The notes below the pieces were generated by a model, which had not been told where the DNA came from, did no database searches, and saw only the letters and a list, made by a program, of their open reading frames with translations. Below, in pieces: positions 1 through 36,755 of a stretch of DNA of 36,755 nt; within the stretch, counting starts at the first letter, position 1; every line of letters begins with the position of its first letter. The DNA is taken from assembly GCA_031365165.1 (NCBI GenBank), contig JANLXP010000380.1, forward strand, positions 1 through 36,755. The letters run 5' to 3'. Position numbers and translations under genes: made by a program. The stretch is from Alphaproteobacteria bacterium (lineage in GTDB: Bacteria; Pseudomonadota; Alphaproteobacteria; Micropepsales; Micropepsaceae).

Positions 1-702
1 ACGCGCACCGTGGCGGTCGTTGATCCATCGGAAGCGGCACCGGTTTTTTCGGCATTGGAACAACACAAGCTTCAACTCACACACATCTTGAACACGCATC
101 ACCATTTCGATCACACCGGCGGCAACGTCGAACTGAAGGAAAAGACCAGCGCCCGCGTCGTTGGCCCGCGCGTTGACCGTGAGCGCATCCCCGGCATCGA
201 CGAAGAGGTCGGCGAAGGCGACACCTGGTCGCTCGGCCAAGCCAAGGCAAAGATCTTCGACATCCCGGCGCACACGAAGGGCCACATCGCCTTCTGGTTC
301 GAAGGCGACAAAGCCGTCTTCACCGGCGACACGATGTTCGCCATGGGTTGCGGCCGCCTGTTCGAAGGCACCCCGGCCCAAATGTGGGCGAGCCTTTCGA
401 AGCTGGCCGCACTACCTGCCGACACGCGCGTCTATTGCGGCCACGAATACACGCTCTCGAACGGCCACTTTGCCGTCACGCTGGAGCCGAACAACGCCGC
501 GTTGAAGAAGCGCATGGTCGAGGTCGAGCGCTTGCGCGCCGAAGGCAAGCCGACGATCCCCTCGACGATCGGCCTGGAACGCGAGACGAACCCGTTCCTG
601 CGCCCGACAAACGCCGAACTGCGCAAATCGCTCGCGCTCGAATCCGCCGATGTCGTCGAGGTTTTCGCCGAGACCCGCCGCCGCAAAGACGTGTTCAAGT
701 GA
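1..702 (+). CDS. gloB: hydroxyacylglutathione hydrolase (glyoxalase II), 5' end cut by window edge
   Basis: Frame open from nt 1. Metallo-beta-lactamase motif THHHFDHTGGN, later HTKGH and CGHEYT, and NPFLR near the C-terminus. Stop TGA 700-702. Confidence 0.9.
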   Translation, partial: TRTVAVVDPSEAAPVFSALEQHKLQLTHILNTHHHFDHTGGNVELKEKTSARVVGPRVDRERIPGIDEEVGEGDTWSLGQAKAKIFDIPAHTKGHIAFWFEGDKAVFTGDTMFAMGCGRLFEGTPAQMWASLSKLAALPADTRVYCGHEYTLSNGHFAVTLEPNNAALKKRMVEVERLRAEGKPTIPSTIGLERETNPFLRPTNAELRKSLALESADVVEVFAETRRRKDVFK

Positions 703-1109
703 CAGCGGACGACATCGTCCGCGCCCTCGATCTCAAACCGCATCCCGAAGGCGGGCACTTCCGCGAAACGTTCCGTGACGCTGGCGAACCACGCGGCGCG
801 TCAACGTCCATCTACTATCTGCTGAAAGCCGGCGAGCACTCGCACTGGCATCGCGTTGACGCCGTCGAGGTTTGGCACTGGTACGCAGGCGACGCGCTCG
901 AACTCTCGATCTCTGAGAACGGCGTCACGACAGTCGCCACGCTCGGCGCCGACCTCGCAGCCGGCGAACGCCCACAGATCGTCGTCCCCAAACACGCGTG
1001 GCAAAGCGCACGCCCACTCGGCCGCTACACACTTGTCGGCTGCACGGTCGCGCCAGCGTTCATGTTCGAAGGCTTTGAGATGGCGCGGCCCGGTTGGCAA
1101 CCGGCCTAG
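699..1109 (+). CDS. cupin-fold protein (DUF985-like)
   Basis: GTG 699 overlaps the gloB stop (GTGA). LKPHPEGGHFRETF and HWH..EVWHWY motifs are typical of this cupin family. The upstream part of ORF 348..1109 overlaps gloB and is discounted. Confidence 0.8.
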   Translation: MTADDIVRALDLKPHPEGGHFRETFRDAGEPRGASTSIYYLLKAGEHSHWHRVDAVEVWHWYAGDALELSISENGVTTVATLGADLAAGERPQIVVPKHAWQSARPLGRYTLVGCTVAPAFMFEGFEMARPGWQPA

Positions 1110-1849
1110 CGGAAGATCTGCCGGAGCTGCCGTTGGATCGCGAACGAGGACGGCCGCCCGGCGAGCCCCTGCTCGACCGAAAAGCTCACGATCAGCATGT
1201 CGCCTTGCAGCGCGATGCCGGCGAACCGCGACTGCACGAAACGTACGCGATTGAGATAGTTCGAAAGCGCGTTGCGTCCCGGGCCCGATCGCGACAAGTC
1301 GAACAACGCGGTTCCGGCATTGCGAATGGCGTCGAACAGTATCCCGCGCGCGCCAGGATCACCCGCGGCCGCATTCCAATTCGCCTCAAAAAGAATCTCT
1401 TTTCCGGTCTCCGCGCGCAACTGCATCATGATGCGCCCCGCAATGTCGCGCACGAGCGCGATCGATGGCGGCACCGGCAGAAGCGGCGGAACGACCCGAT
1501 CGGGCGCCACCGGCGTGCCGCCACGGATGGCGGGCGTGAACAGCGTCATGCCGCCAAGGCCGGAGATGCGCAGCACGACCTCGCCGTCGTCCCGCACAAG
1601 CAAGCGGTCGCCGCCAGCGGCCGGTTGCCAACGCAAAACAAGAATCTCTTCCGACCCGTCAAACTTCAGCTTCGCAAGCTCGCTCGACCGATCGAGTACG
1701 AACCCGATCCGCGCGTCCTCCGAGATGTAGTGGGCAACGCGCGGCGGCTCGCGGTCGTAGGCGCGCGTCATCATCGCGCCGGCGCTGGTCAGCAAGGCGG
1801 CGACAACAATCAGAATGCGCGCAATCCACTGCAACGCCAGACTCCACAA
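1106..1849 (-). CDS. hypothetical secreted/membrane-anchored protein (resembles alphaproteobacterial DUF4908 proteins, from memory)
   Basis: 247-aa ORF with an N-terminal hydrophobic segment IARILIVVAALLTSAGA. The start codon at 1849 is TTG with no clear SD, so the start is uncertain. Confidence 0.6.
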   Translation of the reverse strand: MWSLALQWIARILIVVAALLTSAGAMMTRAYDREPPRVAHYISEDARIGFVLDRSSELAKLKFDGSEEILVLRWQPAAGGDRLLVRDDGEVVLRISGLGGMTLFTPAIRGGTPVAPDRVVPPLLPVPPSIALVRDIAGRIMMQLRAETGKEILFEANWNAAAGDPGARGILFDAIRNAGTALFDLSRSGPGRNALSNYLNRVRFVQSRFAGIALQGDMLIVSFSVEQGLAGRPSSFAIQRQLRQIFR

Positions 1850-1951
1850 ACGGTGAGGGAGCGGAACAACCGCAATTGGCCGTCCGCTGAGCCTTTCCCC
1901 GCAATGTCTTGAGGTCTGGTATTGCCTGTGATGATGGCAACAATGTGGTTC

Positions 1952-1980
1952 GATTAACGCAATTGCTCCTTGCGTTAATC
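1952..1980. repeat. perfect 11-bp inverted repeat GATTAACGCAA-N7-TTGCGTTAATC
   Basis: Read directly. Lies between the phaB stop and the start of the 1106..1849 gene. No U-tract on either strand. Confidence 0.6.
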
Positions 1981-2092
1981 ACAGGTTACGGAGCGGCAAA
2001 GCCCGCTTCGCGTCGCTGGCGTATTGGCCCCGCGACTGAGACATTCTTGCCACCCACGCGTGGCGTACGCGCACGCGTGCGCGGCAAACGCC

Positions 2093-2815
2093 TCAATACA
2101 TATGTTGGCCGCCGTTGATCGACATCGTCGACCCCGTGACGAAACCGGCATCGTCCGCAACGAGAAACAGCACGCCACGCGCGATCTCTTCCGCCTTGCC
2201 GAGCCGGCCAACGGGAATTTTCGCCACGATCTTCTCAAGCACATTCGGCGGAACGGCAGCGACCATATCGGTGTCGATATAGCCCGGCGCGATCGCGTTG
2301 ACGGTAATGCCCTTCGGCGCGCCTTCTTGCGCCAACGCCTTCGTGAAGCCGTGAATGCCCGACTTCGCGGCCGCGTAGTTCACCTGTCCATATTGCCCGG
2401 CCTGACCGTTGATCGAGCCGATGTTCACGATGCGCCCAAAGCCGCGATCAAGCATGCCGTCCCAGGCCGCTTTGCACATGTTGAAACAACCGCCGAGATT
2501 GGTGTCGAGCACTTCATCCCACTGCGCGCGCGATTGCTTCTTCAGCGTCGAGTCCCGCGTAATACCCGCATTGTTGACGATGATGTCGACGGGCCCAAGT
2601 TTCGAGACGACTTCGGCCACGCCTTTCATGCACGCGTCGTAGTCCGCGACGTCCCACTTGAAAACGGAGATGCCGGTCTTCTGCGCGAAAGCCTGCGCGC
2701 GCTCATCGTTCCCGGCGTAGTTCGCCGCAACTTTGTATCCGGCCTTTTTGAGACCCAGTGAAACTGCCTCGCCGATCCCGCGTGTACCGCCGGTGACAAT
2801 CGCTACCCGTGACAT
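2093..2815 (-). CDS. phaB: acetoacetyl-CoA reductase (SDR)
   Basis: MSRVAIVTGGTRGIG Rossmann motif, NNAG, and YAAAK catalytic Tyr/Lys. GGAGG SD lies upstream of ATG 2815. Follows the thiolase gene and lies next to phaR. Confidence 0.92.
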   Translation of the reverse strand: MSRVAIVTGGTRGIGEAVSLGLKKAGYKVAANYAGNDERAQAFAQKTGISVFKWDVADYDACMKGVAEVVSKLGPVDIIVNNAGITRDSTLKKQSRAQWDEVLDTNLGGCFNMCKAAWDGMLDRGFGRIVNIGSINGQAGQYGQVNYAAAKSGIHGFTKALAQEGAPKGITVNAIAPGYIDTDMVAAVPPNVLEKIVAKIPVGRLGKAEEIARGVLFLVADDAGFVTGSTMSINGGQHMY

Positions 2816-2840
2816 GTTTTTATCCTCCCATTTTGTTTTG

Positions 2841-4016
2841 TTAGCGCTCGACGCAAACCGCGATACCCATACCGCCGCCAATGCAAAGCGTGGCAAGGCC
2901 TTTCTTCGCGTCGCGCTTCTGCATTTCGTGCAACAGGGTCACGAACACGCGGGCACCTGACGCGCCGATCGGATGTCCGATCGCGATCGCACCACCGTTG
3001 ACGTTCACCTTCGCAGGGTCCCAACCCATGTCTTTGTTGACGGCACACGCTTGCGCGGCGAACGCCTCGTTCGCTTCGATCAGGTCGAGATCGGACGCTG
3101 ACCATCCCGCCTTCTTCAGCGCCGCGCGCGATGCCGGGATCGGGCCTGTGCCCATGATCTTCGGATCGACGCCGGCTTGGGCCCAAGACTTGATCACCGC
3201 GAGCGGCTTCAACCCGCGCTTGTCGGCCTCTTTGAGGGACATCAGAACAACCGCCGCGGCACCATCGTTGATGCCGCTCGCGTTGGCCGCTGTCACCGTG
3301 CCGCCCTCTTTCAAGAACGCCGCGCGCAAATCCTTGATCGAGTCGTAGGTCACGCCGTCGCGGATGTATTCGTCGGTATCGATGACCTTCTCGCCCTTAC
3401 GTTCCTTTATCGTGACCGCAACGATTTCGTCTTTGAACCGCCCAGCCTTGCGCGCAGCCTCGGCCTTGTTCTGCGAGGCGACCGCGAAGCGATCCTGCTG
3501 CTCGCGCGTGATCTGCCATTCCTTAGCCACGTTCTCGGCCGTGTTGCCCATGTGATAGCCGTTGAACACGTCCATCAGCCCGTCCTTGATCATCGTGTCG
3601 ATGAACTCAAGCGGCCCCATCTTCTGACCCGCGCGCAGGTAAGCGGCGTGCGGTGCCATCGACATGGATTCTTGTCCGCCCGCAACGACGATTGAGGAGT
3701 CGCCATTCACGATCGCTTGGTGGCCCAAAGCGACGGCGCGCAAACCGGAGCCGCAAAGCTGATTGATACCCCACGCCGGAACTTCAACCGGAAGCCCCGC
3801 ATTGATCGATGCCTGCCGCGCCGGATTCTGCCCTTGGGCCGCGCTCAAGATCTGCCCCAAGATGACTTCGCTGACGTCCTTCGCGTCGACCTTCGCGCGC
3901 TTCAGAACTTCTTTGATTGCGACTTTGCCAAGGTCGTGCGCGGGCACTGAGCCGAACACTCCGTTGAACGAACCTACGGCCGTGCGTGCAGCTGCAACAA
4001 TGGCGACATCAGTCAT
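2841..4016 (-). CDS. phaA: acetyl-CoA acetyltransferase (biosynthetic thiolase)
   Basis: 391 aa. Contains [10 protein letters not shown] (active-site Cys), [24 protein letters not shown] and CIGGGMG thiolase signatures. AGGAG SD present. Confidence 0.93.
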
Positions 4017-4187
4017 GTGAGGGGGCTCCTGAAAACGGCAAAAAGATTGAGGCCTGTTAAGATTGACATTGGCACGGCCGACGGCTGTCAGCCAAGCCGT
4101 TCCGCCATTTTTGAAGGAGATTTGAACGTCGTCAGGCGGGCCTTAACGCATCCGCGGTAGGAATAACCCAACAACTGGCGTATTATG

Positions 4188-4218
4188 CTGCGCAACAAAA
4201 AGCGATTGCGGCGCAACA
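4188..4218. promoter_or_regulatory. candidate PhaR operator: GCGCAACA direct repeat 21 bp apart, second copy within palindrome TTGCG-G-CGCAA
   Basis: GCGCAACA at 4190-4197 and 4211-4218. TTGCGGCGCAA at 4206-4216. Sits just downstream of a TATTAT hexamer (4181-4186) in the phaR/phaAB divergent region. Confidence 0.35.
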
Positions 4219-4243
4219 TCGACCCGCATCTTGAGGCTCACGA

Positions 4244-4846
4244 ATGACCGCTGCCCCTAGCAACGAACCGATCACGATCAAGAAGTACGCGAACCGCCGC
4301 CTCTACAACACGGCGACGTCGAGTTACGTCACGCTTGATCACTTGTCTGAGATGGTCAAACACGGGCAGGAATTTAACGTCTACGACGCCAAGTCCGGTG
4401 AGGACATCACCCGCTCCGTCCTGACCCAGATCATCTTCGAGGAAGAGGGCAAAGGCGGCCAACAGCTGCTACCGATTCAATTCCTTCGCCAGCTGATCCG
4501 CTTCTACGGCGACAGCATGCAGGCGCTGGTGCCGGGTTATTTGAACCTCAGCATGGATTCGTTCTCCAAGAACCATGAGCGTATGCGCGAACAGCTGACC
4601 TCGGCCTTCGGCGGCAAAGGCATGCTGAAAGAGTTTGAGGGCATCGCGCGCCAGAATATGCAGATGTTCGAGCGCGCCATGCGCATGTTCACGCCGTTTG
4701 GCGCGCTCATGAAGACGCGCGACGAACAAGCGGCAAACGGCACCGCCGGCGAACACACGGAAAGCGCCGACGAAGAGATCGCCGATCTGAAGGCTCAGAT
4801 CGAGACGATGCGCCGGCAGATCGACGACCTGGCAAGCCGGAAATAG
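4244..4846 (+). CDS. phaR: polyhydroxyalkanoate synthesis repressor PhaR
   Basis: N-terminus IKKYANRRLYNTATSSYVTLDHL is the PhaR signature. GAGG SD lies 7 nt upstream. Divergent from phaAB. Confidence 0.92.
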   Translation: MTAAPSNEPITIKKYANRRLYNTATSSYVTLDHLSEMVKHGQEFNVYDAKSGEDITRSVLTQIIFEEEGKGGQQLLPIQFLRQLIRFYGDSMQALVPGYLNLSMDSFSKNHERMREQLTSAFGGKGMLKEFEGIARQNMQMFERAMRMFTPFGALMKTRDEQAANGTAGEHTESADEEIADLKAQIETMRRQIDDLASRK

Positions 4847-4940
4847 CTGCACTTCCCTTACGTTGGCTGAGCAACGGCCCGCTTGCGCCGTGGCCTTCCG
4901 TCGTGCGTAATCTTTGGCGACCCTCTCTGCCGGAGCCCGC

Positions 4941-5480
4941 ATGACCTTGTCCAAGTTGCTGCCCCTGATCGCCATCGTCATGGCCGTTGCGTGCCAAGCC
5001 GCCCTGGCAGCGAACTCGAAGGACATGGCCCGCGTCCGCAAATCTCAGAACTTCTCGCAGTGCATCCGCTGCGATCTCTCGGGCGCAAACTTCGAAGACC
5101 GCTTCTTTCAATTGGCTGTGCTCATCGAGGCAAACCTCTCGGGCAGCAATTTCGATGGCGCGAACCTGGCCGGCACGCAGCTAACCAACGCGAACTTGTC
5201 GAAGGGAACGTTCCGCTACACCAACTTCTCGGGCGCGCAGATGCAGGGCGCGGACCTGCGTGGTGCCGACTTCCGAGGGTCGTGGTTCAATTGGGCTTGG
5301 TTCGCTGGGGCAAAACTTGACGGCGCCGATTTCACGAACGCGCACTTCGTCGGCGCCCAGCTTCAGGGCACCGACCTTTCTAAGGCAATTGGATTAACGT
5401 CGTCGCAAGTTCGCACGGCCTGCGCCGACGCAACCACGAGGCTGCCGCCGGGCGTCGAACGGCCTTGGTGCCCGTACTAG
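4941..5480 (+). CDS. secreted pentapeptide-repeat protein
   Basis: Signal peptide MTLSKLLPLIAIVMAVACQAALA, then runs of A(D/N)LxG-type pentapeptides (ANLSGSNFDGANLAGTQLTNANLS...). GGAG SD before ATG 4941. The TTG at 4914 is a less likely start. Confidence 0.8.
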   Translation: MTLSKLLPLIAIVMAVACQAALAANSKDMARVRKSQNFSQCIRCDLSGANFEDRFFQLAVLIEANLSGSNFDGANLAGTQLTNANLSKGTFRYTNFSGAQMQGADLRGADFRGSWFNWAWFAGAKLDGADFTNAHFVGAQLQGTDLSKAIGLTSSQVRTACADATTRLPPGVERPWCPY

Positions 5481-5695
5481 CTTTCGAATTGCCGGGCAAA
5501 GCTCTCAACGGGCCGGCCCAGCCAAGCGACCATCTGCAGCATGCCGTCGACTTCGAGCCGCCCGCCGCGTTCCGTGCGCGCGATCGTCGCGGCACTCACG
5601 CCGATCTCGTTCGCCACTTGCCGCCACGACAGCGAGCGCGCCTTCCGTTGCGCATCCAGCGCCTGGTAAAGCGCGCGCGTGTCGAAGCGGAGCAT
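5477..5695 (-). CDS. XRE-family helix-turn-helix transcriptional regulator
   Basis: 72 aa with LSWRQVANEIGVSAATIARTERG HTH. The ATG at 5695 lies 2 nt after the upstream VOC stop. Confidence 0.75.
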   Translation of the reverse strand: MLRFDTRALYQALDAQRKARSLSWRQVANEIGVSAATIARTERGGRLEVDGMLQMVAWLGRPVESFARQFES

Positions 5696-5697
5696 CG

Positions 5698-6084
5698 TTA
5701 TTTCTTCGGTACCATGCAGAAGGCAACGAACTTGTTGCCGTCGAGGTCGCGGAAATACCCGCCATAGAAACCGCTGTTGGCTTCCGCGGGACGGAACCCG
5801 GGCGCACCTTCGCATTTGCCGCCAAGCTCGGTCGCCTTCGCGTACACCTTTTTGACGTCGTCCGGTGACCCGACGGCAAGCGCCACCATGGTCCCGTTGC
5901 CGACGGTCGCGAGCTTTCCGTCATGCGGTTTGATGACCATGACTTGCGGACCCTTACCACTCGTCCAGCCGGTCATGTGGTCGTTGTCCCAGCCGCGCTT
6001 TGCGCCGATCTCGCCAAGCACGCTGTCATAGAATTTGCGCGCCCGTTCGAGGTCGTTCGTACCAACGGTCATGTAGCCGATCAT
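5698..6084 (-). CDS. VOC/glyoxalase-family protein
   Basis: 128 aa. Begins MIGYMTVGTNDLERARKFY and ends GYFRDLDGNKF, typical of the glyoxalase/bleomycin-resistance fold. AGGAGA SD before ATG 6084. Confidence 0.8.
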   Translation of the reverse strand: MIGYMTVGTNDLERARKFYDSVLGEIGAKRGWDNDHMTGWTSGKGPQVMVIKPHDGKLATVGNGTMVALAVGSPDDVKKVYAKATELGGKCEGAPGFRPAEANSGFYGGYFRDLDGNKFVAFCMVPKK

Positions 6085-6156
6085 GCTTGTCTCCTGCTCA
6101 ATGTCTGAAGCGGGGGTTTTAGCTGCCCGGAGCAGGCAAAGCAAAGAAGCCGTCGG

Positions 6157-6579
6157 CTAGGCAACGGTCTCGCGGGTTGGCAGCGGTACTGTGGTCGGAT
6201 CCGTAGGGTGAGCACCGCTGCGATCGCCGATCGCCCACTGCACGCCAACAAAGGCACCCTTCACGCGCGGCAGAAGTACCAGCGCCAATACGACAATGCT
6301 CGGCAAGACGATCGCGAACAGCCACGCCAACGGCCAGGTGAAAACCGCATCGCTTAGCAGCAGCGGTCCGAGCACCAAATGGCCGACGATCAGAATCGTG
6401 AAATAGGCAGGCCCGTCATCCGCACGATACTGCGAGAGATCATGCCCGCACGAGGCGCATGTCGGCGCGACCTTCAGGTACGCACGAAACAGCTCCCCTT
6501 CGCCGCACTGTGGGCAACGACCGAAGAGCCCGCGCTTGAGACCTTCCCAAACAGAGCGCTGTTGAAACGTTGCGGTCAC
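6157..6579 (-). CDS. DUF983 zinc-ribbon membrane protein
   Basis: CPQCGEGELF...CASCG zinc ribbon followed by two TM segments. GTG start preceded by GGGAG. Confidence 0.8.
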   Translation of the reverse strand: MTATFQQRSVWEGLKRGLFGRCPQCGEGELFRAYLKVAPTCASCGHDLSQYRADDGPAYFTILIVGHLVLGPLLLSDAVFTWPLAWLFAIVLPSIVVLALVLLPRVKGAFVGVQWAIGDRSGAHPTDPTTVPLPTRETVA

Positions 6580-6612
6580 AAAAAACTCCCGGCGCTAACA
6601 ACCGGGATGTAA

Positions 6613-6637
6613 GCACGTGCATATGAAATGCACGTGC
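6613..6637. repeat. two copies of the self-complementary octamer GCACGTGC separated by 9 nt
   Basis: Copies at 6613-6620 and 6630-6637, immediately 3' of the GGDEF-EAL stop (6639). Confidence 0.6.
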
Positions 6638-6638
6638 G

Positions 6639-8396
6639 TCAGTTCGTCCAGGGTTCGCGAATCTCGGGCTTGGAGAAGTGGAAGCCCTGCAGATAGTCCA
6701 CGCCGAACGCGCGCAGAATGTCGGCCTCGCGCGCATCCGAAACCCATTCGGCGACGGTCTCAAGATTGAAGTTCTTGGCCAGGTCGACGAGCGTGCGCAC
6801 GAAAATCTGATTGTCGCGGCTGTCCGCCATGCCTTTGACGAACGACCCGTCGATCTTGACCATATCGACCTTCAGCGACTGCAGATTGCGGAACGACGTA
6901 TAACCGGCGCCGAAATCGTCGATCGCGACCTTCGCGCCGAGGGCGCGCACGCGGCTGACGAAGCGCATGCTTTCCTCGATATCGATCAGCGCCGCCGTCT
7001 CCGTCAGCTCGACGATAAGCCGCGGCACCACATCGGTGTGATTTTCGAGATAGGCGACGAACGCTTCCAACGTCGGCCGGTCGCTCGCTGTCATCCCCGA
7101 AACATTGAGCGAGAGGCGCGCACCGCGATACTTCTTCAATGACGCAATCGTTAGCTCAAGAACTCGTCGATCAAGCCGGCGCACAAGGCCCAACTGCTCG
7201 GCAACCGGAATGAAATCGCCCGCCGCAATAACCTGACCCTCGGGCCGCGAAATGCGCACAAGGCATTCGTGCGCCACCGCTTCGCTGGTCTTGGCGTCGA
7301 CGATGGACTGATAGGCCAGAACGACGCGATTCTCGGACAACGCCGTAATGATCTGATCGCCGATCGCAACTGTGCGCTTGCGCAACGACTCGCGCTGCGG
7401 CGAATGCGAATAGGCGGCATAGTTGTCGCGCCCGTGCGCCTTCGCGCGATCGAGTGCTTCTTCGGCACGTGCCATGGCTTCCTGGCTGTTGCGTGCGTCC
7501 TGCGGCAACGCGACGATACCAACGGACACGCTGACGCTGACCGCGCCGCCGCGTGTCGGCACCACGCGCGAGCGGACGGCTTCGCGCAACACTTCGGTAC
7601 GCTCGGCCATCTCGCCAGCCGTACACCGCTCCAAGATCAAGCCGAACTTGTTGCCGGCTGTCCGGCCAACGACGCCGGCCGTTCCGATGATCTCTGCGAA
7701 TCTGCGCCCGACCGCGACGATAACCTCGTCGGCGACGTCGAACCCGTATGTTTCGTTGATGACCGCAAGATCGTCGATCGCAACCACGCAATACGCAGCA
7801 GGCTCACGCTGCGCCGCAGCCTTCAATTCCAGATGCTGGGCCAACCGCTCGCGCAAGCGAATGCGGTTCAAGTGCCCCGTCATTTCGTCGTAGCTCGCGG
7901 CCCACTCAAGATGCGCCTCGCGCAACTTGCGTTCCGTGATGTTGCGCACGGTGCCGACGACGCGTTCCGTCTGGCCGTTTTGGCCGACGAGGCACACGCC
8001 GCAATCCTCAACCCAAACCGGCCCCGCACCCGACTTCATCATGTACTCGAGGCGGAACGTGCCGCCGTCGCCCGGCGGGGTCAGCGCCAACCGGAGCCGC
8101 GCTTCAACGGCATCTTGATCGATCAATAGGTGGAACGTCGCATCGCTCTCATAGTGCTCAAGCTCGCCGACGCCCAGATGCGCGCTCGGATCGCCGCTCC
8201 ACACGATGTTTCCGTCGCTGGGCGTCCAGTCGTAAACGACGTCGCCACTTGCGGCGAGCGCGAGACGCAGCCGTTCTTCCTCACCAAGCTCGGCGAGCTT
8301 TTGGACGGAATTTGCCTGACGACGAGTGAACACGACCGTATTGCCCCCAACACACGCGAGCCGCTCTTCGCAGACGGGGGTTCCCCCTTCTCGCAC
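6639..8396 (-). CDS. PAS - degenerate GGDEF - EAL c-di-GMP signalling protein
   Basis: The GGDEF position reads AGNKF (nt 7644-7658). The EAL position reads ECL (7260-7268). ELTE, DDFGAGYTS, KIDGSF and QGF EAL-domain motifs are present. GTG start at 8396 is uncertain. Confidence 0.85.
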   Translation of the reverse strand: MREGGTPVCEERLACVGGNTVVFTRRQANSVQKLAELGEEERLRLALAASGDVVYDWTPSDGNIVWSGDPSAHLGVGELEHYESDATFHLLIDQDAVEARLRLALTPPGDGGTFRLEYMMKSGAGPVWVEDCGVCLVGQNGQTERVVGTVRNITERKLREAHLEWAASYDEMTGHLNRIRLRERLAQHLELKAAAQREPAAYCVVAIDDLAVINETYGFDVADEVIVAVGRRFAEIIGTAGVVGRTAGNKFGLILERCTAGEMAERTEVLREAVRSRVVPTRGGAVSVSVSVGIVALPQDARNSQEAMARAEEALDRAKAHGRDNYAAYSHSPQRESLRKRTVAIGDQIITALSENRVVLAYQSIVDAKTSEAVAHECLVRISRPEGQVIAAGDFIPVAEQLGLVRRLDRRVLELTIASLKKYRGARLSLNVSGMTASDRPTLEAFVAYLENHTDVVPRLIVELTETAALIDIEESMRFVSRVRALGAKVAIDDFGAGYTSFRNLQSLKVDMVKIDGSFVKGMADSRDNQIFVRTLVDLAKNFNLETVAEWVSDAREADILRAFGVDYLQGFHFSKPEIREPWTN

Positions 8397-8599
8397 CGTC
8401 CCGACATTAAGGTTGCAACGCTTAAGAAAGCGGGAATCTGAGGCGCATCGGATTGCGCCGACATGGCAAAGCCGCCGTTAAGCTTAAAGCATTCCGACTG
8501 CCGCGTTTGGCACGCGCACTGCGTTGTTTCCCTGTGAAATGGGGGGCCTCCGCTCATCTTGTTTCAATTCGGCGCGTACGGCGTATTTCGGCCGCGTCG

Positions 8600-8675
8600 A
8601 AAAGCGCCGGTCGCAGCCACCTCCCGCTCAGGCTTAGGGAGCGCGGCCTTTCGGTAGAGGAGTTGCGACCGGCGC
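8600..8675 (-). terminator. possible long-loop terminator after the 8682..9011 gene
   Basis: Perfect 12-bp inverted repeat GCGCCGGTCGCA (8604-8615) / TGCGACCGGCGC (8664-8675), followed on the minus strand by UUUU (8600-8603). The loop is long (48 nt). Confidence 0.35.
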
Positions 8676-8681
8676 GTTGTT

Positions 8682-9011
8682 TTATTTTGGAAGCACGAGC
8701 ATCTTGAGCTCGACGATCATCCGCTCGATCCGCGTCAACCTTTCGTTCATTTCCTCAAGCCGCCGGTCGATGGCCGCAGGTTCCGAAGGCGTCGGCGTCG
8801 AAACCCCTGCCCGGCTCGCCACTTCCGCAACCGCAGTCTTAAGATATGCGGCCAGCGCCTGCACTTCCGCACCGCGCAGCTCGCGCTGATCCTTCCAGAG
8901 TTCGGCCACTTGCCCCTGCGAGAGCTTCAACAATTGCGCAACGTCGTCCCGCGTCGCTCCCAGCTCTTTCAACCGCGCGTCGAACCAAGCCTGATCGAAA
9001 AACAATGCCAT
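8682..9011 (-). CDS. hypothetical protein, HTH-like N-terminus plus C-terminal coiled coil
   Basis: ORF follows the crotonase gene directly: the ATG at 9011 lies 2 nt past the crotonase stop, and the alternative GTG at 9017 overlaps that stop. No family recognised. Confidence 0.55.
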   Translation of the reverse strand: MALFFDQAWFDARLKELGATRDDVAQLLKLSQGQVAELWKDQRELRGAEVQALAAYLKTAVAEVASRAGVSTPTPSEPAAIDRRLEEMNERLTRIERMIVELKMLVLPK

Positions 9012-9013
9012 TG

Positions 9014-9817
9014 TCACCGCCCCCTAAATTGCGGTGCGCGCTTCTCAAGGAAGCTCGCGACGCCTTCGCGGTGATCCTCGGTCTGGAACAACCGGCCCAG
9101 CGTGCCCGACACCCAGCTCCCGAACTCCCGCACATCGCGAACCGACGCCCGGCGCAGACCTTCCTTCATGTAGCGCAAGGCCAGTGGCGGGTTGGACGCT
9201 ATCCGCTCGGCAAGTGCAAATGCCGAGGGCAACAAATCGTCGTGCTGCACCACACGCGACACGAGCCCGATCCGCTCTGCTTCACGGGCAGGAATAATGT
9301 CGCCGGTGAAGAGCAGTTCTGCGGCCTTCGCGGGCCCCACCAGCCGGGGCAGGATCATCATGCCTCCAACGTCGGTGACGAGCCCGCGCTTGATGAAAAT
9401 CTCCCCGAACTGCGCGCGCTCGGACGCGATGCGAATATCCGCAAACAACGCGAGTTCCATACCCCAGCCGACCGCCGTTCCGTTCACCGCCGCAACGATC
9501 GGCCGGTCGCACTCCAAAACAGCTTCGGCCGCAGGCGTCAGCCTCGGCCGCACGGATGTCAGACGCGTCTGGCTTTGTTCGCGCTGCGGCCCGGTCATCA
9601 TCTGCTTGACGTCTTCGCCGGAGCAGAACGCGGGATCCGCGCCCGTCAGCACCACCGCGCGCACTTCACCGTCGCTTTGGATGTGTCGGAACACAGCCTC
9701 CAGATCGGCATAAGCACGCGCGTTAAGTGCGTTGCGAACCTCGGGCCGGTTCAGCGTGACGACGCCAACGTGCCCCTTCAATTCGTAAGTCAAATGCACG
9801 AAGTCGGGCGGGTTCAT
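9014..9817 (-). CDS. enoyl-CoA hydratase/isomerase (crotonase) family protein
   Basis: VVTLNRPEVRNALN, AFCSGEDV and AAVNGTAVGWGMELAL oxyanion-hole motifs. ATG 9817 chosen because upstream ORF sequence overlaps the divergent gene region. Confidence 0.85.
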   Translation of the reverse strand: MNPPDFVHLTYELKGHVGVVTLNRPEVRNALNARAYADLEAVFRHIQSDGEVRAVVLTGADPAFCSGEDVKQMMTGPQREQSQTRLTSVRPRLTPAAEAVLECDRPIVAAVNGTAVGWGMELALFADIRIASERAQFGEIFIKRGLVTDVGGMMILPRLVGPAKAAELLFTGDIIPAREAERIGLVSRVVQHDDLLPSAFALAERIASNPPLALRYMKEGLRRASVRDVREFGSWVSGTLGRLFQTEDHREGVASFLEKRAPQFRGR

Positions 9818-9911
9818 GGGGTGAAAGCCTGCACAATGATGAGACGCGTTCACTTTAGCGCGATTTGCCGCCTTTGCACGTGCGGCGCCGCTTTGGCATT
9901 GTCCGGCCGCA

Positions 9912-10967
9912 ATGAGCCAAGCCGAAGTCAAAGCGCCAGCCCTGTTTCTGCGAAACCTCTGGTATTTCGCGCTGCATTCGCACGCCTTGAAACAGGGCCG
10001 TCTGGTTCACAAAACGATCCTGGGCGAACCTGTCGTCTTCGGCCGCGCGCCAAACGGTGAAGCGTTCGCCTTGCGCGATCTTTGCCCGCATCGCGGCGTG
10101 CCGCTGTCGAAGGGCCAAATGGTCGACGGCACGATCGAGTGCCCCTATCACGGTTGGCGCTTCAAACCGTCTGGCCAGTGCGCGTTGATCCCATCGCTCG
10201 TCGGCGAAGAGGGTGTCGACGCCGCGAAGATCAGCGTTCGCAAATACCCGCTCGCCGAAAAGAACGGCCTGATCTGGGTCTACATGTCCGAAGATGGGAA
10301 CGCCGACACTCAGATTGAGCCGCCAAGCCTGCCGCTCGCCGCGGAAGCAAGACCCGCCCTCATCGAGGCGCAGAACTTCCCCTGCGCGATCGACCACGCG
10401 GTCATCGGCTTGATGGACCCAGCCCACGGGCCATTCGTGCACAAAGCATGGTGGTGGCGCTCGGCCAAATCGATCCACGCGAAGGCCAAAAAATATGCGC
10501 CATCGCACATGGGCTTCACGATGGTGACGCACAAACCATCGAGCAATTCGGCACTTTACAAGCTGCTCGGCGGCGACAGAACGACCGAGATTTCCTTCCA
10601 GCTTCCGGGCATCCGTGTCGAGCACATCAAGGCCGGCCGCAACGAAGTCGTGGGTCTAACCACCTGCACGCCGTTGAGCGAGACCGAGACCGAGGTCACC
10701 CAGACGTTCTTCTGGAACATTCCCTGGATCACGCCGTTCAAGCCCATCGCGCAATATGTGGCGCGCGTGTTTCTGGGCCAAGACCGGCACATGGTGACGC
10801 TTCAGCAGGAGGGCCTGAAGTTCAACCCGCGCCTGATGCTGATCCAAGACGCGGATGTGCCGGCGATTTGGTACCACCGGCTCAAGAAGGAATGGGCCGA
10901 GGCCAGTGCCGCCAAACGTGCCTTTACCAATCCCGTGACGGAAACAACGCTGCGCTGGCGCAGCTAA
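9912..10967 (+). CDS. Rieske [2Fe-2S] non-haem-iron oxygenase (PaO/aromatic-ring-hydroxylating alpha-subunit-like)
   Basis: Rieske motif CPHRGVPL...CPYHGWRF. Mononuclear iron motif DPAHGPFVH (DxxHxxxxH). Confidence 0.85.
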   Translation: MSQAEVKAPALFLRNLWYFALHSHALKQGRLVHKTILGEPVVFGRAPNGEAFALRDLCPHRGVPLSKGQMVDGTIECPYHGWRFKPSGQCALIPSLVGEEGVDAAKISVRKYPLAEKNGLIWVYMSEDGNADTQIEPPSLPLAAEARPALIEAQNFPCAIDHAVIGLMDPAHGPFVHKAWWWRSAKSIHAKAKKYAPSHMGFTMVTHKPSSNSALYKLLGGDRTTEISFQLPGIRVEHIKAGRNEVVGLTTCTPLSETETEVTQTFFWNIPWITPFKPIAQYVARVFLGQDRHMVTLQQEGLKFNPRLMLIQDADVPAIWYHRLKKEWAEASAAKRAFTNPVTETTLRWRS

Positions 10968-11052
10968 CGCGGCATCGCGCTTGCGACGTGACCCCTGAAC
11001 CGCGCTCACACTGTCTCATTCGGGGACAGCGGCGCCAGCAGGGTCAGCCGCT

Positions 11053-11205
11053 ATGTCGCTTCCCACCTTGGGCGAACTTCGCTTTGCGCAGGCACTATTT
11101 GAGAGCGAGATGCGGCCCCGCCGCCGTCGCGGTCAGGATGAGCTGTGGGCCAGGTTCTTCGACATGGCCGTCATGGTGACGTTCGTATTCTTCCTGCTCA
11201 TGTAA
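11053..11205 (+). CDS. possible 50-aa small protein with C-terminal hydrophobic tail
   Basis: Translated by hand: MSLPTLGELRFAQALFESEMRPRRRRGQDELWARFFDMAVMVTFVFFLLM. Weak SD. Not in the ORF track because it is under 60 aa. Confidence 0.25.
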   Translation: MSLPTLGELRFAQALFESEMRPRRRRGQDELWARFFDMAVMVTFVFFLLM

Positions 11206-11208
11206 ACG

Positions 11209-11235
11209 AAAAAGCGCGCCCCAACCGGGACGCGC
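11209..11235 (-). terminator. Rho-independent terminator for the 11261..11710 gene
   Basis: Minus-strand hairpin GCGCGTCCC-GGTT-GGGGCGCGC (one mismatch), followed by UUUUU (plus-strand AAAAA 11209-11213). Confidence 0.6.
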
Positions 11236-11260
11236 CTCTCCAAGATTTCTAAGCTCGCGA

Positions 11261-11710
11261 CTAGTTCGTGCCGGCGATGCCGACCGACGAGCCGAAGTCG
11301 CGCTTCGCTGCCACGATGGTCACCGTGAAGCCTGCGATGACGTCCAATACTGTCATCAGCATCAACATGAAGAACACCGAATTCGAAAAGCCCAGCATCG
11401 TGATGAACTGGATGATGCAAACGACCGACAGCAGCATCGACAGTCCGTGATTGATGATCGACATCGCATCCGTGCGCGTCGACTTCACGATCTCGACAAA
11501 GAGCAACAGCAAGCTGAGGCCCATGAACACGTCGGCGAACGAAACGCCCCAGGCATCGCCTGAGAACATGCCGACAGTGAAAATCGGCGACGCCATCCAA
11601 GAGGCGACGTTGCCGGGGGTCGCAATCCCGGTCAGCACGACGAAATTGTAGAGAACGAGCGGAAATACCAACAACGGGATGATATTCAACGCCGACAATG
11701 ATCTGCCCAT
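11261..11710 (-). CDS. hypothetical integral membrane protein (4 predicted TM)
   Basis: 149-aa ORF that is strongly hydrophobic throughout and is followed by a terminator. Confidence 0.7.
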   Translation of the reverse strand: MGRSLSALNIIPLLVFPLVLYNFVVLTGIATPGNVASWMASPIFTVGMFSGDAWGVSFADVFMGLSLLLLFVEIVKSTRTDAMSIINHGLSMLLSVVCIIQFITMLGFSNSVFFMLMLMTVLDVIAGFTVTIVAAKRDFGSSVGIAGTN

Positions 11711-11804
11711 GAAACCCTCGTAACCTCCAGTTTGAAGCCCCCCGGCCTATTAAGGGAGCTTACACGCCCAAAGAAGTAAGTGCCAAGCTGCGGATCGGAA
11801 ATGG

Positions 11805-12125
11805 CTATTTTGTGGCAGAGGGAGGTTCGCTCCCGTTTTCGCGACCCGCCGCCGCCTTTTCAGCAAATATGAGGTAGAGATTGCGCGCGTAAACAATCAG
11901 GCCAAGAGCTTGGCCCGAGATGAAGACGGGATCTTTCTTGTATAACGCGTAGATCAGCAGCACGATCCCGCCGCCGACGCTGAAGTACCAGAACATCACC
12001 GGAACCACGCTGCGCCCCGCCTTCTCGCTCTCCCACCACTGCACAACAAAGCGTGACATGAAGAGCGCCTGACCGGCAAAGCCGACAAGCAGCCACACGT
12101 GTTCCCAGGTGAACCAGTCGGTCAT
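11805..12125 (-). CDS. lipid-A-disaccharide synthase N-terminal (LAB_N) domain small membrane protein
   Basis: 106 aa, 3 TM, with FMSRFVVQWWESEK and KDPVFISGQ motifs typical of LAB_N. The ATG abuts the GT2 stop (TAAATG). Confidence 0.8.
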   Translation of the reverse strand: MTDWFTWEHVWLLVGFAGQALFMSRFVVQWWESEKAGRSVVPVMFWYFSVGGGIVLLIYALYKKDPVFISGQALGLIVYARNLYLIFAEKAAAGRENGSEPPSATK

Positions 12126-12863
12126 TTATATCTCATCCACCCGTTCGGGATTGCGCGACCTGCGCCGGAGCCAACGCACACCGCGCAGGTCCGACAGCGA
12201 CACAAACAACCGGTCCAGCGTGCCGTACTTCGAAACCCCGTGCGAACGCGAACGATGGTTCACGTCGACGTGGGCAATCCGATAACCCTCGCGCAGCATC
12301 AAAGCCGGCATGAAGCGGTGGATATGATCGAAATAGGGCAGCCGTAAAAACGCTTCGCGCGAAAAGAGCTTAAGCCCACAGCCGGTATCGCGCGTGTTGT
12401 CGTTGAGCAGCCACTGCCTGACGCCGTTGCCGACGCGCGAGGCCATGCGCTTCATGAAATTGTCCTGGCGCTTGCGCCGTTGCCCGGCGACCAGGCCGAG
12501 CGGTGGATCGCCCGCCAAAGATGAGCGCCATGTCGCAAGCAGGTTTGGAATGTCCGCCGGATCGTTCTGCCCGTCGCCGTCTAGCGTCGCGATCAGCGCG
12601 CCGCGCGCGGCCAACACCCCGGACCGCACAGCCCGGCTTTGGCCCGAGTTCTTGACATGGGAGAGCACACGAAGTTCCGGCGTTTGCGCTTTCGCCGCTT
12701 TGAGCGAGGCAACCGTCGCATCCCGGCTGGCGTCGTCGACGAAAATGACCTCGAACGCGACCTTCCCCCGAAGTGCAGCCGTGATCTCGTTGAGCAGCGG
12801 AACCGCGTTCTCAACCTCGTTCATCACCGGCACGACAACCGAAAGCTCAGGCGTTGCCGTCAC
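12126..12863 (-). CDS. family-2 glycosyltransferase, polyprenyl-phosphate sugar synthase type (ArnC/DPM1-like)
   Basis: LSVVVPVMNE, FVDDASRDAT and LDGDGQNDP (DxD) motifs. GTG start at 12863. Confidence 0.88.
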   Translation of the reverse strand: MTATPELSVVVPVMNEVENAVPLLNEITAALRGKVAFEVIFVDDASRDATVASLKAAKAQTPELRVLSHVKNSGQSRAVRSGVLAARGALIATLDGDGQNDPADIPNLLATWRSSLAGDPPLGLVAGQRRKRQDNFMKRMASRVGNGVRQWLLNDNTRDTGCGLKLFSREAFLRLPYFDHIHRFMPALMLREGYRIAHVDVNHRSRSHGVSKYGTLDRLFVSLSDLRGVRWLRRRSRNPERVDEI

Positions 12864-13091
12864 GCGCGCCCCCGAGCTTCAATGATCGCCGACCAGTCGA
12901 ACACGTTCCGCTGACTCCTTAATAGGTGGCGGGCTTATACAAGCGCCGGGGCTTAAACCGCTAGGCCCTATGCCTCAAGCCCTCGACGAATAGCCATGAT
13001 GACAGGTATGACCTGCATCGTTACCTTTGGTCGCAGGCGGCGCGCATTCCATGATTGCGCCGTGCGTCTTTTCAGTGGTTAACCGTGACCC

Positions 13092-14795
13092 ATGCCAACA
13101 CGCCGCTCCGCCGCTTCCTATGATTCGTCGAGCCCCTGGTCGCTCGCCCTCGCACACCCGCGCATCGTGCTGGTCGTGCTGTGCCTTTTGATGTTCGTGC
13201 CGGGGATCGCAACGATCCCCCCGCTCGACCGTGACGAAGCGCGCTTCACGCAAGCCACGAAGCAGATGCTTGAAACCGGCGACTTCATCGAAATCCGCTT
13301 CCAGGACGACCCGCGCAACAAGAAGCCGATCGGCATCTATTGGATGCAGTCGATCACCGCAGGCTGGCTCTCAAGCCCGCCGCACAACTCCGTTTGGGTC
13401 TATCGCATCCCGTCGGTGTTGGGTGGCATCTTTGCCGTCCTGTTCGCATTTGGCCTTGGACGAAGACTGTTCGACGAAGAAACGGCGATGATAGGGGCAG
13501 GGCTCTTAGCCTCCTCGATGCTCCTTATAGGTGAGGCCCACATCGCCAAGACGGATGCGGTGTTGGTCGCCTGCGTGACCGCCGCCCAACTTGTCGTCGC
13601 GCACTTCTTCATAGCCGCCCGACAAGGATCGCCTCAACCCACCGTCCGAAACTCGGCCTTACTCGGGTTAGCACTCGGGATAGGCATCCTCGTCAAAGGG
13701 CCGATGATTCTGTTCTTCGTCGGCCTGACCGTGATCGCGCTATCGATTTGGGAGCGCCGCTGGGGCTGGGTCTCGACCATGCGGCCCATGTTCGCGCTCG
13801 GCATCATCATCTTGATCAACGTGCCTTGGCTCGTCGCCATCGGGCTCGTGACCAAAGGCGCCTACTTCCAAGAGGCGATCGGCCAAGACTTTTTGGGCAA
13901 AGTTGTCGGCGGACAAGAATCGCATTGGGGTCCGCCGGGCTACTACCTCGTCTCGCTTCTTATCGGTTTCTGGCCCGGCTGGTTGTTCCTCGCGCCTGGC
14001 GTTGTCTATGCGATCGCCCGCGTGCGAGAAGGCTCCGTCCGCTTCCTGCTCGCATGGATCGTCCCCGCTTGGGTGATCCTTGAACTCGCACCGACGAAGC
14101 TTCCGCATTATCCACTGCCGCTCTATCCGGCAATCGCATTGCTCTGCGGCGCAGCCGTCATGGCAGGTGTTCGTGAGAGCCGTAGCTTCCTCGACAACAC
14201 CCCGGTGAAACTCGGCGCTGTCGCATGGCTCATGGTCACGATCGGCCTGATCGGCGGCGCGCTCTTCTACGTACCGGGTCAATACGGCACCGGCGGCGGC
14301 ATCGTGCTTACACTGCTGGCGATACCAGTTGTCGGCGCCGCGGGTATCGCGGTGCTGTTCCTTCTGCGCGGCGAAGGTGAGAATGCGACGGCCGCAACAG
14401 TCGCGACCGGCGCCCTGTTCGCGGCGATCCTCCTCGCCGCGGTATTGCCGCGCCTCGATCAGCTCATGCTGAGCCAACGGGCGGCCGACCTCATCGCCCG
14501 CTCCGGCGCGCAGGCGCAGAACACGACCGTCGCAGGCTTCAACGAGCCCAGCATGGTCTTCCAAGTCGGAACAAAAGTGACGCTCTCGCCCACCGGCGCC
14601 GAAGCGGCGGACTTCATCACCAAGCATGCCGACGCCCGCGCCCTCATCGAGGAACGCTTGGATCCCGAGTTCCAACAGACGCTGCGCAAGCTGAACGTCG
14701 CAGCTGAGGCCCTCGGCAACGTGAAAGGCTTGAACTACTCGAGAGGCGATCACCTTTCGCTCACGCTCTACCGGCTGCGCAAAACCGGACCGTGA
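13092..14795 (+). CDS. ArnT/PMT-like polyprenyl-phosphate-sugar-dependent glycosyltransferase (GT39/GT83 type), copy 1
   Basis: 567 aa, many TM segments, N-terminal loop PPLDRDEARFTQATKQM...KPIGIYW. Confidence 0.85.
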   Translation: MPTRRSAASYDSSSPWSLALAHPRIVLVVLCLLMFVPGIATIPPLDRDEARFTQATKQMLETGDFIEIRFQDDPRNKKPIGIYWMQSITAGWLSSPPHNSVWVYRIPSVLGGIFAVLFAFGLGRRLFDEETAMIGAGLLASSMLLIGEAHIAKTDAVLVACVTAAQLVVAHFFIAARQGSPQPTVRNSALLGLALGIGILVKGPMILFFVGLTVIALSIWERRWGWVSTMRPMFALGIIILINVPWLVAIGLVTKGAYFQEAIGQDFLGKVVGGQESHWGPPGYYLVSLLIGFWPGWLFLAPGVVYAIARVREGSVRFLLAWIVPAWVILELAPTKLPHYPLPLYPAIALLCGAAVMAGVRESRSFLDNTPVKLGAVAWLMVTIGLIGGALFYVPGQYGTGGGIVLTLLAIPVVGAAGIAVLFLLRGEGENATAATVATGALFAAILLAAVLPRLDQLMLSQRAADLIARSGAQAQNTTVAGFNEPSMVFQVGTKVTLSPTGAEAADFITKHADARALIEERLDPEFQQTLRKLNVAAEALGNVKGLNYSRGDHLSLTLYRLRKTGP

Positions 14796-16318
14796 CCGCA
14801 CTGACGGAGCGGCTGACCAAACTTCCGCCGCTGGCTTGGCTCGCGGCGCTGGTCGCCGCAGCCACGCTCTTCCGCCTGATCGTCCTTAGCGTGACGCCTC
14901 TGAACTTGGGGCCGGACGAAGCGCAATACTGGTCGTGGAGCCTGACACCGGCCTTCGGTTACTTCTCGAAGCCGCCGATGATCGCCTGGATCATCGGTGC
15001 AACGACAAGCGTCTGCGGCGACGGTGAAGCCTGCATCCGCGTCGGCGCGCCGCTCATGCACGCGATCACCGCGTTCTTGGTCTTCTTCGCAGGCAAAGCG
15101 CTCTACGACGATCGCGTGGGGCTCTGGTCCGGTGTCGCCTACATACTAATGCCCGGCACGAGCTTCTCATCGCTCCTCATCACGACAGACGTGCCGCTCT
15201 TGATGTTCTGGACGCTGGCGCTCTGGGCTTTGGCTGAGTTGCGCAGAGAAGCGACCGTGAAGTGGGCGATCGTCTTCGGAGCGGCGATCGGGCTGGGCCT
15301 GCTCTCGAAATACGCGATGCTCTATTTCGTGCTGGGCTTGGGTCTGGCGCTGTTGCCGACGAAGAACGGACGTTCGTTGCTTCTGTCGCGCACCGGCGCG
15401 ATCGTGGCCCTGGCAGCATTGACAGTCTTTTCACCGAACATCATCTGGAACGCGCTGCACAGCTTCGCGACCGTCGGTCACACGGCGGCGAACGCGAACT
15501 GGAGCGTCGCGAAGCTCTTCAACGTCTCCAACACGCTGAGCTTCATCGCTGCTCAGTTCGGTATCGCAGGCCCGATCGCCGGCGGACTCGTCGCGTGGGG
15601 CTTGATCCGCAACTGGCGTGACCCGCGCTACGACAGCGCCGACACACTCTTACTCGCGCTCACGCTGCCGATCTTCGCGATCGTCACGCTGCAAGCGTTC
15701 ATCTCGCGCGCCAACGCGAACTGGGCTGCACCGGCATTCGTTGCTCTGACGATACTGTTCACGGCCTGGGCGATGCGCCGAAGCAACACTTTAGCGGTGA
15801 GAGCGAACGCGTGTTTGAACGCGGCGATCGCCATCTTGCTCGGCGTGACTGCGATGTCGCCCGCATTCGTCGCGGCAATCGGCCAAGAAAATTCCGTTAA
15901 GCGCTTGCGCGGATGGGAAGAAGCAGGCGCAACGATCGTCAGCGCAGCGAACTCGGGCCCGTTCGACGCAATCATGAGCGACGATCGCGAGGACATGGCC
16001 TCGCTCTTCTATTACACGCGTGACAGAAACGAAAAAAAGCTTCCGCTGCGCATGTGGCCGAGCGAAACGGCGCGAAACGAGTACGAAGTGTCGCACCGTT
16101 TGCGTTCAAACGAGACTGCGAACGTACTTTTCGTCACGCGAAGAAGTGATGTGAGCGTCATCACCAACGCATTCGCATCGTCGACGCGCATCGGCACGCT
16201 TGAAACGCGACTCGATTCGAAACGAAAGCGCATTTTTTTCCTCTTCGCGCTCAAAGGACCGGTCGATTCGACTCTTTTTCCAAAATATTTTGATCGTCCG
16301 TCTACGGACAATCGCTGA
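14792..16318 (+). CDS. ArnT/PMT-like glycosyltransferase, copy 2
   Basis: GTG 14792 overlaps the previous stop (GTGA). Contains LGPDEAQYWSWS...FSKPPMIAW, is multi-TM, and has a soluble C-terminal domain. Confidence 0.85.
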   Translation: MTALTERLTKLPPLAWLAALVAAATLFRLIVLSVTPLNLGPDEAQYWSWSLTPAFGYFSKPPMIAWIIGATTSVCGDGEACIRVGAPLMHAITAFLVFFAGKALYDDRVGLWSGVAYILMPGTSFSSLLITTDVPLLMFWTLALWALAELRREATVKWAIVFGAAIGLGLLSKYAMLYFVLGLGLALLPTKNGRSLLLSRTGAIVALAALTVFSPNIIWNALHSFATVGHTAANANWSVAKLFNVSNTLSFIAAQFGIAGPIAGGLVAWGLIRNWRDPRYDSADTLLLALTLPIFAIVTLQAFISRANANWAAPAFVALTILFTAWAMRRSNTLAVRANACLNAAIAILLGVTAMSPAFVAAIGQENSVKRLRGWEEAGATIVSAANSGPFDAIMSDDREDMASLFYYTRDRNEKKLPLRMWPSETARNEYEVSHRLRSNETANVLFVTRRSDVSVITNAFASSTRIGTLETRLDSKRKRIFFLFALKGPVDSTLFPKYFDRPSTDNR

Positions 16319-16466
16319 TTCGACTCAAATCATCGTTTCGCGCGCGTCAAACGCATGCGCACTGTTCGCGACAGCATCGCAAATGATTAATGCAAAGCGT
16401 CGCCAGTCGATCGCACTCGCGTGGAATAAAAATAGTATCGGAGGCGAGTGACATTTCGCTTGGTCG

Positions 16467-16539
16467 TGCGATTACGCGCATTCGCCTAGAGAAGAATTGC
16501 GCGATTAGATTCTCGTTGTGTGTGTCAATATGCGATTAC
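16467..16539. promoter_or_regulatory. three spaced copies of a TGCGATTAC-like box in the low-GC spacer upstream of kamA
   Basis: TGCGATTAC at 16467-16475, CGCGATTAG at 16500-16508 and TGCGATTAC at 16531-16539, with spacings of 33 and 31 nt. Confidence 0.3.
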
Positions 16540-16728
16540 TTCACAAACACGCACCTCGAATACACACTCGATCACACGAATGACCATTGCTAATCCATTC
16601 TTTACTCACCCGATCTATTTGACGATGAGCGAATCGTGCTGCATGATTCGAAATGGTTGGGGAAAGCGCTGGCTGCGCGCGGACTTCGGGGAAAGCAGTC
16701 GACCAACTAAGGGGCGTCAGAGCTGCCT

Positions 16729-18102
16729 ATGACAGTGCATACCTTCGTAAAGGGCGCCAACACGGCGGCGCACTTAAGGCCTCCGACGAAGCGCAAGGTG
16801 ATAGAACGAAGTCCGCCCGCCGGCGCTGACGTCGGCGTTCAGACTTCTCTCTTCTTCCCGCCTCCCGCCTCACCCGCCCTTCCTCAATCCGATTCCGCGA
16901 CGCCAACACGTAAAGCGAACCGTTTCCCGGTCAGCGCTCAGGCTCGCGAGTTCTACAAACGCAATTTCCCGGGCACGACACCCGACGATTGGAACGACTG
17001 GCGCTGGCAAGCGCGCAGCCGCATCCGCACGCTTGAGCAGCTTGAGCGGATGTTCGACCTGTCGAAAGACGAAAGATCCGCGGCTTTGCGCCATAAAGGC
17101 TCGCTGCCCGTCGGCATCACACCTTATTACGCAAGCTTGATGGCCCATGCCGATGCGTCGGAGCCGCTCCGCCGTACGCACATCATGGTCAACGATGAAT
17201 ACGTGCGCCTGCCGGGTGAAGAAGACGATCCGCTGGGCGAAGACCACGACACGGTCGCCCCGGGACTCGTGCATCGCTACCCTGATCGCGTTTTGTTCCT
17301 GACGACCGGCTTCTGCTCGACCTATTGCCGCTATTGCACGCGCTCAAGAATGGTCGGAAATCCGGGCGGCGAGTACAACTTCTCGACCTCGCAGTGGGAA
17401 AAGGCGCTCCAATACCTGGAAACGCACACTGAGGTGCGCGACGTCCTTCTTTCCGGCGGTGATCCGCTGTCGATCGGCGACGACAAGCTCGATTGGCTGC
17501 TCACGCGCCTGCGCAAGATCAAACACATCGAGTTCATTCGCATCGGATCCAAGATCCCGGCCGTGCTGCCCATGCGCATCACCCGTGATCTCGTGAAGAT
17601 GCTCAGGAAGCATCATCCCCTGTGGATGAGCGTCCACTTCACGCATCCGACCGAGATCACGCCCGAAACGCGCGAAGCCGCGGCCCGTTTGGCCGATGCC
17701 GGCATACCGCTCGGCTCGCAAACGGTTCTGCTCAAAGACATCAATGACGACGTAACGGTGATGCGCGACCTGATGCATGGTCTGCTCACCATGCGCATCA
17801 AGCCGTATTACCTCTATCAGTGCGACCCGATTAAGGGCTCCGGCCACTTCCGGACGCCTGTGCACAAAGGGCTTGAGATCATCCAATCGCTTCGCGGTCA
17901 CACGACGGGCTATGCGTGCCCGATGTTCGTGGTCGATGCGCCTGGCGGTGGCGGGAAAATCCTGCTGGCGCCGGACGCAGTCGCGGGCCGGAACGGCGAC
18001 GACCTGCTGCTCAGGAACTTCGAAGGCAAAATCTTCCGCTATCCCGACCCAGGCGGCACGCTTGGGCGTAGCAAAGTCGCGCGGGCAGCCGCCGCTGAAT
18101 AA
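16729..18102 (+). CDS. kamA: L-lysine 2,3-aminomutase (radical SAM, PLP)
   Basis: DWNDWRWQ, HRYPDRVLFL and CSTYCRYC (CxxxCxxC) motifs. YQCD and FVVDAPGGGGK have the two Asp residues 37 aa apart and the PLP Lys. Start uncertain (ATG 16729 gives a ~70-aa N-terminal extension; GTG 16798 is an alternative). Confidence 0.9.
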   Translation: MTVHTFVKGANTAAHLRPPTKRKVIERSPPAGADVGVQTSLFFPPPASPALPQSDSATPTRKANRFPVSAQAREFYKRNFPGTTPDDWNDWRWQARSRIRTLEQLERMFDLSKDERSAALRHKGSLPVGITPYYASLMAHADASEPLRRTHIMVNDEYVRLPGEEDDPLGEDHDTVAPGLVHRYPDRVLFLTTGFCSTYCRYCTRSRMVGNPGGEYNFSTSQWEKALQYLETHTEVRDVLLSGGDPLSIGDDKLDWLLTRLRKIKHIEFIRIGSKIPAVLPMRITRDLVKMLRKHHPLWMSVHFTHPTEITPETREAAARLADAGIPLGSQTVLLKDINDDVTVMRDLMHGLLTMRIKPYYLYQCDPIKGSGHFRTPVHKGLEIIQSLRGHTTGYACPMFVVDAPGGGGKILLAPDAVAGRNGDDLLLRNFEGKIFRYPDPGGTLGRSKVARAAAAE

Positions 18103-18146
18103 GCGGCGGATCCCCGAACGATCGATGGCGAGTTAGCCGAGGCCGG

Positions 18147-19133
18147 ATGAACGACGCGCCGCATATCTTGATTATTGTCCCGGAGCTCAAAGAGCTGGAG
18201 CCCGACGACAACCTTGCGACCATTTCGACCGCACGCGAACTCGCCAAGCACTACGACCGCTTGGGCTATTCAAACGCGATCCGCCATTTCGAATACTTGC
18301 CCCAGACGTTCAAAACCGTCGTCGACGAAGAACAGCCCGACTGCGTCTTCAACTTGGTCGAATCGGTCTCAGGCACCAGCCGCCTGATCCATGTCCCGCC
18401 GATCTATCTCGAAGAATTGCGCATCCCCTATACGGGCTGCCCCGCGCACGCGATCGAACTGTCGAACGACAAGGTCTTGGCCAAGCACATTCTTCAGCTC
18501 CTGAAGGTGCCCACCCCCCGCTGGGGAACGCCAAAGACGATGCCCGGCGGCGAGGGCGGCACCTGGATCGTCAAGGCCCAGCACGAACACGCGTCCTTCG
18601 GCCTAACCCAAGCAAACGTCGTCCAAGGCACGACCGCCGCGATCGCGCGCGCCCATGAGCTCGCGAAAGAGCACAAGATCGAATGGATGATCGAAGAGTT
18701 CGTGGACGGCCGCGAATTCAACGTCTCGATGGTCGAAACACCCGAAGGCCCCCGCGTCCTGCCGTCGGCCGAGATCGTGTTTCAGAACTATGGCACCGAC
18801 CTGCACAAGATCATCGACTACCGCGCGAAGTGGGACGACCAGAGCTTCGAATACCAAAACACGGTCCGCCGCGCCGATTTCTCCCCGGCCGACCGCAGGC
18901 TCCTCAAGGAGCTTGAGGACATCAGCCTCAAGGTTTGGGAAGGCTTCGATCTGCGCGGCTGGGCCCGCGTGGACTTCCGCATCGATGCCGCAAGCAACCC
19001 GTGGGTCATCGACGTCAACGCGAACCCCGACTTGTCGTTGGACGCGGGCTTCATGGCCGCCGCCGGCCGCGCACAAATCGCCCCGCACGAGGCGATCCGC
19101 ATGATCACCGACGCCGCACTGTTGGCGGGATGA
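18147..19133 (+). CDS. ATP-grasp ligase, D-Ala-D-Ala-ligase-like
   Basis: GAGG SD lies 5 nt upstream. Contains SNDKVLAKHIL, WIVKAQHEHAS, EEFVDGREFNV and ARVDFRID...IDVNANP ATP-grasp motifs. Confidence 0.85.
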   Translation: MNDAPHILIIVPELKELEPDDNLATISTARELAKHYDRLGYSNAIRHFEYLPQTFKTVVDEEQPDCVFNLVESVSGTSRLIHVPPIYLEELRIPYTGCPAHAIELSNDKVLAKHILQLLKVPTPRWGTPKTMPGGEGGTWIVKAQHEHASFGLTQANVVQGTTAAIARAHELAKEHKIEWMIEEFVDGREFNVSMVETPEGPRVLPSAEIVFQNYGTDLHKIIDYRAKWDDQSFEYQNTVRRADFSPADRRLLKELEDISLKVWEGFDLRGWARVDFRIDAASNPWVIDVNANPDLSLDAGFMAAAGRAQIAPHEAIRMITDAALLAG

Positions 19134-19612
19134 CGGCGCCGAAGTTCCGTTCGACGCCGCAACCGGACGACCCCGAAGCCGTCCGCGAACTTGTAACCGC
19201 GACCGGCGTCTTCTCGGGCACCGAAGTTGGCTGGGCCGTCGAAATCGTCGAAACCGCGCTCGCACGTGGGCAATCCGCCGGTTACCACTTCCTATTCGCC
19301 GATGGATCGAGCCGCCTCGAAGGCTTCACATGCTTCGGCCCGATCGACGGCACCGACAACCGCTTCGACCTTTATTGGATCGCCGTCTCGCCAATGGCAC
19401 AAGGTAAGGGCCTTGGCCGCGACCTCCTCGGTGAAACGGTCACCGCCGCCCGCGCCCTCGACGCCACCCACATGTTCATCGACACGTCGACCCGCAACGA
19501 CTACGCCGCCGCCCGCAAACTCTACGAAGCGCTCGGCTTCAACCACATGGGAACGCTGGTCGACTTCTATAGCGATGGCGACGGCAAGGCCCTGTTCGGA
19601 CGCAAGCTCTAG
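19130..19612 (+). CDS. GNAT-family N-acetyltransferase
   Basis: ATG 19130 overlaps the ATP-grasp stop (ATGA). Acetyl-CoA motif IAVSPMAQGKGLGRDLL. 160 aa. Confidence 0.85.
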   Translation: MTAPKFRSTPQPDDPEAVRELVTATGVFSGTEVGWAVEIVETALARGQSAGYHFLFADGSSRLEGFTCFGPIDGTDNRFDLYWIAVSPMAQGKGLGRDLLGETVTAARALDATHMFIDTSTRNDYAAARKLYEALGFNHMGTLVDFYSDGDGKALFGRKL

Positions 19613-20553
19613 ATCGTCTCCAGAGCCTCTTCAGCACGCCGCAACCCTAGTTGCCGCTCGCGCCACACGATGAAGAGCCCAGACGAGATCACGATCACGG
19701 CCCCCACATAGACAGCCGCCGCCGGCAACTCGCTGAAGAACAACCACCCCAGCAGGATCGCCCAAATCATCGCCGCATAGTCGAAATTGGCGAGCGTCGA
19801 GGCCTCCGCGAACCGGTACGAATTCGTCATCAGCAACTGCCCGGCCCCACCTAAGATTCCAAGCGTGACGAGCAGCAAGAATTCGCTGCCCGAAGGGGTC
19901 GTCCACGCAAAGGGCAAAGTGCACGCGCTGACGAGCGTGCAAGCCAGCTGAAAATAGAACGCGATCACGAGCGCCGGCTCGCTGCCCGACATCAAGCGGA
20001 TAAAGATCATCGTGAAGGCGACCAAGAACGCGTTCGCAAAGGCGAGCATCACGCCGGTCGACGCACCCGCCTCTGCAAAGCCCTGACCGAGATGCGGCGA
20101 GACCATAATCAACACGCCGACGAACCCGGCGCCGACCGCACTCCACCGGTAAAGCCGCACGGTCTCGCCCAGAATGAAAGCGGCCAACACCACGACGATC
20201 AGCGGCGACGCAAAACTGATTGCCGTCACGTCGGCAATCGGCAGGTACTTCAGCGACGAAAAATAGGTGAACATGGCAAGCACACCGCTCGTCGCCCGCC
20301 TGGCATGCGACCACGGCACCTTTGTCGCCAAGTCGCTCATGCGCAGACCCGACACCAGCATCACGACGATGATCGGCACGAACGCGAACAGCGAGCGGAA
20401 GAACACGACCTGGCCCACCGGAAACGTGTCGCCGAACCCGCGCGCGATGACCGCCATGAACATAAAGACGAGCGTCGCCGCGACCTTGAGTGCAATGCCG
20501 AGAAGCGGATGTGACGACGTCTTAAGATCGACGGCCGTGCTCTTCACAGCCAC
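19609..20553 (-). CDS. DMT-superfamily (EamA-like) transporter
   Basis: About 10 TM segments arranged as two EamA-like halves. Start is GTG 20553 or GTG 20547 (the latter gives a GTGA overlap with the corA stop). Confidence 0.85.
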   Translation of the reverse strand: MAVKSTAVDLKTSSHPLLGIALKVAATLVFMFMAVIARGFGDTFPVGQVVFFRSLFAFVPIIVVMLVSGLRMSDLATKVPWSHARRATSGVLAMFTYFSSLKYLPIADVTAISFASPLIVVVLAAFILGETVRLYRWSAVGAGFVGVLIMVSPHLGQGFAEAGASTGVMLAFANAFLVAFTMIFIRLMSGSEPALVIAFYFQLACTLVSACTLPFAWTTPSGSEFLLLVTLGILGGAGQLLMTNSYRFAEASTLANFDYAAMIWAILLGWLFFSELPAAAVYVGAVIVISSGLFIVWRERQLGLRRAEEALETI

Positions 20554-21527
20554 TTGCGCCAGCGGAAGAACACGTAGGGAGCCACGGCGGACAGCACGAT
20601 CGTAACGAGAGCGAACGCGTAGCCGTACGTCGATTCAAGCTCGGGCATATGCTTGAAATTCATGCCCCAAATGCTCGCGAACAAGGTCGGCGGCAGGAAC
20701 ACCGTCGCCGCAACGGACAGAATGCGGATGATCCGGCTCTGGTCGATGTTGACGATGCCGAGCACCGCGTCGAGTAGGAACGTGATCTTGTTCGAGAGAA
20801 AGGTCGTGTGATCGGCAAGCGACTGCACGTCCCGGGTCATGGTCTTCACATGCCCCTTCAGATCCTTCGCCGACTTCATCTCGATCGTCTGCGTCAGGAA
20901 CGCCAGCATTCGCCCCAGGCTGATCAAACTTTCGCGCGCCTTCGACGTCAGGTCGTTGCGATTGCCGAGATTGACCAAAATCTTCTGATAGTCGCGCGCC
21001 GGGCTATCCCCGTTCTGTTGGAACACCTGCTTCGAAAGAACCTCGACCTCCGCACCCACCTTTTCCAAAACGTCGGCTGTGCGGTCGATCACAGCCTCAA
21101 GCAGGCCCGCTAGAATGAGATCGCCGCGCGGCCACAAATTTGCCTGCCGGTCGGCCCGGTTGGCGAACGTGTTGAAGGGCTGCGGTTCGGAATAGCGCAC
21201 CGTCAAAAGGCGGTCGCCGGCCAAAATAAAGCTCACGCCGAGGCACTCGGGGTCCGTCGATTCCGTCTTCGACAACACCAGCGCCGTCATGAACGTCGCG
21301 CCGTCCTCGTGATAAAGGCGGCTCGAGATCTCGATCTCGTCCATGTCGTCGCGTGTCGGCGGCTCGAAACCGAAAACCGCTTTCACCGCTTCGCGTTCTT
21401 GCGGCGTCGGATCGAACATGTCGACCCAGAGCGACTCTTGCGGAATGACGATCGGCTCCACCGCCTGACCTGTACACGTCAGGTTGCGCCTTAGGCAGTT
21501 CTCGCGCAGGCCGAACGAGCGAAGCAT
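20544..21527 (-). CDS. corA: CorA-family Mg2+/Co2+ transporter
   Basis: C-terminal two TM segments with IWGMNFKHMPE (GMN motif). Confidence 0.85.
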   Translation of the reverse strand: MLRSFGLRENCLRRNLTCTGQAVEPIVIPQESLWVDMFDPTPQEREAVKAVFGFEPPTRDDMDEIEISSRLYHEDGATFMTALVLSKTESTDPECLGVSFILAGDRLLTVRYSEPQPFNTFANRADRQANLWPRGDLILAGLLEAVIDRTADVLEKVGAEVEVLSKQVFQQNGDSPARDYQKILVNLGNRNDLTSKARESLISLGRMLAFLTQTIEMKSAKDLKGHVKTMTRDVQSLADHTTFLSNKITFLLDAVLGIVNIDQSRIIRILSVAATVFLPPTLFASIWGMNFKHMPELESTYGYAFALVTIVLSAVAPYVFFRWRKWL

Positions 21528-21810
21528 GGGTGGGCTCTCGAGGGCTTTTGAGGGGCGGCGATCGGGGCGAACGTCGCCATCTTATAACCACCTAGCAAAG
21601 CTACCCGCCAGTCGATTTCGCCAGCGGAATCAAGGCGCGGCATTGTTACCGCCGACGTACGGGGACACGACGCAAGGGGTGCGGCTTTCGAGTCACTCTC
21701 CCGACTTACCGCATTGCGTTTACGACCCGAAAACGCTTTAGAGGGCATAGGTGGGTGTACCCGAAAGGCTTAGGGCCCTACCGGCAGTAAGCGGCAACGC
21801 GAGGTTTCCA

Positions 21811-22098
21811 ATGGAATTCGGCGATCTTTTCAGCTTCGACAAGAAAATCGTGCCCGGCATCATCAAACCGATCTACTGGATCGGCTTGTTCGCTCTCCCG
21901 ATCCTCGGGATCATCTATTTCTTGAGCGGGTTCGGCAAACTGTTCACCGAAGGCTTCTTCACGGGCCTATGGGACATGGGCGCGGCAGTCGTATGGGTTG
22001 TCATCGGCGTGTTCGCACTGCGCGTTTTGGCTGAACTCTGCCTCGCGATCTTCGACCTTCACGAACGCGGTACCCCACCCCCGTCGTCGCAGAACTAG
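21811..22098 (+). CDS. DUF4282-like small membrane protein
   Basis: MEFGDLFSFDKKIVPGIIKPIYWIG plus two TM segments. ATG 21811 with an upstream GAGG. Confidence 0.75.
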   Translation: MEFGDLFSFDKKIVPGIIKPIYWIGLFALPILGIIYFLSGFGKLFTEGFFTGLWDMGAAVVWVVIGVFALRVLAELCLAIFDLHERGTPPPSSQN

Positions 22099-22128
22099 CG
22101 CTGCGACCCGATCGGGTCATCCTATTTG

Positions 22129-22164
22129 CCGCCTCGGGTTCCAAACCCGGGGCGGTTTTCTTTT
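22129..22164 (+). terminator. Rho-independent terminator
   Basis: CCGCCTCGGGTT / AACCCGGGGCGG stem (one G-U pair), followed by TTTTCTTTT. Confidence 0.7.
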
Positions 22165-22168
22165 GCGG

Positions 22169-23284
22169 CTAAGGCGAAGTCTTGGTTTCTTGACCGCCAT
22201 CGGGCGTCCCGGGTGCGGGAGCACCATCGCCGCGCTGGTGGAAGTAGATCGTTTGCGCGAAAGCGCGAAACGGCGCCGTCCCCAGCGCCAAATTCCAAAC
22301 CCAGTTCGGCGGCGCAACGTCGAGCATCCGCCTGAGCCAGAGCTTCGTGCGAAAGCGCGGCGCCTCGCGCGCGAGTGCCAGTGCGGGATGCTCGCCACCC
22401 GCATTGATCCAATCGGCCGCAAGCTGCGCCGTGCGCCGCCCGAGGCGCAACGTCTGCACGATCCCGCCCCCTGTCAGCGGCGACACGTGCCCAGCCGCAT
22501 CACCGATCAACATCACGCGTCCCACATGCGTCCGCCCAAGTGTCGCGCCTGCGGGGATGAGCCCGCTCCGCCGCGCCACGATGCGCCGCTCCGATAACCC
22601 CAAACGCTTTCGATAAACCTCAATGAACGCACGCGCGTCGGGCCTCACACCATGACGCGCTGCAAGCCCAACTTGCGTGACGCCGACGCTCGGCGCCGCC
22701 CACGCGATGTAACCGGGCGCGAGCTCGCTATCGAGGAAGCAGTGCAAGAACCGGCCATCGAGCGCGGGCTCCGGCTCCAACTCGAACTCGACGCCGCCAA
22801 GGAAGCGCCGGTTCGCATCGAGCCCGAATGCACGTGCGACCGCCGACGTCGCACCGTCCGCGCCGACAAGCAGCCGCGCGGACAACCCGAGATCGGGCAA
22901 AGTCACCGCATCGTCGTCTTGAACGGCCCGCTTGAACCCGGCGCCGAGCATCACCTCGGCACCCGCCCGCGTCGCTTCGTCCGCCATCCAGCGCAGCAAG
23001 TTCGGCGTGTCGGTCGTAAGGAAGTAGTACCCGGCCGACGAATGGTCGGTGAACCTGCCGTTCGGCGCATAAAGGCGAACCCCACGCACAAGCCGCGTCA
23101 GATGCGACGGAACATCCATCTCCTCCGCCGCTTCCTTGACGAGAATGCCGGTCGTTCGCACCTTTTCGCCGGGATCGCGCTTGCGCTCGATCACGGCGAC
23201 CTTAAGCCCGCGCAACGCCGCCGTCCGCGCACACGCAAGTCCCGCGAAACTGCCGCCGACAATGATCAGGTCAAAGCGGCGCAA
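22169..23284 (-). CDS. FAD-dependent oxidoreductase (geranylgeranyl-reductase-like)
   Basis: FDLIIVGGSFAGLACA dinucleotide fold and GDAAGHVSPLTGGGI motif. TTG 23284 chosen because the longer ORF overlaps the upstream VOC gene by about 100 nt. Start uncertain. Confidence 0.8.
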   Translation of the reverse strand: MRRFDLIIVGGSFAGLACARTAALRGLKVAVIERKRDPGEKVRTTGILVKEAAEEMDVPSHLTRLVRGVRLYAPNGRFTDHSSAGYYFLTTDTPNLLRWMADEATRAGAEVMLGAGFKRAVQDDDAVTLPDLGLSARLLVGADGATSAVARAFGLDANRRFLGGVEFELEPEPALDGRFLHCFLDSELAPGYIAWAAPSVGVTQVGLAARHGVRPDARAFIEVYRKRLGLSERRIVARRSGLIPAGATLGRTHVGRVMLIGDAAGHVSPLTGGGIVQTLRLGRRTAQLAADWINAGGEHPALALAREAPRFRTKLWLRRMLDVAPPNWVWNLALGTAPFRAFAQTIYFHQRGDGAPAPGTPDGGQETKTSP

Positions 23285-23288
23285 TCCG

Positions 23289-23747
23289 CTACTTGCCCTT
23301 CGGCTTTTTCTTCGGTGCGGCTTTCTTCTGTTTCGGCAACGGCGCGCCGAACTGCCAAGAATGGCCGAACGGATCGGTGATGACACCGAAGCGGTCGCCC
23401 CAGAACTGATCAGCTGCAGGCATTCTGATTTTCGCGCCGGCCTTCTGTGCGCGCGCCATCCACTGGTCGACTTCCTTGGGCAGTTTCAGCTGGATGAACA
23501 TGCCGACTGGCGTGCCGCCATAGCTCAGCGGTGTGCTGCTCTTACCGCCCGAATGCTCCGGAAAGTCGTCCGAGAGATAGACGAAGTGCCCGTTGATCTC
23601 CAACTGGGCGTGCATCAAGCGCTTCCCGTCTTCCGCGGGCATCTTCATGACTTCCTTCGCGCCCAATCCCTTCTTGTAGAACGCGATGGCGCCCTTCCCG
23701 TCGCTGACGGTGAGGTACGGCACGATATTTTTCTGAAGCGAAGGCAT
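23289..23747 (-). CDS. VOC-family protein (PhnB-like) with Lys-rich C-terminal tail
   Basis: IVPYLTVSDGKGAIAFY...DRFGVITDPFGHSWQ motifs. Tail KQKKAAPKKKPKGK. GGGAGAG SD. Confidence 0.8.
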   Translation of the reverse strand: MPSLQKNIVPYLTVSDGKGAIAFYKKGLGAKEVMKMPAEDGKRLMHAQLEINGHFVYLSDDFPEHSGGKSSTPLSYGGTPVGMFIQLKLPKEVDQWMARAQKAGAKIRMPAADQFWGDRFGVITDPFGHSWQFGAPLPKQKKAAPKKKPKGK

Positions 23748-23786
23748 CGAAAACTCTCCCAGGAAAGATGGCCGAGCGTTCTACCT

Positions 23787-25721
23787 CTAGCGCTTCGCGT
23801 TCGCCACCAAATCCTGCACGACAGCCGGATCTGCGAGCGTCGTCACATCGCCCAGATTGGATGTGTCGCCTTCCGCGATCTTCCTGAGGATGCGCCGCAT
23901 GATTTTGCCCGACCGCGTCTTCGGCAGACCGGGCGCCCACTGGATGACATCCGGCTTCGCAATCGCGCCGATCTCCTTGCCAACCCATTGGATGAGCTCT
24001 TTGCGCAACTCTTCCGTCGGCGCCTCGCCCGAGACCAAAGTCACATAGGCGTAGATACCCTGCCCTTTGATGTCATGCGGATAGCCCACGACTGCGGCTT
24101 CAGCCACCTTCTTGTGAGCGACCAACGCCGACTCGACCTCGGCGGTCCCAAGCCGGTGACCCGACACATTGATCACGTCGTCGACGCGGCCCGTGATCCA
24201 ATAGTACCCATCCTTGTCCCGCCGGCAGCCGTCGCCGGTGAAGTACTTGCCCGGATAGGTCTTGAAGTACGTCTCGACGAACCGCTCGTGATCGCCATAG
24301 ACGGTGCGCATCTGCCCCGGCCAAGAATCCGCCAGAACCAAATTGCCCGTCGTCTCGCCCTCAAGCACCTTGCCCTCGGCATCGACGACCTGCGGCACGA
24401 CACCGAAGAACGGCCGCGTAGCTGATCCCGGCTTCAAATCGGTGGCGCCCGGTAGCGGGGTAATCAAGATGCCGCCGGTCTCGGTCTGCCACCACGTGTC
24501 GACGATCGGACAGCGGCTGTCGCCGACGACGCGATGGTACCAAAGCCAAGCCTCGGGATTGATCGGCTCACCCACGGAGCCGAGCAGGCGCAACGACGCG
24601 CGGCTCGTCTTCTTCACTGGCCCCTCGCCATCGCGCATCAACGCGCGGATCGCCGTCGGCGCCGTGTAGAAGATGTTGACCTTGTGCTTGTCGATGACCT
24701 CCCAGAACCGCGAGACGGTGGGATAGTTCGGGACGCCTTCGAACATCAGCGTCGTGGCCCCGTTCGAAAGCGGGCCATAGACGATGTAGCTGTGCCCCGT
24801 CACCCAACCCACGTCCGCGGTACACCAGTAGATGTCGCCATCGTGGTAATCGAACACGTATTGATGCGTCATCGACGCGAAGACCAGATAGCCGCCCGAC
24901 GTGTGCAAGACGCCCTTGGGCTTACCGGTCGAGCCCGACGTGTAGAGAATGAACATCGGATCTTCCGCGTTCATCTCGGCGGGCGGACAGTCGGCTGACA
25001 CCTTCCCCGCTTCGTCGTGGTACCAAACATCGCGGCCCGCCTGCATCGCGACTTTGCCGCCCGTGCGCTTTACGACGACCACGCGCTTTACGTCCGGACA
25101 ATGCGCCAAAGCGGCGTCGGTGTTCTGCTTCAGCGGCACCGCCTTACCACCGCGTAAGCCTTCGTCTGCCGTGATCACGACCGTCGACGCGCAATCGACG
25201 ATCCGCCCCGCCAAACTGTCCGGGGAAAACCCGCCGAACACGACCGAATGCACTGCCCCGATCCGCGTGCAAGCGAGCATCGCGTAAGCGGCTTCAGGGA
25301 TCATCGGCAGATAGATCGTAACCCGATCGCCCTTCTTCACCCCGTTCGCGGTCAACACATTCGCAAACCGGCAAACCTCGGCGTGCAATTGGCGATAGGT
25401 GATGTGCTTGGAATCCTTGGGGTCGTCGCCTTCCCAAATGATCGCCGTCTGATCGCCGCGCTTCGCCAAATGCCGGTCGATGCAATTCGCCGAAACGTTC
25501 AGCGCTCCGTCCTCGTACCAGCGAATGAACAAGTTCTTCGCGTCGTACGAAACGTTCTTCACTTTCGTGTACGGCTTGATCCAATCGACCCGCTTGCCCT
25601 GCTCGCGCCAAAACGTCACCGGATCCGCGACCGAGGCCTTGTAGAGATCGAGATACTTCCCGTTGTCGACAAACGCGCGTTTCGCCCACTCGGCCGTGAC
25701 GGGAATAACCTGGTCGGACAT
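23787..25721 (-). CDS. acs: acetyl-CoA synthetase
   Basis: 644 aa. Contains [11 protein letters not shown] (AMP-binding), [15 protein letters not shown], and [20 protein letters not shown]...SGKIMRR. AGGAG SD before ATG 25721. Confidence 0.93.
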
Positions 25722-25752
25722 CAAAAGCGCTCCTCGTTTTGGCGGGCGAACC

Positions 25753-26931
25753 CTACGTCGATCCTTCGATTTCGCGCAACACCTCGGCCGTGTGCTCGCC
25801 GACGGTCGGCGGATCGAGCCGGATCGCGCAGGGGCTCTTCGAGAATTTGAGCGCCGGGCGCATCGTACGGTACCGGCCCTCGCTCTTGATCTCGCGCTCT
25901 TCGAAGAACCCGACATCCTTGAAATGCGGGTCGTCGAACAAGGTCGAGGTCTCGTTCGCCCGCATCGCAGGAACATGATGCTCGGCGCACAGCGCCATCC
26001 ATTCTTCCGTCGTGTGCGTCGCCGCCGCCTCGCGCATCATGTCGTAATAGACATTGACCCGCGCCTTGCCGTCGGGCGCCGCAAGGAAGAGTTCGCTGTT
26101 GTAGGCGTCGGGAATCCCACCCAATTCCAAAAACTTCACAGACCCTTCGCGGCTTGCCGGTAGCACGACGAGATAGCCGTCCTTCGTCTTATAAGGCTTG
26201 CGATGCGGCGTGATCGTCGTTGCGTGCCCGAACTTGCCCGGCAGATCGAGATAGGTCTTGCCCCAGATGTGTTCGGCCTGAATGAACCCGGTGAACGCCT
26301 CGAGCATCGGCACCTCGACGTACTGCCCCTCGCCCGTTTTCTCCCGGTGATGCAGCGCAGCCAACGTTGCGATCACCGCGAACAACCCGCTCGTCTTGTC
26401 CGCAATGATCGACGGAAACGGGCGAAGCTCCTTGTTGCCATCGTAGAGCGGCAGCAAATCGCACGCGCCCGACGCCGCTTGGATTAAGTCGTCGAACGCC
26501 TGCCGCCCGTTATATTCGCCGCCCGTGCCATAGCCGATCGCCTCGACATAAATGATGTTGGGCTTGAGGCTAGCGACCTCGTCGTAACCAAAGCCCAGCC
26601 GCCGGATCGCCTCCGGCCGCATGTTGTGAATGAAGACATCGCCGGTGCGCACCAGCTCGCGCAACTGCGCCTTGCCTTCGTCCGTCTTGAGATCCACGGC
26701 CACCGACCGCTTGTTGCGATTGAAAGCCACGAACATCGGCCCCATCTTGTCCGACTTCGGCGCCTTACCTTGATTGCGCTGCCGGTCGCCCGAAGGCTCC
26801 TCGACCTTGATCACGTCAGCACCAAGGTCGCCCAACGTCATCGTCGCATAAGGCCCAAGCACGAATTGCGTCAGGTCGATCACGCGGATCCCGGCCAACG
26901 GCCCTGGCTTCGCGTCGGTCTGTGCGGTCAT
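25753..26931 (-). CDS. family III CoA-transferase (CaiB/BaiF type)
   Basis: [34 protein letters not shown]-terminal signature. Confidence 0.88.
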
Positions 26932-27005
26932 GAGGAGGCTCTTTGCGTTGAATGGCGTGACGCGCTAACCCTAGCCTCGGGCAAGCAAAAAACGCCAGGA
27001 AAACC

Positions 27006-27755
27006 ATGCAACTCCATCAGTCCTCGTGGCCGGAAATCGAGACCTATCTGAAGCAATCGACGGGTCTCATCGTGCCCATCGGTTCCACCGAACAGCACGG
27101 ACCCAACGGCTTGCTCGGGACCGACGCGATCTGCCCTGAGGTGATCGCGAAAGCCGCCGGCGACGAAAGCGGCATCCTGGTGGGTCCCACATTCAACGTC
27201 GGTTCCGCACAGCACCATCTGGGCTTTCCAGGCACCATCACGCTCCGCCCCTCGACGATGATCGCGGCCATGCAGGATTGGACGACGTCGCTCACGCGTC
27301 ACGGCTTCGACCGCATCTATTGGTTCAACGGCCACGGCGGCAACATCGCGCCCGTCAACTCGGCATTCTCGGAGATCTACTCAGAATTTTCGTTCGGCCG
27401 CGCCGGCTCGAACCGCAAACCGATCCGCCTCTTCCTGCGCAACTGGTGGGAACTCAGCGGCGTGAGCGACCTCTGCCGCGAACTCTTCCCCGTGGGCGAA
27501 GGCAGCCACGCGACAGCCTCCGAAGTCTCCGTCACCTACTTCGCGTATCCGGACGCTCAGAAAAAAGTCGAGATGCACCCAAAGATCGCGCCGAACGGCT
27601 CGATCCGCGACGCCGAAGACTACCGCCGCCAATTCCCCGACGGCCGAATCGGCTCCGACCCATCACAGGCCACGCCCGAAAAAGGCAAACGCCTCGTCGA
27701 AGCCGCAACAAAAGCGCTCATCGCCGACTACAATGCATTCCTGCGCGCAGCCTAA
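27006..27755 (+). CDS. creatininase-family amidohydrolase
   Basis: IVPIGSTEQHGPNGLLGTD and GHGGN motifs. Confidence 0.85.
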   Translation: MQLHQSSWPEIETYLKQSTGLIVPIGSTEQHGPNGLLGTDAICPEVIAKAAGDESGILVGPTFNVGSAQHHLGFPGTITLRPSTMIAAMQDWTTSLTRHGFDRIYWFNGHGGNIAPVNSAFSEIYSEFSFGRAGSNRKPIRLFLRNWWELSGVSDLCRELFPVGEGSHATASEVSVTYFAYPDAQKKVEMHPKIAPNGSIRDAEDYRRQFPDGRIGSDPSQATPEKGKRLVEAATKALIADYNAFLRAA

Positions 27756-28082
27756 TCACACGACGACAACACCGTTCTCGACTGTGCACGCGATCCCGGT
27801 CAGCGACTTCCCCTCGCACGGCCCGCTGACGCAGAACCCGTCCTCGACCCGAAACCGCGCGCCATGTGTCGAGCAGACGAGTAACCCGTCCTGATCCATG
27901 AACCGGTCCGGAAACGTCTCAAGCGGCGTGCCCTGATGCGGGCAAGCATTGACGTAGGCCCGCAGCACGCCGTCGCGTCGAACCAAGATCACGTCGCGCC
28001 GCGCAACACCTTCGCCGATCAGGAACCCGCGCGCTTGGCCTTCGGCAACCTCATCCGCACGGCACAACATGACACCGCTCAC
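27756..28082 (-). CDS. Rieske [2Fe-2S] domain protein (ferredoxin-type)
   Basis: CPHQGTPL...CSTHGARF motif. GTG 28082 overlaps the upstream stop (GTGA). ATG 28070 is an alternative start. Confidence 0.8.
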   Translation of the reverse strand: MSGVMLCRADEVAEGQARGFLIGEGVARRDVILVRRDGVLRAYVNACPHQGTPLETFPDRFMDQDGLLVCSTHGARFRVEDGFCVSGPCEGKSLTGIACTVENGVVVV

Positions 28083-28336
28083 GTAAGCGCCCGCCGCGCG
28101 AGTGTCACAAGCCGCGCCCGCTCAGCCACGGTCCGCACGCGAAACCGCTCGTAGCCGCCGTCGAGCGAGGGCTTCAAATCCGCGAACGGCCCGGCCGGAT
28201 CTTCGTGAAAATGCAAGTAGGCCTTCGCCCCCACATAGAACGTGCCTCGCTTCTTCTCCCTCAAGCGCGGCAATGTCCGCAGCTGCGCCAGCAACGGCTC
28301 AAGTTCGTCGAGCGCATCATCGCCCGCGTGCTTCAT
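28079..28336 (-). CDS. hypothetical 85-aa protein
   Basis: ATG 28336 overlaps the S26-like gene stop (ATGA), indicating translational coupling. No family recognised. Confidence 0.5.
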   Translation of the reverse strand: MKHAGDDALDELEPLLAQLRTLPRLREKKRGTFYVGAKAYLHFHEDPAGPFADLKPSLDGGYERFRVRTVAERARLVTLARRALT

Positions 28337-29304
28337 TTCGTGACTGGCGGGCAATAATCCGACGCCTCGATTGCCGCCGTGGGGACGAGCGTCTTCCCAA
28401 TCCGATGCCAATCGCCCGACCAAATGATAAACAGCGCCCGGCCGCCAAAGTTATCGTTGGAGACCGGGCCCCGCGTCCGGCTGTCGTTGGCGTTTTCCCT
28501 GTTATCGCCGATCACAAAAAACCAGTCATCGGGAACTGTCGCTTCGTCGGTGTTGCGAGAGAATTCGACCGAGTCGAAATTTTGCACGACATAGCTCCGC
28601 CCTCCGACCGTTTCAACAGAGCGGCGTGCAAGTTCCCCGCTGTCGGCCTCGGGGACCGAACAAAGAACACGCTGTGGAATCTCACGCCCGTCAACCAGAA
28701 CTTTGCGCTCGATCACCGCAACTGTCTGCCCTCCCACCGCAATGAGGCGATAGATGAACGCTCCCTCTCCCTCCTGAGGCCAGCTAACGACAACAATTGA
28801 TCCAAGCTGGCCCGCCAGGTCGCTTTGGGTTGCGCCACGCGCAGTCTTGACCCAAAAATACTCGCCCTCCATCAAACTCGGCTCTAAAGAACCACTGGTC
28901 GCGCGATAGGGCTTGTAGGCGCCAAACAGCGACGGCTCGCCGATCACCGTCAACAGCCCCCTGTTCGCGCCTTGGCTGACAAGCGTGAACGCGAGCACGA
29001 AACCAACGTAAACGTACCAACAGTGATAGCTTCGCCGCGGAACTTCAGAGTGGCGCCAAGCATAGATGCTCGCTTCAATCGCACTCCCCCACGCCAAAAG
29101 GATGGGAGCGCCGAACGCCGCAACAAAGCCCGCGAAACTCGATGGTATCGCAGTCCAAAAAAGTGCAAACAATGCCGCGAATACGCCAACGATATAAGCG
29201 GCGAGACGCGCGCGCCCTGTGTAGAGCTGTCCTGCACCAGGTGCGGCCAGACCAAGCAAAACCGCCACCCACCAATGCCTGCGTACCGTCGTGCTTTCTT
29301 CCAT
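28333..29304 (-). CDS. S26 (signal peptidase I)-like protein with three-TM N-terminal extension
   Basis: Box B SGSLEPSL, box C GSIVVVSWP, box E VIGDNRENANDSRTRGPV. The box D position reads IYRLIAVGG instead of IKRVIGLPG. ATG 29304 shares one nt with the EVE gene stop. Confidence 0.75.
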   Translation of the reverse strand: MEESTTVRRHWWVAVLLGLAAPGAGQLYTGRARLAAYIVGVFAALFALFWTAIPSSFAGFVAAFGAPILLAWGSAIEASIYAWRHSEVPRRSYHCWYVYVGFVLAFTLVSQGANRGLLTVIGEPSLFGAYKPYRATSGSLEPSLMEGEYFWVKTARGATQSDLAGQLGSIVVVSWPQEGEGAFIYRLIAVGGQTVAVIERKVLVDGREIPQRVLCSVPEADSGELARRSVETVGGRSYVVQNFDSVEFSRNTDEATVPDDWFFVIGDNRENANDSRTRGPVSNDNFGGRALFIIWSGDWHRIGKTLVPTAAIEASDYCPPVTK

Positions 29305-29723
29305 CAGCTCTTGAACCCACCCATCTTGCGAACGAGCTTCCATTCGGCGTCGGTCACCGGCTGCACGGAAAGCCGCGCGTATTTCGTCAACGCCATGTCC
29401 TTAAGCTTCGGCTCAGCCTTCACCTGCGCGAGCGTGACCGGTGTTGGGAACGGCTCCACCGCAACGACGTCGACCATCGACCAGAAATCCTCCTCGGCTG
29501 TCGTATCCTGGTAGGCCTCTTTGATCACCTTCACGACGCCGACGACGGCCTTCTCTTTGCCCGTGTGATAGAAGAACGCGAGATCGCCCTTCTTCATCTG
29601 CCGAAGATTGTCGCGCGCCGTGAAATTGCGAACGCCGCTCCACGGCTCGCCCTTTGCGCCGCGCTTCAGCTGGTGTTCCCAACCGAACGTTTCCGCTTCC
29701 GTTTTCAAAAGCCAGTAAGCCAT
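29304..29723 (-). CDS. EVE (PUA-like) domain protein
   Basis: MAYWLLKTE...WSGVRNFTARDNLRQMKKGDLAFFYH motifs. Confidence 0.85.
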   Translation of the reverse strand: MAYWLLKTEAETFGWEHQLKRGAKGEPWSGVRNFTARDNLRQMKKGDLAFFYHTGKEKAVVGVVKVIKEAYQDTTAEEDFWSMVDVVAVEPFPTPVTLAQVKAEPKLKDMALTKYARLSVQPVTDAEWKLVRKMGGFKS

Positions 29724-29728
29724 GACCC

Positions 29729-30019
29729 TCACTCCTTCGGCGCGCCGACCGTCCACTTCCAAGGACGAATATCCACGTTCGAAAACAAACCTGCTTGCGC
29801 ATAGGGATCGCCCGCCGCAAACGCGCGCGCCGCCTCGATATTGGGAAGATCGACAATGAGCATGCTGCCCAGCATCGTCGCCCCATCTTCCGACACGAAC
29901 GGCCCCGCGATTTTCACCTCGCTCAGGCGCGACTGAATATAGGCGAGGTGACGCGACCGCGCCTCCAACCGCACCGCCGTCGAATTCGGCTTATCCGTAC
30001 AGATCAACGCAAACAGCAT
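29729..30019 (-). CDS. YciI-family protein
   Basis: 96 aa; ...GDPYAQAGLF... is typical of the YCII fold. Start lies 3 nt after the gpsA stop. Confidence 0.85.
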   Translation of the reverse strand: MLFALICTDKPNSTAVRLEARSRHLAYIQSRLSEVKIAGPFVSEDGATMLGSMLIVDLPNIEAARAFAAGDPYAQAGLFSNVDIRPWKWTVGAPKE

Positions 30020-30022
30020 CGT

Positions 30023-31030
30023 CTAGTGCTCGCTCTTTAAAGGCCGCGACAGCAGCGCGCCGATCGCAGCTTCCACGCCGATACGGCCCGCCACGATCTC
30101 GGCAACCGCCGCCGCAATCGGCATTTCGACATTAGCGGCCTTGGCCCGCATCACCAAAGCCTCCGCCGTCGCCGCCCCTTCGGCCAAGGGACCGCCGTCG
30201 TCTGCGCGCCCGCCTTGCGAAAGGCGCACGCCCAACGAAAAATTCCGCGACTGCACGCTCGACGCCGTCAGCATCAAATCGCCAAGCCCGCTCAACCCGC
30301 CCATCGTCTCGGCCTTCGCGCCAAGCGCGAGCCCGAACCTTGTCATCTCCGCAAACCCGCGCGTGGTGAGCGCCGCGCGCGCACTCTCGCCGAACCCACG
30401 GCCTTCGACGATGCCGCACGCGATCGCGAGCACGTTCTTCACCGCGCCACCGATCGCAACCCCAACGACGTCGCTCGAGACGTAAGGCCGGAACGCCAAC
30501 GTGCCGATCGCGCGCGCAACCTCATCGGCTAGCACGGCATCGTCGAGCGCCAGCGTCACCGCACACGGAAGGCCGCGCGCAACCTCTGTTGCAAAGCTCG
30601 GTCCCGACAACATCCCGAATGTCATGGCCGGCGCCGTCGCACGTGCGACTTCGGGCATCAACATGCCGGTCGCGCGCTCGATCCCTTTCGCACAAATTAA
30701 AACCGGCACACCGGCGCGCGCATGAAGCGCGATCATCTGCACCGTGGCGCGCAAATGCTGCGCCGGACAAACGAGCAAGATCGCGTCGACGTCGCTGAGT
30801 GCAGCCGCATCGCCCGTCGCCATGATCGCAGGGCTCAAAGGAACGCCGGGCAGAAAGGGTAAATTTTCGTGCACCTTAGAAATGGCGCGAACGACCTCGG
30901 GCTCGCGGGCCCAAAGTGTCACCGTTCGCCCGGCGCTTGCTGACGCTTGCGCCAGGGCCGTGCCCCATGCTCCGGCGCCGACGACGCCGATGTGGCTTAT
31001 CCCCGAGGCACTTGCCCGCTTTCCGATCAC
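30023..31030 (-). CDS. gpsA: NAD(P)H-dependent glycerol-3-phosphate dehydrogenase
   Basis: IGVVGAGAWGTALA Rossmann motif and GAVKNVLAIACG. GTG 31030 preferred because the longer ORF (to 31153) would overlap the divergent TetR gene. Confidence 0.88.
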   Translation of the reverse strand: MIGKRASASGISHIGVVGAGAWGTALAQASASAGRTVTLWAREPEVVRAISKVHENLPFLPGVPLSPAIMATGDAAALSDVDAILLVCPAQHLRATVQMIALHARAGVPVLICAKGIERATGMLMPEVARATAPAMTFGMLSGPSFATEVARGLPCAVTLALDDAVLADEVARAIGTLAFRPYVSSDVVGVAIGGAVKNVLAIACGIVEGRGFGESARAALTTRGFAEMTRFGLALGAKAETMGGLSGLGDLMLTASSVQSRNFSLGVRLSQGGRADDGGPLAEGAATAEALVMRAKAANVEMPIAAAVAEIVAGRIGVEAAIGALLSRPLKSEH

Positions 31031-31094
31031 ACCTGGGTCACCAAGTGAATGTTTTGTTGAATATTTACTCGGAACGTATACATTCGACGCACAA

Positions 31095-31748
31095 ATGTTG
31101 TGCAAAGACACCGTTAGAGGAAACATCCTAGAAGCGGCGAAAAAGCGTTTCACCCACTACGGTTACGCCAAAACGACGATGGCCGAGATAGCCGCGGACT
31201 GCAACATGTCCCCCGGCAATCTGTATCGGTACTTTCCAGGCAAACTGGACATCGCAGAGGCGATCAGCACCGAAGCTGGTGAAGCAGCAATTTCCAAGCT
31301 TCGCGAGGTTCTCCGCCGCCCGGGCCGCTCCGCAAGAGAGCGGTTGCGCGACTTTTGTTTCGCCGACATGCGGCTGACCTACGAACAGCTCGAGTTCGAC
31401 AAGCAAATATATGAGATGGCGCGCGTCATCTCGATGGAGCGGCCACAATTCGCGAACCGGATTTTGGCGCTCCACCGGGCACTTTTGTCGGAGATCCTGG
31501 CTGCCGGAAACGCTTCGGGTGAGTTCTCTATAGAAGACGTGGTCTTCACCGCGGAAATGCTCCAATCCGCCACGATGAAGTTCCGCTACCCGCAGTTGCA
31601 CTCAAAGCTCTCCTACGACCGGCTGGAGCGAGAGCTTGAAGGGGTCCTTCACCTCTTACTAAATGGCCTGGACGACGGCGGCGCAGGCCGCGAAGTGCCC
31701 CGCAAGGCACAAGAATCGCAGAAACCCGACACTCTCGTTAGCCTTTGA
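31095..31748 (+). CDS. TetR-family transcriptional regulator
   Basis: ILEAAKKRFTHYGYAKTTMAEIAADCNMSPGNLYRYFPGK HTH signature. ATG 31095. Confidence 0.85.
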   Translation: MLCKDTVRGNILEAAKKRFTHYGYAKTTMAEIAADCNMSPGNLYRYFPGKLDIAEAISTEAGEAAISKLREVLRRPGRSARERLRDFCFADMRLTYEQLEFDKQIYEMARVISMERPQFANRILALHRALLSEILAAGNASGEFSIEDVVFTAEMLQSATMKFRYPQLHSKLSYDRLERELEGVLHLLLNGLDDGGAGREVPRKAQESQKPDTLVSL

Positions 31749-31903
31749 CCTGATCCAAAGGTTAACAAACTGCGGCAGGACGTCGCAGCTGGCGTAATGA
31801 GTGAACAAAAACGATTTCATTCATTGATTTCTGATCAGGGGTCCTCTACATAGAGATCACCGCGGGAGACACCCCGCCCCAAGATTTCAAAGGAGAGACT
31901 TCC

Positions 31904-32011
31904 ATGACGAACAACACAAACCTCGTGACCCAGATCTCGACGACAGTGGCCGGCTTCGTTCTCGGCGCATACGGCCTCGCGTTCCTGGTGAATACGCTGA
32001 ACTGGCTCTAA
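31904..32011 (+). CDS. 35-aa hydrophobic micro-protein
   Basis: Hand translation MTNNTNLVTQISTTVAGFVLGAYGLAFLVNTLNWL. Strong SD AAGGAGAG lies 5-6 nt upstream. A dedicated terminator follows directly. Confidence 0.5.
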   Translation: MTNNTNLVTQISTTVAGFVLGAYGLAFLVNTLNWL

Positions 32012-32037
32012 TCCTCCCCGTGAGACAGTTCGCCCCG

Positions 32038-32082
32038 AAACGGGCGGCAGGTCGAAAGACCTAGCCGCCCGTTTCCTATTTC
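32038..32082 (+). terminator. Rho-independent terminator
   Basis: AAACGGGCGGCAGGTC-GAAA-GACCT(A)GCCGCCCGTTT, a 16-bp stem with one bulge and a GAAA loop, followed by a T-rich tail. Confidence 0.7.
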
Positions 32083-32182
32083 GGGCCGGCGTCGGATGGA
32101 TGAAGCGCCCATGAACGGCGCGGCGGGACGCCATTCAGAAGCAGAGGACTAGCCTGCACGCGACGATCGAAAGGATCACCCG

Positions 32183-32764
32183 ATGTCGCGCCTTATGTCT
32201 TCCACCGCCATCATCCTAACGCTCATAGCCGTCGGAACGATCGGCGACGCTTCCGCCGGCAACGGCGCGCTGGTCGCCCAACTGCGCAAGAGCGTTCAGA
32301 ATCAAGCGAAGATCGAGCAGCACCGCGATATCGGCGCGACGGCGCACCGGGTGAACCCCGCCGACATCGTCCTCGGCTTAGTCGGCCAAGGCCGGATGAA
32401 CCTCCGCGCCGGTCAAGCCATCTCGAACAACAACGCAACGACCGATCAGCAAGGCAGCGCCAACCTCGCCGCCATCGCTCAGTCCGGCCAGAACCTAACC
32501 GCAACGATCACGCAATCCGGCACCGCCAACAGCGCAACCGTCCGCCAGTTCGGCCGCGGCAACAACACGACGATCGCGCAAGTGGGCGACGACAACACGG
32601 CCTGCGTGATTCAGATCGGCCGCAACCTCGATACCGGCCTCACCCAAACCGGCGGACAATCGACGGGCCTCCTGCAAACCCGCCGCGGCACGCGCGAGAT
32701 CCCAGTGGAACTCTGCACCGCCGCCGCAAATCTGAAACGCCAGCAGGTCAAGCGGCTGCTGTAG
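32183..32764 (+). CDS. curlin-repeat (CsgA/CsgB-like) secreted protein
   Basis: Signal peptide ending DASA. Residues 89-165 (nt 32447-32677) form seven consecutive 11-residue QxGxxNxAx(I/V)x units. Confidence 0.75.
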   Translation: MSRLMSSTAIILTLIAVGTIGDASAGNGALVAQLRKSVQNQAKIEQHRDIGATAHRVNPADIVLGLVGQGRMNLRAGQAISNNNATTDQQGSANLAAIAQSGQNLTATITQSGTANSATVRQFGRGNNTTIAQVGDDNTACVIQIGRNLDTGLTQTGGQSTGLLQTRRGTREIPVELCTAAANLKRQQVKRLL

Positions 32765-32770
32765 CTCTTC

Positions 32771-32792
32771 GCGCCGGCGTTACGGCCGGCGC
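32771..32792. repeat. GC hairpin GCGCCGGC-N6-GCCGGCGC between convergent genes
   Basis: Perfect 8-bp stem. The loop contains the S41 stop codon. No U-tract on either strand. Confidence 0.5.
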
Positions 32793-34234
32793 GCAATCGC
32801 GAGTGCCTGCTGCAGCACGACATCCGATATCGGCTCAACCACCGGTGTATCGATGGCAATGTCGGGAACGACGCCACGCGGGCGCGTATCGCCGTTGACG
32901 CGGATGATCTCGGCCTTCGGAAAACCGACCGTGATCCCCGTGCGCGAGAGCGTGAACTGCTCCATAGCGCCGATCGTCGTCGCGAGATCCGACGTCTCCT
33001 CACCGACAATCGCGGCAAACCCGTAATCTTGCGACTGCGCGGCCACCTGCACGGTATTCGAATAGGAATGGCGGTTGATCAGCAGATAGACCTTGCCGCC
33101 GAACCGCGCGCCGCGCCGCGGCTCGACCATCGGGAGGTCGAACGAGAACACCTCGCCGACGCGATGCTTTGCATAAGCCGCGGCAAACTTCGCCGAGATC
33201 CCTTCCTTGTCGTCGGGCGCCATGGCGACACGCTTGGCATTCGAAGCGATCGCGGCCTCGCTCGCTTTGATCCGAAATTCCCTGCAAAAGCGGAAGGGTT
33301 TGTTCGCGTACCAAGCAACCACGAGGTCGCTGAAAGAATTGTCGCCGCCGGGATTGTCCCGCAAATCGATCACCACCGCTCGCGCGCGGGCGTTCACAAA
33401 GGCGCCGAACGAGCCGTCGATGAAAGTGCGGAACTGCTCGACGTCCCAAATGTTCTTCGCGTTCGGATCGTTGTTGTAGAACGGACCCGGCCTCAGATAG
33501 CCGACATCGCCGATCATCCGAAACGTGCGCTTGTCCCAATCGAGTTCAAGCGAAGGCGCCACACGTGCCGAGGCGGCCAGAATCTCCTCCCGCGTCCGTG
33601 CAGGCAACGACACTTCGTGTGACCCACCTTGGGCATTACGAAGCGTGAGTTGGAACTGGTCCGCGGGACCGAGTTCGAGCCAAAGCAAAGCGGCAAATCG
33701 ATTCTCAAGCAGCGTGTTGAGCATGTAGTCGTTGTCGGCTGACACATTCGCGCCAATCCGCTTCAGCCAATCGCCGATCGGCACGCCGTTCAGAGCCACG
33801 ATCTCCTCACCCGGTGCGATCGGCGCGGGACTGGCGTTGCGGACAACAAACACGCGGCCCGCCTTGACCCGAATAAAAACCGGCATCGTCCGTCCGCCGG
33901 CATCGCGATAGGCGCCGTAAGCATCCGTCGGAAAGTCGATGCGCGAATGCGCCACGCGCCCGAACGCCATGAATTTCTGAAACGCACCGCCGGCCTCAAC
34001 CGCCGTCATCGGCCCGTCGAAGCCAGACATCGTGGCTTGAAACAGCGCGTCATACTCGCGTTGCGGGCGCCGCGCGAACAGGTTGAAATGCGAGGCGGCA
34101 AGCTTCGCGTAAAGTTCGGCGAAATCGGCCCGAATGGCCGACGGATCGAAGCGCTGCTCGGAAGGCGGCGCAGCGGCAGCCAAGACCCCAGCGAACGAAA
34201 GAACGACGGCAAAGCCAACCGCAAGAAGACGCAT
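32780..34234 (-). CDS. S41-family (tail-specific/C-terminal processing type) peptidase, secreted
   Basis: ATG 34234 with AAGGAG SD. Signal peptide MRLLAVGFAVVLSFAGVLAAAA. IDLRDNPGGDN motif. Confidence 0.85.
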   Translation of the reverse strand: MRLLAVGFAVVLSFAGVLAAAAPPSEQRFDPSAIRADFAELYAKLAASHFNLFARRPQREYDALFQATMSGFDGPMTAVEAGGAFQKFMAFGRVAHSRIDFPTDAYGAYRDAGGRTMPVFIRVKAGRVFVVRNASPAPIAPGEEIVALNGVPIGDWLKRIGANVSADNDYMLNTLLENRFAALLWLELGPADQFQLTLRNAQGGSHEVSLPARTREEILAASARVAPSLELDWDKRTFRMIGDVGYLRPGPFYNNDPNAKNIWDVEQFRTFIDGSFGAFVNARARAVVIDLRDNPGGDNSFSDLVVAWYANKPFRFCREFRIKASEAAIASNAKRVAMAPDDKEGISAKFAAAYAKHRVGEVFSFDLPMVEPRRGARFGGKVYLLINRHSYSNTVQVAAQSQDYGFAAIVGEETSDLATTIGAMEQFTLSRTGITVGFPKAEIIRVNGDTRPRGVVPDIAIDTPVVEPISDVVLQQALAIARRP

Positions 34235-34286
34235 CAACCCAACTCCTTTGATCACGCTTCCGGGGCTACCAGGTCGTGCCTATATA

Positions 34287-34316
34287 GTCAGGACGAACAC
34301 CTCCTATTTTCCTGAC
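34287..34316. promoter_or_regulatory. inverted repeat GTCAGGA-N16-TCCTGAC in the divergent promoter region
   Basis: Read directly. Adjacent to a TATATA stretch (34281-34286). Confidence 0.4.
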
Positions 34317-34337
34317 GAAGTCCTGAGGGCCCTGGAA

Positions 34338-35591
34338 TTGCTCGAAAAACCGTCGCCCGGCACGATCAAAGTCGGCGCGTGGCATGCGGCGCGCGCGACA
34401 GGCGAACTCACGGGCGGCGGCGTGACGGAGCGCCTCGAACCCAAGGTCATGGACCTCCTGTTCCTGCTGGCCGGAAGCCCGGGCAAGGCGTTCAGCAAGG
34501 ACGAGATCATGGCGGCGCTTTGGCCGAACGTCATCGTCGGCGACGATACGTTGGCGCGCGCCGTCTCGCGCCTGCGCAAGGCGCTGGCCGACGATGCCAA
34601 GACACCCGGCTACATCGAAACGCTGCCTAAGCGCGGCTACCGGTTGATCGCCAAGGTCTCCCCGGGAGACGCCGAAGACGCCGCGCCATCGGCGACACCA
34701 CCGAAAGCACGAAAGCTATCGCCCATCGCCCTCGGTGCGGCAGCGGCGGGCACAGTCTTCCTGACCATGGTGCTGCTTGGCGCTGCCTTGCGCGCGCTGC
34801 CACGCCCCGAAGGCGACGCAATGGCCCGGACCTTGGTCGAGCACGCGAATGATTTCTATTTCCAATACAAACGAACCGACAACGAGGAAGCAATCGCACT
34901 CTTCGAGCGCGTGTTGACCGACCGGCCCGACCACGCGCCGGCCCTTGCAGGTCTCGCAAACGCATTGCTGCAGAACGTGATCCGATGGCCCAGCGAACGG
35001 GGCGCGCCGGAGATGACGAAACTCGCCGATGCTCTGGCAAGCGGACGAACGAAGACGCCTGCCGCGCAGCAACTTACGGCCCGTGCGCGCGTGCTTGCTG
35101 AGCGCGCGGTCGCGATCGCACCGGCCGACCCGGCAGCCCTCAAAGCACTCGGCTTTGCGCAGAGCGTCGCCGGCGAATTCGATGCCGCGATCTCCACGTA
35201 TCAGCATGCGGTTGCGCTCGACGCCGACGCATGGGGCCCTCTCATCAACATCGGCGACGTTCTCGAAATCGCAGGTCGAAAATCAGAAGCGCTGCCATCC
35301 TTCGAGCGCGCCTACGCTGCGATGACGCGCGTCTATGAGAAGGAGGCCGCGCGCATTCGGCCGTGGTACGCCGAACTTGGCGTGGTGATAGCCGATCGCC
35401 ACCGCGACAACGGCACTTTGGGCGAAGCCGAAAGCTGGTACCGCCGTGTCCTCGCCTACGCACCGCTTCACCGCGGGGCGACAGAGCACTTGGCCGTCTT
35501 GTTGCGACACCAAGGCGACACCGCAAGCGCGGACAATCTTTGCGCAACCCTGCAACAGCGCACCGGCGAAGCGTGCAGCGAGCAAAACTAG
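34338..35591 (+). CDS. membrane-anchored winged-helix (OmpR/CadC-type) regulator with periplasmic TPR domain
   Basis: LEPKVMDLLFLLAGSPGKAFSKDEIMAALWP...YIETLPKRGYRL wHTH, then one TM (IALGAAAAGTVFLTMVLLGAAL), then TPR-like repeats. TTG 34338 with GAGGG SD is the only plausible start that avoids overlap with the S41 gene. Confidence 0.8.
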   Translation: MLEKPSPGTIKVGAWHAARATGELTGGGVTERLEPKVMDLLFLLAGSPGKAFSKDEIMAALWPNVIVGDDTLARAVSRLRKALADDAKTPGYIETLPKRGYRLIAKVSPGDAEDAAPSATPPKARKLSPIALGAAAAGTVFLTMVLLGAALRALPRPEGDAMARTLVEHANDFYFQYKRTDNEEAIALFERVLTDRPDHAPALAGLANALLQNVIRWPSERGAPEMTKLADALASGRTKTPAAQQLTARARVLAERAVAIAPADPAALKALGFAQSVAGEFDAAISTYQHAVALDADAWGPLINIGDVLEIAGRKSEALPSFERAYAAMTRVYEKEAARIRPWYAELGVVIADRHRDNGTLGEAESWYRRVLAYAPLHRGATEHLAVLLRHQGDTASADNLCATLQQRTGEACSEQN

Positions 35592-36644
35592 CTAAGACTT
35601 CGCGCCCACGATTCCGGCACGTGACGCGTCGAGCGGCCACCGCGCACGTGCGCCGAAGTCGAGCCCGCTGACCAGCCCGAGCGCAAGACGCTCAAGCCCC
35701 GCCCACGCAACCATCGCACCGTTGTCGGTACACAAGGCGACCGGTGGCACCGTGAGTTCGAACTCTTCGCCGCGCGCCGCATCGGCAAGACCGGCGCTCA
35801 AGCTCTTGTTCGCGGCAACCCCGCCCGCAACGACCAGCCTGCGGATCCCGCGCGCGTGCATGGCACGCATGGCCTTGCGCGTACGCCCGACCAACACCTC
35901 GACAGCCGCCGCTTGAAAGCTCGCCGCGACGTCACGTACGGCCGCGTCTTGCATATCGCCGTCGTCAACGACGCGACGCACCGCCGATTTCAATCCCGAA
36001 AACGAAAAGTCGAATCCGTCTTCATCCAAGAGCGGGCGCGGGAAGCGATAGCGCTTGGCGTTCCCGCCGCGCGCCGCTTCCTCGATGGCAGGCCCGCCCG
36101 GAAACCCAAGGCCCAACAGCTTCGCCGTCTTATCGAACGCCTCACCCGCCGCATCGTCGATCGTCGTGCCGAGCCGCGTGAACTGTCCCACGCCCTCGCA
36201 GACCAGCAACTGACAATGCCCGCCCGAAACGAGCAGCAACAAAAACGGAAACGCAACGCCCGCCGTCAGCCGCGGCGTCAGCGCATGCGCCTCCAGATGA
36301 TTGAGCGCGATGAGCGGCTTGCCCGTAGCAAGCGCCAGCGCCTTTGCCGTGGTCAGTCCAACAGCGACGCCGCCGATCAACCCCGGCCCCGCCGTCGCCG
36401 CAATGCCATCTAACTCGGCCAGCGATAGGCCCGCGTCCGCGAGCGCCCGCTCGATCACGCTGTCCAAGACCTCGACATGCGCACGCGCCGCGATCTCCGG
36501 CACGACGCCGCCATAGGGCTTGTGTTCCGCCACCTGGCCCGCGACGACGTTGGACAAAATCTCGCCCGGCCCAGGCGCACGCCCGCGCACGACGGACGCC
36601 GCCGTTTCGTCGCAGGACGTTTCGATTCCAAGGACCGTAAGCAT
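35592..36644 (-). CDS. tsaD: tRNA N6-adenosine threonylcarbamoyltransferase
   Basis: [16 protein letters not shown] and LVSGGHCQL motifs, and [17 protein letters not shown] near the C-terminus. Confidence 0.93.
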
Positions 36645-36723
36645 GGCGCCGGGAGTAGCGCGCTTCGAGCAAGACCGCTAGGGTCCGCCCGCACAAAACT
36701 CAACAACACCAGGGCCTTCCAGC

Positions 36724-36755
36724 GTGCAAACTCGCCTGCGCATCGGCACCCGCGG
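36724..36755 (+). CDS. hemC: probable start of porphobilinogen deaminase (cut by window edge)
   Basis: GTG then QTRLRIGTR, matching the conserved LRIGTRxS N-terminus of HemC. Divergent from tsaD, as is common in alphaproteobacteria. Only 10 codons are visible. Confidence 0.45.
   Translation, partial: MQTRLRIGTR

Follow-up and report, generated by a model that had tools for sequence, protein, structure and literature searches.

A three-gene form of a widespread kamA, Ddl-fold ligase and GNAT cassette that probably makes a beta-lysine-derived compound

What would a lysine 2,3-aminomutase, an ATP-grasp ligase of the D-alanine-D-alanine ligase (Ddl) fold, and a small GNAT acyltransferase make when they are encoded side by side? 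This question was raised by an alphaproteobacterial stretch of DNA of 36,755 nt (the window). A sequence-only reading of the window had held that the combination has no characterized counterpart, and a full-text literature search agreed, as it returned no description of a kamA, Ddl-like ligase, and GNAT combination and no pathway or product for it. We consider the trio to be a minimal version of a widespread cassette that makes a small beta-lysine-derived amide or peptide, and give this reading a probability of roughly 0.55. The locus was composed of the following features:

16319-16728, + strand: control region preceding the operon, with blocks conserved among alphaproteobacterial loci
16729-18102, + strand: kamA-type lysine 2,3-aminomutase (gene 1), ORF of 457 aa, radical SAM and PLP
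18147-19133, + strand: Ddl-fold ATP-grasp amide ligase, "ligase B" (gene 2), ORF of 328 aa
19130-19612, + strand: small GNAT acyl-CoA N-acyltransferase (gene 3), ORF of 160 aa, QGKGLG loop
19609-20553, - strand: EamA/DMT-family transporter (Pfam EamA, 83.1 bits)

Gene 1 ended with a TAA at 18100-18102 and was separated from gene 2 by a 44-nt gap (18103-18146), in which a GAGG (18139-18142) stood five bases 5' of the ligase B ATG. Ligase B and the GNAT shared an ATGA start/stop overlap (19130-19133), by which the GNAT is predicted to be translationally coupled to ligase B. The longest ORF of gene 3 opened with a TTG (18935); the homologs, at 157-160 aa, point to ATG 19130 as the likely start. 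The GNAT stop codon (TAG, 19610-19612) overlapped that of the convergent EamA/DMT gene, with 4 nt shared. The details read earlier from the letters (ORFs, gap, GAGG, ATGA overlap, motifs, and a 37-residue spacing of two Asp residues) were all correct. All three genes were under purifying selection, with dN/dS of 0.05-0.25 against the relatives L005 and L007, at a dS near saturation.

Gene 1 aligned to PDB 2A5H, the lysine 2,3-aminomutase of Clostridium subterminale, with an E-value of 6.6e-123 (HMMER). The cysteines of its radical-SAM CxxxCxxC motif, C196, C200, and C203, corresponded to C125, C129, and C132 of 2A5H, and R205, D366, and D403 to R134, D293, and D330; D366 and D403 were separated by 37 residues. 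K410, the PLP lysine in GGGGK, corresponded to K337. In the published 2A5H structure, D293 and D330 bind the epsilon-ammonium of lysine and R134 binds its carboxylate. The Cys triad, the Arg, both Asp residues, and the PLP Lys were identical in all 52 cluster orthologs, which, together with the mapping to 2A5H, upheld the earlier assignment of a lysine-type signature. Gene 1 thus carries the signature of a lysine-specific aminomutase, and its product would convert L-lysine to beta-lysine. The (3S) configuration, previously called almost certain, did not follow, as the Asp pair indicates lysine as the substrate and says nothing on the enantiomer of beta-lysine.

Among family models, gene 1 passed the KamA family TIGR00238 (337.7 bits, cut-off 199.2) and failed the EpmB model TIGR03821 (246.6 bits, cut-off 369.3). 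Its best equivalog model was AblA (TIGR03820), at 458.7 bits, below the cut-off of 525.4; the KamA of Desulfosarcina scored 487.3 bits with this model. An N-terminal extension of ~80 residues was present, and the C-terminus was ~48 residues shorter than that of the Clostridium enzyme, ending ~16 residues past the last aligned 2A5H position (368 of 416), with Pfam LAM_C matched over positions 1-58 of 127 only. The inter-subunit Zn site of the Clostridium enzyme is formed by Cys268, Cys375, Cys377, and Cys380 in the C-terminal domain. This Zn-site domain was not found in gene 1, where Asp occupied the position aligned to C268 and the C-terminus was short.

Ligase B matched Dala_Dala_lig_C (66.6 bits) and ATP-grasp_3 in Pfam, and its AF2 model had a pLDDT of 92.7. 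The top Foldseek matches to this model were all Ddl, with a TM score of 0.76 and ~20% identity (8EVX, E 3.5e-22, TM 0.76). The ATP/Mg2+ residues were kept (K143, E183, R274, D276, D/E289, and N291), all invariant in the ligase B family except for D/E289. The residues of the D-Ala site of E. coli DdlB (E15, Y216, G276, and S281) were not kept. By profile alignment to 1IOV, Y216, G276, H280, and S281 of Ddl were replaced by W229, D295, D299, and A300, and the N-terminal domain, which contains E15, did not align to Ddl. D299 was an invariant acidic residue at a Ddl substrate-site position, and the omega-loop region held an insertion with the family-specific invariant residues K228, W229, T239, and R241. 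Every Ddl cut-off was failed (NF002378, 94.4 bits against 243; TIGR01205, 81.3 bits against 245.65). Judged by these scores and residues, and in line with the sequence-only reading, ligase B is not an ordinary Ddl.

Gene 3 matched Acetyltransf_1/7/10 in Pfam and contained the QGKGLG acetyl-CoA loop. The structure of an ortholog, PDB 2R7H (E 6.4e-32), was solved without an assigned function. The best NCBIfam match was RimI, at 47.8 bits and below its cut-off of 86.4, and no AblB model matched among NCBIfam at E <= 0.001. Weak matches were obtained to streptothricin/nourseothricin acetyltransferases (NF000487, E 2.6e-5, 23.8 bits against a cut-off of 420; 5C82, E 3.5e-4). In other genomes, the GNAT domain of this type was fused to ligase B and to a deacetylase that was closest to acetylpolyamine amidohydrolases (APAH; 6PHR, E 4e-72), with HDAH-type entries at ~1e-36; the window contained no deacetylase gene. 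The tail-to-tail arrangement of the EamA/DMT gene, to which attention had been drawn before, was real; however, it was syntenic in the alphaproteobacterial clade only and is weak evidence alone. Its protein is a possible exporter or importer for the cassette.

The conservation of the locus was assessed in a census of 80 loci from species-representative genomes, the nearest among at least 582 matching stretches, a sample biased to close relatives. Within it, kamA lay just upstream of ligase B in 56 of 58 testable loci and the GNAT gene just downstream in 59 of 63, so that the neighborhood census suggested by the sequence-only reading came out in its favor. By their record labels, the loci belonged to Desulfobacterota, Myxococcota, Planctomycetota, Acidobacteriota, KSB1, Krumholzibacteriota, Bacteroidota, Fibrobacterota, PVC lineages, and Alpha- and Gammaproteobacteria. 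Fusions of ligase B with the GNAT, ligase first, occurred in many lineages, ligase A-ligase B fusions in several, and a GNAT2-HDAC-GNAT fusion in 20 of the 80 loci, across several phyla. That the three genes form a real functional unit was borne out by this synteny across many phyla and by the ligase-GNAT fusion proteins. Ligase A, a second and paralogous ligase between kamA and ligase B, was found in 47 of 58 loci and was absent from the window, L002, L004-L011, and L081. The wider cassette was composed of kamA, the two paralogous Ddl-like ligases, and the GNAT, often with an APAH-like deacetylase and a second GNAT. In the window, kamA, ligase B, and the GNAT were adjacent, in this order and on one strand, the arrangement by which a locus was counted as a cassette. 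As the Micropepsaceae-like alphaproteobacterial clade lacks the ligase A common to most lineages, the window trio is, by its gene content, a reduced three-gene form of a widespread cassette, and not the self-contained novelty of one genome for which it had been taken.

Several other genes accompanied the cassette. Ten Syntrophales-type loci had a LysA-like decarboxylase 3' of it, the Chloroflexia locus L052 had aspartokinase and aspartate-semialdehyde dehydrogenase 5' of the ligase, and unrelated small transporters were found in or beside the cassette elsewhere (DMT_6 in 4 loci, AI-2E in L022); most of these lysine-supply and transporter linkages derive from a single lineage or a handful of relatives, and so amount to few independent observations. 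At L052, L070, and L079, the ligase-GNAT module had no kamA in the upstream flank (7.9, 7.7, and only 2.2 kb, respectively), so the module may also act on another amine. A SET domain was encoded at L052 and a PF03692/FliB-like domain in 8 loci plus L011; GNAT, HDAC family, SET, and PF03692 accessory domains are also typical of protein-lysine modification. No EF-P gene was detected in the window or the 80 loci (tblastn, E. coli EF-P query), no aaRS-like gene among the neighborhood clusters, and no kamDE, kdd, kce, aminotransferase, or CoA-transferase gene was conserved near the cassette.

Taken as a pathway, the cassette probably makes an undescribed beta-lysine-derived compound, best read as a small N-acetylated amide or peptide. 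Beta-lysine would be supplied from L-lysine by the KamA-type enzyme, as its residue signature suggests. The GNAT would acetylate an aliphatic amine of beta-lysine or of its conjugate, most likely the epsilon-amine, because the deacetylase fused to the GNAT elsewhere is of the acetylpolyamine-amidohydrolase type. Ligase B would spend ATP to join beta-lysine, or its N-acetyl form, to a second small molecule (an amino or carboxylic acid) through a single amide bond, and in most lineages ligase A may add a further bond. The APAH-like domain could then strip the acetyl group, so that this group would protect or regulate only transiently. In the window clade, the conjugate would be shorter and probably still acetylated, as the clade lacks ligase A and the window lacks the deacetylase; such a product would fit a compatible-solute-like or exported metabolite. 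The Ddl-type fold with intact ATP/Mg residues and the APAH-type deacetylase support small-molecule chemistry, and the lysine-supply genes and small transporters near the cassette support a bulk-metabolite role. If this reading is correct, the products are candidates for new compatible solutes or polyamine-like cations, and acetylation and deacetylation would form a protective or regulatory step built into the pathway. The analogy drawn earlier with Ngg/AsnO, which form N-acetylglutaminylglutamine amide, held as a functional likeness only, in that a GNAT and an ATP-grasp enzyme, sometimes in one polypeptide, serve an N-acetylated peptide-type solute. However, gene 3 scored 19.5 bits with the Ngg model TIGR03103 (cut-off 569), the domain order was reversed (ligase then GNAT in cassette fusions, GNAT then ATP-grasp in Ngg), the ATP-grasp clade was Ddl-type, no AsnO partner was present, and the substrate would come from an aminomutase.

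Two paralogous ligases sharing one polypeptide in several lineages could also suit a cationic beta-lysine oligomer or polymer, whose free amines the GNAT would cap or detoxify and the APAH-like domain uncap. The models for such a product are the epsilon-linked beta-lysine chain of streptothricins and cyanophycin- or RimK-type ATP-grasp polymerization. The invariant acidic D299 at the Ddl substrate site would suit a basic substrate, and the acetyltransferases weakly matched by the GNAT acetylate a beta-lysine amine. This product is nevertheless unlikely, as Ddl-fold enzymes are known as single-turnover dipeptide ligases and not as polymerases, the match to streptothricin acetyltransferases was far under its cut-off, and the loci shared no membrane or export machinery of the sort that usually goes with polymers. 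The resemblance to AblA/AblB, which make N-epsilon-acetyl-beta-lysine as an osmolyte in methanogens and some bacteria, raised another alternative. In both systems, a KamA-type aminomutase is followed by a GNAT, and acetylation of an aliphatic beta-lysine amine is likely. The cassette GNAT could be a non-orthologous replacement of AblB, with the ATP-grasp protein as an accessory, e.g., for recycling or amidation; AblA as the best model of KamA, in Desulfosarcina as well, the constant company of GNAT and KamA, and a deacetylase suited to an N-acetylated alkylamine are consistent with this. We regard it as rather unlikely, since the aminomutase scored under the AblA cut-off and the GNAT fell outside the AblB family. 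Moreover, in contrast to AblA/AblB, the cassette places one or two Ddl-fold ligases between its aminomutase and GNAT genes and often includes an APAH-like deacetylase. No other gene accompanies the GNAT as constantly as the ligase does, and the two are fused in many lineages, which argues against an accessory role.

Modification of proteins was also considered, as an alternative to EpmA-type beta-lysylation. The ATP-grasp enzyme would ligate free beta-lysine to a protein side chain, and GNAT, HDAC, and SET proteins would write or erase lysine marks. The GNAT, HDAC, SET, and PF03692/FliB-like families include protein-lysine modifiers, RimI was the top NCBIfam match of the GNAT, and in EpmB/EpmA, too, a lysine 2,3-aminomutase feeds free beta-lysine to an ATP-dependent ligase. 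However, this is distinctly unlikely: neither EF-P (0/80 loci) nor another conserved candidate target protein was found, the EpmB model was failed, the ligase was of the ATP-grasp type instead of aaRS-like and had GNAT and APAH-type partners, the deacetylase was nearest to small-molecule enzymes, and dedicated lysine-supply genes suggest bulk flux. The RimK-like ligation to a protein that had been offered earlier is likewise disfavored, because the fold is Ddl, which acts on small molecules, and not that of RimK or TTL. In Bacillus subtilis, the yodT-kamA operon, which holds kamA, yodP, and yodQ, has been proposed to serve lysine catabolism, and the pairing of kamA with an acetyltransferase, joined in many lineages by a deacetylase, echoes it. 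A catabolic or fermentation route via acetylated beta-lysine intermediates is improbable here, as the deacetylase was HDAC/APAH type and not M20, the fermentation, aminotransferase, and CoA-transferase genes were not conserved nearby, ATP-consuming ligases are unexpected in catabolism, and the linked genes were lysine-biosynthetic instead. Finally, gene 2 could encode the D-alanine-D-alanine ligase that the cell uses, or a redundant copy of it, and sit next to kamA by chance. Public sources label homologs "D-alanine-D-alanine ligase", the closest solved structures were all Ddl, and ligase B shares with Ddl/Van ligases the three-domain ATP-grasp fold, the ATP/Mg2+ residues, and a presumed acyl-phosphate mechanism. 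The low identity, the unaligned N-terminal domain, the omega-loop insertion, the substituted D-Ala site, and a score below the Ddl subfamily cut-off make this highly improbable, as do the cross-phylum synteny with kamA and GNAT, in place of mur/fts genes, and the GNAT fusions; the Desulfacinum ortholog is labeled a hypothetical protein in RefSeq.

The preferred reading of a small beta-lysine amide or peptide can be extended to control. We judge it an even bet that the pathway, found in >10 phyla, makes an undescribed family of beta-lysine amides or peptides and that the window holds its minimal form under a conserved operator/leader. The upstream blocks were nearly invariant in 10 alphaproteobacterial loci, while the intervening sequence diverged. 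Little covariation was found across the aligned loci to support an RNA structure in the upstream region, and an Rfam search of this region gave no match. The motif TGCGATTAC was present twice upstream of kamA (16467-16475 and 16531-16539), and its second copy fell within the invariant block TGTCAATATGCGATTACTTCA (16523-16543), a 21-mer that occurs once in the window. A promoter scan predicted TTGACG-17-CATGAT at 16619-16647, and the palindrome CGAATCGTGC-T-GCATGATTCG (16630-16650) overlapped its -10 element. The leader also carried GGGGAAAGC twice, at 16659-16667 and 16688-16696.

Our finding that kamA, a Ddl-like ligase gene and a GNAT gene are tightly linked, with gene fusions backing the linkage, led to the verdict that the window carries a real, conserved and uncharacterised cassette, predicted to use beta-lysine. 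The same-strand arrangement described in the sequence-only reading, with its GAGG-bearing spacer and ATGA overlap, was confirmed by the ORF table and the junction sequence:

16729-18102, plus strand, gene 1, kamA (ORF table)
18147-19133, plus strand, gene 2, ligase B (ORF table)
19130-19612, plus strand, gene 3, GNAT (ORF table)
19609-20553, minus strand, EamA/DMT gene, convergent with gene 3 (ORF table and Pfam)

Gene 1 ended in TAA (18100-18102) and was separated by 44 nt from gene 2, with GAGG at 18139-18142 shortly 5' of the ATG at 18147. The ATGA overlap at 19130-19133 joined genes 2 and 3, the TAG of gene 3 overlapped the stop of the convergent EamA/DMT gene, and a sequence scan of the plus strand found no terminator-like sites between genes 1 and 3. 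The longest ORF of gene 3 began at TTG 18935; as homologs are 157-160 aa long, ATG 19130 was the likely start. All three genes gave dN/dS values of 0.05-0.25 against two relatives, with dS near saturation.

Gene 1 aligned with the Clostridium subterminale lysine 2,3-aminomutase (PDB 2A5H) over 362 residues (E 6.6e-123), and counting along this alignment gave the following active-site equivalences:

C196, C200 and C203 in the window, equivalent to C125, C129 and C132 in 2A5H
R205 in the window, equivalent to R134 in 2A5H
D366 in the window, equivalent to D293 in 2A5H
D403 in the window, equivalent to D330 in 2A5H
K410 in the window, equivalent to K337 in 2A5H

These seven positions were invariant in 52/52 full-length kamA genes adjoining gene-2 homologs. 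The active-site signature identified gene 1 as a predicted lysine 2,3-aminomutase, and its Asp pair indicated that the substrate would be lysine. The product had earlier been taken as (3S)-beta-lysine; lysine as the substrate held up, and the stereochemistry, which the Asp pair does not fix, did not follow. A (3S) product is plausible because gene 1 fits the KamA and AblA models much better than EpmB: in NCBIfam it scored 337.7 bits against a cut-off of 199.2 for the KamA family (TIGR00238), its best specific model was AblA (458.7 against an equivalog cut-off of 525.4), and the glutamate, arginine and EpmB models scored lower, far under their cut-offs. Compared with the Clostridium enzyme, gene 1 had an N-terminal extension of ~80 residues, ended ~48 residues early and carried Asp at the position aligned with C268. 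Owing to this early end and the Asp, the inter-subunit Zn site of that enzyme, to which C268 belongs, was absent.

The N-terminal extension was variable among cluster KamA proteins outside the alphaproteobacterial clade (loci L013-L080, e.g. L036 5627-6940), where the acidic-proline motif [DE][DE]EPP[GSD] was conserved within 40-60 N-terminal residues. KamA proteins of the alphaproteobacterial clade had MTVHTFVKGANTAAHLR in its place. Docking of partner enzymes is one possible role of this N-terminal motif.

Gene 2 contained Dala_Dala_lig_C (Pfam), and its AlphaFold2 model, for which 46 sequences were aligned, was confident (pLDDT 92.7, pTM 0.90), with Ddl enzymes as all of the model's best PDB matches (TM ~0.76, ~20% identity). 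The ATP/Mg residues K143, E183, R274, D276 and N291 were kept in the ligase B family alignment, and together the model and alignment showed a predicted Ddl fold with intact catalytic residues. In a profile alignment to E. coli DdlB, Y216 was replaced by W229, G276 by D295, S281 by A300 and H280 by D299, the last invariant in the family. An insertion relative to DdlB held the invariant T239 and R241, and the N-terminal domain did not align to DdlB. Gene 2 would thus encode an acyl-phosphate amide ligase for small, possibly basic, substrates other than D-Ala. Public records name the ligase 'D-alanine-D-alanine ligase', 'ATP-grasp domain-containing protein' or 'hypothetical protein'.

Gene 3, with its QGKGLG loop (sequence and Pfam), was assigned as a predicted CoA-binding GNAT. 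Its sole strong PDB relative was 2R7H (E 6.4e-32), a structural-genomics entry named 'putative D-alanine N-acetyltransferase', whose function is putative only. The AblB models of NCBIfam gave no match to gene 3, and a homolog search returned close relatives only and no new architectures. Members of the cassette families carry labels such as 'RimI-like', 'D-alanine-D-alanine ligase' or 'hypothetical'; as annotation, these are either wrong or uninformative.

When each species was represented by a single genome, at least 582 stretches coded for gene-2 relatives, and the 80 closest were taken with flanks for a census, which was limited to these nearest matches and used the taxon names of the records themselves. 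The gene order proposed in the sequence-only reading, kamA then ATP-grasp then GNAT, proved to be conserved: in 56/58 loci with enough flank, a same-strand kamA lay no more than 3 kb upstream, and in 59/63 a GNAT gene lay within 3 kb downstream. A paralogous Ddl-like ligase, ligase A, stood between kamA and ligase B in 47/58 loci and was 22-34% identical to the window protein. Record titles placed the loci in Desulfobacterota of several orders, Myxococcales, Acidobacteria, Planctomycetota, KSB1, Krumholzibacteria, Bacteroidales, Fibrobacteraceae, Lentisphaerae/Kiritimatiellae, Chloroflexia, Cycloclasticus and Kiloniellales. The window belonged to a tight alphaproteobacterial clade, mostly labelled Micropepsaceae (kamA identity 76-98%). 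Among census loci, ligase A was missing in this clade and in only two others, since the Bacteroidales locus L047 has two ligase genes though the tblastn census counts it as lacking ligase A; the window therefore represents a reduced cassette. A cultured host of this three-gene form was not found, and the same operon was seen on a 5.2-Mb metagenome-assembly contig. Among 1.84 billion representative proteins, the ligase profile had 2,314 matches at E <= 1e-30, with family members in sulfate reducers, syntrophs, planctomycetes and freshwater or peat alphaproteobacteria.

Three census loci (L001, L004 and L008) are titled 'uncultured Flavobacteriaceae', yet their KamA proteins are 85-98% identical to those of the window and of MAGs labelled Micropepsaceae, and their complete gene order matches. 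Because synteny and identity contradict these labels, they look wrong.

Ligase B was fused to the GNAT in many lineages (e.g. the single proteins P0093, P0106, P0119, P0255, P0277 and P0302), and ligase A to ligase B in several (e.g. P0241, P0245 and P0248). In 20/80 loci from several phyla, one protein combined a second GNAT, an HDAC-family domain and a C-terminal GNAT; the HDAC-family domain was nearest to bacterial acetylpolyamine amidohydrolases (6PHR, E 4e-72; 3Q9B, E 4e-59) and clearly farther from HDAH-type entries (~1e-36). Recurrent neighbours included a LysA-like decarboxylase gene (10 Syntrophales-type loci), sigma-54 response regulator genes (6 loci of different groups), a small DMT_6 transporter gene that separates ligase B from the GNAT (4 loci) and a Cys-rich PF03692 protein (8 loci, plus L011).

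The PF03692 protein (CxxCxxCC, YkgJ/FliB-like) lay between kamA and ligase A in the 8 loci, all of other phyla, and replaced the GNAT in L011 (8998-9627), which diverges most among the alphaproteobacterial loci. Candidate roles for this protein are that of a lysine methylase or of an Fe-S protein donating electrons to KamA. In L052 (5075-9901), a Chloroflexia MAG locus without kamA, aspartokinase and aspartate-semialdehyde dehydrogenase genes were followed by a ligase B homolog and a SET-GNAT fusion, which suggests a related pathway that includes N-methylation and acts on lysine or a different amine of the aspartate family. In L017, from a Cycloclasticus MAG, ~1.8 kb 3' of ligase B (5075-6898) held short broken ORFs only, at the position of the deacetylase-GNAT gene in other loci, and could reflect gene decay or faulty assembly.

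In the proposed pathway, KamA would form beta-lysine and the GNAT would acetylate an aliphatic amine, most likely the epsilon-amine, which is favoured because the deacetylase paired with the GNAT in other lineages is an acetylpolyamine-type one. Ligase B would join beta-lysine, acetylated or free, to another small acid or amine through a single amide bond; in lineages that have it, ligase A would add one more, and the acetylpolyamine-amidohydrolase-like domain would strip the acetyl group. With no ligase A in its clade and no deacetylase gene within the window, the product here would be shorter and probably still acetylated. We gave this reading, an acetylated beta-lysine conjugate made by KamA, ligase(s) and GNAT, slightly better than even odds (about 0.55). 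We favour a bulk small molecule, either a solute or an exported metabolite, over catalytic-scale protein modification, because dedicated lysine-supply genes and small transporters occur elsewhere with the cassette.

The nearest alternative, in which the ligases would build a beta-lysine oligomer or polymer, has roughly the standing of an outside chance. Marginally behind it is an acetyl-beta-lysine route like that of ablAB with the ligase as an accessory; AblA was the nearest specific model for gene 1, but the cassette KamA misses the AblA cut-off and the GNAT has no match to an AblB model. A protein modification system is improbable: against it speak the lysine-supply and transporter genes, and the particular case of EpmAB and EF-P was rejected, as the cassette fails the EpmB model, has no aaRS-like ligase and has an efp gene in none of the census loci. 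Lysine catabolism as the role of the genes is more doubtful still. That gene 2 is a housekeeping Ddl, as its fold might suggest, is very nearly dismissed; all NCBIfam Ddl/Van models scored far under cut-off (best 94.4 bits against 243) and the D-Ala-site residues fail, in agreement with the earlier view that this is no ordinary D-Ala-D-Ala ligase.

The cassette is functionally similar to ablAB (aminomutase and GNAT) crossed with Ngg (GNAT and ATP-grasp), and is a member of neither. The likeness to Ngg that had been drawn did not extend to family membership: gene 3 reached 19.5 bits where the Ngg cut-off is 569, the domains come in the opposite order and the ligase is of another ATP-grasp clade, so the resemblance is functional only. 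As had been supposed, full-text searches of the literature gave no description of a kamA, Ddl-like ligase and GNAT combination, although an earlier computational mention is possible; in the Pelobacter genome paper, ablAB was the only relevant mention.

That a conserved cassette combines a predicted beta-lysine supply with Ddl-fold ligases suggests a metabolite so far unrecognised in anaerobic sediment and peat bacteria. Free beta-lysine goes into an archaeal-type osmolyte and is used in lysine fermentation, in EF-P modification and in a few antibiotics, and to our knowledge its fates are few. Solving the cassette would give a function to the orphan structure 2R7H and provide new biocatalysts that form amides from beta-amino acids, and could account for the osmotic or nitrogen physiology of the host groups.

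A search of plasmids for annotated relatives gave only ATP-grasp genes of rhizobial symbiosis plasmids, which were rejected as a different system. The distant ligase relative on Sinorhizobium fredii NGR234 pNGR234a (L082, 207279-208289) was ~31% identical and adjoined a CapA-family gene, an arrangement found in 7 records from such plasmids; this CapA-linked Ddl-like ligase is a separate context, likewise uncharacterised.

The 410-nt region 5' of kamA (16319-16728) contained blocks that were nearly invariant in 10 related loci while flanking bases diverged:

16467-16475 and 16531-16539, TGCGATTAC box, twice (conserved block)
16523-16543, TGTCAATATGCGATTACTTCA (conserved block)
16619-16647, promoter-like TTGACG-17-CATGAT (sequence scan)
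16630-16650, palindrome CGAATCGTGC-T-GCATGATTCG, overlapping the promoter-like element
16659-16667 and 16688-16696, GGGGAAAGC repeat in the leader, twice

This layout resembles that of an operator plus activator sites, with a leader that is conserved. A riboswitch was unsupported: Rfam gave no match upstream of kamA at the gathering threshold or at E <= 1, and RNAalifold predicted 13 pairs across 10 leaders, among which there was a single compensatory change. The conserved blocks are more likely protein-binding sites.

Further 5' of the operon (11805-16318) lay a glycolipid/lipid A-type modification gene set, comprising minus-strand genes for a LAB_N protein and a GT2 glycosyltransferase and plus-strand genes for two ArnT/PMT_2-like glycosyltransferases. 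The set was syntenic only inside the window's clade and was parted from the operon by a hairpin at 16292-16313. The acetyl-CoA synthetase ORF of the window (23787-25976, minus strand) was listed at 729 aa; its first ~85 residues were Arg/Ser-rich and its ACAS_N match began at residue 108, past that stretch, and its true start is probably the internal MSDQVIPV.

Follow-up and report, generated by a model that had tools for sequence, protein, structure and literature searches.

The window analyzed here, the whole 36.7-kb stretch of DNA (36,755 nucleotides), carries one curlin-family gene close to its right-hand end, and the features of the gene and its immediate surroundings are collected in Table 1. 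The open reading frame opens with an ATG codon and yields a 193-aa product in both the ORF list and the translation, in exact agreement with the coordinates given by the first-pass annotation. The neighbors named there (a secreted S41 protease, a wHTH-TPR regulator, a TetR and a micro-protein) are likewise present as listed. The rest of the window is occupied by ordinary metabolic and housekeeping genes, including phaR, a thiolase gene, a GGDEF-EAL gene, glycosyltransferase genes, CorA, acetyl-CoA synthetase, signal peptidase, gpsA and tsaD.

Table 1. Features of the curlin gene, its product and its surroundings, in positions of the window
Feature	Position	Strand	Description
Curlin-family gene	32183..32764	+	193 aa including the signal peptide; stop codon within the end coordinate
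Sec-type signal peptide, residues 1-25	32183..32257	+	MSR, hydrophobic core and A-S-A; putative cleavage before G26
Clade-specific N-terminal extension, residues ~26-58	32258..32356	+	contains a degenerate curlin-like strand, N40-Q-A-K-I-E-Q46
Curlin repeat core, residues ~59-175	32357..32707	+	~10 predicted beta-strands, ~5 solenoid turns
Cys141 codon	32603..32605	+	motif N-T-A-C-V-I-Q in the penultimate repeat; invariant in alignments A1 and A3
Cys178 codon	32714..32716	+	within the C-terminal tail; invariant in 20 full-length homologues
C-terminal tail, residues 176-193	32708..32761	+	E-L-C178 ends G-T-R-E-I-P-V-E-L-C, followed by predicted helices and basic KRQQVKRLL
Conserved curlin upstream region	32111..32175	+	ATGAAC-N15-CATTCAGA and ribosome-binding site AAAGGA (32170-32175)
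Strong hairpin 3' of the 35-aa ORF	32037..32075	+	100% conserved in curlin-bearing loci
35-aa microprotein ORF	31904-32011	+	curlin neighbor
TetR	31095-31748	+	curlin neighbor
S41 peptidase	32780-34255	-	curlin neighbor
CadC-like wHTH-TPR protein	ends 35591	+	curlin neighbor

The signal peptide, including the cleavage after A23-S24-A25, was read by eye from the sequence, and alignment A1, which holds 20 full-length homologues, shows no variation at M1, R3, A25 or G26. Within the N-terminal extension, residues N40, I44 and Q46 are invariant in the same 20 sequences, and the AlphaFold2 model places a strand at residues 39-45, but with a pLDDT below 60. The first-pass annotation had assigned ~60 residues to a non-repeat region at this end of the protein, which proved overlong: the alignment with E. 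coli CsgB, the profile comparison and the AlphaFold2 model together confine the non-repeat part to residues ~26-58 only. At the other end, the two Cys residues (C141 and C178) and the basic tail ...NLKRQQVKRLL were found where they had been described. Residues G169, R171, E172, P174, E176 and C178 of the tail motif are invariant among the 20 full-length homologues, as is C141, and helices are predicted by AlphaFold2 at residues 175-182 and 186-192.

The assignment to the curlin repeat family was borne out far beyond chance by Pfam PF07012 (Curlin_rpt), which matched the protein in four stretches (85.5 bits, cut-off 20.7; E=2.2e-24). When residues 86-168 were compared with themselves, self-similarity peaked at an offset of 22, with the next peaks at 11 and then 33, a pattern that fits 11-residue half-repeats combined into 22-residue curlin repeats. 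The seven units of 11 residues named at the outset are real and were read correctly. In addition, residues 50-148 of E. coli CsgB align with residues 77-175 of the curlin at 39% identity and without gaps, so that repeats R1-R5 of CsgB are colinear with it, and an hhalign comparison with the curlin1 family covered residues 59-160 with a probability of 98.3. The core repeats retain the full N/Q-x-G-x-x-N-x-A-x-[IV]-x-Q amyloid kernel.

The structure prediction that had been proposed as a check was carried out. Based on the sequence of the mature protein and an alignment of 42 sequences, AlphaFold2 returned a confident beta-solenoid with ten strands between residues 71 and 172 and a pLDDT of 87-96 over the repeats (~85-175); an earlier model built from 20 sequences with the signal peptide included was poorer. 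Taken together with the periodicity, this model describes tandem strand-turn-strand units of ~22 residues. Among proteins of known structure, 8c50, a curlin-repeat protein, gave the best sequence match (E=7e-25), and a further match was to 8enq, the CsgA fibril of E. coli. A Foldseek search of the PDB with the better model placed the CsgA fibril on top, with a weak score (E=0.036), and the same search with the first, low-confidence model returned noise alone. The C-terminal helix and the N-terminal extension could cap the solenoid and block polymerization, which would speak against an amyloid role.

On the other hand, the scores of the NCBIfam equivalog models lie far below their curated cut-offs (58.7 bits against 165 for CsgB, NF007506; 31.2 bits against 160 for CsgA, NF007470). 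The protein belongs to the curlin repeat family, and these scores make it no equivalog of E. coli CsgA or CsgB. A label of CsgB-like as opposed to CsgA-like is uninformative, as both curlins of the alphaproteobacterial clusters described below score higher with CsgB than with CsgA. The curlin shares with E. coli CsgA and CsgB a Sec signal and the same repeat kernel, and its beta-solenoid is a predicted one; identity to CsgA reaches 35% in the best segment. With CsgB it also shares a degenerate, basic last repeat, corresponding to R5, which has been tied in published work to tethering at the cell surface and to lower self-assembly; for CsgB, the degenerate nature of this repeat was connected by Sleutel et al. 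(PMC10192328) with a reduced propensity for fiber assembly. Unlike E. coli CsgA and CsgB, which contain no Cys, the curlin studied here has two conserved Cys residues; it also lacks a Gly-rich N22-like segment and has no csgDEFG or csgC neighbors. The long multi-repeat CsgA proteins of Bacteroidota (e.g., 8c50; Sleutel 2023), to which the best solved-structure match belongs, are built on the same kernel but comprise ~15 repeats, whereas the present protein has 4-5 repeats plus the Cys pair and the C-terminal tail.

A large protein search yielded 23 other full-length homologues of 182-209 aa with identities of 47-90%, all of them from metagenomes or MAGs. Those with a label are listed as Micropepsaceae or "Alphaproteobacteria bacterium", and the named products are "hypothetical protein". 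Across these homologues, down to 47% identity, 36 residues are invariant, including C141, C178 and most of the G-T-R-E-I-P-x-E-x-C motif. Searched with a profile, 1.84 billion representatives yielded 3668 matches, and only two other clusters among them cover the N-terminal region; the full-length architecture is thus that of a narrow clade. By comparison, the repeats and the C-terminal part are common to about 100 short curlins of 120-180 aa. Both Cys residues are present in 109 of 114 short curlin matches, 36-41 residues apart and most often 37 or 38; four carry neither, and the single sequence with the first Cys only is truncated. Of the 74 long multi-repeat curlins examined, not one shows the Cys motif or the C-terminal tail.

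The signature of this subfamily consists of N-x-A-C-[VLI]-[VLI]-Q in the penultimate repeat, a second Cys 37-38 residues later at the end of a G-[TS]-R-E-[IV]-P-x-E-x-C tail, and then a basic segment. The motif is intact in the window protein, where C141 and C178 are 37 residues apart. By this signature and by similarity, the protein belongs to the short curlins with a Cys pair, a large subfamily found mainly in Alphaproteobacteria. The basic tail and the Cys residues, which had been pointed out as special features of this one protein, are accordingly no oddity but the hallmark of a large subfamily. Based on the conservation and co-occurrence of the two residues, which are all-or-none and at fixed spacing, the pair would be expected to form a structural disulfide.

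The closest relatives of the window protein outside its own clade type are found in a three-gene cluster, curlin-csgH-curlin, in a Terricaulis-like genome (L006), a MAG (L007) and a member of Caulobacteraceae (L018). In each case, a very conserved, Cys-less curlin of 168 aa is followed by CsgH (PF21112, NF041112) and, downstream of csgH, by a Cys-pair curlin. Across repeats and C-terminus, the window curlin is 52-54% identical to the Cys-pair curlin of these clusters (E~1e-32), against 30-33% to the Cys-less first curlin, and the G-T-R-E-I-P-x-E-x-C motif also occurs in the csgH-linked second curlin of all three loci. The second curlin therefore resembles the window protein in its Cys pair, tail motif and basic tail, and csgE, csgF and csgG are likewise absent nearby, with no csgF or csgG found within ~±10 kb of the three clusters. 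The two arrangements differ in that csgH and a partner curlin adjoin the second curlin of the clusters, whereas neither adjoins the window-type curlin in any orthologous locus, and the window-type curlin has ~30-45 extra N-terminal residues. Neither in the window nor in the orthologous loci of the full-length type does the gene stand directly downstream of csgH and the Cys-less 168-aa curlin.

The same three-gene layout is described in the literature for A. tumefaciens (atu4766-4768) and R. etli (PMC3521004; atu4766-68 preprint), a comparison of layout and not of protein sequences. The CsgH system of R. palustris is a further example of this kind of alphaproteobacterial cluster (Dueholm 2012, Taylor 2016). 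CsgH inhibits amyloid nucleation in the manner of CsgC (PMC4838910), and the survey of Sleutel et al. 2023 (PMC10192328) found it in 1839 genomes; in A. tumefaciens, FeuPQ exerts some of its strongest control on atu4766-68 (preprint). In the CsgH profile search performed here, the best 120 of 318 matches were of Caulobacterales, Hyphomonadaceae and Terricaulis types, and the Micropepsaceae label was absent from these best 120.

The first-pass annotation had stated that CsgG, CsgE, CsgF and the CsgB nucleator are missing from the window, and this statement held up against both Pfam and six-frame tblastn. When every plausible gene of the 36.7-kb window was scanned with Pfam, no csg gene besides the curlin was recovered; neither csgG, csgE, csgF, csgC, csgD or csgH nor a second curlin was found there. 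With E. coli CsgA-G and the alphaproteobacterial curlin1, CsgH and curlin2 as tblastn queries, the curlin ORF was the only match in the window, and the same search of 14 related loci revealed no csg gene other than the curlin. Thus, CsgG is absent from the window and these 14 loci, and none of the window or orthologous loci contains the csgE/csgF and csgC/csgH genes that adjoin the curlins of canonical systems. Similarly, a major subunit and a nucleator are not paired in any of them, as there is one curlin ORF in the window and one per orthologous locus. Put in terms of distance, the 32 kb upstream and 4 kb downstream of the curlin gene hold no gene for curli secretion, nucleation or chaperoning, nor do the orthologous loci. 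A profile scan of genome contigs with the curlin alignment retrieved nine MAG loci and no second csg locus, save for a damaged curlin copy (L016), and a tblastn search of the plasmid collection with the curlin gave no match. Two ORFs were considered as a hidden CsgH or CsgF and rejected: the product of 11261-11710 resembles a multi-pass membrane protein and that of 28079-28423 looks cytoplasmic, and neither has any likeness to a csg product.

The absence of secretion genes is thus real within the window, but its unusualness had been overstated. Dueholm et al. 2012 (PMC3521004) found that many Alphaproteobacteria yielded only curlin subunits and csgH, and proposed an alternative biogenesis pathway for them. 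Furthermore, Sleutel et al. 2023 (PMC10192328) counted 1033 "CsgA orphans", that is, genomes without CsgG, among 43,279 CsgA-containing genomes (2%). A curlin without secretion genes in Alphaproteobacteria is therefore already published: such curlins lacking csgEFG have been on record since 2012, and the count of "CsgA orphans" dates from 2023.

In the orthologous loci, the gene order is gpsA, TetR, 35-aa ORF, curlin and tsaD-hemC-hemD. The S41 and CadC-like genes accompany the curlin in the window and in L003-L005 and L011; the curlin occurs without them in L002, L008, L012 and L013; they occur without the curlin in L020, L022 and L023; and the slot is empty in L021, with an unrelated ATPase gene in its place in L024. 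The TetR and microprotein genes are resident whatever the slot contains, as seen around a 33-aa microprotein variant (the microprotein search used a 43-aa variant as query). As all four combinations of presence and absence of the curlin and the S41/CadC-like genes are found, no neighbor is an obligate partner of the curlin; the S41 and CadC-like genes come and go without it, so the neighbors are uninformative about its function. We therefore rejected the S41/CadC-like and TetR/microprotein genes as functional partners. The window-type curlin is a stand-alone accessory gene whose variable slot has TetR/microprotein on one side and tsaD on the other. Its hosts are uncultured Micropepsaceae-type bacteria, represented by MAGs only, and the organism is found in freshwater-sediment metagenomes. 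Besides the source assembly of the window, carriers of the gene include GCA_031375875.1, GCA_044220975.1 and GCA_046153995.1 as well as MAGs whose contigs bear the prefixes JBKJZU01, JANNEL01, JABFRX01 and JANOFM01.

The region directly upstream of the curlin gene is conserved in an intergenic alignment of L002, L003, L008 and L011, and the ATGAAC-N15-CATTCAGA element within it is a possible promoter of the ECF-sigma type. A scan for sigma-70 promoters and terminators gave nothing relevant near the gene. Farther upstream, the 96-nt stretch 32005-32100 that holds the hairpin folds with -48.9 kcal/mol (z=-4.4), and an equivalent hairpin is also present in curlin-less loci. This hairpin sets the curlin gene apart from the upstream transcription unit, and the curlin has an upstream region of its own. 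No riboswitch or known RNA was detected by Rfam at E<=1 in 31000-33200, and none of the RNA runs holds the curlin gene.

The curlin evolves much faster than its surroundings. It shows just 58-70% identity between genomes that share 93-96% identity in TsaD and 98-99% in TetR. Compared with five orthologues, its dN/dS is 0.19-0.52 overall and well under 1 in every pair; the N-terminal part gives higher values, up to 0.62, and the repeats give lower ones. These values mark a genuine protein-coding gene on which purifying selection acts in a relaxed form, a situation often met with secreted or surface proteins. An intact ORF is present in the window and in at least eight further loci. The L002 copy carries a double frameshift, possibly an artefact of long-read assembly, and the L016 copy, the second of two in one MAG (with L015), carries a frameshift and an in-frame stop; these damaged copies suggest that the gene may be dispensable.

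Based on the results presented above, the explanation that best accounts for the data jointly, and that we hold to be somewhat probable, is that the protein is a Sec-exported Cys-pair curlin that works as a stand-alone, amyloid-like envelope subunit or as a nucleator or anchor, by a route independent of csg genes in cis. According to this proposal, a Cys-pair curlin gene in one Micropepsaceae lineage, in freshwater sediment and related habitats, would have gained an N-terminal extension of ~30-45 residues. Its product would be exported by Sec and would fold into a CsgA/CsgB-like beta-solenoid of about five turns, and a disulfide between the two Cys residues would fasten the helix and tail at the C-terminus to the penultimate rung. 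In the envelope, the protein may then serve as a self-stacking, amyloid-like curlin subunit; alternatively, it may act as a nucleator or anchor, an option suggested by the degenerate last repeat and basic tail, which recall repeat R5 of CsgB. If the disulfide forms in the periplasm, the route is probably not the narrow CsgG channel, and the unlikelihood of passing its constriction would fit the repeated absence of csgEFG around the Cys-pair class.

The proposed independence of CsgG has to be weighed against an ordinary split curli system, in which csgG and csgF, perhaps with csgH and a major curlin, lie at another locus and the present curlin is an extra, separately regulated subunit exported by CsgG. 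Such an arrangement would agree with the presence of CsgG in 98% of the 43,279 CsgA-containing genomes (PMC10192328) and with the report of up to six csgA/B homologues per genome, often at additional loci (Dueholm et al., PMC3521004). Rhodopseudomonas, with additional csgA/B copies at secondary loci, offers a precedent, and two copies of this curlin type are present in one MAG (L015, L016). However, the closest relatives, the csgH-linked Cys-pair curlins, have no csgF or csgG within ±10 kb, and many Alphaproteobacteria are recorded in the literature with curlins and csgH only (PMC3521004). Moreover, a periplasmically oxidized Cys pair 37-38 residues apart would, judging from published CsgG structures, be hard to thread through the CsgG constriction, and E. 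coli CsgA and CsgB contain no Cys. We therefore regard a split system as possible but doubtful.

Alphaproteobacteria also possess another surface-anchoring system, the Caulobacter holdfast anchor HfaA/HfaB/HfaD, parts of which are described as CsgA-like and CsgG-like. The window contains no hfaB/csgG-like gene, and the Caulobacteraceae locus among the closest relatives (L018) is a curlin-csgH-curlin cluster instead of hfaABD.

It is also conceivable that the solenoid does not polymerize at all: the N-terminal extension and a disulfide-tethered C-terminal helix would block its two ends, leaving a monomer, soluble or bound to the surface, that might serve as an adhesin or in the envelope, or might terminate or modulate fibers formed by a different curlin. 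The non-repeat helices that AlphaFold2 places at both ends of the solenoid would be compatible with such capping, as would the absence of a partner curlin encoded nearby and the degenerate last repeat, which in CsgB goes along with reduced assembly propensity (Sleutel et al.). A precise cap, on the other hand, would hardly be expected of an N-terminal region that is predicted with a pLDDT below 60 and evolves fast (dN/dS up to 0.62), and the core repeats keep the full amyloid kernel; a capped, non-polymerizing protein is thus quite unlikely. Finally, it is highly improbable that the gene is a decaying accessory remnant of a translocated curlin paralogue without current function, since, for all its rapid evolution relative to flanking genes, its variable slot, its absence from close relatives and the frameshifts or stop in L002 and L016, its dN/dS lies well below 1 in all pairs, 36 residues including both Cys are invariant down to 47% identity, and the ORF remains intact in the window and elsewhere.

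Returning to the preferred reading of a stand-alone, Sec-exported Cys-pair curlin, a broader proposal can be put forward tentatively, although we consider it rather unlikely as a whole: the Cys-pair curlins might constitute a distinct, CsgG-independent class of functional amyloids that are oxidized by the disulfide machinery of the periplasm and assembled in or on the envelope by an undescribed pathway, with the Micropepsaceae copy working in the absence of csgH and of a partner curlin in cis.

Judging by the literature that could be searched, two points may be new, namely the all-or-none Cys pair that defines the subfamily and the stand-alone, N-terminally extended copy in Micropepsaceae-type bacteria. 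The locus alone leaves the general picture of curli biology unchanged. As the host is uncultured, relatives in Agrobacterium or Caulobacter would be better suited to pursuing the question, and the "hypothetical" status of the named public records implies that this family of proteins is under-annotated. The use made of curlins by Alphaproteobacteria that have no csgE, csgF or csgG has been a standing question since 2012. A coherent subfamily with an all-or-none Cys pair at fixed spacing speaks in favor of a fold stapled by a disulfide and against passage of the chain through a pore of the CsgG type, and the finding that one lineage keeps the curlin gene entirely alone suggests that its function would need no partner encoded alongside.

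The 35-aa open reading frame next to the TetR gene seems to encode a genuine micro-protein under strong constraint, because the nucleotide differences found in the comparison of loci sit at synonymous third positions. In the same comparison, the micro-protein is 97-100% identical between loci, whereas the curlins of these loci share merely 53-70% identity. Conservation in the leader of approximately 110 nt and in the hairpin that follows the open reading frame exceeds even that of the coding sequence, and no Pfam or Rfam family was matched by the micro-protein. The TetR gene and the micro-protein gene co-occur in every locus seen, whether or not a curlin is present. The near-perfect inverted repeat in the leader is probably the operator of the neighbouring TetR.

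Coordinates of the features in the window and in three curlin-csgH-curlin loci (L006, Terricaulis-like; L007; L018, Caulobacteraceae)
Feature	Position	Strand	Remarks
TetR gene	31095-31748	+	domains TetR_N + TetR_C_27
Inverted repeat	31795-31826		AATGAGTGAAC-N8-10-TTCATTCATT, near-perfect; inside conserved leader 5' of 35-aa ORF
Micro-protein leader	31795-31903		~110 nt, upstream
Micro-protein ORF	31904-32011	+	35 aa, single helix; MTNNTNLVTQISTTVAGFVLGAYGLAFLVNTLNWL
Hairpin	32037-32075		3' of micro-protein ORF
Two-gene cassette	32780-35591		S41 peptidase + divergent CadC-like wHTH-TM-TPR regulator
Cys-less first curlin, L006	8943-9446		
Cys-less first curlin, L007	1771-2274		
Cys-less first curlin, L018	5735-6238		

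In all three curlin-csgH-curlin clusters, the Cys-less first curlin is exactly 168 aa long; it is 70% identical among the three loci, contains six Curlin_rpt stretches and ends in QSGYN at the C-terminus. Its conservation far exceeds that of the Cys-pair curlin of the cluster, and this difference suggests that the two curlins differ in role. Two other curlin copies look damaged. The related curlin at L002 (10001-10549) carries a double frameshift spanning approximately 30 codons of the first repeats, which may be an artefact because the assembly is a hybrid long-read one; the second curlin copy in MAG JANOFM01 (L016, ~1100-1700) has a frameshift and an in-frame stop.

A pentapeptide-repeat protein gene (4914-5480, +) lies 27 kb from the curlin in the window, and two such genes are located directly 3' of the Cys-pair curlin at L006 (10656-11705); this is probably a coincidence. 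A GGDEF-EAL protein gene (6639-8396, -) lies 24 kb from the curlin. Proteins of this class act in c-di-GMP signalling, a class that controls curli in enterobacteria.

The curlin and S41 peptidase genes are convergent, with stop codons 15 nt apart (32764/32780), and at the related locus L003 they overlap by 4 nt (7058-7061). Since there is no space for a terminator between them, the transcript of each probably runs into the other gene. Across loci with curlin (L002, L008, L012, L013) and without it (L020-L024), the presence of the S41/CadC-like cassette is independent of curlin, in the same slot from the micro-protein to tsaD; at L024, an AAA_14/DUF4143 ATPase gene occupies this slot in place of the cassette. 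For the CadC-like regulator, the longest open reading frame has 485 aa and extends over the beginning of the divergent S41 gene (34134-34370). Because the orthologues are 406-419 aa long, translation of the regulator probably begins close to 34370 instead; if so, a short divergent promoter region would remain between the regulator and the S41 gene.
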